Source of the DNA: Trypanosoma brucei
Taxonomy: Eukaryota
Reading direction: 5' to 3'
Assembly: GCA_000002445.1 (NCBI GenBank)
Contig: CP000070.1
Coordinates: 1,760,001-1,824,000 of the forward strand
Length of the DNA: 64,000 bases
This document shows positions 1-64,000 of this stretch, piece by piece; within the stretch, counting starts at the first letter, position 1, and each line of letters starts with the position of its first letter. The notes beneath the pieces were generated by a model. It made no database searches and was not told the DNA's origin. It saw nothing but the letters and a program-made list of their open reading frames with translations. The position numbers and the translations under genes are program-made.

Positions 1-1
1 T

Positions 2-1432
2 GAACGGGAAACGTTGTGGCTTTGTATTCTCGCCGACGACATAGCAAATGAAGGGTCTGCCTCAGCCTTGGTTGGGGAGTGGCTCCCGTGTGGGGTGCAG
101 CGGCAACATCCTAACGCAGGCAAATGTGGTGACAATTTAATAAAGGTCGGTGTTGTCCAGTTCGTCGAGGAGTGGAAAAAGGAAAAGGTTGAAAGTGAGC
201 CTTGGATGGAATCGGATGACGTTGAACGCGCCATAAGGAAGCTTCTTGCTGCTGTAGGCGCTGACGCTCACACGCTCATAAAGTGTCATCTGCCCGACCA
301 CGTGGGTGAAGACGAGCTTGTGATAAGTTCTCTTATGTCTGATGGTTCGACCGTAATCGGTTCAAAGTGGTGGAAACAAAGTAGGAGCTCATCAACGGTC
401 CGGCAGCGCACGAGACCGACATTCGAGCTCTGTCTGCCGGCAACGTCGTGGCAGATTGACCTACTCAGAGCGCTTGAACCCAGAGGTGGTTTGATAAAAC
501 AGGAAGACACTGATTTTCCACCGCCCTCCGCGTCAAATGCCGCGGACAACGAATATGCGCGTGGTCGCGTCTCTTCACCCACGCCTCTGCAAGCAATAGC
601 TAACGGGGACGTTTTCAACACAGCGTTGTCCAGGGCGGTTGCGTGTGGCGAAGGTGCTGGGCTGCTAAGAGACCTACAGCGGCGGGTCGTGTGCAATGCA
701 GGGTTCCTAGGTGAGGAGGTCTCGCCTCTATTTTGCGCGATACATGCTGTTCTCCAGGATGTGTTACCGCAGCCGGAAAGCGGTACAGCAGTGCAGTGGA
801 AACGAGTTGTGATTTGCCTCCCAGGTGTCAGCAACCGAGCAAGCGCGTCCGTTGCTTACCGACATGCCATACAACGATTCCTCTACCCATGGAGGCTGCA
901 CTTCCTAGCGACAGACGAGTGGCAGCGTACAAGTGACTCGGCGACGATGGAGAGCCTCTCGTGGCTACAAATGGGTGGCGTAATGCTTCTCAGTATGGAA
1001 GAGCCGCTCTGTCAGCTCAGCTCCCTCAAAGAAGAAGCTGACATCGTGATTGAGTGTGGAAAGTGCTCGGCCACACCCCGGACCCCCAGGGACGGAGTGA
1101 CACACATCGTGCTCTTTTCGGAAGTTGAGATTCCCGGAGGTCCCACACCTTTACTTTCCTCATGGCGGCCGGCCAACAAGGCAATAGACCGAGCTCTTGA
1201 ACAAGCTGTTGTGCGGCGAACAATGTCCCACACACAGCCCTCAGTGGGCACACACATCTTTATGAAAGCGGCGGCACTGATTGAAGAGCTTGATGGAAAG
1301 GAGAATCATCAAACAGAAAGGCGAATGCTTTCGCGTAAACGACAAACTGTGGAGGATGAGGCTTGGGTACATTTGAGGAAGTTTGCTGTGCATTTGTTGG
1401 TTTGTTCCTGTCACTTCCAGGAAACAAGGTAG
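2..1432 (+). CDS. hypothetical protein, 5'-partial (the frame is open from the window edge; the track shows the ORF from 14)
   Basis: A 472-aa uninterrupted ORF with GC3-rich codon usage typical of trypanosome coding DNA. The reading frame is already open at nt 2, so the gene probably starts left of the window. I recognise no domain. Confidence 0.45.
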   Translation, partial: ERETLWLCILADDIANEGSASALVGEWLPCGVQRQHPNAGKCGDNLIKVGVVQFVEEWKKEKVESEPWMESDDVERAIRKLLAAVGADAHTLIKCHLPDHVGEDELVISSLMSDGSTVIGSKWWKQSRSSSTVRQRTRPTFELCLPATSWQIDLLRALEPRGGLIKQEDTDFPPPSASNAADNEYARGRVSSPTPLQAIANGDVFNTALSRAVACGEGAGLLRDLQRRVVCNAGFLGEEVSPLFCAIHAVLQDVLPQPESGTAVQWKRVVICLPGVSNRASASVAYRHAIQRFLYPWRLHFLATDEWQRTSDSATMESLSWLQMGGVMLLSMEEPLCQLSSLKEEADIVIECGKCSATPRTPRDGVTHIVLFSEVEIPGGPTPLLSSWRPANKAIDRALEQAVVRRTMSHTQPSVGTHIFMKAAALIEELDGKENHQTERRMLSRKRQTVEDEAWVHLRKFAVHLLVCSCHFQETR

Positions 1433-2230
1433 CACAGGGGTCCGCAATCCACTGTTGTATCATCACCCTTCCACTTACTGTACCAGACAGTGTCATAGTG
1501 GAAGTACTTACGGACGCAGTGCGGAGGATCAGGGAAATTGTGCACCAGTTAATAACCCTAAGTGGGTGGCATCTTTGAATATCATCATACAACAAGGCGA
1601 CCTCCGTGCAACGTCCATGCTGATCATGCTGTCGCTGATCAAGAAGGGTATTGCTGGCACCTAAGCCCTATGATTGCACCACTTTCGCAGTGACGATTAC
1701 ACGCGTTCTTTTGGCCGTACAGCGCAGCAGTTGGTAAAGGAATTGACTGCCACACGTGCAAGCGGACAGGTGGTGGCACTCTTCGCCGCGCCATCCGTGG
1801 TGTTAGCACCATGCCGAGAGGTAACCAAGTTGCTGCGCCCCACCGAAGGCACTCTGTCTCGGGGACGCGTGTACGCGTGGGAAGTTGTGTTGGTTTTGAG
1901 TTTTTGCCGCCGTATAAACGCAGGTGGCACATTGCGAGCCGGCACGGTGATCGCAAAACTCCGTGAGATCGCGCCCTGAAGCACTTTCGTCTATGCACAG
2001 CCTGCAGCGCCATGAAGATGCGATAAAGTTGGTCTCGTGCCCCCAACTAATGATGACCCGTGGGCGCCCGGTGGAGGAAGATCCATTGAGCCGTGGCATT
2101 CACATACACGGAAAACAGAGCCCTACTTATGGGCCCGGTTGTTTTACCACGTAGTGTCTACCCGCACTCTCCTGTACAGTACGGTGTTCTCCAAAATTTT
2201 TCTGCTCTCTACCTTGCTCAATCGTGGCGT

Positions 2231-2273
2231 TGATTTTCTTTTTTTTTTCTTCTTTTTCTCATATGGTCTTCAG
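2231..2273 (+). promoter_or_regulatory. polypyrimidine tract plus AG trans-splice acceptor upstream of family gene G0
   Basis: A run of ttttcttttttttttcttctttttctc followed by cttcAG lies 22 nt upstream of the ATG at 2295. This is the kinetoplastid trans-splicing signal architecture. Confidence 0.5.
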
Positions 2274-2294
2274 AACTGGAAGTCGTTAAAAACA

Positions 2295-3089
2295 ATGAGC
2301 TCCACGAGGGCTGCTCTATTATGCATTGGCATCGCCATAATGTACAGTACGGGAGGTGACTGCTTCAGGCTCTATAGGATAACCAGGCAACATAAATGCA
2401 ACGAACTATCAAGCACATTCAATGAATACAGTCATGCCTTCACGAACTCATGGAGAAGTTTCCAATTCTCCCTGAATACCGCCAGATCCGCCAAAAAGAG
2501 GTGCGAAAGCGTCATGAACATAAGCCAGGACAAGGAGGTGTCGGAGAGCATTAATGAGGACAGAAAGAAGAAGGTGGATAAATATTATGATGCTATCCTA
2601 TACATTGAACCACAAATAGGAAACTACGAAAAGGAACTACATGAAACGCTTGCTGAAGTGCACGAAAAATGTAGCTTTTGGTTTTTGTATTTGCCAATGT
2701 CAACTGAGTTCCTAGAAAGCACGAACAGCAGGCTAGCGGAGGCGAAAAAGATTTTGGAAAAGATGATCGGTCTTACTCACGAGGCAAATGGGTACGCAAC
2801 AACCGCGAAGAACATGGAATGTTCCTTTGAATTGGTTGGACAGAAGGTTACGGAGAAAGAAAGGGAGTCTGATTCCAGCGACGCCAACGCAGCGCCCACC
2901 ACCCCTGACTCGACATCTCAGACCCACTCACCCAAGCAGCCAGTTCCACCCGAGGACGGTGATAAACACAAAACACACGGTGATGATAAAAAACACGACC
3001 ACAAGAAGCATGGCGACGAAGACGGTGAAGATGAGGATCATGAAGACGAAGAAGAGGGAGAAGAGGAAGAAGCCGGCGACGACGAATAA
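2295..3089 (+). CDS. secreted acidic-tail protein, family member G0 (paralogue of G1-G6 at 32-44.5 kb)
   Basis: The ATG at 2295 opens a hydrophobic signal peptide (MSSTRAALLCIGIAIMYSTGG). The conserved family motifs are present: KYYDAILYIEPQI and CSFWFLYLPMSTEF. The tail is a His/Asp/Glu-rich acidic region ending EEEEAGDDE. The gene aligns to the N-domain of the minus-strand paralogues. Confidence 0.7.
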   Translation: MSSTRAALLCIGIAIMYSTGGDCFRLYRITRQHKCNELSSTFNEYSHAFTNSWRSFQFSLNTARSAKKRCESVMNISQDKEVSESINEDRKKKVDKYYDAILYIEPQIGNYEKELHETLAEVHEKCSFWFLYLPMSTEFLESTNSRLAEAKKILEKMIGLTHEANGYATTAKNMECSFELVGQKVTEKERESDSSDANAAPTTPDSTSQTHSPKQPVPPEDGDKHKTHGDDKKHDHKKHGDEDGEDEDHEDEEEGEEEEAGDDE

Positions 3090-3202
3090 TATGGGAGTGA
3101 AAGGAAGAATAACATCGGCGGCCGTGCGGAAAATGACAAAAGATCGCGAAAATTCCGAAAAGGAACAATATTGAAGCAGAAGCAGATTAAACTATGATAC
3201 AG

Positions 3203-4137
3203 GTTGAATGTAAGAAGAAGTCAACGGATTTTATTTGATTGGGAACACGACGATGGAAGATGATGCTTCGTCTTACTCAAGGCTACGTAGGTTGAGATGC
3301 TGCTTCGATGATAACAAGTTATTCAGCTGCGTGCTGTGGTTTTCCTTTATTGCTTTATAACATTAATATGCTTTACTTTTTGTTCTTTTTATTGAAGATA
3401 TAAACAGATCGGCGACGTGCTCCGGGTTCGATTTTTCCATAAGGGATTTGGGTAATGAAATGATGTATAGAAACCGCTTTAAATAGCGGTGTGTGCGTGT
3501 GTGTGTGGACGGACGGATGGTTGATGTTAGCATGTTCCAACGTACCAACGTGTGACGGAGGGCATGCAACAATATGAATATCTACGTAACCGCATGCTAA
3601 GTAATGCTTTGCTTGAAGTGACTTTTTGTCCCTTTTACAGTGTTGTGAGTGCTTTTAAATACCCAACGTGATTTTGAGACTGTAGTGTGGCGTGTGTGTA
3701 TTGTTTGAGGGAAGGAGGAAACTGTCTCTCTCCTGCATATGGATGTACATGTGCTTCAATTCCTGGCTCATTCTTTCACCAACAGCGTAGGAATGCACGT
3801 GGTTGACATGATGCGAACTGCGTGGCGCTGATGCCTGAATGCACAAAGCGGTTGGACTGAGCATCGTGCCAATACGTGGAAGCGGGATTATGCCGGGTAG
3901 ACATTTCGTGTAGACGATTGGGGTTCGATTTGCGGTGACTTGTAACATCCCGTCACTGACGTTATTCCTGACACGGAGAGTAAGGGAATTGCAGTGGCTG
4001 GGGAAGCACAGAAAAACATCTGCAACAGAGTTGTATAAGCCTAAAGCACCGCACGTTTCCACTTGCTCAAGAAGGGGACGAATTATATGAGCTGCGGGAG
4101 TGTTGCGGGGATTTGCCCGCGGTGATATGTACCTTTT
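3203..4137 (-). repeat. family 3'-flank module (inverted copy), forming the left arm of the inverted repeat
   Basis: This stretch is the reverse complement of sequence found downstream of G1 (43130..43670) and downstream of G6 (30908..31700). Positions 3360..4137 are near-identical to the reverse complement of 30908..31690. Confidence 0.85.
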
Positions 4138-5529
4138 CCACCCTTTCATTTCCAGCGTGGCAACCTCTTGATTCAGTGGCGCAGCAACCCCGGTGGTGGG
4201 GGAGTTTGAATTCAACCGCGCAAACTTTGGCGACGAGGCGTGACAATATGCCCTCAGGCTTGGGGAAGGGATCCCGACACGATCAGCATGCCCTTTGTGA
4301 ATTGAAGCCCATCGTCACTCCACTAGCGGGCAAGGCGCAGCACCGGTCGGTGATTCACGTCTGGACATCATCCTCACGCTTTCACCCACCGCTGTCGTTT
4401 CGTGCCCTGCTTTAACGCTAGCCCGTGCATGCAGATGCATCTTTTGGACGACGGTTATGTGTCGTGGTCCCTTCCAGAGCTACTGCGTCGTAGCGATGCC
4501 GCGGCCATACCATCGAAGCCTCTCCAGCCTTCATCGTAATCGCCCTGCTCTATAAGCCCATTCGCCGCAAAATGTAGTACCAGAAACGTGTCTGCGCCTC
4601 GTTCCTTCCCTGGCCAAATATCCGCAGCTGGGTTGCTCATTCGAGTTTCCCATGCGACCCTCTTCGTTTCCCCTCTTAATCACCATTGTTGAGGCATTAA
4701 TGGCGCAACTTGTGCTTCCCGTTCCTTAGCGTTCCCACCATAGGGGCTAACGTGTAGGGTAAATTTTTTGCTTTCAACGCGTTTTTCTTGGTTTAACCCC
4801 AACCTGTAAAGCGCGGGACCACCGACACTTTAACCCCGCAGGTCCCTCGTTTGATTGTCCTTTGGTGCTGATACCGTGGGTTCCATAGCGACCGCACGCC
4901 GTTTTTTTTTTATCTTCCGCACCTTCCACGCGGCAACAACATGTTACTGCGCATAACCTCGCCCGGTATTCTCGGCACTCACCCCAATGGTATTCGTCCG
5001 CAGGCGTCATATCCTTCCCCTTGGGCACAGGGCGAGCGCATCCGATAAGTTCGCTGCGGCATATGCCGGGCCCTTCCCCCACACCAAAGTTGACATTCTA
5101 CGTTTAACTCCTGCCGCAACACTCTTGCCACAGCATTGGCGGGCCAGCGTGGAGTAAGCCCGGAGCAGGCCGCTGCCCTCGCCGGCAAGCTTTTGATCCG
5201 CTTCTCCTCGGAGTCCCGATGTTAAGGCAGAATGTATTGATGTAAGCGTGTCTGCGCCGATGGGTTTTGACATTACCTTCCTACCCGGGGTGGTGGCTAT
5301 CCCGTGCGTGTTGGAATTATTTTTGGGACGAAAGAGAGCCTCAAGGTCCAAACACCCCCAGCCCAACTCTGATTTTTGATCTGCAGCTTTTCATTTTCAG
5401 CAGCCTTTTTAGCTCAACCGCCATCGCGACACCATCGGCGATTCGACGGCGCCTCCATCAACAATGCTCTGCCATCTCCACCTCGAAGGCAAGCCAGCGT
5501 CCACCTGGCGATGTGCAACAGCAATCTCA

Positions 5530-6650
5530 ACTTTCGCATTCCCTCACAATTTTGTCGTGGTCCACTGTATCGAATGCCTTCTCGTAGTCGACGGATACAG
5601 CACCCGTGCGAAATTGGTGCGTGGGACGGCGGAGGGCAGCCGGCGAGCGTAGGTGTCCAATGCGGATGGCGGAGCTCAATTTCTGTTCCAGGGCGTTGAT
5701 ATTATTATCTCTACCAATTTTCCTGCAGAGCTCGTCAACCTTGAGACGGAAATTCCTCCAGTCAGCTTTTAGCCATGCGTAGATGGGGTTTCGAGGCCGC
5801 GGGCAACTCAGTGCATCTGTTTCGTCTCCACCGATAACGTCGAAAAATATGTGATGGTGATCGGTATCGGGAGAATGCAGCGATGTCCACGTGGACACTG
5901 TGCAATTCCTTGACAGTGTCACATCAGGGCTGGACTCCCCGTGGTGGCGCGCGAACCCGGTGCACTCACCAGTGTTACAGACTAGAAACTGGTTGTCAAT
6001 TTACCACTGTGTGAGGGTTTCACCCTTGGTATTTGGCGGGCTCCCGCGATCCCATGCCAACTCGCGTGTGCATTAGCGTCTGCACCGATGAGAGCTGGGC
6101 ACCGTCAGTCGTCAGAAGCGTATCTAGGTCAGTTGCCGTGAAGGTGTGTTTTGGTGGGATGTATGCCGACGTGACGGTCAGCGCCGTTCCACATGTAAGG
6201 TGAATTGTTGCACGCACTTGTTCAATGCGACCAACAACGGCCATACCGGTCTCGACTGGCTGGCCCTCCCTCACTAGTATTGATACACCACCTCCTTTGC
6301 AGTTACGAGCTATTCCGTGATGTTGGTAGCCAGCAACGCTAAAGCAAGCCGCCTCTCCAGGCGTCATCCTTGTCTCGCTCAACAGACAAAAGGCGATCCG
6401 CTCATCAACAAGGGTTTTGTGGAGTGCTAATCTCTTTCCTTGAGATAGCCCGGCGCAGTTCCACAGCATCCCGCGCAACGACGGGCCGGGATTCTCTTCC
6501 ACATCACCGGACAGCAGCATCTTAGCGCGGATGATACTGCTGATGGCACGCTGGCACGTGCCCAGGGACCGACAAATGAAAAACGGTGTCCCAGCAAGAC
6601 GCTGCTGATCCCTGTGCTGTATGATGCCGTAGCCGAAGCAAAGCATTGTT
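5530..6650 (-). mobile_element. internal ingi fragment (endonuclease plus part of the RT region), lacking both element ends
   Basis: ORFs 6020..6766 and 5527..5922 are about 97-98% identical at nucleotide level to 28208..28951 and 27367..28110 of the full ingi. Homology breaks at about 5530 and about 6650. The fragment carries the same 98-nt frame break as the full copy. Confidence 0.85.
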
Positions 6651-7139
6651 CCCCATGAGAGGAACGCTGCTGGCTCTTGGCTTCCCCCGATGAGACGGGG
6701 TACTGGACCCTGGCACCACGTTGAGGTGGCCGGAATCGCCAGGGAATATAATGCATCAAAACTCACAGCGAATGCAGTCTTTGTAGCACAACCTCAAACT
6801 ACATGTACAGAAACAACAACAGGTAAAGTAAGGGTAAACTGGAGAAAGATTGTAAGGATTGGTGCAAATGGAAATTAAGCCTGCAAGGATTTCACTAATA
6901 TTGTCAATAAAAAATATTTACTGATTGTTTCTGCCTTTATGAGCATTGTGTTTTAAGATAATCGTGCTTTTTTAACATTTTTCTAAATTAATTGAAAATT
7001 TTTAGCAACTGTAATTTAGATAAGTAAAATAATTAAAGTTCAGAAAAATATGCATGATGATGGTTAATGGGTAAAGCGTAGCAAAGTGGGAGAGTATGAA
7101 AACTGAGTTATATCCTAATTTTGTGATATTTTTTATTTT

Positions 7140-7310
7140 GTAGGTATTGGTTAGTGTTATGGTAGTAATAGCAATTATTGTAATAATAGCAGTAATGGTA
7201 ATAATAATGATAATAATAATAGAAGTGTGTTGTGTAAGTGTGTATATACGAATATTATAATAAGAGCAGTAATGATAGTAATAATAATGATAATAATTGA
7301 CTGACAAAAT
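7140..7310 (+). repeat. 70-bp repeat block upstream of a VSG
   Basis: It contains the signature GTGTTGTGTAAGTGTGTATATACGAATATTATAATAAGAGCAGTAATGATAGTAATAATAATGATAATAAT with flanking TRR (TAA/TGA) triplets. Confidence 0.8.
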
Positions 7311-8835
7311 GGAAGCACTCAAAACAATGGCCGGGTACAACAGATGACAATGGATGAGTGACTATGAGTAAAGGAGTAAGTATAAGTGATAGAGGGACAG
7401 AGAGCAAAATGAATATTATTAAGGGAAGACAGTGGTAGAAAAGGATATGTAATATTCACATTCACCGTCACAAACATGACTACTGGAACCAGCATACACA
7501 AGGAAATAATAGTAGGGAGCATGAGGAAGAAACAAAGTTCATTGTAGAGGATAAATGAAGATGCTACGTTATCCGCCCAAATAGTGATAGAAAACCCTAC
7601 TAAGCAAAACAAAATACGGTGTGAAATGATAGAATTCTGATACCGAACAGTGCGTGTACTTGAAAGAATAAGCATTAACAACTGATGGTGCCAGTTTTTT
7701 ACCCGAAAATGAATAGATGGAACTGCAGAGATAGCAGCAATTGTAATGTTTAATGTGATGGCAAATAGTAACGTATTGAAGTGCAAGCAAGAAGTGAAGA
7801 TTGGGTAAGCGTGACTTAATGTCGAACTTTCCTTTTCATCAAATATAAAAATAATAGCCAACATCTGTTGGAAACAGTATTACACTGTTTGGCAGAGAAT
7901 TTTAAAACTGTGACTACTAACGGCTGACCTTGTAAAAACTAAAGAATAACCCCGTGGGAACTGCTTCAAATAGCACATGAATCAAACAATGGAGGATCTT
8001 TATGAAGTAGAAAGGTTCTTTTATGGTAAAACACAAATTCCATATTGGTGTGCAGCTGAATAATTGAAAGCATTTAGAGAATGAAAAAATTATATATTGA
8101 TGATAACCGACCTACATTTACTATACCGCATAAACTCTTGCTGAGACAAACCTCAGACTGCAGTTTACGACAAAATTAAAAAGTCTTTGGCATGAACAGC
8201 CAAAAATGGTCCCGACTGCACACCGCAAGCAACTGAGTAAACGGGGCCGTGAAAAGCAGCAATGCTACCTGATTACTTTGTCCAGCATGTAATAGAAAAT
8301 TTCCGACAAATAAAAGAAATGACAAAACATAGTCTTTGAATTATAAAGATTATTGAGATTGACGGTAATTTTAAAAATTTTGAAGTATTGGAGTTGTGGA
8401 GGAAGAGAATGGACGCAACAGATATAAATGTTGAAAGGTATAGATTGGTGTTGCAACTGTTAACTGCTGGAAGATCAATATTTGGTGGAGGCGGCCGTAT
8501 AGTTTTATGATTTAACACATTTTTTAATGGAGGCTGTCGTGATGTGAAAAGAAGAAAATCGCCGTTAGTCTTTAAACATTAAATATCTGCGGAAAAGATA
8601 AGACCAAAGATATTTGTAACAGGGCCTCCATGTGGCGAGCAGAAGTGGTAACAGTACAAAGCGATAATTCGAAACCTGCCGAAGCAAACAGAGCGCAGGA
8701 CTTGTGCCTGCAACAAAGAAAACTTGTGGCTTATCATTTCTTCTCAAATCCACTGAAAAACTGCACCACCAACATTATGTCTTTTCAACCACAATTCAAG
8801 GTGCACAAGCAGAATCAAAAAGAAAGCGCTACGAA

Positions 8836-10308
8836 ATGCTAATCCGAGCCTTCATAACTCTGGCATTTCTTTTCGCACAGAAAGTCGCAGAGACGAGCGC
8901 AGACGCCAACAAGCCGTGCTCCACTGCATGCGGCTGCAAGAAGAGGTTGCACGCTCGCCTAGGACTTTACACGACGAAACTCAAAGAAGCCAAGCAAACA
9001 AATCACCAAAATCTAAAAGAATACAACAGTTTGCTACTTGCTGCAGCCGTAGGCTCCCCACTCGACACGACGATAATCTTACCAATACTAGCAGGAAGCG
9101 GCGAACTAATTCAGCAATGCAACGAACAAATATCTGCGGCAGACAAAGCAGTTGCGGCGGCGACAATTAAGGTCGGGGAAGCAAGCGGCGTCTACAACGT
9201 CATACACAAACTAAAGGACGGCATGGGCAAACTTATGATCAACTTCGGAGGCGGTGACCTCCAATTGCCGGCAAGCAAATTCACAAGCCGCACACTAGGT
9301 GGTATTAACGCAAACGCCTGCTGCAGCAGCAACAACGGCGAGGAAGGCGTCAAAACAGACTTAGAACACGAGCCCAAGGAACCGGAACCGACCAAACTAA
9401 TAACACACGCTTACCTCGAAGCAAAATGCGACAGCAACCCAGGGGCGCCAGCAACCTGCCACAACGCAGCGGTGGACCAGGACACGCAAATAAGCATAGG
9501 CCTCGGCTTTGGCAACGGCGCCAAAGATGAGAAATCAGCATGGGGAGCCGGGAGCCACACAAAGATGCACAAAATAGCTAGCACGGCGGTCGACTTTTTC
9601 AGCAGCAATGAAACAGCAGCCCACCAAGCGCTAAAGGCGCTCGCAACAGACAAAACAGGACTCCCCGCATGCCATTCCTTACAAGACTTCGGCGCCATGG
9701 CGGAGACAAGAGCGTTCCAGCTTATGCTGCTGAAGCTTGCAGCCGGCAAACCAGAAGCAGAAAAAGTAGGACCAGATGATAGACAAGATATCGACTCAGC
9801 GATAACGAGCAGCTACGGTAAAAGTGGGGCAAACTACAAAGACAAGATATGGGACCAAATACAAAAAACAGAAGTGCCACAAGGAAAGCAAACAGGAGAA
9901 AAAACAGCAGCACTAGAAAAAGGGGCAGACATAAAGCTCCAAACGGAAGCATTGGCCAGGTTATTTGCAAAAGAAATAAAGGAAAAAAAGCAAGCAAAAA
10001 CCACACAAAAAGTTAGTAAAACAACAGATTGCAACAAGCAAACAGAAAAAACTGCAGAGGAATGCAAAAATCTTGGCTGCGATCATGATGCAGAAAATAA
10101 AAAATGCAAACCTAAAGCAGGAACAGAAAACACGGCACCAGGAGCAGGAGCTACAGCTGGATGCACAAAGCATGGCACTGATAAGCCAAAGTGTGAAGGT
10201 GACAAAAGCTGTAAAGGGAATGGAAAAGAATGCAAAGATTCCAGTTTTATTGTCAATAAGAAATTAGCTTCAATGAATGCTGCTTTTGTAAGTTTTATAG
10301 CATTTTAG
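8836..10308 (+). CDS. VSG: variant surface glycoprotein (VSG), apparently intact (the ORF is also open from 8704)
   Basis: A signal peptide MLIRAFITLAFLFAQKVAETSA is followed by an A-type N-domain and a Cys-rich C-terminal domain. It ends with the canonical GPI-signal tail CKDSSFIVNKKLASMNAAFVSFIAF-stop. The conserved VSG 3'UTR element (gctatatttaaacac) follows. Confidence 0.85.
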   Translation: MLIRAFITLAFLFAQKVAETSADANKPCSTACGCKKRLHARLGLYTTKLKEAKQTNHQNLKEYNSLLLAAAVGSPLDTTIILPILAGSGELIQQCNEQISAADKAVAAATIKVGEASGVYNVIHKLKDGMGKLMINFGGGDLQLPASKFTSRTLGGINANACCSSNNGEEGVKTDLEHEPKEPEPTKLITHAYLEAKCDSNPGAPATCHNAAVDQDTQISIGLGFGNGAKDEKSAWGAGSHTKMHKIASTAVDFFSSNETAAHQALKALATDKTGLPACHSLQDFGAMAETRAFQLMLLKLAAGKPEAEKVGPDDRQDIDSAITSSYGKSGANYKDKIWDQIQKTEVPQGKQTGEKTAALEKGADIKLQTEALARLFAKEIKEKKQAKTTQKVSKTTDCNKQTEKTAEECKNLGCDHDAENKKCKPKAGTENTAPGAGATAGCTKHGTDKPKCEGDKSCKGNGKECKDSSFIVNKKLASMNAAFVSFIAF

Positions 10309-10519
10309 TATTTTAGAATCCTAAGGATATTTGCTGAATTTTATGATATTTTTGAAATTGAGACAAATTGTTAGTATTTGCTATATTTAAACACTTTTAA
10401 AGGAAGGTATGCAAATTAGTGAAACTCTCTAATGCGTTTAATAGTAGCTTATTGGTGTAAAGAAATAGTGTTAGATGGTGTGAAAATGAGTATTATTCTA
10501 ATTTGTTCATTCTTTTTGT

Positions 10520-10640
10520 TTTGTGGATAATATTTTATATTGTAATGGTAAGTATAACAGTAACAGCACTGATAATGATAAGAGTGTGTTCTGGGTGTGC
10601 ACAAAATAATATTATAATGAGATTGGTGGCCACAACTAAA
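10520..10640 (+). repeat. 70-bp repeat (about 1 copy)
   Basis: The sequence taacagcactgataatgataagagtgtgttctgggtgtgcacaaaataatattataatgag matches the 70-bp repeat core. Confidence 0.7.
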
Positions 10641-11494
10641 TTAACGACCAAAATAAAAGACGTTAAGTAGAGGAAAGGATGCAATTGGAGTGAGTAAGTA
10701 GGCAAATGAAATTGGAGACACGAGGAATATTAAAGGAAAGACAAAAGGAAAGAGTAAGATAAAAGAACAAAGATAGAATATGAGCAGTTAAAATCACAAA
10801 CATGATGATTATCATGGTCGTAAATAAGGAGATGATAGAAAGAGAATGTAGTATGTAGCTCAAAATGGTGTCAGTATTTTATTTCCAGAGACACCAGCAG
10901 AAAAAGAAGAGAAAAGAACTGAAATACATAACGAAGTACCAGAAGGAGCGCAAGGATGCCTCATACAAGAGGGAAAAGTTTATCAGGAAAATAAGAGAAT
11001 TCACCGTATTTTTTTTCTAAAAAAACATATGTGTTTAGAGATGATGGTGGCGACTGGAGGTGTTTATTTGAAACCAGAGAGATATGTTAAGAAATAAATT
11101 TATGGCAGCACCGTTGATACAGCTAGTATGGGTTTATTCTGCATTTCTGGAGATAGTATCCATTAAGACGTGTGGCAATTGCGCAAATTTTCGATAGTTA
11201 CAGGGTGTATTGTAGACACTGTTTAAAGAGCAACCCACGCATCCAAGGAGTCACATGCACCACCACCGGCACCGGCACTAACACAACCATTTGCGCGGGA
11301 CCGCGTTGTAAAGACGCACAAGCAGCGGACGAGGGAGCTGCATCCACTCTATAGCAGCCGAAAACAAAACGACAGTGGAAGATCAGCCGTCAAAGTTTCG
11401 AAGACTCAATTTAGTCAGTCAAAATCCTCCAAGAAAACAGTGTACAAACCGCCCTTTTTTATAGCTTTACAATATATCAGAAGAAGGTTCCCAA

Positions 11495-13050
11495 ATGAAT
11501 GGCCAAGCTAATGCATTAGTTGTCACACTTTTCTTAGCAACAAACCAGGTGTCACCAGAAATCACAGCTGACGATAACGCGCTGGAGTTCAGAGCGCTAT
11601 CCCAATTTGTAAACATGGCAACCGTGGGTATCAAAACCGCATTGGCTCCACAAATTGACAAGGCAGCAGCGGCTTACATAGGTGCGCTCAACCTTACACT
11701 CGCAGACAACACCATCGCAGCGGCGGTTGACGAGGCAAAACCATGGGAACAATTAGGAAAGCCACAGCAACAAGCACTAAGCGGGAGGAGTGACTACTAT
11801 GAATATTGGCAACCAAGTAAGAAACAGATCACCGAGCACAAAAGCACAATCGAGAGCTGGATTCCCAAAACGATCACGCCACAGTTAAGAGCCAAAGTTG
11901 AAGAGTTAGCTTCCAAAGCAAAAGCAATCTACGAGCAGAGGGCCCCATCTTACACAATCACGGAACCCGTGGACCAGCTCATTAACGGAGTTTTGTACGG
12001 CAAAGCGCAACCTATAACGACATGAAAGATCCACACAGCCTCTAGCCGAGAAGCAGTGTGCTCTAGCCAGGCAAGTACTCAACAATCGGAAGCCGGTAGC
12101 GCGCTGCTGCTAGACCTGTTGTGCCTCTGCAGCTTCGACGGCAGCAACATCGCAACAAAAAAGCTTGTGGCGGACACTTGGACGCTGCCGTAACGAACAC
12201 AGGGTAGAACCCCAGCACTGGCGGTGCAGCAGAGGCAGAAAAACTTAAGACCGAATGCGCAAACTACGGCGCAGCAACACCCCTCACTCACGAATCTTTG
12301 GCGGCGGCCTGGGCCGGTCTGCGGACCTTAATCAAACCGGACAAAGTAACAACCACCAAAACAGCCAAACACATCCTGGGAAAAGTTGGAAGCACAGGCG
12401 GTTCTTACGCTGGCTGCAGCGGACGGGTCAATATCAACGGAGGGCAGTGTGTTCAATACAAGGACGAGCATTTCAAAAACAGCAAAATAACCATTCCCTG
12501 GAATGTAAACCTAGAAAACGCCGTCAAGCGAAACGCGGAAGAGGTCAAGCACGGTCTACTAATAACACAAGAAAACGCAGAACTGAAGCAAATGAACGAA
12601 ACAATAACAGCCCAGCTGGCGGGGTTCATAAAACCCCGCAAGCTGCAAAACCATCGGCAGAAAAAAAGTGACGCCTGCGCAGAGCACAAAACTAATTCGA
12701 TATGCACAAAAAATAACTGCAAATGGAATGGAACTACTGAGGACAGGGGAGAATACAAAGTAGACGAAACTAAAGTTAAAGAGCAGACAAACGCAGGAAT
12801 AGGAGATGGAGAGCAAACCTCAAAATGTACTGGACAAGACACCAAAGAGAAATGCGAAGCCGTGCAAGGGACAGCTCCCCCTGGCAAAAAATCTGTTTGT
12901 GTTTGGATAAAAGGAAAGTGCCAGGATTCCAGCTTTCTCCTCAATAAAAAATTTTCTCTGAGTATGGCTGCTGCTTTCGTGGCCTTTCTATATAAAGAAC
13001 TTTTTATTAGTTCTGTGAAATTTATGAAAATGTTTTTAGATATTTTTTAA
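11495..13050 (+). pseudogene. VSG: VSG pseudogene, with the frame broken between the N- and C-terminal parts
   Basis: The N-terminal part sits in ORF 11495..12025 and the C-terminal part in ORF 12298..13050, in a different frame. The total span of about 1.55 kb equals one VSG. The C-terminal part ends CQDSSFLLNKKFSLSMAAAFVAFLY. Confidence 0.7.
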
Positions 13051-13231
13051 AAATTTACTAAAACTTGATATTTTAACACTTTTGTAAAACCTTTGAAAAA
13101 TTTTAAAAATTTGAAAAAACTAAGAAACTTAGTAAAGTATGTACGATTGTATCCTATAAAAGAAATGTAGTAAGGTAATGGGATATAAAAAGTGACTATC
13201 ATCATCATTTTGTAAATTTATGGATATTTGT

Positions 13232-13395
<164 letters not shown>

Positions 13396-14893
13396 GGTGT
13401 TGAAACGACTGGAGATCGAAAGTTTAATCCCTTAAAACAGCATCATGGTGTAGTGTAAGTATGTATGTGAGTTGCTGAGTAGGGAGTTAGAGAGCAAGGA
13501 ATTTACAAAAGAAAACGAAGAAATGAAATGAGAGAAAGACGGGAGATGGATTATATGAAGTTTCAAACACTAACATGACGGTGGTTATTATCACCTTACA
13601 GAAGAAGATAATATGGGACAATAAGTAGAGAAAAAGTATAGTGTACAAGCTAAGCGGAGCTACGGTATTCGCACAAGTGCTGACAGAAAGTGGAAATGAA
13701 GGAAACAATGCACGTAATGAAACAGAAGTATTTGCATCACAGCGTAAGAAGTGAAAAAGTATGTGCAAGGGATGGTTCCCAGTATTTTACTTTAAAATGG
13801 ATAGATGCTACATTTGAGAGGAAGTTGAAATCTGTTGTTTTTAATCTCAATGAGAATCTTAATATTTTGATGTAGGGAAAAGAAGGAGTAGGAGGAGGGA
13901 TTGCGTATTTTTATGCGTGATGTAATGTTAGAGTTCTTTTCTTATCAGGAACAGTAGTAAAGATCAGCAGACATGGGAGACACTGTAAAATTATCATGAG
14001 AGAGATTTTTTAAGAGTGTACTTGTTATGTATTACTATGACCAGGAATAAACCAAGTGAAAACACGAAAAGTGCTTTAAATAGTGCATATATAAACAATT
14101 TAATGACCTCAATAAGGTTGAGATAATCAAAAACCGATACCCATCCGGCGGCGTATTTTTATACTGGGCTGCATTAATACATTTCAAGAAGTTAGTAATT
14201 TATAAGTGAATAAACACTGGTGCGGCATTAAGAAAGCTTATTCTTAATATTAAAAGTAAAAGAGCGCAATCAGAACTGCAATCTCCGGCAAAAAGACATA
14301 AGATCCCCATAATAAACCGGGATAATGACTGAATATGCTAAAGGCCGCCAGCGTACCGGCGCGTAATCTTTATTTTTTCATTGCAGATGTACCCACAGAG
14401 CAGGCATCGGAATGCTGTAGACAACGAAAATAAAAGATATATGCCTCAGGTATATATATATAAGGTTTCAATATATTTTAGAAGTCTTAGGGAATAAGAT
14501 GACAAAGTAATAGATAAGAAATTTAGAGATCACCACATTGACGCACTAAGTAAGGAGTCAAAATGACAGATTAGAGTTAGAACTCCAAAGGTAAGTTTCG
14601 GACGCAAAGCAACTGAATACATCAAAGAAAGGAGCTTACCACAAACTATAAATATCGGTGGAGGTGGACATAAAAATAAATCTTCGTTTACACTAAACAA
14701 TAAATTCTCAGAACGAAGCGGCGTACAAAGAAATGCGAAACCAAACAACGCTAACACCCTTAGGAAAAACAACAAGCCGTGGGCACGCACAGCGACTTCT
14801 ATTCTCACAATCGCTCCCAACACCAAGTGGCAAAGAACAACCAAAGCCATTGAGACAAGCAAAGGAAAACAGGCTCGTTAGTCAAAACAGAGC

Positions 14894-16440
14894 ATGAAGG
14901 CTTTGCTGACAATCGCGGCAGCCTTAACATGTCGTCTAACCCGTGGCGCTGAAAACGCAGACGGCGGTGGCTTATCAGCAAAGAGCCTAGCAACGTTGTG
15001 CGACTTGGGTGGCGACTTAAAACAAGCAGCCTACATAATGTCGACCAAACTTAAAGCACACGACGCTGCTATCCAAATACACCTGAAAAAGTTGCGGATT
15101 CTGGACACCCTTGAAGCGTGTACAAACAGCGAACGAAGGATCAAGACTACCCTTGCGCGGCTGATGTTAGCGGATTATGTACAGCATACAACAGCTCGCA
15201 ACGCAGCAGCGGAAACTGCGGTCGCAGCTGCAGCAGAGTCGGCATACTGGCCTGGCCGGCTTGACGAACTGGTAGCCATAGCAAAACAAAGCACGACAGC
15301 AACAGCCGATGCAGCATCGGAATCGATTTGCTTAGCAAACGTCGAGGCAGGACAAACAACTGCCAACGGACTCAAACACGACAGCGACCTGGCAACAGCA
15401 GGGCTCTCAGGCTGCAAGAACACGCAATCTACGACAGAGAAAACGGCAACCGCAATAAACATCCAAGAGCGGCTAAATGCGATAGGCAAAAAAAACGGCA
15501 TCTACGCTTCAGCGCCAGCAAACCCAGGCTGTATCTTAACCAAAAAAAGCACGGCGCACTACTATAAGACCCTCACCGGGCCAGCCACGCTAACTTTTGC
15601 AGGTGGAAGCATCCAACTGACGGCGCAAAACGGCGACACTGCCCCAACGAGCCAAAAACTCGGCGTAACCCAGTCAGGCAGCACATACAGCGCAAAAGCA
15701 GGCACTGGAATCAAAGAAGCCACAGACGCCGCCGCCCGAGGCATAACTGCAAGCAATATAGAAGGCCCTAAAACGCAGACCCTTTTAGCAGACGGAGCAT
15801 GGGAAACGGCGAAGAGCAACAAACTGTTGCAAGAAGCACTAAACCCCCATGAGGACGTTAGTAGCAAATACAACGAAGGCCTTCCAGAAAGCTCCAAGCC
15901 ACTGTACAGCGAGATCAGCAAACTCCACAAGAAGCTCGGGACGACGCTAGAGGCACTCGAAGCGAGTGGAGACTTTGAAACAAAGCTCAGGGCAAAATTC
16001 AGCGGCAAAAAAACATGCAAACAACCGACCATCGAAGTATCAGCTGCAACCGGCTGCAAGCAGTACTACACAAACACAACCTGCAGAACAGACAATAACT
16101 GCAAATGGGATAGCACTACAGAGGATAAAGGAGAACATTGCAAACCTAAAGATGGAGAAGAACAGACAAACACAGCAGGTGGAACAGAGGGAGCTGCAGC
16201 AACAGAAAACCATAATTGTGGCCAATATACGGATACAGAGAAATGCACCAAAGCCATAGGCAAACCGAAAGAGGGCAAAAATCTGTTTGTGTTTGGATAA
16301 AAGGAAAGTGCCAGGATTCCAGCTTTCTCCTCAATAAAAAATTTTCTCTGAGTATGGCTGCTGCTTTCGTGGCCTTTCTATATAAAGAACTTTTTATTAG
16401 TTCTGTGAAATTTATGAAAATGTTTTTAGATATTTTTAAA
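14894..16440 (+). pseudogene. VSG: VSG pseudogene with a C-terminal frameshift
   Basis: The N-terminal ORF 14894..16300 is VSG-like (MKALLTIAAALTCRLTRGAENADGG...) and ends GKNLFVFG-stop. The canonical tail CQDSSFLLNKKFSLSMAAAFVAFLY continues in the +1 frame (16216..16458). The frame break sits exactly at an A5-versus-A6 homopolymer, where a block shared with the previous VSG begins. Confidence 0.75.
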
Positions 16441-16619
16441 AAATTTACTAAAACTTGATATTTTAACACTTTTATAAAACCTTTGAAAAATTTTTAAAAT
16501 TTGAAAAAACTAAGAAACTTAGTAAAGTATGTACAATCGTATCCTATAAAAGAAATGTAGTAAGGTAATAGGATATAAAAAGTGAGTATCATCATCATTT
16601 TGTAAATTTATGGATATTT

Positions 16620-16720
16620 GTTAGGTTTATAATAATAATAATAATGATAATGATAATAATGATACGACAGTGTTGTTAGTGTTTGTATACTAAAATAATA
16701 GGAGCAGCAACAATAATTGT
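16620..16720 (+). repeat. 70-bp repeat (partial)
   Basis: The sequence ataataataataatgataatgataataatgatacgacagtgttgttagtgtttgtatactaaaataatagg matches the repeat. Confidence 0.65.
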
Positions 16721-18381
16721 GAGCACCAATGTATAACCGCTTAAAATAATGACTATCATGTAATAAGAGTAGCTGAGTATGTAAGGGAGTGGAAACGCAC
16801 GAAGAATATTTTTAAAGGAAACACAGACAGACAAAGAGGAGAAGAGGGAGAGTGAATGGGTGATAGAATATGCACAGTTCCAGAGAAAAAATAATAACAG
16901 ACAATGTTATACACAAGGAGATTAAAGATGGGACAATGAGGAAAACACAATTTCATTGTACACGGCATATGTAGTTCGGCGTTATCCGCAGAAGCACGCT
17001 GCGTAAGACGAGGACAATCAACATAAAAATGGGATAAATTTGGAAATATACGACAGCACAGCACAGAAGTAAATGATACATCACGATGAGAGGAGGATAT
17101 GGTGAAGATACTGCTTATCACAGTACGTCAGATAGGTGAATCAGCGAAGATGGTACCAAATGTGGTTTATAATCTAATGGAGCGTTCTAATGCTAAGTTG
17201 TATGTGACTAGGAGAGAGATTCATGGGATTACTGTCAAGCATTTTGTTTAGTAGTGGAATATGGAGCTAAAGTGAATCTTATAGATGAATGGTGCGGCGT
17301 GTTGAAATAATGTGACAACATATAGATTGGTTTTTCAAGTATAATTAAAACCGCTTCGACATATAAATAAAGCGCACATTTCAATGTTTTTCGGTGATAA
17401 TGGCAAAATGTGTTTGGTATAGACAAAGTAGGTGAAGCATAGGGGAGAAAGACATGGAATGTCGATAGTGGCCAAAAGCAGAGGCACTAAACAATTTAAC
17501 GTGTTTATGATGCTGACTAAACCACACTCGGTTCGGAGAAACCATCAACTAAAGTGGAATGGAAATCCATGTGGAAATTCTGAGAAAAAGTTAACAAGTT
17601 TCCAAACAAAGAGATTTCATTCCTCTGGTCGAAAGTTGATCAGGCCGACTGAGGTCCCAAGCTCAAAAAATGGTTTCAGACATTTGAAATAAAACATTAA
17701 AATTGCCAAAAAGCAGCAGAAAGTTTAGCTGTGGCAGCAAAGCAAGTCAAGTAGCTACAGTTGCACAAAATCCCAAACCGTTGCTTAGACCAGAAATTCA
17801 ACCAGCAGCTAGCACCAGTATCTTCGAAGGCGGCATATGACAAACGACGGCTTGGGTGAAAGAAGCGACGCCCGCCGGCACTGACTTGTACTGGGTGGGA
17901 CCAACTGCAGGGTGCAAGAGGACTGCAACGCCAGATCAACCCATACCCCGGATGCTGGAACGGCCGGACTATTAAGCGAATGGCAAAAAAGAGGGCAGAA
18001 CCTTGATCGATTCAAACAGCTTCAAACAAATACAGAAAACACAAGGTAGAAACGATCTAACATGGACGTGCAAAAGACTCTAACTGCTTTATACACACAA
18101 AGACAACCTCAAGTCGTTTGGCACGTTTAATAACGCACAATTGGTAATCGATCAGCTTAAAGTGGCGGGCTACGTCGAACACTAGATGTTAATAACGCCG
18201 CAACGTCCTAACCTTTGCAACCACCATGTCAAGCTTTAAGATTGTATTCAGCGTTGCTGCTGATTTTCCAACTTACTGCGTTTTTTCTCATTTCTTAAAT
18301 GCAACCCCCAAAACGAAAACTTCCAGGAACCACAGAACCTTTGAAGCAAGAAACACTCTGCAGAGAAGCTCCATAAGCATA

Positions 18382-19925
18382 ATGCCACTCTATGCTCTTA
18401 CAGCAATATTTCTAGCGCAACTCGCGACGCTGAAAACGCACGGCGCATTCCAAGCCGAGTGCGCCGTGCGTTTTCAGCCGTTGTGCATGTTTGCGGCGCT
18501 GGAGGACACCACACCAAAAGCTGCTGAGATAGAGGAAGTACCCGATGCTGAAATTCAGGACATAAGAACAATGAATATGTCGGCAGCGGCCGCTGACTGG
18601 CAGAAGCTGTTTGCCGCAAACGGAAAGGATCTCAAGTGGGCGGACGTCAGTAAAGGCGCGACCGCAGAACCATACCAAACCCACTGGTCGTCAACATTTG
18701 ACGGCTGGGTTGCAGATAGAAAGAGGTTGGATGAAACAAAAGGCGGACAAAAGTGGCTCGACCTCAACCCACCACCAAAAACTCAAAAGGGTCGTGAGGC
18801 AGCGACGGAAAAATTAAATAAAACATTGGACTCAATACTAAAGCTAAAAGCATCTTACGACCGAGCGAGGACAGAGGTAATGACAACATTTCCGGCCCAA
18901 GCAAAGAGCAAAGTGCTACAGGCTCTTTACGGAGAAGGCGCAACAGAAGCTAAGCTAACAACCGACAAAACAATCGCCCACGCAAGCACGTACGCCAGCG
19001 CATGCGGAGCCAACGGGGGGCTCTCAGTTTACGGAGATATCATGTGCATATGCGGTGACACAAGCAGTGCAAATTCAGCGGTCTGCACAAACACCAACAT
19101 CAACCTGAAATGGGACAGCGCCGTCGACGACACCAGCATTGCAGCAGCAAAAGCCAAATGCACGATAAAAACCAAAACACCATACACGGCAAAGACGCTA
19201 CTAAACCTAATAGCCACGCTCTCAAGCAGACTGCGGCATGAAGCGAAGACAAACGCGCTGCAAACATACTTAGGCAAAACAAGTGCGCAAAGATGCGACG
19301 GCGGCGGGAATGCGGCCTGCGTGATCTACACCAAGTACTTCAACGCCGCAAAGGACACGGCAGGGGCAGAAACCATACCGTGGATTTCCAGAATAGCAGC
19401 GGCAGCGAAACTACTGGAACAGGCGGAGGCGCAAGCAGGAGAAGCAAACTCCATGCGGCGCAAGACAGAAACTCTAATTCAAAATGCCAAAGCAGCATAC
19501 AAGTCCAAGCGTTATGATTTCGAAGCAGCGCCGAACATCGGACCTCAAACCGAAACAAAAGACTCACGAACACTCGCAAACAAATGTGAAAAACACCATG
19601 CAAGCCCAGATAACTGCACCAAGGCTGAATGCGACTAGGATACTGAAAATAAAAAATGTAAACCTAAACCAGGATCAGAAAGCACAGCAGCAGGAGCACA
19701 AGATCAAGCGGGAGGAGCAGATACAGGAACTTCAACTGGGTGTGCAAGGCACGGAAATGACAAGACGGCCTGTGAAAATGACAAAGCAGGCGATAAGCAA
19801 AATTGTGCGTGGAGGAAGTGGAAAGATAATGAGGACGAGACTGAAAAAGAAAAATGTTGAAATGGTAGTTTGCTTGTATACAAGAAAATTGCTCTCATTG
19901 CTGCTACATTTATTAGTTTGGTAGC
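18382..19925 (+). pseudogene. VSG: VSG pseudogene (B-type N-domain) with an in-frame stop and a frameshift in the C-terminal domain
   Basis: MPLYALTAIFLAQLATLKTHG opens a VSG-like N-domain. A TAG falls at 19636 after KAECD. The Cys-rich C-domain continues in other frames and ends with a hydrophobic tail RKLLSLLLHLLVW in the frame of ORF 19484..19924. Confidence 0.7.
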
Positions 19926-20189
19926 AGTTTATTGTGTTAAAAACTTTTTTCTCAATTTTATCAAAACTTACAAAAATATGCTCTTCTTATAAAAATTTTT
20001 CTATTCTAATCAATTTTTAGACATTTTAAAAGTTTATGATAAAAATGTGAAAATTAGAGAAATTTCGAAAAAGTTGATATAAAAGTAGGCTATGGGTATA
20101 AAGTAGTTGTGTGATATAATTTTTAAAAACAGTGCTATTCTAGTTTGGTCTATTTTGTTTGTTTTTCTGTACATTCATTGGGGTTATAC

Positions 20190-20370
20190 TATTAATGTTT
20201 ATAATGATAATAATAATGATAGGAGAATGTTGTGAGTGTGCATATACAAATATTATAATAAAAGCAGTACTAATAATTATAGTGATAGTAGTAATAATAA
20301 TGATGATAGGAGAGTGTTGTGAGTGTGTATATACTGATATAGTAATGACAATAGTGGTTGTATACTAAAG
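20190..20370 (+). repeat. 70-bp repeats (about 2 copies)
   Basis: The core GGAGAATGTTGTGAGTGTGCATATACAAATATTATAATAAAAGCAG occurs twice, each with flanking TRR triplets. Confidence 0.8.
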
Positions 20371-21241
20371 GGAAAAAACAAAAGCATTTAAAATAATGGA
20401 GAGGACGCAAAGAGTATTGTTGATGAAACGCAGGAGGGTAAAGAAAGAGGGAGAGAGGAAAATAAAATATTCGCAGTCCCAAACACAGAAATAATGATTA
20501 AAAGAATCTTACAAAAAGAGATGAAAGAGGATGCAACAATTACGGAAATACAGAACGTAGTACACATTACAAACAGTGTCGCTTTTTTATCATCACCAAA
20601 AAAGCCAGTAGAATAATAAGTAAGAACGCCAATACTGAATGCAAAGAAAGATGCGGGGTAAAAAAACGGTGTATGGATGGAAATTATACAATGGACGAAA
20701 AGTGTGATACATATTTCGCAAAAACATGCTTATTTACCCCTAAGAAGATGATGATATCTGTATTTTGTGATTTGATGGGCTATCTTAATGCGCAGAGCTG
20801 TTTACCAAGGCGGTTGGCCGACAAGGCACCCAGGGCAGAGTTTCAATTCTGGGAAATAGGCGACAATAAAAAGGCAAGTTAGAATTTTGAGGGGTAATTT
20901 GCGGAAGTTTTATAGAGTATCACCAACTATTTTCACAGCGCAAGCGACAAACAATGCTAATATGGAACGAATAATCTTTACTGCCAGCATAGGGGGAAGT
21001 GAACGAACGCCAGTCAAAAACAGACGTAAACAGACACTACGGGAGGCGTCAAACGACCGAAGGTAACATAAAAGCGCTGCTTGAAGCAACAAACTGCGTG
21101 AAACAGACGAAGTAGCAGTGATAACCACCTAATAATCTGTTGAGACTTTGCAACCGTGTAGAAAGTTGCGTCTAGCATTTCCAAGCCACATTTAACCTTA
21201 CAACGGTTCTTCAAGGCAGAAGAAAAAACGAAGCTAAAACA

Positions 21242-22885
21242 ATGCTCGGAGATAGAAAAACCCAAACAACCCGCCTACTAATTGCAATCCTTGTGCTACT
21301 AACGGCCTTACCACAGTGGGTGGTGCCGGCTGCTCACATGGGGCTGCTTAAAGCAACATGGCAACCACTTTGCGCGTTGACAAAAGAACTTGACGAAGTC
21401 CCAGGAGAAGCGTTACAGGAGGTAATGGCCATACTCAGCAAGGCTTCAGAACTCGAAAAGGAGGCAATGATGCTCAAAATATACTCGGCACTGACAGAAT
21501 CAGAAAGCGAAGCTAAAAAGGCGACAACGGTAGCGGCTCACATGCGGAGATTAGCACACTCCCAAAGGCAATACTTCATGACAATAGATGCACAAAAATT
21601 TCTCGCAGCCAGCAAAGCGAGCGCATATGCAAAGGGACGACTAGACGAGTTCCTTCAAGTGGCCGGTTCGATGAAAGACAGCAGCAACCGCGGGTGTTTA
21701 TTAGCGGGTAGTAACCAAAACGGCCTAAAACTTACTGACGGCGCACTCGACGGCGTCCAGTGCAAAAACAGTGCGAGCCAGGTAGCCGCTACCACCAGAG
21801 CTACCAAGACGATAACAGCAGCCGGCATATCGGGCCCAATCCACGGGCAGGAAAGCAGCAACAGGATCCAGCACAGCGCCAACGAATGCAGGCTATTCGG
21901 CAAAACGCACGCCAACGGTCTCGGGCACACGGCAGCACTAGAAAACCCAAAGCTGGTATGGGCCGGGGGCTACATCACAATCGATACAAGCAGCGGAGAC
22001 GACGGCAAGGTCACACTAACACAACTAACACCAGCAGGGACACAGACGAGACCGGAAGCCAAACCTTGGCAGGACTGCATAGAAGCAGTAGGGGCTATGC
22101 CGACAGCTGGCTCACCAGCGTACACCAATGACACAGCTGTTCTGGCGACATCCGAAAGCGCAGCCGACCTATTCGGCCGCGTACAGAAAAATATAGAGGA
22201 CGGGACACTGAGCAACACAAAGACAGAAATAACGGCAATGTTCGGCGACCAACCAGAGGTTCAAGTAAATAAATTGCTAAGCAACGCAGCGAATTATCAA
22301 CTAAAAGAAAAAATCGGTGGCAAAAATAAAGGCACTAAGCTGAATGAGATCGGCACAGCTGCTGAGCTAGAAGCGGTCCTGGCAGCCGTGGACATAAAAC
22401 TTATAGAAACACGATCAAAATTGATAAAACAACTTAACGAAGAAAAGCAGAAAAAGGGGGGAGATGATACCACAAAAACAAGCGAAACAGATGAAACTTG
22501 CCAAGCAAAAGGAACAGGAGATAAATGCACTTCCCCATGCAAGGAGGTCGAAGAAGGCGGCAAAAAGAAGTGCACATTGGATAAGGAAGCTAAACAAACA
22601 GCAGAAGGAGCAGCAAAACAAGAAGGGAAAGATGGAAAAACTGTAGATTGCAGTAAACTTTACACACAAGAGAAATGTGAAAAAGCCAATGAAGGCCAAG
22701 CCACAAAAGTTTGTGGATGGAAGGGAGAAAATACTGATGGATCTGACAAATCCGGTTATAAATGCCGAAACGGTAGTTTTCTAGTAAAAAAACAATTCGC
22801 CCTCAGCGTGGTTTCTGCTGCATTTGTGGGCTTCATAGAATTTAAGAGCTCGAAGGATAATACGAATTTTCGCTTAATTTTTTGA
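21242..22885 (+). CDS. VSG: variant surface glycoprotein (VSG) with a 13-aa read-through past the usual terminus
   Basis: It has a signal peptide, an A-type N-domain and a Cys-rich C-domain. The tail NGSFLVKKQFALSVVSAAFVGFIEF is present, but the ORF continues KSSKDNTNFRLIF before its stop. That suggests a mutated canonical stop, so this may be a pseudogene. Confidence 0.75.
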   Translation: MLGDRKTQTTRLLIAILVLLTALPQWVVPAAHMGLLKATWQPLCALTKELDEVPGEALQEVMAILSKASELEKEAMMLKIYSALTESESEAKKATTVAAHMRRLAHSQRQYFMTIDAQKFLAASKASAYAKGRLDEFLQVAGSMKDSSNRGCLLAGSNQNGLKLTDGALDGVQCKNSASQVAATTRATKTITAAGISGPIHGQESSNRIQHSANECRLFGKTHANGLGHTAALENPKLVWAGGYITIDTSSGDDGKVTLTQLTPAGTQTRPEAKPWQDCIEAVGAMPTAGSPAYTNDTAVLATSESAADLFGRVQKNIEDGTLSNTKTEITAMFGDQPEVQVNKLLSNAANYQLKEKIGGKNKGTKLNEIGTAAELEAVLAAVDIKLIETRSKLIKQLNEEKQKKGGDDTTKTSETDETCQAKGTGDKCTSPCKEVEEGGKKKCTLDKEAKQTAEGAAKQEGKDGKTVDCSKLYTQEKCEKANEGQATKVCGWKGENTDGSDKSGYKCRNGSFLVKKQFALSVVSAAFVGFIEFKSSKDNTNFRLIF

Positions 22886-23099
22886 AATCTATGAAAAGTG
22901 CTATTTTGAGAGAATTTGCTAATTTTTTCTAAAATTTGATACAACTTACGATTTTTTGATTAAAGTGTGAAAACTCTAGTTAAATCTGCATAATTATGGC
23001 CTATGTATGTAACGTAGAACCTTGATAGGGCATGAAAAATTAGCGCTACTCTAATTTGGTGTATTTTGTTAATTTTGTTTATGTTATTAATATTAGAAG

Positions 23100-23290
23100 T
23101 AATTTGGGGTTATAATAATAATAATAATGATGATAGTGATAATAATAGGAGAGTGTTGTGAGTGTGTATATACGAATATTATAATAATAATAGTAAAAAT
23201 AATAGTAATGATAATAATAATGATAATAATGATAATGATAGGAGAGTGCTGTGAGTGTGTATATACTAAAATAATAGGAGTGGTGTTGTT
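23100..23290 (+). repeat. 70-bp repeats (about 2 copies) not followed by a VSG
   Basis: Two cores (AGGAGAGTGTTGTGAGTGTGTATATACGAATATTATAATAATAATAG) are present. The 3' region of the ingi lies downstream instead of a VSG. Confidence 0.8.
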
Positions 23291-23699
23291 GAAAACCAAA
23301 CGGAAGGATAAAGTAAAGCTCTTAAAACAATGGTGAGTGTGCAAAGAGTATTATTGAAGAAACGCAGGAAGACAAAGAGGGGGAAATAGATGATTAAGAA
23401 TTTAAAGCACAAACATGACGAGGAACACAATTATACTGAAAGAGATGCTTGAAGGATCAATGAAAAAGAGAAAGGCGGAATGCATTGCACTAGCCATATG
23501 GAGGCGCTACAGCATATGCAGGAAGAACGGCTGAAGGAATAAATAAGAAAATAAAATAAGGAAGGAAACAACGGAGAGAACATCAGCATAGGACAGCAAA
23601 AAAAGTTCATAAGGAGAAGCAAAGATTTCATGTATTGTTAAAAAAAATAGATACTGCTGCTAAAATGATGCGGCAAAAAGACTAACAGTAGTTTATAAA

Positions 23700-26600
23700 G
23701 CAATGGTGATTAAAGTCTCATTGTCAAACTGTTCGGTAAGGGGAGTTATCACAAAGCAACCTTATATATTCTTAGTACAAATCAACTTAGCAGCTCAACT
23801 AGCTGCTGAAATTCCAACAGCAATGCATAGAGGAAAATGTAAATGAAAGGAGTAGCAATACACATGTAGTGTGATGTCAAAGCTATGACTGAAGCTATAT
23901 TCAAAAACAAAATTAGTAGATGCTGCACTAAAAGATACAACATATAAACAGCTGTGCGCACTGGAAGAGGAACCGGAAAAGACACCTTCTGTTGTAGCGG
24001 CAGCGTTAGAAAAACAGAAAACGTCACCGACGACATCCACAGCCACCGGCACAAAAACTTAACATTAAGTAAACTTAGTTTCAGAACACGAAGGCTGACG
24101 GTAGCACCAACATTAGGTCTAATATAGGTTAAAAAAGCAAAGAACGTTCGAAAAAAAAAAAGCAGAAAACAACCCGCCGCGGGAAATAAAGGCTCTACGA
24201 TAAAACAGGGGTCTTTTGGTCCCTGTGCAACAAGTGGCTGACATTCTAAGTCTCCAGCCTCATCAGTGAGTGGTGACCAAGTAGCGGACCCTCGAACATC
24301 AACGCGAAGAAAAAATGCGCACCTAAAGGTTTGAAAGGAAATATGCACACCTTTCCAACAGCATCTCCAAATCAAGGTGTAGCATAAATTGAAGACGAGG
24401 TCTACAACAAGCAAACGAAAACAACCGCAATTTAAAATTTTTTTTGAATTTTCTTCCCGCCTTCGTGGGAGTTTCCCCCCACTGGCGCGGCCATCAGCCA
24501 TCACCGTAGAGCCCTGAGATGCTATCGGTCTGGCAACTGTGGTAGAGTCTCCCTTTTTTATTCAGCCTAACACACCCTCTATAATTTTTTGTTGTAGCTC
24601 CGCATTTGAACGGAATACAGCAAATGGGGCGAGAAGCCTCCCACCCTGGACTCTCCCAAAGATGTCAATTAGCAATCCTTTTGTTTTGATTTTTGTTATT
24701 CGTTTATTATTCTCTCCCCCTTTTTATGTTTTTGATGCTTGTTGACTGCATACCCTCTCTGTCTCTGAGGGTGTCTGGACTATTCCTGCGTCCGGTGCTT
24801 TTCCTGCTGGCTCCACACTCGGCAATAAGGGGGGAAGTTGCAGAAGGGAGAGTGGGTTGTATGACTGTTACATTAGGTGAGGACTTCACCTGCGGCCGGC
24901 TCCGTTCAACCGCAATGAGAAATTGCGCCAGCCTTTTAGAAAAACATACATCTTGCACACACAACCACCCTCTACCGCAAACCTGACACGTAATTCCTTC
25001 AAACCGTGACAGCTCATCAAGTGCAGCGACGTTTCTTCGCAGTCGCCGCGTTGGCTGGTAACAGCGCGCTCTACCTTCATACCGTGCATCTTCTTTTGAT
25101 GTAGGGTGAGGCCAGTTTTGCTAGCACACTGCCTTCCGCATGTCGGGCACACCAACATGGATCTGTTTGTATGCGGGGAATCAGTGGCACACAATTTTGT
25201 GCTTTTGCTGCATTTAAGCTCGACTCCCTCACCTTTGTGGAAAGCCTTACAGTGTCGGATGAGGGAGCCCCTGCAACTGAGCACTTTTTGGCACACACCA
25301 CACTGCACCTCGCCTCTCCCCGGGGCTTCAACGTTTCCCTCACGGGCACTCTTACGAGGAAATTGCACCAACACCACGGTACCGTCCTCCGTCACTATGC
25401 TCTTATGTTTGAATTTCTTGTGTAGTGACAGGGAAGAGCGTGTACCGAAGCTCGCCTTGCACAGGTCACATTGAAACGGCAGCTTCCGTGTATCCTGAGA
25501 GACTGGTGCTGCTGGGACGCTACATTCTCCTTGCACTGAGTCCTCGTTTTCTCGCCCGCTTTTCACGCGGCAACTACCGCTACCTATGCCATGTATTGTT
25601 TGAAGGTGGTGTAATAGTCGGCCTGGCACTGCGAATTTGGAAGCACAGAGGGTACAATGAAGCACCTGCGGTCTCATCGGGACTCGTGTGCTCGATGGTA
25701 GAGGAACAATCGCCACCACTGGAGGGGGCTCCGGGGGGATGTCCACTGCAGGTGTTGCATCGCCGTATTTGATCCTCCGGATGGCATCAGCTCGCACAAA
25801 GCCATGTTTGTTTACCATATGCGTTACAGCACTCGACCGGCATTGGTATGTGCCATCATATTCCGTACATTTGGTCGGTTCGGAGGTTCTCTGAAGAGTG
25901 CGTGTCGCAATAGGTGGGGCCGTTTGTATTGTTGGCCCCATCGCTGCATGTTGCGGGTTGCACCATCGGCACTGTGGAGGCACACTCGGGTTGATCTTTC
26001 GCAACATCCATCCATAGTGTCTTGAAGACCCAACCCGAAAGCGTGCCAGTGCCGTTTCTTCTTCCCTCGTCAGTTCTTCTTTATGTTTTGTTGGAAAGTG
26101 GTTGCCCGTGATACCAAACCTATGAGTGTTCTCATGGACTTCTTCCGACCTAAGCACTCGCTTCGCATAAGCAATGATGTCGGGGATCCACGTGTCTCGC
26201 AACTGTGGCAAATCTGCGGCCTTTTTGGCCATGTCATCGCAAACCTCATTCCGTTTCACGCCACAATGGCCGAACACAAATTGCAGTCGGATACGCACCT
26301 TCCTTCTCTGAACTTGAAGCAGAAGCCTCCATAGTCGTCTCAGAATTGGGTCCGTTACGGCTAGGGGGCCTGTCCGCAGTGCTGTTAACATTGACAGCGA
26401 GTCAGAGAAGATGGACAACCTGCTCGGTGTGCTTCTGTATGCCGGGAGCCATTTCAGCAGCCGTTGCAGTCCTATTTCTAATGCTACGCATTCCGCTCTG
26501 TAACTGCATGAGAGTTCCCCTGCTCCAGTTTTGGGTGCGCAAATCAGCGTGTTGTTTCTATAGAGCAGGGCAGCTGCTCCGGACTTCTCACCGAGGGACA

Positions 26601-28938
26601 CGGATTCATCAGTCCACAATTCGTAGTGCTTTCGTCGCGGTGGCTCCCTCCCCCTCCGTGCAAAATGCCGTGCCATCCACTTCTCGGAAGCCTCCCTTTT
26701 GACATCGTCAGGGTCATCAGCGCACACAGGCTTTATCTGCGTGTGAAATATCGGTCGGCAGCTGTGGCGGAGCGTCGATGTCTCTAGTGGGTGCTCGCGT
26801 GGCTCAATGTGGAAGTGATTGTAGGACCGCATGATGCGGGAATGTAGGGCTCTGACTGGGTGTTTGCTGTAGTATACTTCCTCAGCATTGCGGCGCAAAC
26901 ATCCGCCTCGTGACTCTCACATCAGCATGAATTTCATACTGCGTACAAGAGTGCTCGTCTTGAGTGGCAGGAGGTTTGCTTCCAGCAGAGAGTCCTCTTT
27001 GCGCGTCCCATGCGGTATGCCAGCTATGATTCGACTGGCTTTGTGTGGCGCTGCTGACAGGATATCACGACTTCGTTTCGAAGCGTCCCAGTACCATACC
27101 TCAATGCCATACATGGTGTGTGCCTGTACGAGTGCTAGATAAAAAGCTTTCAGCACTTGTCGTCTTGGCCCCCATGTAGAAGCTGAGATGGCTGCTATCT
27201 GCAGTAGTCTGAAGTCCATCTTGCGTCTCGTTTCGGCCGCATGTGTTGCCATCCCTTGCAGACACTAGAATGTTACTCCGAGAAACTTCGGTGTCCTGTC
27301 AGCTCCCATTCTTTCGCCGTCCAGTTGCAATGTAAGGGGGTGGCGCTCTGTACACCCGAAGAGTATTCACTTCGTTTTCGCTACGTTGACAGACATGAAG
27401 TACTCTTTTGACCACTGTAACACCACGTTTAGGCCGCATTGTAGTGTGTGGTTGATGACATCCCTCTCTGTGTGCCTCGCAAGTAGCGTTAGGTCGTCTG
27501 CAAAGAATCCGTGTTGCAGTAACGGCACTTCTGCAAGGCGTTGCTGGCTCAACGAGTTCATGACAATAATGAGCATGATTGGGCCAAGGACAGTTCCCTG
27601 TGGCACTCCTCGCTCAAATGTTCTGCTTCTGGAAAGCTTCTCCTTGAATCTCACTCTGCCAGTTCGGTTACTCAGAAATGATACGCACCACTCCACAACG
27701 TGGGGTGATACCTTCATTCTGTGCATTTCCCTCACAATTTTGTCGTGGTCCACTGTATCGAATGCCTTCTCGTAGTCGACGAATACAGCACCCGTGCGAA
27801 ATTGGTGCGTGGGGCGGCAGAGGGCAGCCGGCGAGCGTAGGTGTCCAATGCGGATGGCGGAGCTCAATTTCTGTTCCAGGGCGTTGATATTATTATCTCT
27901 ACCAATTTTCCTGCAGAGCTCGTCAACCTTGAGACGGAAATTCCTCCAGTCAGCTTTTAGCCATGGGTACATGGGCTTTCGAAGCCGCGGGCAACTCAGT
28001 GCATCTGTGCCGTCTCCAACGATAGCGTCGAAAAATATGTGATGGTGATCGCTATCGGGAGAATGCAGCGATGTCCACGTGGACACTGTGCAATTCCTTG
28101 ACAGTGTCACATCAGGGCTGGACTCCCCGTGGTGGCGCGCGAACCCGGTGCACTCACCAGTGTTACAGACTAGAAACTGGTTGTCAATTTACCACTGTGT
28201 GAGGGTTTCACCCTTGGTATTTGGCGGGCTCCCGCGATCCCATGCCAACTCGCGTGTGCATTAGCGTCTGCACCGATGAGAGCTGGGCACCGTCAGTCGT
28301 CAGAAGCGTATCTAGGTCAGTTGCCGTGAAGGTGTGTTTTGGTGGGATGTATGCCGACGTGACGGTCAGCGCCGTTCCACATGTAAGGTGAATTGTTGCA
28401 CGCACTTGTTCAATGCGACCAACAACGGCCATACCGGTCTCGACTGGCTGGCCCTCCCTCACTAGTATTGATACACCACCTCCTTTGCAGTTACGAGCTA
28501 TTCCGTGATGTTGGTAGCCAGCAACGCTAAAGCAAGCCGCCTCTCCAGGCGTCATCCTTGTCTCGCTCAACAGACAAAAGGCGATCCGCTCATCAACAAG
28601 GGTTTTGTGGAGTGCTAATCTCTTTCCTTGAGATAGCCCGGCGCAGTTCCACTGCGACCCGCGCAGCGATGGACCGGGATTCTCTTCCACATCACCGGAC
28701 AGCAGCATCTTAGTGCGGATGATACTGCTGATGGCACGCTGGCACGTGCCCAGGGACCGACAAATGAAAAACGGTGTCCCAGCAAGACGCTGCTGATCCC
28801 TGTGCTGTATGATGCCGTAGCCGAAGCACAGCATTGTTCCAAACGAGAGGAGCAATGACGTTCCGTCTGTGCAGAAAGCGAGTTTATGGGCCTTGGGGCC
28901 GCGGTGGTGTGGGTGATGTTTTCGCTGAATGAAAAGGC
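23700..28938 (-). mobile_element. ingi non-LTR retrotransposon, full length (about 5.2 kb) but degenerate; the 3' boundary is uncertain by +/-300 bp
   Basis: The 5' RIME terminus reads GGGCCTTTTCATTCAGCGAAAACATCACCC on the minus strand, ending at 28938. The minus-strand ORF occurs in pieces. Piece 28208..28951 is APE-type endonuclease. Piece 27367..28110 is reverse transcriptase, with the FADD motif. Piece 24886..26898 holds RNase H and C2H2 zinc fingers. Piece 23782..24504 is the tail. Confidence 0.9.
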
Positions 28939-30907
28939 CCCGCCGGCTCATTCGCGTTGCGCGGGAAGAAGATCAAACCACCTCAGATGTGAATGTTTTT
29001 GCTTACTGAAATAAAACTGTGCTGGGCCAGTCTCGTCGTGTCCGGTGTTTGCGCACCTGAAACTCCCTTTTGTGGTGGAATATCTCCTTTAGGGACTGTT
29101 CGAGTATGTCGGGGTTTTCAGGGGCAGCGCGAACCTACTGCGCGCAGTGGATTGGGCTCATTTTCCAAGGCGGAGTGGTGGCGGTTCTTGGATACACGGC
29201 CGATCCGCAGCTGCGAGTTCGTCAGCGCCAGCCCTTCGGACCTCAGGGGGGGGGAAGTTAGGGCCTGTTTCCCTTTCCAAATCCCCTCAACTACTGTTGC
29301 CTAAAAGAATGCAGGGAGTAGAACCGGAGGGGGGAAACGTTGGGTCCGCCCCGCGTGAAAGCGGTTGGGGCGTACGTCAGGCTTCGCGAGCTGGGGGCGG
29401 TTGTGTTTCGCGTGGGTCCGTTATATTTACCCCTTCCGTTTGTATCCCCACTAAAGAGAAAGTGGTATCCCGATCCACGCTGTATTGCTTCGCCGTGTGC
29501 AATTGCTGTGCCGCTGGGGAGTGCCTTACGGCGTCGTGGGACCGACGTGGCTCGGGGACTTAAGGTGCGCCCTTAAACACCGTGGCTGCTGGCTGGTCAT
29601 GTGTTTATGCTTTGCGATGTGAGGCATTGTGGGGTCGGGCCTTTATGCGGACCCCCGAGGCGTTAGCATGCTTGGTTCTATCGATCATCTCTGTTTGTGC
29701 GCGTATGGTTTCCCCCTCCGTGTTTCGGTGAGGGCAGTGGATGGGGAGATGTCACTGAACAGCGTCGCTGTTGATTATTGTTGCTATGTTATTTTATTTT
29801 CCTAAGGCCACATTGTGGTGCCTAAATACCCGGGTTATCGTCACGCGCATTTATCATTTTTCTATTTAGCCTTTATAGCTGATCCTTCTTTCAAATACAT
29901 TTGCTTGTTCTAGTTTCATATATATATATATTGCAAATGGCAGCTTGGTGCACTTGTTCCGTTGTCGGGGTGATTATTTTCAGAGCGTATATACACCGCT
30001 TGTGGGTGATCGCGGTTTCAAGCCGGTTTACTTTTGTTTTTGAGGACATGTATTGGGGGTGTTACCACTTTTTTGTTCATTGACATTGTACACTTTTTTG
30101 TTTCGGTAAAAAGAAAAAAAACAATGACAGTGATATTTTTTTTTTTCGCTTACCTTCTATATATATACATATATATATATATATATACTTGTCGGTGATA
30201 TGTGTTTGTGTTTGGTGCTGATAATGCTTGCGCTGGGAGTTTCTTTTGTTGGCGTTTGTTTTCTCTGTAAATAAGATCGGCTTTCATTTCACCAATAGTC
30301 CTTGTAATATATCTTTTTTTTTCTTTTTTTTTCTAGGGGGCCATTAGTGCATGTAAGGAGCACTCTTAAGGGAACTTTTGTCAGCAGAATAATCAATGGT
30401 AAGTGTTTTACTTTGGCCATTGCGAGTGCGCTGGACTTTGGGAGCTGGTACTGATACTTCTGTCTTGACGGATTTAAAAAAAAGACAAAAAACTTCACAA
30501 CTATTTCCGAAAGAAAGTAAAGTTTATCCTCTCAAATCAAGTGCGGATCTGTCCCTTTGCACACGCGCTGGTTGACAATAGGTTGATGAGTGACATGTCT
30601 GATCACCTTGTGGTGCGGGTCTTTATTAATTGTCTTGCACTTTATTGATTCATCTGCGCTTTGGCGACTTAGGCGGAGTAGAGGATTGCCAATTCCGTCC
30701 CTTGGAATGGTTTACCGTCTTATTTTATTTTGTTAACCCAGTTGTCTTATGTGTATTCCTTTGTCGGTTGGTGCGAGCTGTGGGTGGGATGCCGATCGTT
30801 TTTTCTTCTGCAACGGCAGAGAGTAGTGCTGATGGATATCGGTAAAGGGTGTTTGCTGCGTCGGTGAAGTAAGTATATCAATAGAAAAGGTACGCATATA
30901 CTAAACA

Positions 30908-31835
30908 TATCACCGCGGGCAAATCCCCGCAACACTCCCGCAGCTCATATAATTCGTCCCCTTCTTGAGCAAGTGGAAACGTGCGGTGCTTTAGGCTTAT
31001 ACAACTCTGTTGCAGATGTTTTTCTGTGCTTCCCCAGCCACTGCAATTCCCTTACTCTCCGTGTCAGGAATAACGTCAGTGACGGGATGTTACAAGTCAC
31101 CGCAAATCGAACCCCAGTCTTCTACACGAAATGTCTACCCGGCATAATCCCGTTTCCACGTATTGGCACGATGCTCAGTCCAACCGCTTTGTGCATTCAG
31201 GCATCAGCGCCACGCAGTTCGCATCATGTCAACCACGTGCATTCCTACGCTGTTGGTGAAAGAATGAGCCAGGAATTGAAGCACATGTACATCCATATGC
31301 AGGAGAGAGACAGTTCCCTCCTTCCCTCAAACAATACACACACGCCACACTACAGTCTCAAAATCACGTTCAGCATTTAACAGCATACACGACACTGTAA
31401 AAGGGACAAAAAGTCACTTCAAGCAAAGCATTACTTAGCATGCGATTACGTAGATATTCATATTGTTGCATGCCCTCCGTCACACGTTGGTACGTTGGAA
31501 CATGCTAACATCAACCATCCGTCCGTCCACACACACACGCACACACCGCTATTTAAAGCAGTTTCTATACATCATTCCACTACCCAGATCCCTTATGGAA
31601 AAATAGAACAGCCACCATGGCACTTTTCCCACAAGCTCATCAGGCCCAAAGGAAGAAAATGAACAATCTACATATTGCGTTTAGTATAGTGTAAGTGAAA
31701 AATAAAGCAATAAAAACAACACTAGTGAACACCGACACGACCCTTCACCACATAAACAGGACCATTACTATTAACACTGTTCTAACAAACTAACCGACCA
31801 ATAATTGAGCGATAATCACACTATCTACAAATAGA
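30908..31835 (+). repeat. family 3'-flank module downstream of G6 (parts B and A plus R), forming the right arm of the inverted repeat
   Basis: Positions 30908..31690 are near-identical to the reverse complement of 3360..4137. Positions 31283..31828 match the R module that recurs after each family gene. Confidence 0.85.
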
Positions 31836-32026
31836 AAATACATCACACGGCTCTACACACTTCCATCGGAATAGAAAATCTAACGCCCTCACCACTCAGC
31901 GCCGGGATCCTACGCAAACTGCGTAACCGTGACGAAAAATATTCTCCGCCGCGCGCACGATCAGAGACCCAACGGCTCCACGGTTACCAAAGCTACTATT
32001 GAAACTAGCCGGTATATGGGGGAGAC

Positions 32027-32644
32027 TCAAGGTCTCGGTGATGTTGCATTACCCCCTCCCACGGCGTCTGCCTCGTCGTCCTCATCTAATATTTCCCAAA
32101 AGTGTTCTGAAGTACATTTCTCCTTCTCAGCCTTCTCCGCTTCTCTCTCAGCATTCCTACTCAACGTCTCGGCTCTGACGGTATACTCATGTGCATCTAG
32201 AAAATTATCTTTCAACCCAAAAACGGCCTTCGTGGTGAGCACCGGTCTCTCGGGTGACTCCCCGCAGAACTTCACAACCTCAGTGAATAACTGACGGACA
32301 CGCCTTTCACTATTCGACAGCTGCGGCTCAATGTACTTAATCGCCCTGTAGTACTGGTCCGCCAGCTTCTTTCGCTGTGCATTGACAGCGTCAACCAACT
32401 CCTTCTGTTCATTCGACTTCACAATTGCGTCACATCTCTTCTTCACAACTTCAGCCCGCTCGGTGGCACGATCAAACCTGTGCCAAACATTAACTAAACG
32501 CATGTTTAAGCGACCATACGAAACTTTCAACCCCAGGCAATACCGCAATCGGCGCGTCGTTGATAGAGCGACGCTCCCCCCCACATTGCACAGAATGGCA
32601 ATGAAAAGGCACACGATGATTTTCTTCGCTAGATTCATTGTCAC
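32027..32644 (-). CDS. secreted acidic-tail protein, family member G6
   Basis: It opens with signal peptide MTMNLAKKIIVCLFIAILCNVGG and carries the family motifs QYYRAIKYIEPQL and CGESPERPVLTT (its CGFW motif is diverged). It has no hydrophobic C-terminus. Confidence 0.65.
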   Translation of the reverse strand: MTMNLAKKIIVCLFIAILCNVGGSVALSTTRRLRYCLGLKVSYGRLNMRLVNVWHRFDRATERAEVVKKRCDAIVKSNEQKELVDAVNAQRKKLADQYYRAIKYIEPQLSNSERRVRQLFTEVVKFCGESPERPVLTTKAVFGLKDNFLDAHEYTVRAETLSRNAEREAEKAEKEKCTSEHFWEILDEDDEADAVGGGNATSPRP

Positions 32645-32699
32645 ACACTTGTCTCTCCTATGTACCGCATGAAATTAAAAAAGAAAAACAGAATAATAT

Positions 32700-33043
32700 C
32701 TTTTGGGCAAGACAATACGAAAAGGGCAATGCAACATATGCAGGAGAGAGACAGTTTCCTCCTTCCCTCAAACAATAGACACACGCCACACTACAGTCTC
32801 ACAATCACATTGGTTATTTAAAAGCACTCACAACACTGTAAAAGGGACAAAAAGTCACTTCAAGCAAAGCATTACTTAGCATGCGGTTACGTAGATATTC
32901 ATATTGTTGCATGCCCTCCGTCACACGTTGGTACGTTGGAACATGCTAACATCAACCATCCGTCCGTCCACACACACACGCACATACCGCTATTTAAAGC
33001 GGTTTCTATACATCATTCCACTACCCAGATCCCTTATGGAAAA
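32700..33043 (+). repeat. conserved intergenic module R (truncated copy)
   Basis: It matches catatgcaggagagagacagtt...ccgctatttaaagc...cccttatggaaaa. Confidence 0.8.
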
Positions 33044-33329
33044 GTTAGTCCTTCCACTTGATACAACGCACGACGTCTCCTTACGACGCAGTATGTTATG
33101 TACAGAAAATAAAATCAAGTAAAGGTGTAGAAAGAGTGACGAAAAAGTGGCATGGTAAGTTGTTATGTGTCCCGCATCAGTATCATTCGAACAGTCGCTG
33201 CCAATACCGCCAAGGATGTGACCAACATGGCACTCAAAATTCCACCAAGCACTCGCACGAACCAGTGCCACTGCCGTCCCATACGCTCGCGGTGAATTCC
33301 TATCCAGCCTACCCATTACTCGGAACCGA

Positions 33330-34013
33330 TCACTGCGAGGTTACATTTTCACCACCAACAGGCGGGGCAGTGCCTTCGGGCGTTTCGGATGCTGCGCTTC
33401 CATCGTTGGGCTCCCCACCTTCTTTCTCTGGCTTTTTGTCTCCCTCTCCGCCCAATGCGTTCTTCGATTCAGCGGAACTGCATTGTGTCGTTCTGGCTTT
33501 CACTTCGCTTGTCTCCGCTTCCCTTGACAGCACCTCCATCTTTGATACTAAAGATTTGGCCTTCCACAATTTGACTCTCGCTTCACGCTTGAGCTCAGAA
33601 GACACTGGCATGAAAGACGACCAGAAGCCGCAATGCTTTCTTATACCATTAAGCAACTCGCGCACGTCTTTCTTGTACTCAATTACCTGAGTCTCAATAT
33701 ATCTAATGGCATTGTATTGTTCCACTACTAATTTCACTTTATCCGAGTTAGCGTTTTCCGTCCCTTCCCTAGTTTCACTTAGTCTAGCAGCCTTCTCACA
33801 GGATGTCCTCACAACCTTTGCACGATCCCGGCTACCATGAAGGGCCTGAAGCAAGGCTGTGCAGCGGCCACTTATTGAATTAATTGATCTTCTCAGTGAA
33901 TCACAATATCTCTCTCGCACTACCCTCTTGCTGAATGCAATACCACCCTGCACACTACATAGCATAGAAACGACAAGGCACACGGTGGCACCCCGCGCAA
34001 GCCTCATGGCCAT
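33330..34013 (-). CDS. secreted acidic-tail protein, family member G5
   Basis: It opens with signal peptide MAMRLARGATVCLVVSMLCSVQGG and carries EQYNAIRYIETQV and CGFWSSFMPVSSEL. Its tail is acidic and Gly-rich. Confidence 0.7.
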   Translation of the reverse strand: MAMRLARGATVCLVVSMLCSVQGGIAFSKRVVRERYCDSLRRSINSISGRCTALLQALHGSRDRAKVVRTSCEKAARLSETREGTENANSDKVKLVVEQYNAIRYIETQVIEYKKDVRELLNGIRKHCGFWSSFMPVSSELKREARVKLWKAKSLVSKMEVLSREAETSEVKARTTQCSSAESKNALGGEGDKKPEKEGGEPNDGSAASETPEGTAPPVGGENVTSQ

Positions 34014-34069
34014 CCTTGAAGACTACTTCCACAAACGAAAGTTATAAAAAAAAAAAGAAAAACAGAATA

Positions 34070-34560
34070 ATATCTTTTGGGCAAGACAATACGAAAAGGG
34101 CAATGCAACATATGCAGGAGAGAGACAGTTCCCTCCTTCCCTCAAACAATACACACACGCCACACTACAGTCTCAAAATCACATTGGTTATTTAAAAGCA
34201 CTCACAACACTGTAAAAGGGACAAAAAGTCACTTCAAGCAAAGCATTACTTAGCATGCGATTACGTAGATATTCATATTGTTGCATGCCCTCCGCCACAC
34301 GTTGGTACGTTGGAACATGCTAACATCAACCATCCGTCCGTCCACACACACACGCACACACCGCTATTTAAAGCAGTTTCTATACATCATTTCATTACCC
34401 AAATCCCTTATGGAAAAATAGAACCCGGAGCACGTCGCCGATCTGTTTATATCTTCAATAAAAAGAACAAAAAGTAAAGCATATTAATGTTATAAAGCAA
34501 TAAAGGAAAGCCACAGCACGCAGCTGAATAACTTGTTATCGTCTAAGAGACCATAATTCT
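34070..34560 (+). repeat. conserved intergenic module R, variant with the ggagcacgtcgccgatctg extension
   Basis: It matches the R core and also the reverse complement of 3290..3440. Confidence 0.8.
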
Positions 34561-34723
34561 GCCACCACTGCCCATCGGGCTGAAAGAACAGATGAGTGTA
34601 GCAATACTCTCGGCGGCCACATTAAGAAACAGCCTGTCGCATCCCTTTAGTATTCAGCGTGCCTTACATTCTCCTCAGCAGCGTAGTTAGCATCCACCCC
34701 CATTCCAGTTATCACTTAATGGC

Positions 34724-35437
34724 TCAATTAGCAGATTCTGTGCCCGCATGTTCCTCACGGGTCTCGGACGAGGTAGTGGACGTGGCCCTATCGAGCTCAC
34801 GAGTTCCGACAGTTGGAGTGGTGTCTTGTAGTGAGTCACCGCCACTTTGCGGCTCCGCTTCACTTCTTGTGACTTCCTCCTGCGTATCTGTAGCTGGCGC
34901 GGAGCACCACTCCCCTGAAGCGTGAGAAGCATAAGATTTCGCATTTTCACTGAGTGATTCCACCTTCGATATCAATTCTGAAGCCTCCTCAAGGTGGCGT
35001 TTTGTGATATCACGCAGAAACGAGGATACGGGAGTGAAAGACAACCAGAAGCCGCAGTGCTTTCCCAAACCGATTAATAAATCGTGAATTTTTTTTTCGT
35101 AATCGGATATCTGCCGTTCATTATACATAATAGCGTTGTAGTACTCATTCACTAATTTCATTTTATCCGAGTTAGCAGCATCACTCACTTCCTTCTCTTC
35201 ACTTAACTTAACAAACCTTTCGCAATTTTCTTTAACATTCTCCACCTTATGAAGTGCATCCTCAAAAACATTCCAGGTGTCAGTAAACCGCTTCCCCAAT
35301 TCCTCAACTGTTGCCTTCAACTTTGTACAGTATCCCCCTTTTTTTTCAACCAGAGAAAAACCACGCACGCCCCCCACATTGCACAGAATGGCAATGAAAA
35401 GGCACACGATGATTTTCTTCGCTAGATTCATTGTCAC
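34724..35437 (-). CDS. secreted acidic-tail protein, family member G4
   Basis: It opens with signal peptide MTMNLAKKIIVCLFIAILCNVGG and carries NEYYNAIMYNERQI and CGFWLSFTPVSSFL. Its tail is S/T/E-rich. Confidence 0.7.
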   Translation of the reverse strand: MTMNLAKKIIVCLFIAILCNVGGVRGFSLVEKKGGYCTKLKATVEELGKRFTDTWNVFEDALHKVENVKENCERFVKLSEEKEVSDAANSDKMKLVNEYYNAIMYNERQISDYEKKIHDLLIGLGKHCGFWLSFTPVSSFLRDITKRHLEEASELISKVESLSENAKSYASHASGEWCSAPATDTQEEVTRSEAEPQSGGDSLQDTTPTVGTRELDRATSTTSSETREEHAGTESAN

Positions 35438-35499
35438 ACACTTGTCTCTCCTATGTACCGCATGAAATTAAAAAAGAAAAACAGAATAATATCTTTTGG

Positions 35500-36060
35500 G
35501 CAAGACAATACGGAAAGCACATGTACATCCATATGCAGGAGAAAGACAGTTTCCTCCTTCCCTCAAACAATAGACACACGCCACACTACAGTCTCAAAAT
35601 CACGTTGGGTATTTAAAAGCACTCACAACACTGTAAAAGGGACAAAAAGTCACTTCAAGCAAAGCATTACTTAGCATGCGATTACGTAGATATTCATATT
35701 GTTGCATGCCCTCCGTCACACGTTGGTACGTTGGAACATGCTAACATCAACCATCCGTCCGTCCACACACACACGCACACACCGCTATTTAAAGCGGTTT
35801 CTATACATCATTTCATCACCCAATTCCCTTATGGAAAAATAGAACGACCACCATGGCACTTTTCCCACAAGCTCATCAGGCCCAAAGGAAGAAAATGAAC
35901 AATCTACATATTGCGTTTAGTATAGTGTAAGTGAAAAATAAAGCAATAAAAACAACACTAGTGAACACCGACACGACCCTTCACCACATAAACAGGACCA
36001 TTACTATTAACACTGTTCTAACAAACTAACCGACCAATAATTGAGCGATAATCACACTAT
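35500..36060 (+). repeat. conserved intergenic module R
   Basis: It is near-identical to 31283..31828 and 39420..39960. Confidence 0.85.
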
Positions 36061-36132
36061 CTACGATAAAACAAAAAAGGTATTCTACCCAACAGCTGCT
36101 GGATCACTATAAACACATCATGCCCAAATCCA

Positions 36133-39100
36133 TTATTGCACAGACACACCCTCGGCACCTACGGATCCAGCAGTTTCTTTAGGTCCAGCACTTCCCTCAG
36201 ATCCAGCACTTTCTTTGGGTCCAGCAGTTTCTTTGGGTCCAGCAGCTTCTTTAGGTCCAGCATTTCCCTCAGATCCAGCACTTCCCTCAGATCCAGCACT
36301 TTCTTTAGGTCCAGCACTTTCTTTAGGTCCAGCACTTCCCTCAGATCCAGCACCTTCTTTAGGTTCAGCAGTTTCTTTAGGTCCAACACTTTCCTCAGAT
36401 CCAGCACCTTCTTTAGGTCCAGCAGTTTCTTTGGGTCCAGCAGCTTCTTTAGGCCCAGCACTTCCCTCAGATCCAGCACTTTCTTCAGGTCCAGCAGTTT
36501 CTTTAGGTCCAGCACTTCCCTCAGATCCAGCACTTTCTTTAGGTCCAGCAGTTTCTTTAGGTCCAGCACTTTCCTCAGATCCAGCACTTTCTTTGGGTCC
36601 AGCAGTTTCTTTGGGTCCAGCACTTTCTTTAGGTCCAGCAGCTTCTTTAGGTCCAGCACTTCCCTCAGATCCAGCACCTTCTTTAGGTCCAGCAGCTTCT
36701 TTAGGTCCAGCACTTCCCTCAGATCCAGCACTTTCTTTGGGTCCAGCAGTTTCTTTGGGTCCAGCAGCTTCTTTAGGTCCAGCACTTCCCTCAGATCCAG
36801 CACTTTCTTTAGGTCCAGCAGTTTCTTTAGGTCCAGCACTTTCCTCAGATCCAGCACTTTCTTTAGGTCCAGCACTTTCTTTAGGTCCAGCACTTCCCTC
36901 AGATCCAGCACCTTCTTTAGGTTCAGCAGTTTCTTTAGGTCCAACACTTTCCTCAGATCCAGCACCTTCTTTAGGTCCAGCAGTTTCTTTGGGTCCAGCA
37001 GCTTCTTTAGGCCCAGCACTTCCCTCAGATCCAGCACTTTCTTTAGGTCCAGCAGTTTCTTTAGGTCCAGCACTTCCCTCAGATCCAGCACCTTCTTTAG
37101 GTTCAGCAGTTTCTTTAGGTCCAGCACTTCCCTCAGATCCAGCACTTTCTTTGGGTCCAGCACTTTCTTTGGGTCCAGCACTTTCTTTAGGTCCAGCACT
37201 TCCCTCAGATCCAGCACCTTCTTTAGGTTCAGCAGTTTCTTTAGGTCCAGCACTTTCTTTAGGTCCAGCACTTTCCTCAGATCCAGCACTTTCTTTGGGT
37301 CCAGCAGTTTCTTTGGGTCCAGGACTTTCTTTAGGTCCAGCAGTTTTTTTAGGTCCAGCACTTTCTTTAGGTCCAGCACTTCCCTCAGATCCAGCACTTT
37401 CTTTAGGTCCAGCACTTTCTTTAGGTCCAGCAGTTTTTTTAGGTCCAGCACTTTCTTTAGGTCCAGCACTTCCCTCAGATCCAGCACTTTCTTTAGGTCC
37501 AGCAGTTTCTTTAGGTCCAGCACTTTCCTCAGATCCGGCACTTTCTTTAGGTCCAGCAGCTTCTTTAGGTCCAGCACTTCCCTCAGATCCAGCACTTTCT
37601 TTAGGTCCAGCACTTTCTTTAGGTCCAGCAGTTTCTTTGGGTCCAGCAGCTTCTTTAGGTCCAGCACTTCCCTCAGATCCAGCACTTTCTTTAGGTCCAG
37701 CAGTTTCTTTAGGTCCAGCACTTTCCTCAGATCCAGCACTTTCTTTGGGTCCAGCAGTTTCTTTGGGTCCAGCACTTTCTTTAGGTCCAGCAGCTTCTTT
37801 AGGTCCAGCACTTCCCTCAGATCCAGCACCTTCTTTAGGTCCAGCAGCTTCTTTAGGTCCAGCACTTCCCTCAGATCCAGCACTTTCTTTGGGTCCAGCA
37901 GTTTCTTTGGGTCCAGCAGCTTCTTTAGGTCCAGCACTTCCCTCAGATCCAGCACTTTCTTTAGGTCCAGCAGTTTCTTTAGGTCCAGCACTTTCCTCAG
38001 ATCCAGCACTTTCTTTGGGTCCAGCAGTTTCTTTGGGTCCAGCAGTTTCTTTGGGTCCAGCAGTTTCTTTGGGTCCAGCAGCTTCTTTAGGTCCAGCACT
38101 TCCCTCAGATCCAGCACCTTCTTTAGGTCCAGCAGCTTCTTTAGGTCCAGCACTTCCCTCAGATCCAGCACTTTCTTTGGGTCCAGCATTTCCCTCAGAT
38201 CCAGCACTTCCCTCAGATCCAGCATTTCCCTCAGATCCAGCACTTCCCTCAGGTCCAGCACCTTCTTTAGGTCCAGCACTTTCTTTAGGTCCAGCACTTT
38301 CTTTGGGTCCAGCACTTCCCTCAGATCCAGCACTTCCCTCAGATCCAGCACTTTCTTTAGGTCCAGTACTTTCTTTGGGTCCGGCACTTTCTTTAGGTCC
38401 AGCACTTTCTTTAGGTCCAGTACTTTCTTTGGATCCAGCACTTTCTTTAGGTCCAGTACTTTCTTTGGGTCCAGCACTTCCCTCAGATCCAGCACTTCCC
38501 TCAGGTCCAGCACCTTCTTTAGGTCCAGCACTTTCTTTAGGTCCAGCACTTTCTTTAGGTCCAGCACTTCCCTCAGATCCAGCACTTCCCTCAGATCCAG
38601 CACTTTCTTTAGGTCCAGTACTTTCTTTGGGTCCGGCACTTTCTTTAGGTCCAGCACTTTCTTTAGGTCCAGCACTTTCCTCAGATCCAGCACCTTCTTT
38701 AGGGTCGACAAGACCCCCAGGCGTGACGGGGGTACCTTGCGTTTTGGGCGACTCTAAGGAAGTTGGACTGCTATTTTTTGTTTTGTTTGTCCTATTGACC
38801 TCTTTTTCGGTGGACATTTCGTCGGTTTCTGTGCCAGGATCAAGGAAAGTGCATATTCCCTCTTTTAGATTTTCCCCGTAATACCTGGCATCAAAACTAA
38901 GAGCCTCAATTCTTGCCGTAAGAAATTTGACCTGTAACAAATTGGTAGTTGTATACCGGTGTACCTCATCAGATAATAGCGTGAAAGACACCCAAAAGCC
39001 ACATTCTTTTTTAATGTTGCCAACCAATTCGTGTACCTTCTTTTCGTGGTCATCAACCTTGCGTTTTATAAGAAGGATGGCATCATTGTACCCATCCAGT

Positions 39101-39417
39101 ATCTTTATTCGCTCCCATGCAAAAGTACTCCTACCACTGGTGTCAAGTATCCTACAGTTAACAACCTCCTCCCTAACATTTACAAGTGAACGCTTGACGT
39201 CACGTTTTGCCTGCTCCAAACGATTATTAATATCAAATAAAAGACGCTTCATTCTTGCACAATATCTCGCTCTGCTCTCCCATCTATTAAAAAAACTGCT
39301 GGCATCAACAACATATGATGTATGCACCACAAAAAATAGCACAATACACCACAGAACATGCATTTTCTTCAACGACAACAACACAAAAACAATAAAAAAA
39401 AACAATAGCACATGCAC
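36133..39417 (-). CDS. family member G3 with a giant hexapeptide-repeat tail (1094 aa; an alternative start at 39363)
   Basis: The N-domain (RYCARMK...DGYNDAILLIKRKV...CGFWVSFTLLSDEV) differs from siblings in its signal peptide (MHVLWCIVLFFVVHTSYVVDASS). About 140 units of GPKESA/GPKETA/GSEGSA/GPKEAA follow. The C-terminus SAGSVGAEGVSVQ is identical to that of G2. Confidence 0.7.
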   Translation of the reverse strand: MHVLLFFFIVFVLLSLKKMHVLWCIVLFFVVHTSYVVDASSFFNRWESRARYCARMKRLLFDINNRLEQAKRDVKRSLVNVREEVVNCRILDTSGRSTFAWERIKILDGYNDAILLIKRKVDDHEKKVHELVGNIKKECGFWVSFTLLSDEVHRYTTTNLLQVKFLTARIEALSFDARYYGENLKEGICTFLDPGTETDEMSTEKEVNRTNKTKNSSPTSLESPKTQGTPVTPGGLVDPKEGAGSEESAGPKESAGPKESAGPKESTGPKESAGSEGSAGSEGSAGPKESAGPKESAGPKEGAGPEGSAGSEGSAGPKESTGPKESAGSKESTGPKESAGPKESAGPKESTGPKESAGSEGSAGSEGSAGPKESAGPKESAGPKEGAGPEGSAGSEGNAGSEGSAGSEGNAGPKESAGSEGSAGPKEAAGPKEGAGSEGSAGPKEAAGPKETAGPKETAGPKETAGPKESAGSEESAGPKETAGPKESAGSEGSAGPKEAAGPKETAGPKESAGSEGSAGPKEAAGPKEGAGSEGSAGPKEAAGPKESAGPKETAGPKESAGSEESAGPKETAGPKESAGSEGSAGPKEAAGPKETAGPKESAGPKESAGSEGSAGPKEAAGPKESAGSEESAGPKETAGPKESAGSEGSAGPKESAGPKKTAGPKESAGPKESAGSEGSAGPKESAGPKKTAGPKESPGPKETAGPKESAGSEESAGPKESAGPKETAEPKEGAGSEGSAGPKESAGPKESAGPKESAGSEGSAGPKETAEPKEGAGSEGSAGPKETAGPKESAGSEGSAGPKEAAGPKETAGPKEGAGSEESVGPKETAEPKEGAGSEGSAGPKESAGPKESAGSEESAGPKETAGPKESAGSEGSAGPKEAAGPKETAGPKESAGSEGSAGPKEAAGPKEGAGSEGSAGPKEAAGPKESAGPKETAGPKESAGSEESAGPKETAGPKESAGSEGSAGPKETAGPEESAGSEGSAGPKEAAGPKETAGPKEGAGSEESVGPKETAEPKEGAGSEGSAGPKESAGPKESAGSEGSAGSEGNAGPKEAAGPKETAGPKESAGSEGSAGPKETAGSVGAEGVSVQ
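36160..38705 (-). repeat. 18-nt tandem repeat array of about 140 units (GGACCTAAAGAAAGTGCT and variants), coding
   Basis: Perfect 18-nt periodicity is visible on the plus strand as ggtccagcactttcttta / ggatctgagggaagtgct variants. All six frames are open across it, which produces the artefactual overlapping ORFs. Confidence 0.95.
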
Positions 39418-39419
39418 AT

Positions 39420-39960
39420 GCAGGAGAGAGACAGTTCCCTCCTTCCCTCAAACAATAGACACACGCCACACTACAGTCTCAAAATCACGTTCAGCATTTA
39501 ACAGCATACACGACACTGTAAAAGGGACAAAAAGTCACTTCAAGCAAAGCATTACTTAGCATGCGGTTACGTAGATATTCATATTGTTGCATGCCCTCCG
39601 TCACACGTTGGTACGTTGGAACATGCTAACTCCCTTATCTCACGGCCGCTCCTCCCCACCGCTATTTAAAGCGGTCCTAACGTAATCTTATAACTAACCG
39701 GATCCCTTATGGAAAAATAGAACGACCACCATGGCACTTTTCCCACAAGCTCATCAGGCCCAAAGGAAGAAAATAAACAATCTAAATGATATCAATAATA
39801 TAATGTAAAAATAAAGCAATAAAAACAACACTAGTGAACACCGACACGACCCTTCACCACATAAACAGGACCATTACTATTAACAGTGTTCTAACAAACT
39901 AACCGACCAATAATTGAGCGATAATCACACTATCTACGATAAAACAAAAAAGGTATTCTA
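39420..39960 (+). repeat. conserved intergenic module R
   Basis: It is near-identical to 35500..36060. Confidence 0.85.
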
Positions 39961-40005
39961 CCCAACAGCTGCTGGATCATTATAAACACATCATGCCCAA
40001 ATCCA

Positions 40006-43000
40006 TTATTGCACAGACACACCCTCGGCACCTACGGATCCAGCACTTTCTTTAGGTCCAGCAGTTTCTTTGGGTCCAGCACTTTCTTTAGGTCCAGCAC
40101 TTCCCTCAGATCCAGCACTTTCTTTGGGTCCAGCAGTTTCTTTGGGTCCAGCACTTCCCTCAGATCCAGCACTTTCTTTAGGTCCAGCAGTTTCTTTAGG
40201 TCCAGCACTTTCCTCAGATCCGGCACTTTCTTTAGGTCCAGCACTTTCTTTAGGTCCAGCAGTTTCTTTGGGTCCAGCAGTTTCTTTGGGTCCAGCACTT
40301 CCCTCAGATCCAGCAGTTTCTTTGGGTCCAGCACTTCCCTCAGATCCAGCACCTTCTTTAGGTCCAGCATTTCCCTCAGATCCAGCACTTCCCTCAGATC
40401 CAGCACTTTCTTTAGGTCCAGCACTTCCCTCAGATCCGGCACTTTCTTTAGGTCCAGCACTTTCTTTGGGTCCAGCACTTTCTTTAGGTCCAGCATTTCC
40501 CTCAGATCCAGCACTTCCCTCAGATCCAGCACTTTCTTTAGGTCCAGCACTTTCTTTAGGTCCAGCACTTCCCTCAGATCCAGCACCTTCTTTAGGTCCA
40601 GCACTTTCTTTAGGTCCAGCAGCTTCTTTAGGTCCAGCACTTTCTTTAGGTCCAGCAGTTTCTTTAGGTCCAGCACTTTCCTCAGATCCGGCACTTTCTT
40701 TAGGTCCAGCACTTTCTTTGGGTCCGGCACTTTCTTTAGGTCCAGCAGCTTCTTTAGGTCCAGCACTTTCCTCAGATCCGGCACTTTCTTTAGGTCCAGC
40801 ACTTTCCTCAGATCCAGCAGCTTCTTTAGGTCCAGCACTTTCCTCAGATCCAGCAGTTTCTTTAGGTTCAGCACTTTCTTTAGGTCCAGCACTTTCCTCA
40901 GATCCGGCACTTTCTTTAGGTCCAGCACTTTCTTTGGGTCCAGCACTTTCCTCAGATCCAGCAGCTTCTTTAGGTCCAGCACTTTCCTCAGATCCAGCAG
41001 TTTCTTTAGGTCCAGCACTTTCCTCAGATCCAGCAGTTTCTTTAGGTTCAGCACTTTCTTTAGGTCCAGCACTTTCTTTAGGTCCAGCACCTTCTTTAGG
41101 TCCAGCACTTTCTTTAGGTCCAGCACTTTCTTTAGGTCCAGCACCTTCTTTAGGTCCAGCACTTTCCTCAGATCCAGCAGTTTCTTTAGGTTCAGCACTT
41201 TCTTTAGGTCCAGCACTTTCTTTAGGTCCAGCAGCTTCTTTAGGTCCAGCACTTTCTTTAGGTCCAGCACCTTCTTTAGGTCCAGTACTTTCTTTAGGTC
41301 CAGCACTTTCTTTAGGTCCAGCACCTTCTTTAGGTCCAGCACTTTCTTTAGGTCCAGCAGCTTCTTTAGGTCCAGCAGCTTCTTTAGGTCCAGCACTTCC
41401 CTCAGATCCAGCACCTTCTTTAGGTCCAGCATTTCCCTCAGATCCAGCATTTCCCCCAGATCCAGCACTTTCTTTGGGTCCAGCATTTCCCTCAGATCCA
41501 GCATTTCCCCCAGATCCAGCACTTTCTTTGGGTCCAGCACTTTCCTCAGATCCAGCAGCTTCTTTAGGTCCAGCACTTTCTTTAGGTCCAGCACTTTCTT
41601 TAGGTCCAGCAGCTTCTTTAGGTCCAGCAGCTTCTTTAGGTCCAGCACTTCCCTCAGATCCAGCACCTTCTTTAGGTCCAGCATTTCCCTCAGATCCAGC
41701 ATTTCCCCCAGATCCAGCACTTTCTTTGGGTCCAGCATTTCCCTCAGATCCAGCATTTCCCCCAGATCCAGCACTTTCTTTGGGTCCAGCACTTTCTTTA
41801 GGTCCAGCACTTTCTTTAGGTCCAGCACTTTCTTTAGGTCCAGCAGCTTCTTTAGGTCCAGCATTTCCCTCAGATCCAGCAGCTTCTTTAGGTCCAGCAC
41901 TTTCCTCAGATCCAGCACCTTCTTTAGGTTCAGCACTTTCTTTAGGTCCAGCACTTTCTTTAGGTCCAGCAGCTTCTTTAGGTCCAGCATTTCCCTCAGA
42001 TCCAGCATTTCCCCCAGATCCAGCACTTTCCTCAGATCCGGCACTTTCTTTAGGTCCAGCACTTCCCTCAGATCCAGCAGCTTCTTTAGGTCCAGCACTT
42101 TCTTTGGGTCCAGCAGCTTCTTTAGGTCCAGCACTTCCCTCAGATCCAGCAGCTTCTTTAGGTCCAGCATTTCCCTCAGATCCAGCATTTCCCCCAGATC
42201 CAGCACTTTCTTTGGGTCCAGCATTTCCCTCAGATCCAGCAGTTTCTTTAGGTCCGGCAGTTTCTTTGGGTCCAGCACTTTCTTTAGGTCCAGCAGTTTC
42301 TTTAGGTCCAGCACTTTCCTCAGATCCAGCACTTTCTTTAGGTCCAGCAGCTTCTTTAGGTCCAGCACTTTCCTCAGATCCAGCACTTTCTTTGGGTCCA
42401 GCAGCTTCCTTGGTGGTGACCGTTTCTTTTGGCGACTGGGATGTCGCACCACTGCTTTTGGGTTCCTCTTGTTTTTTCTTTGCCTTTTCTTCCTCCTCCC
42501 CCGCCAATACATTCTCTGTCCCCACCAAGACGCATCTGTTTCTTGCGGCGGTATCGCTGTGATTTTTTGCACCAAGACTGAGTTTGTCTATCATTATCGT
42601 TAGGGATCTTGCTTCTAACAGTTTTTCTTTAACAGTTCTTTTGAATGACGATGTGAGTGGCATGAAAGACAACCAGAAGCCGCAGCCGTTCCATATTTCA
42701 CCAGTCAAAGTGTTGATCTTCCTTTCGCAATCACCGATGAGCAGTTCAATTTGCCTAATGGCACTGTAGCTCTCGTCTACTAACTTAAGTTTTTCTGAGT
42801 TGGTGGCGCCAGAAACGTCCTTGGCTTTCTTATGCTTCAAAATACCTTCGCATTCTGCTTTTACGGCTAGCGTGTTATTGAACGCACGGTCGAATACGTT
42901 CCATGACTCTGAAAATCGGTTGTTAACTTTGTTAATAACACTTTTGACCTTTTTACAATGAGCTGCTCTGCTTTCCCGCCTCTCGAAACCACGCACGCCC

Positions 43001-43065
43001 CCCACATTGCACAGAATGGCAATGAAAAGGCACACGATGATTTTCTTCGCTAGATTCATTGTCAC
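40006..43065 (-). CDS. family member G2 with a giant hexapeptide-repeat tail (1019 aa)
   Basis: It opens with signal peptide MTMNLAKKIIVCLFIAILCNVGG and carries the N-domain motifs (ESYSAIRQIELLI, CGFWLSFMPLTSSF). About 130 hexapeptide units follow, including GSGGNA/GSEGNA/GPKEGA variants absent from G3. Confidence 0.7.
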   Translation of the reverse strand: MTMNLAKKIIVCLFIAILCNVGGVRGFERRESRAAHCKKVKSVINKVNNRFSESWNVFDRAFNNTLAVKAECEGILKHKKAKDVSGATNSEKLKLVDESYSAIRQIELLIGDCERKINTLTGEIWNGCGFWLSFMPLTSSFKRTVKEKLLEARSLTIMIDKLSLGAKNHSDTAARNRCVLVGTENVLAGEEEEKAKKKQEEPKSSGATSQSPKETVTTKEAAGPKESAGSEESAGPKEAAGPKESAGSEESAGPKETAGPKESAGPKETAGPKETAGSEGNAGPKESAGSGGNAGSEGNAGPKEAAGSEGSAGPKEAAGPKESAGPKEAAGSEGSAGPKESAGSEESAGSGGNAGSEGNAGPKEAAGPKESAGPKESAEPKEGAGSEESAGPKEAAGSEGNAGPKEAAGPKESAGPKESAGPKESAGPKESAGSGGNAGSEGNAGPKESAGSGGNAGSEGNAGPKEGAGSEGSAGPKEAAGPKEAAGPKESAGPKESAGPKEAAGSEESAGPKESAGSGGNAGSEGNAGPKESAGSGGNAGSEGNAGPKEGAGSEGSAGPKEAAGPKEAAGPKESAGPKEGAGPKESAGPKESTGPKEGAGPKESAGPKEAAGPKESAGPKESAEPKETAGSEESAGPKEGAGPKESAGPKESAGPKEGAGPKESAGPKESAEPKETAGSEESAGPKETAGSEESAGPKEAAGSEESAGPKESAGPKESAGSEESAGPKESAEPKETAGSEESAGPKEAAGSEESAGPKESAGSEESAGPKEAAGPKESAGPKESAGPKESAGSEESAGPKETAGPKESAGPKEAAGPKESAGPKEGAGSEGSAGPKESAGPKESAGSEGSAGSEGNAGPKESAGPKESAGPKESAGSEGSAGPKESAGSEGSAGSEGNAGPKEGAGSEGSAGPKETAGSEGSAGPKETAGPKETAGPKESAGPKESAGSEESAGPKETAGPKESAGSEGSAGPKETAGPKESAGSEGSAGPKESAGPKETAGPKESAGSVGAEGVSVQ
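40030..42405 (-). repeat. 18-nt tandem repeat array of about 130 units, coding
   Basis: It has the same 18-nt unit family as 36160..38705 but a different mix and order of variant units. Confidence 0.95.
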
Positions 43066-43129
43066 ACACTTGTCTCTCCTATGTACCGCATGAAATTAAA
43101 AAAGAAAAACAGAATAATATCTTTTGGGC

Positions 43130-43700
43130 AAGACAATAGGGAAAGCACATGTACATCCATATGCAGGAGAAAGACAGTTTCCTCCTTCCCTCAAACAATA
43201 GACACACGCCACACTACAGTCTCACAATCACGTTGGGTATTTAAAAGCACTCACAACACTGTAAAAGGGACAAAAAGTCACTTCAAGCAAAGCATTACTT
43301 AGCATGCGATTACGTAGATATTCATATTGTTGCATGCCCTCCGTCACACGTTGGTACGTTGGAACATGCTAACATCAACCATCCGTCCGTCCACACACAC
43401 ACGCACACACCGCTATTTAAAGCAGTTTCTATACATCATTCCACTACCCAAATGTCCCATGCTTATCCGGAAGCCGGAGCACGTCGCCGATCTGTTCATA
43501 TCTTCAATAAAAAGAACAAAAAGTAAAGCATATTAATGTTATAAAGCAATAAAGGAAAACCACAGCACGCAGCTGAATAACTTGTTATCATCGAAGCAGC
43601 ATCTCAACCTACGTAGCCTTGAGCAAGACGAAGCAACATCTTCCATCGTCGTGTTCCCAATCAAATAAAATCCGTTGACTCCTTCTTACATTCAACTTGT
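43130..43700 (+). repeat. conserved intergenic module R plus G1-type 3' flank
   Basis: It matches the R core. Positions 43440..43670 match the reverse complement of 3203..3440. Confidence 0.8.
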
Positions 43701-43708
43701 CTCATGCT

Positions 43709-44524
43709 CTAATCCACCTCTGCCTGGGCCTCCTTCCCTACCGCAGGTTCAGCAACAACAGCAGGTTCCTCGTCGGCGGTTTTTTCCCCAAGACCTTCTT
43801 GGCTGCTATCGGTGTCACCTTTAGCGGTGTCAGTCGACCTCTTTTCTTCTCTCTGCTCATCCATACTTGTGGGTGATTCAGGAGATTCGGGCACGGGGCC
43901 ATCGGATGTTTCCTCGTTCTGTTTGCCGGAAGTGTCTTCACCAGCACCTGCCTCCTTCTCTCTGCGTTTATCCTCCACCGTGGAGCACTCATCATTCGCC
44001 GCATCAGCGGCATAGCTCGCCGCATCTCCACTAAGAGTTTCAATTTTCGACACCTTGCCTGTAGCTTCAGCCGTCGTCTCCTCAATGCTCCGTTTGAATG
44101 AAATGGTTACTGGCATGAAGGACAACCAAAACCCGCATCGGTCCTTTAGATACACCGTTAGTTTGTGTAAATCGCGCTCGTAGTTCCTAATCTCTGTTCC
44201 GACATACATGATCGCGTTGTAGTACTCATCTACAACTCTCTTCTTTCCGCTGTCTGCAACATCTGTTATCTCATCGTCGCTGACTTTCTTCACGTCCTCG
44301 TCGCACTTTCCCTTGACAACACTGGTTCGCTTGAGAGCAACTTCAAACGTGTGCCATGCGTTTGCATAGCGGGTATTAATGGCCCGAACTGATTTGGCCA
44401 CTGTAGTACAGTATTCTGAGCGGCTTATCCTTCCCCAATGAGAAGAGGACTTGCCTCCAATACTGCATAGCCCGGCCACGAGAATATATAGTGTTACGCC
44501 CCTTGCGAAAACCATTATTTTCAA
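43709..44524 (-). CDS. secreted acidic-tail protein, family member G1
   Basis: It opens with signal peptide MKIMVFARGVTLYILVAGLCSIGG and carries DEYYNAIMYVGTEI and CGFWLSFMPVTISF. Its acidic tail ends AQAEVD. Confidence 0.7.
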   Translation of the reverse strand: MKIMVFARGVTLYILVAGLCSIGGKSSSHWGRISRSEYCTTVAKSVRAINTRYANAWHTFEVALKRTSVVKGKCDEDVKKVSDDEITDVADSGKKRVVDEYYNAIMYVGTEIRNYERDLHKLTVYLKDRCGFWLSFMPVTISFKRSIEETTAEATGKVSKIETLSGDAASYAADAANDECSTVEDKRREKEAGAGEDTSGKQNEETSDGPVPESPESPTSMDEQREEKRSTDTAKGDTDSSQEGLGEKTADEEPAVVAEPAVGKEAQAEVD

Positions 44525-44689
44525 TAGCGATCCTCTTTTTTCCGCCCCTCCTTTCCAGACCTAAAAAGACGACGGTGGGATGAAGAAGGGAAGCGAGACA
44601 AATGGAGGGACGCGTCCAAGCCACTAAAAGGCAATCCAGAAATGGAAACTTTAACAACACAAGTAATCAAAATAGGGGGGGGGCGTAGA

Positions 44690-44950
44690 AATCACCGGGT
44701 GAATAATTGATAAGGAAAAAAGAAAAACGGAAAATATACGGGTGGCCACCAGATACAATGCAGTTTGGGCACTTCATGCGCCACGCACCCTGACTCCCCT
44801 GCCACTGCGCACTAGATTTTCATCCCCGTGCCTCTGCACGGTGGATCACCACAGATCTGCAGCTGTCTAGATAGGGATACTCCTCAAACGGCGCCGTTTA
44901 GTGCATTAACAGACAAAAAAGGTAAAAAAGAGAAAAGAAAAGAAAAGTGC
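44690..44950 (-). promoter_or_regulatory. polypyrimidine tracts (on the minus strand) between the NBS1-like gene and G1; likely polyadenylation and trans-splicing signals
   Basis: The plus strand is purine-rich here (ggaaaaaagaaaaacggaaaa; aaaaaaggtaaaaaagagaaaagaaaagaaaag), so the coding (minus) strand is pyrimidine-rich. Confidence 0.4.
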
Positions 44951-45098
44951 AGCCCCAGACAGAAATGACATAATCAAAACAAAAATATTTTCGTCGCTAC
45001 ACTCCACCGGAAGTGCCGCATGAAGAAGAAAACGGGGTGACAAGCACCGATGCAGGGGAGTCACACCTGTCACCCTACACTCAAGACTTATCCAACAT

Positions 45099-47819
45099 TT
45101 ACTTCACTTTTTGTGGACGATGCGCCACACGGGAGACTCTCGGAGACGAGACTATCCGCGGGGCACTCGGCCAAAGCGATGATGATGAAGTTCGTCCCAC
45201 CGCATGCGAGTGGGAGTCCACCGAAGTAGCTTTGGTTATGGGGCCCAGCCCAGTGTGTGATCTCGAGGTGGAAGGCATTCCTTTACTTGATTGCAATTCC
45301 CTTCTCATAACACCCGGCTCGTGGATTTCGCCCGTCGATCGCGAGAGGGTGGAGCCGCGAGGTGCTGGAGACCCGCCAGGGGAACGCAACGCTCCCACAC
45401 ATAAACCCGGGGGCTCCACAGCAGCAACCTCTGTCTCTGTAGGCTTTGCGTTGGGTGATTGCGCGGTGGTCCGGCGGTGCCGCCGTTTACCCGGACGCCC
45501 CCTAGCGGCTCCCTTTGTCCCTCCTACACCCAATGACGGGGCCGTTAGCTTTGGTGAAGTTTGTACTTCACGAAACGGCGAGCACCGCTGGGACGTTCCC
45601 CTGGCAACCTCACTGCTCCCAGTTCCAGTCCTTGCCGGAGCAGCGGTGGAAGGTGGAACCTGTCCTAAAGTATGCATCCGTGATGACGCCGAACTCACCG
45701 TCACCTGAGAATGATTCTCACCACTAGTGGAAGATCGGCTGCGATTCCGGCTCTCCCGCTTACCTTGCACTCCAGAGCTGGTAATGTCAACAATTGCCTT
45801 TACAACTCCCAATACCTCACGACAATTACTAATACAGCCCTCGAGATCGGACTTTATAGAAGGGTTTCTCAGATCATGCAACAGTAAATCTTCCGCTTTG
45901 CCAATGTATCGTAGGCACTTCGTCCGGCATTCCTGCACTTGCGCCGAAACACCAGGATCAACAAAGAAATTACGCCGTGAGGCTGCCTGAATTTCGAGGA
46001 GTTTGGGCTGTTCTTTTCGTACCAACTCCCGCACCCGCTGGCAGAGCAAGTCACAGTCAGACACAACAGAAGAAATGTCGTTCTCACCACGGGGAGAGAT
46101 GGAGGCCCTTCCAGCCGACGAAAAATTCCTCCTCCGTCTCCGGGGGGTGTACAACGTATCTTCGGGTTGCTTCTTTTTCAAAACTTCCAAAAGCGCACTA
46201 ACGTTCCAACGATCCGGAGCGCTTTGATATGAAAAAATATCCTCTGCAGCTGCCAGTGGTGCTTCGCCCAATGGGTTTTTCCTTCCGTTTAACGTCGCAC
46301 CACCTCGTGAGCTCTCCCGACCATCACGATGGCCTTCTTTGAATGAGGGCAAATCGATCTCAATAACAGTAAAGCGGTTCGTGAGAAGGGACTGAAACAA
46401 GCTACGCTCTGCGAGCAATGTAACTTTGGATCCCACACGCTGAGCCTCACTGTACAGGTTCCGGAGGGCTGACTGGGCTGGCGAATCCCCATTCTGCCAA
46501 GCCAACTCCGTGTCACGATCAAGCACAGCGTAGTAGCAGGCACCTTTGAGTGACGCAAGTTCCAAGTGAGCATCGTCTTGCTGATTATTGGTTATCCACC
46601 TCCCATCCATATCAGCGCACAGTGCAGCCACAGCAAAAACAACCTCTTCCATTTGCTGTACCTTTCCGCCACATGTTACAACAGCCGCGCGGTACCGATT
46701 TTCAACAGCACTTGTCAGGAAAAAAAAGATGCGCCCCACAAAAAGCGCACTACGTGAGCGACTCAACCTCGCCGGAGAGGAAATAGGGTACAATGGGAAC
46801 GGAGATTCATCACACTCTGGCCTCAGGTATTCTGCTTCGGAAGAACAATCATCCCCATGCAGTATTGGAACGCCAGAGCACGCTGGTAATGGCGTTGCTG
46901 CCAAAGGTGATGCTGCATTGCGCGCCAAAGTAGCGAACCACTTAGGGATGTACCCAGGTTCCACCACGGTGTAGCCACAGGCAAGTGCAGCAATACACGC
47001 GGGGTCGTCATGAGTGAGGGCAGACGTGCAGTGCAGCAGCCCAACAGGAAGCGGTACATCAAGTTCACGTGTTGGAGTAAGCCCGGGGACCACAGTTGCA
47101 CCACGGCGGTAGCACGCGCACTCGAGGTCGCACGCCTGCCTGCCACTTAAGCTACTGCGTGACACCGTTACGACGAGTGGACGGAAACGGAAGCGGAGGC
47201 GCACACGATCACCAAGTGACAACTGGCCACCGTCCATAACAAGATGCGGTTGCGTATCGGTCACTTCGGTGGCTCCCACTGCAACGCGACCACCATCAGG
47301 AAGCCTACGAACGAGCACAACGAGAGGATTTCTCTCCTTTACCACCTTTGTGTCTGTGCTTTTCTTTTCACCGTGGTCGTGGGTGAGGGCATTGTGTCCA
47401 CAACATGAAGATTGTGTTTCCCTGCCCTCACAACAGTTATTTGTGTCGTTCAGAAAACTCCCGTCGACGACGCTGTCAAGAGATCCCATATTACACGCCT
47501 TCATGATAGCGCTGTCACCTGAGGCACCGCAATCGTCACCATTAATAAGATCTGGAAAACTTCTTTCACATATTGATACATTTGCGTCATCCTTTGATTG
47601 TTTCTCAATCAACTTTTTGGCGTTGCTCCGCCTCATCACAGAAAGGGATACATGTTGGGCCGCAATGTCAGGCTGATTTAGTACAATATCGCAGAGGCTC
47701 GCGCGACCAACAACATATGGTTCTCGAACGACAATCGCGTAGTAGGGTGCACTCATGGGAGGCCTCCCACTTACAAACTCAACGGAGAACATTGCACAAC
47801 AAAACCAAAAACAGAGCAC
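45099..47819 (-). CDS. NBS1-like DNA-damage-response protein (N-terminal FHA plus BRCT); the start may be the Met at 47756
   Basis: The N-terminus (PYYAIVVREPYVVGRASLCDIVLNQPDIAAQHVSLSV) aligns with the human nibrin FHA domain ([31 protein letters not shown]). PHLVMDGG...ALACGYTVVEPGYIPKWF is BRCT-like. The C-terminal half is long and S/R-rich. Confidence 0.55.
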   Translation of the reverse strand: MLCFWFCCAMFSVEFVSGRPPMSAPYYAIVVREPYVVGRASLCDIVLNQPDIAAQHVSLSVMRRSNAKKLIEKQSKDDANVSICERSFPDLINGDDCGASGDSAIMKACNMGSLDSVVDGSFLNDTNNCCEGRETQSSCCGHNALTHDHGEKKSTDTKVVKERNPLVVLVRRLPDGGRVAVGATEVTDTQPHLVMDGGQLSLGDRVRLRFRFRPLVVTVSRSSLSGRQACDLECACYRRGATVVPGLTPTRELDVPLPVGLLHCTSALTHDDPACIAALACGYTVVEPGYIPKWFATLARNAASPLAATPLPACSGVPILHGDDCSSEAEYLRPECDESPFPLYPISSPARLSRSRSALFVGRIFFFLTSAVENRYRAAVVTCGGKVQQMEEVVFAVAALCADMDGRWITNNQQDDAHLELASLKGACYYAVLDRDTELAWQNGDSPAQSALRNLYSEAQRVGSKVTLLAERSLFQSLLTNRFTVIEIDLPSFKEGHRDGRESSRGGATLNGRKNPLGEAPLAAAEDIFSYQSAPDRWNVSALLEVLKKKQPEDTLYTPRRRRRNFSSAGRASISPRGENDISSVVSDCDLLCQRVRELVRKEQPKLLEIQAASRRNFFVDPGVSAQVQECRTKCLRYIGKAEDLLLHDLRNPSIKSDLEGCISNCREVLGVVKAIVDITSSGVQGKRESRNRSRSSTSGENHSQVTVSSASSRMHTLGQVPPSTAAPARTGTGSSEVARGTSQRCSPFREVQTSPKLTAPSLGVGGTKGAARGRPGKRRHRRTTAQSPNAKPTETEVAAVEPPGLCVGALRSPGGSPAPRGSTLSRSTGEIHEPGVMRRELQSSKGMPSTSRSHTGLGPITKATSVDSHSHAVGRTSSSSLWPSAPRIVSSPRVSRVAHRPQKVK

Positions 47820-48850
47820 GCACTACTCCAAAGTGGCGTGATATATGAATATATTTTTACAGTTAGTGTCCCTGTGATTGCGTCTCGGCGCCGCTGCTAC
47901 TGTTATTATTATTTACTCCTGGTGTTGACGCCTGCTTCCCACACAAACTTCCCCGGTAGCACGACAGGAACGAGCAAACGGACCCTTCCAGCGCACTCAA
48001 CGTTATGCAGTCAGCGCCGTTTACTGGCTCGGTCTCTTTTTTTTTTTTGCCCTCCGCCGCTTTAATTCCTAGAAAATCTTTACCACGTTTGATATGTATA
48101 TTATATATATATATATATAATATATGTATGTGTGCCTGTGTACAGGTGTACGTCCCGTTCGCAATTTATTTCGTCTTTTGGTCGCCGTATATTTTTTGTT
48201 TGCTACCGTCCTTGAGTCCCTTCCCTTCTCTTCCACCTTCGGCTAGTGTTGGATTCAGATACTTTTGTCACTTTCTGTGAGGCGAAAATGCGGGGTGATG
48301 GCGCCAACACGAGAAACACAAATATAGAATAGGAAAAAAGAAAACGACGCGCAGCAACACTGAATAAATTTTAACGTAAGGGTGAGACATTAACAAAAAA
48401 GAAGGAGCGTAACGAAGGGAAAAAGAAGAGAAAAAAAAAAACATCATGCAATTCGTTAGCCGGCCTGACCCAGTACTCACCTTTGCAGACGCACCCTCGC
48501 ACGCGCGAGCATATATAAATATATATAACCTCATCATTTATTTTCTTGTTCCGCATGCACGCCGAAGCGCATACACGGAGCCCTGGAAACGGAAGGTTCT
48601 ACTCGTTTTCACGCAAAAAGGCAAGTGCGGGCCGGAAGTACAGCGTCACGAGATTGCCTGAATTTGACCTCTCTCTATTAACGGTCCGCAAGGCCGCGCC
48701 ACCACAGCAACGCTCCTCTTCCTTCCTTTATTTTTTTTCTTTTGTCCATATTGTGCTCAACCCTATTTAACACCTTATTTTCGTCTGTGATCTGCCAAGA
48801 ATATCACCATTGGCGGCGCACTGCACTTCCCCCTGTAATGCAACCGCGCC

Positions 48851-50506
48851 TTATTTCCCGCCCTCTCCATTCCTCTGTTGCAGTTGATAATTTTTCTTTA
48901 TATCCTTTATCCATTGCAACAGCTCCTTCATACGGTTGAAAAGCGGAGACTTGTACTTCCGCGTAGCATCCGCCGCCAGTTCATTTAGTTTTTGCTTCTG
49001 TAAAGGAACGTTGGCATATGCCTCAACACATTCCTTCATGGCACCCACATACGTAACGGCCACCTCGCCACCCACATCAGCCAATCGAGTTTCCATTGTC
49101 TCAATGTTCTCAATCATTCCGCGCATCTCCTCGAGCATACCATCGAATTGCTCTTTGCAAGAAACTAATGCAGCGTCCACCTCATTCACTGCTGCTGCTG
49201 CTGTTGCTGATGCCGCTGCTTCTGCCGCGTTATCACCTTGTGCCTCCATCTTGGCGCGCTTCAGCTGTAGCTTCAGCATTTGATCCAAAGACTTCTGTAG
49301 CACATCAACGTGCCGTTTGAAGTTGTCAATTACCTCCCGCAGTGCCGCCACAAGAGAATATGTTTCGCCATAGTCCACTTCCTCCTCTTGACTGCAGCCA
49401 GCGCCCTCAACAGCAGCCGCCGAAGGAACGAAATGATCACCATTTGCGTACACCGCCAAACCATCGGGGATGTAACCCCATTTCATTGCGCTGATGGGAA
49501 TTCCTGCAATATCGGCTTCACGACCTGTTGCCGTATCACCCTTCAGTGCACTTTCTACAGTGTTGGTGCGCAAAGTGGCGGGAAGCGGTTGCTCCCCACG
49601 TCTATCACGCTGTTGTGCCTGAGCAACAAAAGCCTTTTCCGACTCGCGCAGGTCGTTCGCCATTTGTATAGCGGCCACAATCTTCGGATCATCAGGTGGA
49701 AGCTCCTCATTCACCTGCGACAGTCGTGTGGGTCTGTAGTTGGTGAAACAAACGTACTGATAGGTAAGGTGTGCAATAGCTGGGCGGAAGGTTGCAATGA
49801 ATAGTGGCCCATCCAACAGTCCTTCCAACATGGTATGATTTTCCATCACAGTTGTGAAGAGTAACTTTCCTCCGTTACGCAAAAGGAGCTTGGCCGTTTG
49901 AATGTACGCTGTCCATACGTCCTCTGTGATGAAAGGCGGATCAGCTACAACGTAGTCGAAGGCACCAAAGTACTGCACGGGGACCTCCTCCGGTCGATGA
50001 AAGTCGTAGAAGACAAAACCGGTGTCGTCCTTCCACTGTTTGTCGTACTCAAAAAGACGACTGTCCCGAACTAGAGCGGACTTTGCATTACTGTCACCTT
50101 TGGAGGCCTCTTCCGTGTTACCGTCCCCACCATTCTTGTCAGCTGCAATCATTGCAAAATACAGCGATGGAGTCGAGAGGAAAGCACATGCAGTTGCATG
50201 ATGACGGACCTCACCTATGAGTGCATCAATGGTGTGGATGGAGTACCAGTATTGGTTAAACTCAGCACGCTCTACGTTGTGGTCAAACCGCACCCCGCTC
50301 TCAGTCACGAAGCATGGAGCCGCTTCCGTCATTTGTTCCTCACACAAATCCCCCCCCTCTCTGTAACAGTAATTCCTCCTCCTCCCCCTCCCTTTTGAAT
50401 GTTTTCCCTCCTCTACTTTGAGATGTCCATGAAATGGATACATGAAAGTCATATTGCACAGACACGTTGTCATGGTAATTGAAAGAGTATTAAAGTGAAG
50501 ACACAC
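48851..50506 (-). CDS. EEF1A lysine methyltransferase 1 / Efm5 (N6AMT2 family) -like methyltransferase with a coiled-coil C-terminal extension; probable true start at 50332
   Basis: Several motifs match the N6AMT2/EEF1AKMT1 family: NQYWYS, ACAFLSTPSLY, LFEYDKQW, FVFYDFHRPEEVP, FDYVVADPPF and CFTNYRP. The C-terminal roughly 250 aa are E/A/K-rich and predicted coiled coil. Confidence 0.6.
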   Translation of the reverse strand: MCLHFNTLSITMTTCLCNMTFMYPFHGHLKVEEGKHSKGRGRRRNYCYREGGDLCEEQMTEAAPCFVTESGVRFDHNVERAEFNQYWYSIHTIDALIGEVRHHATACAFLSTPSLYFAMIAADKNGGDGNTEEASKGDSNAKSALVRDSRLFEYDKQWKDDTGFVFYDFHRPEEVPVQYFGAFDYVVADPPFITEDVWTAYIQTAKLLLRNGGKLLFTTVMENHTMLEGLLDGPLFIATFRPAIAHLTYQYVCFTNYRPTRLSQVNEELPPDDPKIVAAIQMANDLRESEKAFVAQAQQRDRRGEQPLPATLRTNTVESALKGDTATGREADIAGIPISAMKWGYIPDGLAVYANGDHFVPSAAAVEGAGCSQEEEVDYGETYSLVAALREVIDNFKRHVDVLQKSLDQMLKLQLKRAKMEAQGDNAAEAAASATAAAAVNEVDAALVSCKEQFDGMLEEMRGMIENIETMETRLADVGGEVAVTYVGAMKECVEAYANVPLQKQKLNELAADATRKYKSPLFNRMKELLQWIKDIKKNYQLQQRNGEGGK

Positions 50507-52421
50507 AAAAAGAGAGAGAAATATATATATTTATATATTTATATATATGTCATGCAGCACAAGCAAATTAGAAAGGAAGGAATGTGTAGTCTTGCGTCCT
50601 AAACACCAACCCGGGTGCAGGTACATTTTACACATCTATGTATATATTAATCTACGTGTGGATGTGTCGGATTACAAATGCAATAATATATTAAGCCATC
50701 ACACTCCCTTTCTTGGTGCCTCCAGGGACTAAAAATAACAAGAGGAGGAGGAGGAGAAAAAAAAAACACCATGATGGGAGGAAGTAACGAGATGTGAAGT
50801 TAAAACAATAATAATAACGGAACGCACAACCTCTTATTCACTCCCACACACACATAAACACACACAAACATACATATATATATATATATAGTTTCGAAAA
50901 AGGACATCTTCACGTGGCCAGCGCTGTTCATCCAATGTCCTCAGCCCCTTTTTTGTTATTCTCCTCTGATGGTAATGCTGGAGTTAAAGTTGGAATTGGG
51001 GTTGCTTCCAAAGAATTGTCATATCGTCCAGTGCTCCGCACATTTTCCGTACGACGTCTCACTCGGCTAAACCTTCAGCATAACTCTCTATGCTTTGCCA
51101 CTTTTCTTTCCCTTTTTTTTTTTACTCTCTTTACTTTAAGACAAAACATGAAAGGACAAAATGGAAAAAGAAACAGATATAAAAGCAGTTAGTCCAATCA
51201 CGAAACTGAGACAATGTGAAGTTGCGAAGGTTAAGAAAAACAAAGTAGGGAGTCAGAAATTTTCTCAAAGCCATCAAGGACAAGAAATGGAAGGAGGAAA
51301 AAAAAGAGGAGAAGTAAAGGATGGAAAAAAAAATGAATGCGGGAAAAAAAAAGGAAACAAATAATATGAAAAGCGCAACTTACAGACACAAATACGAACA
51401 CAAACACTCACCTACCACCGCATTTCCCTTCCACTTTTTTTTTCCGATGTACTTCTTTCCGCCTACTCGATGTCTCTCACCACCTCTTTATTTTGTTGTT
51501 TCTCTTCTTTTCTTTTTCTTTTCTTTTCTTTTTCTTTTCCTTTTTCTTTTTTTACTTATTCTCATTATGATTTCTACTACATTTCCTTCCCCATCTTACA
51601 CATTACCCCTTCGTCTCTGCAGTGCACACGGCGTACGTACTCACAACAAAAAAAAAGTGAAAAATAAAATGTGGCTTCTACATCTATTATTCACAATGGA
51701 CTTTATTACTTTGTGTTTTTTTATTTAAAAAAAAAAGCAAACAAGACACAAATATTATGATAGTAATTATAACCGTTAAAATGACAATAATAATGGTAAC
51801 AATAAATAAATAAATATATATATGTATGTGTGTGTGCGTGTAAGTGGGGGGAATGGTGAAGAGGCTCCAAATAAATGAATGAAAGGAGAGGGAAGAAAAA
51901 AGGGGGGAAATCACTCGTCTAGAAAAAAAAAACATACAAATAAATTTGCTCCCACCACCCTCCCACACACACGCACACACAGAAGCGCTATCCTGTCTCT
52001 TACTCACTCTATAATGCATCTAAAGCATAGACGTAATAATAATAATAATAACAAAAATAATGACAAAAATACCAAAAAGAAAACCTCCTAACCGCTTACT
52101 TGGGAGCGTATCAAACACACAAAAAGATACTCATACGTACGCGTACGTTTATAAAGATGAATAAATATGCGCGTGCAGAAGAGAAAAAGGGATTTTGCTT
52201 GCACACCGCATGACAGCTCTACGTAAAGCACACGGTGAAGTCAGACTCTAAAATTTAAAATAAGGAAGGGGAAGACGCGAAAATATCGAAGAGGGGGGGT
52301 CAAAGAAAAGAAACCACTTGTAACAACTCCCCTCTCCGCCTACTACCGATGTTGCGGTGGATGACATGACGGTTCATCACCGATCCAGCCTACAGAATTT
52401 ACCCTCGTTGCTGGCGGCGTT

Positions 52422-52423
<2 letters not shown>

Positions 52424-52458
<35 letters not shown>
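52424..52458. repeat. (GT)n microsatellite
   Basis: A 34-bp stretch gtgtgtgtgtgtgtgtgtgtgtgtgtgtgtgtgt (17 GT units) is present. Confidence 0.95.
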
Positions 52459-52460
<2 letters not shown>

Positions 52461-52746
52461 CTCTTTTTTTAATTTTTACACGTCATTTTTGTAACACCAC
52501 ATTCTAAAGTAATTTACCTCAATTCAACTCATCAGATGACTGATCGCGTCTATGTGTTCACGCATGTGCCACCTTTTCTTCTTTTCACTCACGCAACACT
52601 AACTGAGTGTTTGCACGTGAATCAGGAGAGGGAACACAAGAAGAAACAGATACAAAGAGAAAGAGAGCCACAGAGGAGAAGGAGAAGCAATTATGTGTTG
52701 TTTCTCCCATAGCCAAGCGCATCGCATTGCCCCACCCCCCCCCCTT

Positions 52747-55290
52747 TCACCACAACTCAGCGAGGCTATGAGCAAAGACGCGGTAATTCACCATCACGTC
52801 AAGTGGCGGGGGATGATAGCGATGGCGCCCCTGTTGACATCCCAAACGGTTTAATTGCTGCCGCAGAAGCGGGAGACACGTGGGTGTCATGAGACGAGCC
52901 TCCGAGTCGGTTCCATCACTGCCATCATCCGCCTCCCCAGACGGTTGCACGCCGAGGCGCTCCATAACACCGCGTTCCCCAAAGCATTCGTGGAAGCAGC
53001 GCCAGAGACCTATATACATTTTCATGGCATCATCCTCCATGGCTGATGCCTTCCGTCGGTTCAACATCCTTTCCCACAGGCTCCTATGAGTTGCAGAAGG
53101 CGACGATACCCCCCCACTTGATATCGTGTGGAGGGTGCCGGGGGATGCCACCGACATTGGAGACTGGCTCTTCTGGTGTTGTAGTTTTGTTACGGGTGAG
53201 GGCGACGCAATGCACATGGAAAGATCCGCGGCCTCTTCACTGTTGGGTGCAACACTGGAAGGGGAACCAATCATAAGCACTTGCTGCACCACGCGAACCA
53301 CAACAATCATTGGAAGCGTTCCCGCTTCATCCAAGTCATAGCCATGCAGCCGCCGCGAAATGGCAGCGGCGTGTGTTGCCAGCTGCCGGCGGAGAGAACT
53401 GGTATCGGATAAAATCGAGTTTATACTGTCACCTCTGCTGCCGCTATGGCTTAAAGTGCTTCGACCTTGTGCTAACTCGAGCTCGCCCAAGACGACAGAA
53501 CTGCGGTTGAGACTGAGTTGAAGTGAGCGCACCACACGGCGCCCCTCAGCGGCCACCACGGCATCCTGACTGGCACTTTGAATCGCTTCGGATGGACCAT
53601 TCGCATCAGCAGCGGCGCCGCCGTCCACATTGGATCCACTGTACGTGCGGCTTACTTCCTCCAACTTAGCTAAAAGGCGTTCGCTCGCACGCCGTACTTC
53701 ACTCCTGGCACCTTCAACGAATGATCGAAACTCTTCACTAAGACGCGGCGAAGACACTAACTCGGCGCAGCCCTCACCATCAGGAACCACTGTACGGTGA
53801 TCGGTGCTCCGAGGCCCACGTTCCGCGTTACCCCCCACACCTGAGAAACCACCTACGGCTTTATTGCCGAGGGTTTCCTTGCAATCACAACATTCCTCGG
53901 TTGTATCCGAAATGCGCAGTGCACATTCCCCCTCTCCGGTGCCGTCCCCAGCAGCCACGTTACGGGGCCACACGGAATCGTAATCACTTCCAACGAGGGA
54001 AGTTTCGTTATTTGGTGCTGTAGAAGCAGGAGCCGAAGTGTTAGCGTTGGCACTGTCGCGGGTGTCTAAAATCTCCGAGGCACAGCCAGCGCCATCTCTC
54101 ACAGGCGTCCCAGTGAGTACCTGCAAGGAAGGCGTTGGTGTTGAGCCGCTAACAAGTAGCAGAGATTCACGTCCCCGTGGTTCAGTTGCAGGCGACAGCC
54201 TCACGTCCCACGATCCACTCAGGCAGCTGTTAGATAATTGGGTCTGCTGCACATCAGTAGCCGCCGTTCTCATCAGCGCTTCATTCCGCCTCTGTGCTGC
54301 CTCGGCGTCCGGACGAAACCGCTTCCTCTCATCTTCCTCATCCGGAGCGTTCGTCACCTGAGTCCCAACCTCCGAGGCGCCACCTACAAGTGGGCTGATG
54401 CCCCCGTTGCACAACAATAACGAAGACTGGAGGGAGCGTACCCGCTTCCCACAACCGGGTCGCAGCTGCTCTTCATGAATGGTTGGTTCACCAGGCGGTG
54501 TTAGCCCACCGGACATCGCGCCCAATGCAGCTCCCGGTGGCAACAACATACTCCGCCGCATAGCATTGCTCCCACAGCCTTCCTCATATACCTCTTGGCT
54601 GGTTATCAGTGGCTGCCGTCCAAAAACTTCCGCTGACTCCGCTTCCGCATCGAAGCACTCCCCATGTCCCTCCAAACATGCTTGAAACTCCTGCTCCAAC
54701 GCAGAACCTTGTGAATCGGGTACGTGCTCATCATTGTCACCCTGTGAGACTTCACAGTCTGAAAGCTGCAAGTGAGGGAAGTTTCTCGGCGTGATCGTCG
54801 CTCGGGGTTCCCTTAGTAGCGAGGACGGGGACGAAGAGCGATCCTCGGTGGATTGTGTCGAGTTCAATTCACGTGAAATGGAAAACACCGGCGGACGGCC
54901 GCTCGAAAGAGCACTTGAGTCAGCGCAGGCATTGTCATTAGCTTCACTGACATCCATTCCCCCTTCCACTTCGTTATCACACGCACCGCTAGCGGGACCG
55001 ACAGCACCTGGTCTTGGCGGCGGTGTGAGTGACTGAGTCTCAGGTATGAAGTCGGACTGCGAAAGTGAAGGTGATGTTAGCGCCGTGCATGCAAATGATG
55101 ACCGGTGCTGGTGCCGTTGCTGCTTTAGTTGATTTTTCCTGGCGGATGCCGTGACGTTGGAGTCACATGGCGTTAGGACCATTGGTGTAGGGGGGAGGGA
55201 ATCGAGTCGTAACGCGGGACGGCCTTGAGGCTGTGAAAGACTCGCTACGGAGCTTTCATCACAATAAATGGTATCACTGTCCATTGTCAA
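52747..55290 (-). CDS. hypothetical protein, Ser/Thr-rich, largely low complexity (847 aa)
   Basis: It is a long uninterrupted ORF on the same strand as its neighbours in the polycistronic unit. I recognise no domain. Confidence 0.55.
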   Translation of the reverse strand: MTMDSDTIYCDESSVASLSQPQGRPALRLDSLPPTPMVLTPCDSNVTASARKNQLKQQRHQHRSSFACTALTSPSLSQSDFIPETQSLTPPPRPGAVGPASGACDNEVEGGMDVSEANDNACADSSALSSGRPPVFSISRELNSTQSTEDRSSSPSSLLREPRATITPRNFPHLQLSDCEVSQGDNDEHVPDSQGSALEQEFQACLEGHGECFDAEAESAEVFGRQPLITSQEVYEEGCGSNAMRRSMLLPPGAALGAMSGGLTPPGEPTIHEEQLRPGCGKRVRSLQSSLLLCNGGISPLVGGASEVGTQVTNAPDEEDERKRFRPDAEAAQRRNEALMRTAATDVQQTQLSNSCLSGSWDVRLSPATEPRGRESLLLVSGSTPTPSLQVLTGTPVRDGAGCASEILDTRDSANANTSAPASTAPNNETSLVGSDYDSVWPRNVAAGDGTGEGECALRISDTTEECCDCKETLGNKAVGGFSGVGGNAERGPRSTDHRTVVPDGEGCAELVSSPRLSEEFRSFVEGARSEVRRASERLLAKLEEVSRTYSGSNVDGGAAADANGPSEAIQSASQDAVVAAEGRRVVRSLQLSLNRSSVVLGELELAQGRSTLSHSGSRGDSINSILSDTSSLRRQLATHAAAISRRLHGYDLDEAGTLPMIVVVRVVQQVLMIGSPSSVAPNSEEAADLSMCIASPSPVTKLQHQKSQSPMSVASPGTLHTISSGGVSSPSATHRSLWERMLNRRKASAMEDDAMKMYIGLWRCFHECFGERGVMERLGVQPSGEADDGSDGTDSEARLMTPTCLPLLRQQLNRLGCQQGRHRYHPPPLDVMVNYRVFAHSLAELW

Positions 55291-57376
55291 TGCGCTGTTG
55301 CCACCGATGCCCCTTCCCTTCGTTTCTCCTCAGTACAACACTGTTGTTGATTTTTATTGTGTGAGCACAACCGCTCGCTCAAGCGAATGAATGATGACGA
55401 TGACCGCAAAATGGAAGTGAGGCGGCAACGTATAATATATATATATATATATATATGTTATAAACAAGTGCCTCCTTCACTTGACGATGCACAAGTAGGA
55501 GTATAGAACCGAGGGATGTATGCGCGGGTGTGCCTTTTTTTTCTTTGTGTGTATTCGTGAGTGCACGTCTAACAAATGTAAGCGAAAATGAAACAAAGTT
55601 TCTAGTGCTCTACCTTTCTTTGTTTCGCTTCCTTCCTCTTTACTTATTGCTTTGTCCACCCGCACGTGTTTTCTAAGCCCTTCGGCACTCCTCTGTGTTT
55701 TCTCCGCAGCTCTGGCTGCGCTTCCGCACTAATATTATTCTCACCGGAGCCCTAAAAAAAAAACCCAAATATCTTAATTTGAACTACGTGTGCTCTATGC
55801 TCGAAAAAAAGAAGAGGAAATAACAATTATGTGTACCGTTATTCTTCACCCTTTATGTTTGTTTGTCCCTTCACTTTCCTCCTTCTCTCTCCTTCGTGTC
55901 TACTTCCTTCCTACTTTATTTATTTTGTTTGCTTGTCTGTCTTGCTTTTTTTTCTCTTCCTTTTCAATCTGTTCCTTCGCTGAGTTAATTCCCACTCCTT
56001 CGATCCCTAACCCAAATGTTGCTGTTTTTTTTTTCCTTGTTCTTGTTGCCTTGTCTTGCTTTTTGTTTCGTTTTCGGAGGGGGAGAGGGAAAAAAAAAAT
56101 GATTCTTCCTTGTGCCTTCGGCGAAAGAAATCTATTGAAATGCAGAAGGTTAAAAGGCAAAATAAGACAAAATAAGAGAGTCGGATGTGTCAAACAAGAA
56201 AAGAGGAAAGGCCACAAAAAGAGTGACGTTCAGTTACTGAATTCATGCACAATAATAATAACAATAATAACAATGATAATGATAATGATGATAACGGTGA
56301 TATAAAACATAATGAAAGGAAAGGGGAGAGAAAAGTGGGAAGAAGGCACATGAAGGAGAGTGCGACAAGAGGAAAAAAGAAAAAAAGAAAGTTTTCCCGA
56401 ACCCCTGAGGCATCATCAACATCACACTCATTTTTTTCATATATGTTTTTATATGCACACGCGCATGTCGTAACGCTGAATAACAAACGTAAATATGCTT
56501 GTTTGTTCATATTTAGTTCATATAAGAAATGGAAGGGTGAAAAGAAGAAACAAAAAGAATGCTGAAGTTCAACACCGTTCCCACCAATACTTGCGCCACA
56601 GTAAAACGAAACAAAGTGATTAAAAATGGTGAACAAAAAAGAGTTCACATATCAAAGCAGACCGATGATGATGAAAACAACAGCAGCGAAAAAAAAAAGG
56701 TGCAGAGTTACGGACTGGTGTAGCAAACAAAAGAATCTGGAAAGAAAGAAACACCGTGAAATGCGAGTAAAAGTTGCGACAATATCGTAAGAGCATGCAC
56801 ATGCGCACTTTCATATCTGCATTTGAGCACACACACACACAACATCGTAGAAAGACAAAGAGACCCATAAAATACAACAGTACATAGGCATACGAGCATA
56901 TACATGGATGTATATGTATACGTATACATGAATAAATATATGTATATACATAATATATATATCTACAGTCCTTTCTTTTATCTTTCTTTTTACTGGTTTA
57001 CGGGCGCATTCCCATGCACCCAAACATCCCGTTTCATGATACCAATTCTCCCCTTTTTTTTTTCATTACTTTCAGATGCCCAGCATTGAACACACATACA
57101 TACAAGTACATCATTCATATATACATATCTTCCTGTTTCTCTTGCTTCCTCACCAACGAATATATATATATATATATGTATATAACGCAGTGACTCAATC
57201 TGCTACGTTCTTCATCATTTTTTTTTGTCTTTCCTCCCTTCTTTCTAACTACTCTACCAATCCATCTCCTTTCTACTCTCCTTCTTCATGTAAAATATAA
57301 CGAAAAAAACAGAGGGAAACCAACACACAAAGTAACTAAACAAAAGCGGCATCGCTCCCATGTAGTTCTATTGGGC

Positions 57377-60300
57377 TTATGGACTCATTCGGAAACTGCT
57401 ATTGGGACTTACAGATGGAGGATGACGGCCACCAAGATGACGCAACTCCAAAGGCACAAGTACCCAGTTAGAACATAACTCGGCACCTCTCCGCGCCAAA
57501 ATGCATTGCTTCACGAAGAATGCCCTTCTCGGGAGACGCTTTGCGGAATGACGAAGGGTTCGTGCACGATTAGCTGAATAACGTAGAATTTGCTTCCTAA
57601 TTAGTGCACCCGAGAGCCGTGGAGGGCTGAAATCCCCCGAACCGCAGCTTTGAACTTTCTGTACATACCTCTTCACAACGTTCCGGCAGAATGCGAGGTT
57701 GGAAGGGCGACGTCCCAAAGTGCTCTGACACAGCCGATTAACGTTGCGCAGTAGACTCCGCTGAACGCATTTCGCCGTTGACGAGAGCGGCCGCCACGAC
57801 TGGGGTAGTCCCGATTCTTGCCATAAATTTTCATCGACGCCCACATCACCTAATGTGATGTTAATGCACGGCAAGGGCGAACACATTTTCAGGTTGCGGC
57901 CCACGGGGCGAAGAGCACTAGTACCTCTTCTGCGGGAAATGTCGTTTGAATGGCCACCCTCAGCACCCATGTTTACGTATGGCCGAGGTCGAACGACTGG
58001 ATTCGATTGGACAGACGACATTGTGCTGATAGGGTTGAAACACTTGAACATGTTCGGCTCAAGTACGGGACTTTCCGGAAGAACGGGCCCAGTGGCTGAT
58101 TTGGGGCGGTGAGCCAGGAGCATTCTGGAGAGAGACCGATAGTAGGCCTCCTCAGCTGGTCTCAGGTACGTCCGTGCGGTGGGAAAGCCCTCCGTCCCTA
58201 TGTCTAAAGTTACCCCGGGTTTTAACTTACGTTGGGGCAATTCGTGAGTACGAGCCAACTTACGCTGCAGCGGAAGTGGCTTATACGCACCGCGATGAGC
58301 AAATCCGGTGCCGGGGCCGCCTCCACCACTACCACCAGCACCGTAACCATAGCCAAAACTACCGTGGCCGGCGCGGGCATCACTGTGACCAGTGCCAGGA
58401 CCATAACCAACACTGCCGGGGCCAGTGCGCTCACTGTAACCAGTACCGCCGGCACCAACACTACCGGGGCCAGTGCGGGCATCACGGCCAGCCCGGGAAC
58501 CATAACCAAAACTGCCAGGAACAGTGCGGGCATCGCGGCCAGTGGCAGAACCATAACCAACACTGCCGGGGCCAGCGCGCTCACTGTAGCCAGTGCGCTC
58601 ACTGTAACCAGTACCGCCGGCACCAACACTGCCTCGTTCTCTCCCACGTCCAATGCCTGCGAAAATTTGTTCAGCCGTACGCGGGGTGAAGGTATAAGCA
58701 TGCAGCAGCCGCTGCTCCCGAGGCTCGTACTGATCCTCGTCGCCTTCTAACAGAGGTGTGCCAGGATCATACCAAGGTGTCCCACGCTGTTGAATAAAGG
58801 AGAAGTTCTGCTGCAACCCTGTGAACCTGGCTGGGGGCGCACGGTCCCTTTGCTTTACCTCAGGAATGTCGGTTAACAGGTCGACGCGAATCACCGAAGC
58901 CCGCCACGGAATACGCTGTACCCCACGCCGCGTAAGTGTCACGGGAGGCGGTGATCTCTCCCTTACATATCCCGAAGCCTCTGAAAGAAAGGGGACAAAT
59001 GTTGCACCACCGGTGCTCTCCGAAACCTTGGTATCCCTATCGTCGGAGCACGGAAGATCCGAAGTACCAGGGCCAAACTGGGGAGCATCCGTAATAGGTC
59101 CTCGAAGACTTCCAGGGGCGCTACGCTTGGCAGGGACTGCGGTCGGACGCGGTGCTGTATCAGGTGGAGTGTCCACTTTTTCCACTGCAGAACTAGAGAA
59201 CACACTCGAACCCCCTCCCACAGTCCCGTGCGAAGGTTGAATCGGGTGCGCTGTTCCGCCCTTTGACCACCGCCGCTTGGAGTCTGCCAACGAACCCGAG
59301 TCATGAGACTGAAAGCTCTTTGGTGAACTGCGGCCACCTCCACTCCTCGAAAGTTGAGAAGAGACCTTTCGACCCCTCGGCGACTGTGGTTGCACTTGAG
59401 CCGGCAAATCAGTTTTACCTCCCTGCTGATAGCGTTCATCTGAGGAAATATCACCAGACGATTCCCTTCCTCTAACTTGACCGGGTCCATGCCTGCTTGC
59501 CGGCTTCGCTGTGGTACGCACATCACCATCCCCTCCTGTAGCTGGTTGCTGCTGACCACCTGAGCCCCTCACCGGGCTCGCCTTTTGATTACTTGGCGAC
59601 GCCGCAGATCTGGTGCTTCCACCACCAACGCTCGTGACAGGAGAAGCAGCAGCAACAGCACGCACCTTTCTCGCCTGCTGAGCACCTTTCGCCTGCGGGG
59701 AACCGGTGTCGTCTGCCCTTCCCGGTGCACGTAACCCCTGTGACGCCCCTGTGCCCTTCGATGGAAACTTGGGGGCAGCACCACCTCGGGGGCTCCCGGG
59801 GGCCAAATTGTTTGACGAAGATAGGCTACTTCTCTCGCCCGTAGTATCGCTGGCGCTTCCTCCAGATGGCAACCTCCCGCGCACGTGACGCAGAAAATTC
59901 TCCAGTACTAGTGTGTCACTCAATACTACTTCTGACATGTGCTCCGTCAGTACGACGGTATTTGTGTTAGGCCCTGGTGCGCGGAACTTCACGGTCTTTG
60001 TTGAGTCCGTGCTGCCCCTTAGCGACAACGATTCCAACAGTTCATTTAGTGCAATGACAGACTGGTGCAGCAAGCCATAGTGACGAGCGAGTTCGGCGAC
60101 GTGATTGCCAACGCTTACCGACAAAGGACTCATCCGAGCCATAAGTTCCATCGTTTGAGAGAGTGAGCGTGTCTCCTGAGAGTTCTCGCGCTCACCATCG
60201 TCAGTAGTAGCCTCACCGCCGGCACCGGCAGAAGATCCCCGTCCTACTCCCAAAGGAGGCAGTGCATGTGAGCTCAAATCTCTCGTCGTAGCTGTCCCAC

Positions 60301-62269
60301 CTCGGGAAGTCTGCGAATGGCTCGCTGTCCTTCGCTCAGATGGAGTCTTCCTCCTCTCACGGATGTCTGCATCCTCAGCGGTCGTTAAGCTTCTCTTTGA
60401 AGCTGACGTCACCCTCCTCCTCCCAGTATCGCTGCTGCGCGTGCTTCCACCGGAGAAAGGCCGTTGCGAAGCATCATCGCGGCGCGACTGCTTTTCGGTG
60501 CGGGACTCACCGTGGGCCCCACGCCTCGTTGAGTCGCTACCAGCACTTGGGACACGAGCGTCTGTGTTGTCACTAGGGAGGAATGACAGATCCGAAGCCG
60601 CGCGTTCACCCGAGTGACCTGCCGCCCCCGATTTAGAGGCTGTTGCCTCTTTCGCCGGCCGTTTGGAAGTGCTCTTCTTTTTACTTTTTTCCGTCGTCCG
60701 TGTAGTTAGCGACTGTCTGGGCGATGATGTAGAACCGGTGTCTGGTCGCGGCAAACCCAGAGGAGAGAACAAATCCCCTTTTGTCTTAGGAGGTTGAGCG
60801 GCGCCACTCTGCCGACCTTTGCTAGACGGTGGTAACGCCGCATCGTCGACAGAAGTTGCCAATTTATCCCAGCTCACAGAAGCACGTGAGTCCCGTCCCG
60901 ATGTAACACTAGGCGGCAGCACGTTAGACTTCTTTTTTGACTTCGTCTTCGGAACCGCTTCCTCCGCAGAGGGCACGTCTTCCTCACTGTCTGAAAGAGT
61001 GGAATGAGATGCAATGAGAGGCGTTCGCTCAACAGAGCCCTCATCATCTGTGAAGACATCCCTCCTAGCCACGAGTTGAGCCGGAACCACGCTGGTAGGA
61101 GCGCCCTGAAGAGTGGCCCCATCAGCCGACTTCGGAGAGGCACGTCCCAAGGAAAGCCGGTCTTGCGTGCTATCGAATTTGGTGGAGCGCCCATCCCCGG
61201 TGGTAGGGACGGATTCGGTCTCCTCTTGTGTTCCCTCAGCAGGGGGGCCGACACATACATGCGATAACACAGCATCTTCCTTTGCCATGCACAGCGTTTC
61301 GTACGCCTCCGTCACCTCTTGTACATGTTTACGGTAGAGCGTGTGACGCATCATAATATATTTCTTTTCGTCCTCTAATTTCCTGATCTCCGACTCCAGT
61401 CCTAGCGTATAAAGTCGATGCTCTGCCTCAACTGAGTTCCCCTCAACGCCCTCCGCGATAATTTTGAGTGCTTCCGCGGAGTACTCGCCACCCTCGTGCA
61501 TCAGTTGCTGGTGAGGAAGGCGCCTCCCGTAACTAGCCATCCCGATCTGTCGCCGCAGGTTTGTAATGATGGTTTCCTTTAATGAAAGCGCAACAAGTCC
61601 CTCGGCCACACGGTTGTTTGAAATCTGAAGCTCCTCGTCCCGTTTCGCCATCCGATCTTCAAACATCCCTAACTCAGCCTTCAACCGGCTAATTTGTTGA
61701 CGCAACTGGTCCGCTGAGATATTCTGTCTAGCGATACTTTGATGCAACTGTGTATTGTTCTTCTCTAGTTCCAGGGAGCGCTTCTCAAGAACGTCATATG
61801 ATGCCTGCAGCTGCTCATACCGAGCGTTCGTTTCATTCAACTCCTGACAGCGCGTGTGGAGTTCCGCCCGAGTGCGCTCCAACACCAATTCCGTATTCAC
61901 GAAGCGAGTTTGCACCGACTCGAATAACTCAAAAGAAACGGAAATGGCGGGGATAGTGCTTGGCGGAGGTCCCTCTTCCCCGTAAAAGAGCGCCTTCATA
62001 GCGCCGTAACCCGGCTCTCCCATGGACTCCAGAATAACCCGGTAGCCCTCTCCGTATTCAATCGCGGCTTTGGCCTCAACGCTGATGGGCCGCTCGCTGC
62101 CAGCCGCCGCGCCATCGTTTGCGGCGGCGCCGGTGACTGACCCGATGCTGCTGGACGGGCTGCGATCCTCACCCAATGGGTTGGGTCGATGGAACCCTCC
62201 AGAGTGACCTGCAACAGCGGCATCGTTCATTTCTTTTGCCAAGATGGCTAACGCACAGACCGAATACAA
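57377..62269 (-). CDS. large hypothetical protein (1630 aa) with an N-terminal coiled coil, a central S/T-rich disordered region and a Gly/Tyr-rich degenerate repeat segment
   Basis: The long ORF has coiled-coil heptads near the N-terminus (LERTRAELHTRCQELNETNARYEQLQASYDVLEKRSLELEKNN). GY-rich repeats (GSVGYGS, GSFGYGS, TGYSERTG) are encoded at about 58250..58620. Confidence 0.6.
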   Translation of the reverse strand: MYSVCALAILAKEMNDAAVAGHSGGFHRPNPLGEDRSPSSSIGSVTGAAANDGAAAGSERPISVEAKAAIEYGEGYRVILESMGEPGYGAMKALFYGEEGPPPSTIPAISVSFELFESVQTRFVNTELVLERTRAELHTRCQELNETNARYEQLQASYDVLEKRSLELEKNNTQLHQSIARQNISADQLRQQISRLKAELGMFEDRMAKRDEELQISNNRVAEGLVALSLKETIITNLRRQIGMASYGRRLPHQQLMHEGGEYSAEALKIIAEGVEGNSVEAEHRLYTLGLESEIRKLEDEKKYIMMRHTLYRKHVQEVTEAYETLCMAKEDAVLSHVCVGPPAEGTQEETESVPTTGDGRSTKFDSTQDRLSLGRASPKSADGATLQGAPTSVVPAQLVARRDVFTDDEGSVERTPLIASHSTLSDSEEDVPSAEEAVPKTKSKKKSNVLPPSVTSGRDSRASVSWDKLATSVDDAALPPSSKGRQSGAAQPPKTKGDLFSPLGLPRPDTGSTSSPRQSLTTRTTEKSKKKSTSKRPAKEATASKSGAAGHSGERAASDLSFLPSDNTDARVPSAGSDSTRRGAHGESRTEKQSRRDDASQRPFSGGSTRSSDTGRRRVTSASKRSLTTAEDADIRERRKTPSERRTASHSQTSRGGTATTRDLSSHALPPLGVGRGSSAGAGGEATTDDGERENSQETRSLSQTMELMARMSPLSVSVGNHVAELARHYGLLHQSVIALNELLESLSLRGSTDSTKTVKFRAPGPNTNTVVLTEHMSEVVLSDTLVLENFLRHVRGRLPSGGSASDTTGERSSLSSSNNLAPGSPRGGAAPKFPSKGTGASQGLRAPGRADDTGSPQAKGAQQARKVRAVAAASPVTSVGGGSTRSAASPSNQKASPVRGSGGQQQPATGGDGDVRTTAKPASRHGPGQVRGRESSGDISSDERYQQGGKTDLPAQVQPQSPRGRKVSSQLSRSGGGRSSPKSFQSHDSGSLADSKRRWSKGGTAHPIQPSHGTVGGGSSVFSSSAVEKVDTPPDTAPRPTAVPAKRSAPGSLRGPITDAPQFGPGTSDLPCSDDRDTKVSESTGGATFVPFLSEASGYVRERSPPPVTLTRRGVQRIPWRASVIRVDLLTDIPEVKQRDRAPPARFTGLQQNFSFIQQRGTPWYDPGTPLLEGDEDQYEPREQRLLHAYTFTPRTAEQIFAGIGRGRERGSVGAGGTGYSERTGYSERAGPGSVGYGSATGRDARTVPGSFGYGSRAGRDARTGPGSVGAGGTGYSERTGPGSVGYGPGTGHSDARAGHGSFGYGYGAGGSGGGGPGTGFAHRGAYKPLPLQRKLARTHELPQRKLKPGVTLDIGTEGFPTARTYLRPAEEAYYRSLSRMLLAHRPKSATGPVLPESPVLEPNMFKCFNPISTMSSVQSNPVVRPRPYVNMGAEGGHSNDISRRRGTSALRPVGRNLKMCSPLPCINITLGDVGVDENLWQESGLPQSWRPLSSTAKCVQRSLLRNVNRLCQSTLGRRPSNLAFCRNVVKRYVQKVQSCGSGDFSPPRLSGALIRKQILRYSANRARTLRHSAKRLPRRAFFVKQCILARRGAELCSNWVLVPLELRHLGGRHPPSVSPNSSFRMSP

Positions 62270-63740
62270 CCAGAGCCAGGTAAACTATATGTTACCTGCT
62301 TCCCTTTTCGTTCCCCCCTTTTCTTTCCTTTTTAGTCACTTTCAGACCTGAATAGGAGGCAAGTAATGGCAAAATAATGTTTTTGCTTTGTAATGATGAT
62401 GATAATAATAATAATAACGGATGGAGAGAATGTCAGCACACAAAGGGCATCGATTTCGGTGCCACACACGTTCTTGTCTCCCTTCCCCCCTTTTTTCCTC
62501 CTTATCCCTGGGTCAAAAGGTGGAGAAAAGCAAAAACACCTTACATTTCCCCCCTTTCACCAAGTCCTTCTTATCACACCACAATGTGAACGTACGCGAG
62601 CACATTTGCAGCTGCTTCGTGCCTCACTTCCACCCACCTTACCGCTCCTTACGCACAACAGGAGCCAGAAAAGATTAAGTGAAAGGGGGACGAACTGAAT
62701 GTGGACTGATATTAAGGTCCAGCCCTGTTGGCATGAGTTACAGTCATAAATTTACAACCCACGACATGCAGGTGAAAGGGAGGAGGAAAAAAACAGAGAA
62801 GGAAAAAAAAGGTGAATCAAGCAGCAAAGAACACCAACTACCATTGCTCAATAGACCCCTGGTTGGAGAACCAATAGAGGTAGAATCTATGAGCACTGGC
62901 AATCAACATAAAATTATTCGCACACGCACGCACCTCCCCCCTCCCTCCCCCACCCCCTCCTCCCGCTAGCGCCATCACAGACCCAACGAAACAACAGCGC
63001 CCATTTGCGCACGCCGCAAGAACCTGCCATATTTCCCCCCTTCCTTTCCTCCACACCCTCACAGTGATGCGCCGCAAGGCAAGCACTTACGAAGCCCCAA
63101 ACCATCATCATTATCAGTCGTCACTTTAAAAGAAAAAAACAGCTACGACCATTCCCCCGCACACGGTGGTCTTTCCTCCCATTTCCTCATGCACACACAC
63201 ACACACACACAACAAAAGGCAGGCAAGTGCACTTCCCAATCGCGGCAAAAAGTAACGTAAACACGAAAAAAAACACGAAAAGGGAACGCTTTTCCTTTTG
63301 CCTTGGTGCTGCATTTCTCGAAAAGGTTTGGTAAGCCCGTGGGAAGAGAGAGTAAAGTGCGGTAACCGCACAATCAGCAACAAGCAAAGTAACATTTAAT
63401 GGAAAGAATGACAACAGCAATAACCATAATAATACAACGAAAAAAAAAAACAGGGAACCCGTCGGGAAGAGAAACACGGAATGCCTGAAAACTTGAAGAG
63501 GGATAACAAAAAAAAAAGGACGAACGAATTCCATGTAAACAGCCTCCGTAATAATAAAAACAATAAAGCCATCGCATGAACATGGAACACCGCGATTTTG
63601 GCAGGCAAAAAAAAAATGCCGAAGCATCAACAGTGAACAATCATGTAAAAAACGAGACGCATTCAAGACAAACAAAAAGAAAAGCAGTACCATACGTGTC
63701 TAAACAAATGTGGCACCGAGGCTGAAGCGTATATTGGTTC

Positions 63741-64000
63741 TCACACCGCATTGACACCCCCTTCTGCTAACAACTGTCGATACTTCGCTGTCGCGGGAAC
63801 TAATTGCTGAGGCACTGCCTCGTCGAAATGTGGCTGGCGAAGCAAGCAGCCGATGATGATCTCATACACTGCCATGAATTCTATTGCTTTTCGGCCCCTT
63901 CTCCCCCTACCTGCAACAACATTACCGTTACCACCACCACATTGCCCGTCCTTCGCGTGAGGGTTAGTGCCATTGATGCGCAAAGTAGATTCTTCCTCTT
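63741..64000 (-). CDS. C-terminal end of a further minus-strand gene (partial; it continues beyond the window)
   Basis: An ORF is open to the right window edge on the same strand as the polycistronic unit. Only about 85 codons are visible. Confidence 0.3.
   Translation of the reverse strand, partial: EEESTLRINGTNPHAKDGQCGGGNGNVVAGRGRRGRKAIEFMAVYEIIIGCLLRQPHFDEAVPQQLVPATAKYRQLLAEGGVNAV

What the first reader, a model, noticed from the sequence alone, without database searches (positions are those of the whole stretch)
40030..42405. G2 carries a second, independently structured array of about 130 18-nt repeats; the G2 and G3 arrays share unit types but differ in composition and order
G2's array contains variants absent or rare in G3: GSGGNAGSEGNA blocks, GPKEGA, and a run of GSEESAGPKE(S/T/A)A(E/G)PKE. 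Meanwhile the last repeat, the C-terminus (SAGSVGAEGVSVQ) and the 3' flank are identical between G2 and G3.

This pattern implies the two genes descend from a duplication, after which the arrays expanded or contracted separately by unequal crossing-over. The 5' ends differ, as G2 has the MTMNLAKK signal peptide and G3 has MHVLWCIV.

The result is two very large, repeat-dominated secreted proteins expressed from adjacent genes.
Basis: seen in the sequence. Interest (0 to 1): 0.5.

Follow-up and report, generated by a model that had tools for sequence, protein, structure and literature searches.

The report
Repeat tails of two trypanosome proteins
The window is Trypanosoma brucei TREU927 chromosome 7, and the two adjacent repeat-filled genes are known members of the Fam10/SGM1 secreted-protein family (SGM1.6 and SGM1.5), so the separately organised arrays of 132 and 141 six-residue repeats are real but ordinary.

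Summary
G2 (CDS 40006-43059, minus strand) carries 132 in-frame 18-nt units at 40042-42417. G3 (36133-39363) carries 141 units. About 90% of units in each array belong to 11 shared DNA unit types. Order is not shared: the longest run of identical units between arrays is 5 (chance level), against private internal duplications of 11 units in G2 and 19 and 10 units in G3.

The window is T. b. brucei TREU927 chromosome 7. Four neighbouring paralogs are 100% identical to TREU927 proteins. By gene order, G3 is Tb927.7.6580 (SGM1.5) and G2 is Tb927.7.6590 (SGM1.6). Vigneron et al. 2020 already note "a repetition sequence in SGM1.5 and SGM1.6". Published tables list both among proteins detected by surface-labelling proteomics. 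TrypTag places both in the flagellar pocket lumen.

The helical N-domains are about 30% identical in protein and 62% in DNA. From the first repeat onward similarity rises to 85% or more, and to 99% for about 200 nt past the stop codon. All Fam10 intergenic regions are 77-99% identical. That is a mosaic maintained by recombination or conversion, not a simple duplication with uniform divergence.

Verdict: real, not an assembly artefact, already known, low interest.

The parts
40006..43059 (-). G2 coding sequence (1017 aa plus stop). By gene order it is Tb927.7.6590 / SGM1.6, a Fam10 member.
   Evidence: Translation. ATG position follows the paralogs that match TREU927 proteins exactly. The flanking genes are AAZ12718 and AAZ12721, leaving two consecutive accession slots for G3 and G2.
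42991..43059 (-). G2 signal peptide MNLAKKIIVCLFIAILCNVGGVR. The first 75 nt of CDS are 96-99% identical to paralogs 32027 and 34724.
42541..42969 (-). G2 three-helix-bundle N-domain (residues about 31-173), with four family-invariant cysteines and the CGFW motif.
42418..42540 (-). G2 acidic/lysine-rich linker (…AGEEEEKAKKKQEEPKSSGATSQSPKETV) between the bundle and the array. It shows no DNA homology to G3.
   Evidence: blastn homology between G2 and G3 begins at about 42409-42414.
40042..42417 (-). G2 array: 132 units of 18 nt (hexapeptides). The consensus is GGACCTAAAGAAAGTGCT = GPKESA, with 16 DNA unit types.
41326..41796 (-). Private segmental duplication inside the G2 array. Two exact 219-nt copies (41578-41796 and 41326-41544) lie 14 units apart and carry the SgnSgnGeAAS block (GSGGNA/GSEGNA-containing).
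   Evidence: exactness verified.
40006..40041 (-). C-terminal tail GSVGAEGVSVQ plus stop, identical in G2 and G3. It is not hydrophobic, so there is no GPI signal or transmembrane segment.
   Evidence: PMC10089363 states that Fam10 lacks a TM domain or GPI signal.
39364..40005 (-). G2 3' flank, which is the whole G2-G3 intergenic region (642 nt). It has 2 mismatches to the G3 flank in the first 198 nt, is 93% identical overall, and is also 90% identical to the flank of the repeat-less paralog 32027.
36133..39363 (-). G3 coding sequence (1076 aa plus stop). By gene order it is Tb927.7.6580 / SGM1.5. It has a distinct signal peptide (MHVLWCIV...) and the most divergent N-domain of the family.
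36169..38706 (-). G3 array: 141 units of 18 nt with 20 DNA unit types. It contains an exact 366-nt internal duplication (37651-38016 and 36499-36864, 64 units apart) and a further 10-unit duplication at lag 31.
43709..44515 (-). Upstream paralog without repeats, 100% identical to TREU927 XP_846280.1. By consecutive accession order it is Tb927.7.6600 = SGM1.7.
34724..35431 (-). Downstream paralog without repeats, identical to TREU927 XP_846277.1. It is ESP17 = Tb927.7.6570.
33330..34013 (-). Fam10 paralog without repeats, identical to TREU927 XP_846276.1.
32027..32638 (-). Fam10 paralog without repeats, identical to TREU927 AAZ12716.1.
2295..3089 (+). Seventh Fam10 gene, on the far side of the VSG array, 100% identical to TREU927 XP_846272.1. 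It has a His/Asp/Glu-rich tail.

Best explanation
G2 and G3 are the two repeat-bearing members (SGM1.6/Tb927.7.6590 and SGM1.5/Tb927.7.6580) of the Fam10/SGM1 family of Trypanosoma brucei. Fam10 is a tandem cluster on chromosome 7 beside an internal VSG array.

Each protein has four parts:
- a signal peptide;
- a roughly 150-residue disulfide-bonded three-helix bundle of the trypanosome surface-receptor type;
- a tail of about 800 residues made of GPKESA-like hexapeptides, which is low-complexity, hydrophilic (GRAVY -1.19) and acidic (net charge about -55);
- a short non-hydrophobic C-terminus.

The proteins are therefore released or loosely surface-associated rather than anchored.

Shown here: the arrays occupy the same position in both genes and draw on one pool of 18-nt variants, including synonymous CCT/CCC and GCT/GCC variants. 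Each array is built from its own segmental duplications.

Inferred: the arrays grow and shrink by unequal sister-chromatid or intra-array recombination and by replication slippage. Occasional exchange or conversion between the two adjacent genes, and among all Fam10 intergenic regions, keeps the unit pool, the C-terminus and the 3' flank nearly identical while the helical domains diverge.

Inferred function of the tail: a long disordered polyanionic extension that also presents a highly repetitive B-cell epitope on a protein made mainly by metacyclic (transmission-stage) and, at lower level, bloodstream forms.
For: Identity of the locus:
- Four window paralogs are 100% identical to TREU927 proteins.
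- ESP17 = Tb927.7.6570 = the gene just downstream of G3.
- Fam10 membership of Tb927.7.6490 and 6550-6600 comes from the Gadelha supplementary tables.
- The repeats in SGM1.5 and SGM1.6 are stated in the Vigneron 2020 SI Fig. S5 legend.

Anatomy:
- Translations and unit counts.
- Alignment with 4 invariant Cys and the CGFW motif.
- The AlphaFold2 model is a three-helix bundle with pTM 0.65 and pLDDT above 90 in the helices.
- The tail has pI 4.6-4.7, net charge -57 (G2) and -55 (G3), and no N-X-S/T sequons in the repeats.

Array dynamics:
- 11 shared unit types cover about 90% of units.
- The longest exact stretch shared between arrays is 118 nt, against internal exact repeats of 219 nt (G2) and 366 nt (G3).
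- Unit-run analysis against shuffled controls.

Mosaic pattern:
- N-domain 61-70% nt identity versus intergenic 77-99% across the family, and 99% for the first 198 nt after the G2 and G3 stop codons.

Expression and localisation from the literature:
- Flagellar pocket lumen for Tb927.7.6580 and Tb927.7.6590 (PMC9981465).
- Both listed among proteins detected in the surface-labelled bloodstream proteome (PMC4587319 supplement).
- Tb927.7.6590 transcripts are higher in metacyclic clusters than in epimastigotes (PMC7007551 dataset).
- No TM or GPI signal in Fam10 (PMC10089363).
Against: - The assignment of G2 and G3 to Tb927.7.6590 and Tb927.7.6580 rests on gene order and consecutive accession numbers. 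My exact translations of G2 and G3 are not in the protein collection, so the deposited gene models or array sequences may differ.
- The function of the tail is pure inference. No experiment addresses it, and no homolog outside T. brucei carries the array.
- Conversion between arrays is not directly demonstrated. The shared variant pool could be ancestral, and the contrast between the N-domain and the flanks could instead reflect extreme positive selection on the N-domain.
- The TREU927 arrays come from a Sanger-era assembly and could contain length errors. Against that, the longest exact repeats (366 nt) are shorter than a Sanger read.
Confidence: 0.85

Rival explanations
1. Assembly artefact: a single repeat-bearing gene was duplicated, or two identical arrays were mis-resolved, so the differences between the G2 and G3 arrays are assembly noise.
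For: Other assemblies fail at this locus. T. b. equiperdum IVM-t1 has a 100-N gap in place of both arrays. DAL972 has two gaps, an inverted contig and frameshifted repeats.
Against: - The two genes have N-domains only about 30% identical and different signal peptides.
- Both N-domain/array junctions are found independently in DAL972 at about 99% identity.
- Both reading frames stay intact through 132 and 141 units with clean 18-nt phase.
- The longest exact repeats (118 nt between arrays, 366 nt or less within) are shorter than Sanger reads.
- Both gene IDs were separately tagged and separately detected by proteomics.
Confidence: 0.04
2. Simple duplication without later exchange. G2 and G3 are sister genes. 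The arrays and flanks are similar because the duplication is recent, and the N-domains diverged through very rapid positive selection.
For: - Neighbour-joining on the mature domain pairs G2 with G3 (60% bootstrap), and G3's best match is G2 at 30%.
- The array sits at the same position, and the C-terminus is identical.
Against: - 62% nt identity in the N-domain is close to saturation and equals the divergence between any other pair in the family.
- The transition to 85% or more is abrupt, at the first repeat.
- The same kind of flank conservation (77-99%) links paralogs that are clearly not recent duplicates. G3's 3' flank is 95% identical to that of the repeat-less gene 32027.
- Three genes share a 96-99% identical signal-peptide segment joined to divergent mature domains.
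Confidence: 0.1
3. The arrays are non-coding satellite DNA or pseudogene remnants, or they are read on the opposite strand as annotated in DAL972. The long ORF would then be a by-product of a stop-free repeat unit.
For: Four of the six frames are open across each array. DAL972 carries an antisense gene call of 1080 aa on array DNA.
Against: - Only the sense frame is continuous with a signal peptide plus a conserved Fam10 domain upstream and a conserved C-terminus and stop downstream.
- Unit variants never break the frame.
- The antisense call in DAL972 follows from loss of the N-domain in an assembly gap.
- The Gadelha supplementary tables list Tb427.07.6580, Tb427.07.6590 and Tb927.7.6590 among detected proteins.
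Confidence: 0.01

Closest known systems
SGM1.5 / SGM1.6 (Fam10; Tb927.7.6580 / Tb927.7.6590) of T. brucei TREU927, as described by Jackson 2013, Gadelha 2015 and Vigneron 2020
   Same: Same locus and, by gene order, the same genes. The literature already notes that these two members end in 'a repetition sequence' and are the most divergent of the family.
   Different: In the papers I could read, there is no unit map, no array sizes, no account of private versus shared blocks, and no description of the mosaic of conserved flanks and divergent N-domains. Those details are what this analysis adds.
Trypanosome three-helix-bundle surface proteins: HpHbR (4e40, 4x0j), factor H receptor (6xz6), GARP (2y44), MISP (5vtl)
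   Different: Sequence identity is only 4-9%, and no Pfam family is matched. Those proteins are GPI-anchored at the C-terminus. G2 and G3 have no anchor signal and carry an 800-residue repeat tail instead.
Procyclins (EP and GPEET) of T. brucei
   Same: Short acidic Pro/Glu-containing tandem repeats form an extended hydrophilic C-terminal region of a stage-specific secreted-pathway protein (from general knowledge).
   Different: Procyclin repeats are 2-5 residues long and number in the tens, the proteins are GPI-anchored, and they lack a helical-bundle domain. There is no sequence relationship.
Repeat-array antigens of other parasites (Plasmodium CSP central repeats, T. cruzi SAPA/TcMUC)
   Same: Long arrays of short hydrophilic units evolve by unequal exchange and are typically length-polymorphic and immunodominant (from general knowledge).
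   Different: These are unrelated proteins. Immunodominance and length polymorphism of the G2 and G3 tails are not demonstrated.

Membership tests
Fam10 / SGM1 (T. brucei cell-surface phylome family 10) | N-terminal signal peptide followed by the family's roughly 150-aa domain (four conserved Cys, CGFW motif) | tested here: met
   Alignment A1 of the six tandem paralogs has invariant C34, C69, C125-G126 and C175. A profile built from it retrieves the TREU927, DAL972 and T. equiperdum Fam10 proteins at E 1e-79 to 1e-92.
Fam10 / SGM1 (T. brucei cell-surface phylome family 10) | Position in the chromosome 7 cluster Tb927.7.6550-6600, next to Tb927.7.6570 (ESP17) and Tb927.7.6600 (SGM1.7) | tested here: met
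   The flanking genes are 100% identical to XP_846277.1 (ESP17 cluster) and XP_846280.1. G3 and G2 occupy the two intervening accession slots. The exact G2 and G3 protein records could not be retrieved.
Fam10 / SGM1 (T. brucei cell-surface phylome family 10) | No transmembrane segment and no GPI-addition signal | tested here: met
   The C-terminus ...SAGSVGAEGVSVQ is not hydrophobic, and the tail has GRAVY -1.19. This agrees with PMC10089363.
Fam10 / SGM1 (T. brucei cell-surface phylome family 10) | Preferential expression in salivary-gland metacyclic forms | not testable with these tools
   Literature only. In the Vigneron dataset the three cluster values for Tb927.7.6590 are about 119, 713 and 515, which I read as Epim, Meta1 and Meta2. 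Tb927.7.6580 was not found in the stored part of the table.
Trypanosome GPI-anchored three-helix-bundle receptors (HpHbR/GARP/FHR/MISP) | Elongated three-helix-bundle ectodomain | tested here: met
Trypanosome GPI-anchored three-helix-bundle receptors (HpHbR/GARP/FHR/MISP) | C-terminal GPI anchor signal | tested here: not met
   No hydrophobic C-terminal segment.
Trypanosome GPI-anchored three-helix-bundle receptors (HpHbR/GARP/FHR/MISP) | Detectable sequence homology (for example a Pfam GARP or related profile) | tested here: not met
   No Pfam family matched at E<=0.01 apart from a sub-threshold COG3_N hit. Structural alignments show 4-9% identity.
Procyclin-type repeat coat proteins | Short acidic repeat array plus GPI anchor, procyclic-stage expression | tested here: not met
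   A repeat array is present, but there is no GPI signal. The literature reports metacyclic and bloodstream expression.

The most novel reading that the evidence does not exclude
The Fam10 cluster may be a recombination-maintained mosaic. In this reading, the regulatory and intergenic DNA, the signal-peptide segment and the repeat-array-plus-3'-end module are shuffled or converted among paralogs, while the three-helix bundles are driven apart by diversifying selection for host or vector ligands. The array module would have been copied between two already divergent genes. The resulting anchor-less proteins of about 100 kDa, with tails of about 800 residues, would act as soluble, length-variable, immunodominant decoys released by metacyclic trypanosomes at the bite site.
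Probability: 0.2. Interest if true: 0.45.

Novelty: already known. Interest (0 to 1): 0.18.

Why it matters
Fam10/SGM1 proteins are being explored as non-variant, transmission-blocking vaccine antigens (PMC7007551).

Two of the seven members are about 80% repeat by length. Their arrays appear to be recombination-prone and are lost or scrambled in the other assemblies examined. Three consequences follow:
- Read mapping and expression estimates for sgm1.5 and sgm1.6 are unreliable.
- The DAL972 annotation at this locus is wrong.
- Any vaccine or serology work should consider the repetitive epitope and its possible strain-to-strain length variation.

Beyond that, this is an ordinary case of tandem-repeat evolution in a known parasite surface-protein family.

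Tried and rejected
1. A protein-database search with full-length G2 returned nothing (8000 word-sharing candidates, none significant). The low-complexity tail swamps the search, so a capped search was wasted.

2. Exact-sequence look-ups of G2, G3 and the 43709 gene in the contig index found no record. The 43709 protein is known to be in TREU927, so the index is incomplete for that assembly and nothing can be inferred from the misses.

3. A unit-by-unit comparison with T. b. gambiense DAL972 was attempted. It was rejected as evidence for biological array turnover because that assembly has two gaps, an inverted contig, frameshifts within the repeats and possibly a chimeric join. Only the conservation of the two N-domain/array junctions is used.

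4. T. b. equiperdum IVM-t1 has a 100-N gap instead of the arrays, so no comparison is possible.

5. I looked for the origin of the repeat unit in the C-terminal linker of repeat-less paralogs. There is a weak protein-level resemblance (o33330 ...TPEGTAPPVGGENVTSQ* against G2 ...SPKETV[array]GSVGAEGVSVQ*). A DNA alignment around the stop codons gave nothing, so this stays speculation.

6. I considered that G2 is closer to 34724 than to G3, which would have proved module transfer. Over the whole N-terminal region G2 is 43% identical to 34724 and 26% to G3. This is inflated by the shared signal peptide. On the mature domain the figures are 38% and 30%, and neighbour-joining weakly pairs G2 with G3, so the argument was dropped.

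7. Pfam gave no family for any Fam10 protein.
Full report
**What the window is.**
- ORFs on the plus strand at 8.7-22.9 kb match VSG Pfam domains (VSG_B, Trypan_glycop, Trypan_glycop_C).
- A (TAA)52 tract lies at 13237-13392.
- A degenerate non-LTR retroelement lies on the minus strand at 24.9-29 kb. It has RNase H, RVT_1 and a 2A-like DVEENPGP motif.
- Four small ORFs in the window are 100% identical to T. b. brucei TREU927 proteins XP_846272.1, AAZ12716.1, XP_846276.1, XP_846277.1 and XP_846280.1 (five proteins in all, including the plus-strand gene).
- The window is therefore TREU927 chromosome 7, at the border between an internal VSG array and core genes such as an N6-adenine methyltransferase-like gene.

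**The gene family.**
- Six paralogs lie head to tail on the minus strand: 32027-32638, 33330-34013, 34724-35431, G3 at 36133-39363, G2 at 40006-43059, and 43709-44515. Spacers are 642-710 nt.
- A seventh paralog lies at 2295-3089 on the plus strand.
- All share a signal peptide and a roughly 150-residue domain with four invariant cysteines and a CGFW motif.
[quoted passage not shown] ESP17 is Tb927.7.6570 and is flagged Fam10 in the Gadelha et al. 2015 supplement (PMC4587319), as are Tb927.7.6490, 6580 and 6590.
- Vigneron et al. 2020 (PMC7007551) renamed Fam10 as SGM1.1-1.7 in chromosomal order, with SGM1.7 = Tb927.7.6600.
- By gene order and by the two free accession slots between AAZ12718 and AAZ12721, G3 is Tb927.7.6580 (SGM1.5) and G2 is Tb927.7.6590 (SGM1.6). 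This step is an inference, because my exact translations are not in the protein collection.

**Already described.**
- The legend of SI Fig. [quoted passage not shown] It also says these two are the most divergent members.
- TrypTag (PMC9981465) reports Tb927.7.6580 and Tb927.7.6590 as apparently lumenal flagellar pocket proteins.
- Both are listed among proteins detected in the bloodstream-form surface-labelled proteome.
- PMC10089363 notes that Fam10 proteins lack a TM domain or GPI signal.
- The existence of two adjacent, repeat-dominated, secreted Fam10 proteins is therefore known.

**Checking the observation.**
- Tandem Repeats Finder detects the arrays with scores around 2900-3400.
- In the coding frame G2 has 132 hexapeptide units (40042-42417) and G3 has 141 (36169-38706).
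- The consensus unit is GGACCTAAAGAAAGTGCT (GPKESA). Units differ from it by about 2 nt on average, at a handful of positions.
- G2 uses 16 DNA unit types and G3 uses 20. The 11 shared types cover 120/132 and 126/141 units, and include synonymous variants (CCT/CCC, GCT/GCC) present in both arrays.
- Composition differs (chi-square p=0.007). GSGGNA (6/0), GSEGNA (10/3), EPKETA (3/0) and GSEESA (15/7) favour G2. GSEGSA (12/28) and GPKETA (11/24) favour G3.

**Order of units.**
- The longest run of identical units on any G2-versus-G3 diagonal is 5, no better than shuffled arrays (mean 4.1, maximum 6).
- G2 contains an 11-unit duplication at lag 14. This is an exact 219-nt repeat at 41578-41796 and 41326-41544.
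- G3 contains a 19-unit duplication at lag 64 (an exact 366-nt repeat) and a 10-unit duplication at lag 31.
- The longest exact stretch shared between the arrays is 118 nt.
- The exact repeats are shorter than a Sanger read, so correct assembly was feasible.

**Ends of the arrays.**
- The last units differ by one base (GPKESA versus GPKETA).
- The following 36 nt (GSVGAEGVSVQ plus stop) are identical.
- The first 198 nt of 3' flank have 2 mismatches. Divergent patches follow, and the overall figure is 93% over about 580 nt.
- Upstream, blastn homology between the genes stops at the first repeat.

**Evolutionary reading.**
- The mature N-domains of G2 and G3 are 30% identical in protein and 62% in DNA, like any other pair in the family (22-39% aa, 61-70% nt).
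- Intergenic regions are 77-99% identical among all paralogs.
- G3's 3' flank is 95% identical to that of the repeat-less gene 32027.
- Three genes (32027, 34724, G2) share a 96-99% identical first 75 nt of coding sequence, joined to divergent mature domains.
- Flank identity therefore does not date a G2/G3 duplication. The family is a mosaic in which non-coding DNA and certain coding modules are homogenised while the helical domain diverges.
- Neighbour-joining on the mature domain pairs G2 with G3 only weakly (60% bootstrap). Common descent of the two repeat-bearing genes is plausible but not established.
- The sharp identity step at the array border needs either inter-paralog conversion of the array-plus-3' module or very strong diversifying selection on the N-domain.
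- Private segmental duplications fit unequal exchange within each array.

**Other strains.**
- In T. b. gambiense DAL972 (L003 plus L005) both N-domain/array junctions are present at about 99% identity. Both repeat-bearing genes therefore predate the split of the subspecies.
- The DAL972 scaffold has two 100-N gaps with a 7.6-kb contig between them in inverted orientation. Its repeats contain frameshifts. It carries gene calls of 918 and 1080 aa on array DNA, the latter antisense.
- T. b. equiperdum IVM-t1 has a 100-N gap where both arrays belong.
- No reliable cross-strain unit map could be obtained.

**What the proteins look like.**
- An AlphaFold2 model of the G2 N-terminal region (6-sequence alignment; pTM 0.65; helices mostly above pLDDT 90) gives three long helices at model residues 30-79, 84-126 and 136-172.
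- Sequence identity to these is 4-9%, and no Pfam family is matched. This is fold-level resemblance, not demonstrated membership. The GPI anchor that characterises those proteins is absent.
- The tails are Gly/Ala/Glu/Ser/Lys/Pro-rich, with pI about 4.6-4.7, net charge -57 (G2) and -55 (G3), GRAVY -1.19, and no N-glycosylation sequons.
- A profile of the six N-domains also finds T. congolense IL3000 'cell surface-expressed gene family' proteins at E 1e-21 to 1e-31. None of those I read carries such an array.

**Function (inferred).**
- G2 and G3 are soluble or loosely attached secreted proteins whose helical bundle may bind a ligand.
- The roughly 800-residue disordered polyanionic tail probably acts as an extended hydrophilic spacer and a highly repetitive epitope.
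- Nothing here tests this.

**Verdict.**
- The feature is real and correctly described apart from small details.
- It is not an assembly artefact.
- The evolutionary interpretation needs amending to a mosaic or conversion model.
- The genes and their repeats are already in the literature, so interest is low.

Noticed in passing
window 31300-44500 (all Fam10 spacers); compare 42985-43453, 35363-35845, 34051-34424, 32571-33043: Intergenic regions of the six tandem Fam10 genes are 77-99% identical. Three genes share a 96-99% identical signal-peptide segment. The mature domains are only 61-70% (nt) identical. This is a sharp mosaic suggesting concerted evolution of regulatory DNA alongside divergence of the ectodomain.
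   Followed up: partly
L003 1-6530 and L005 10808-20807 (T. b. gambiense DAL972 chr 7, FN554970.1): The DAL972 scaffold has two 100-N gaps with an inverted contig of about 7.6 kb between them. That contig carries the G2 array end, the G2-G3 spacer, the G3 N-domain and the G3 array start. The annotated 918-aa and 1080-aa 'genes' sit on array DNA, the 1080-aa one antisense to the Fam10 frame. This is likely a mis-scaffold plus mis-annotation.
   Followed up: partly
L001 9116-9215 (T. b. equiperdum IVM-t1 chr 7, CM010678.1): A 100-N gap replaces both repeat-bearing genes. Sequence resumes within the last units of the G3 array.
   Followed up: yes
window 42541-42969 (G2 N-domain) and its paralogs: The Fam10 N-domain is predicted to be a three-helix bundle. 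Its best structural matches are HpHbR, the factor H receptor, GARP and MISP. A profile search also finds T. congolense IL3000 homologs (E 1e-21 to 1e-31), although some database records label the family 'T. brucei spp.-specific'.
   Followed up: partly
window 2295-3089 (+): A seventh Fam10 gene (identical to XP_846272.1, probably Tb927.7.6490) lies on the opposite strand across the VSG array. It ends in a His/Asp/Glu-rich low-complexity tail (…HKTHGDDKKHDHKKHGDEDGEDEDHEDEEEGEEEEAGDDE).
   Followed up: partly
window 8704-22885 (+), 13237-13392: An internal array of four VSG ORFs (A- and B-type N-domains) with a (TAA)52 tract. ORF fragments at 11495-13050 may be a VSG pseudogene.
   Followed up: partly
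window 24886-28951 (-): A degenerate ingi/L1Tc-like non-LTR retroelement, split into several ORFs (2A-like DVEENPGP N-terminus, RVT_1, RNase H, C2H2 fingers), sits between the VSG array and the Fam10 cluster.
   Followed up: partly
window 58345-58612, inside ORF 57377-62269 (-): A GC-rich 51-nt (99-nt) imperfect tandem repeat lies within a 1630-aa ORF that has no Pfam match.
   Followed up: no
window 36136-38881 and 40009-42603 (+), plus extra minus-strand frames: Several long ORFs (830-888 aa) on the opposite strand and in other frames run across both arrays. They arise only because the 18-nt unit lacks stop codons in those frames and should not be annotated as genes.
   Followed up: yes
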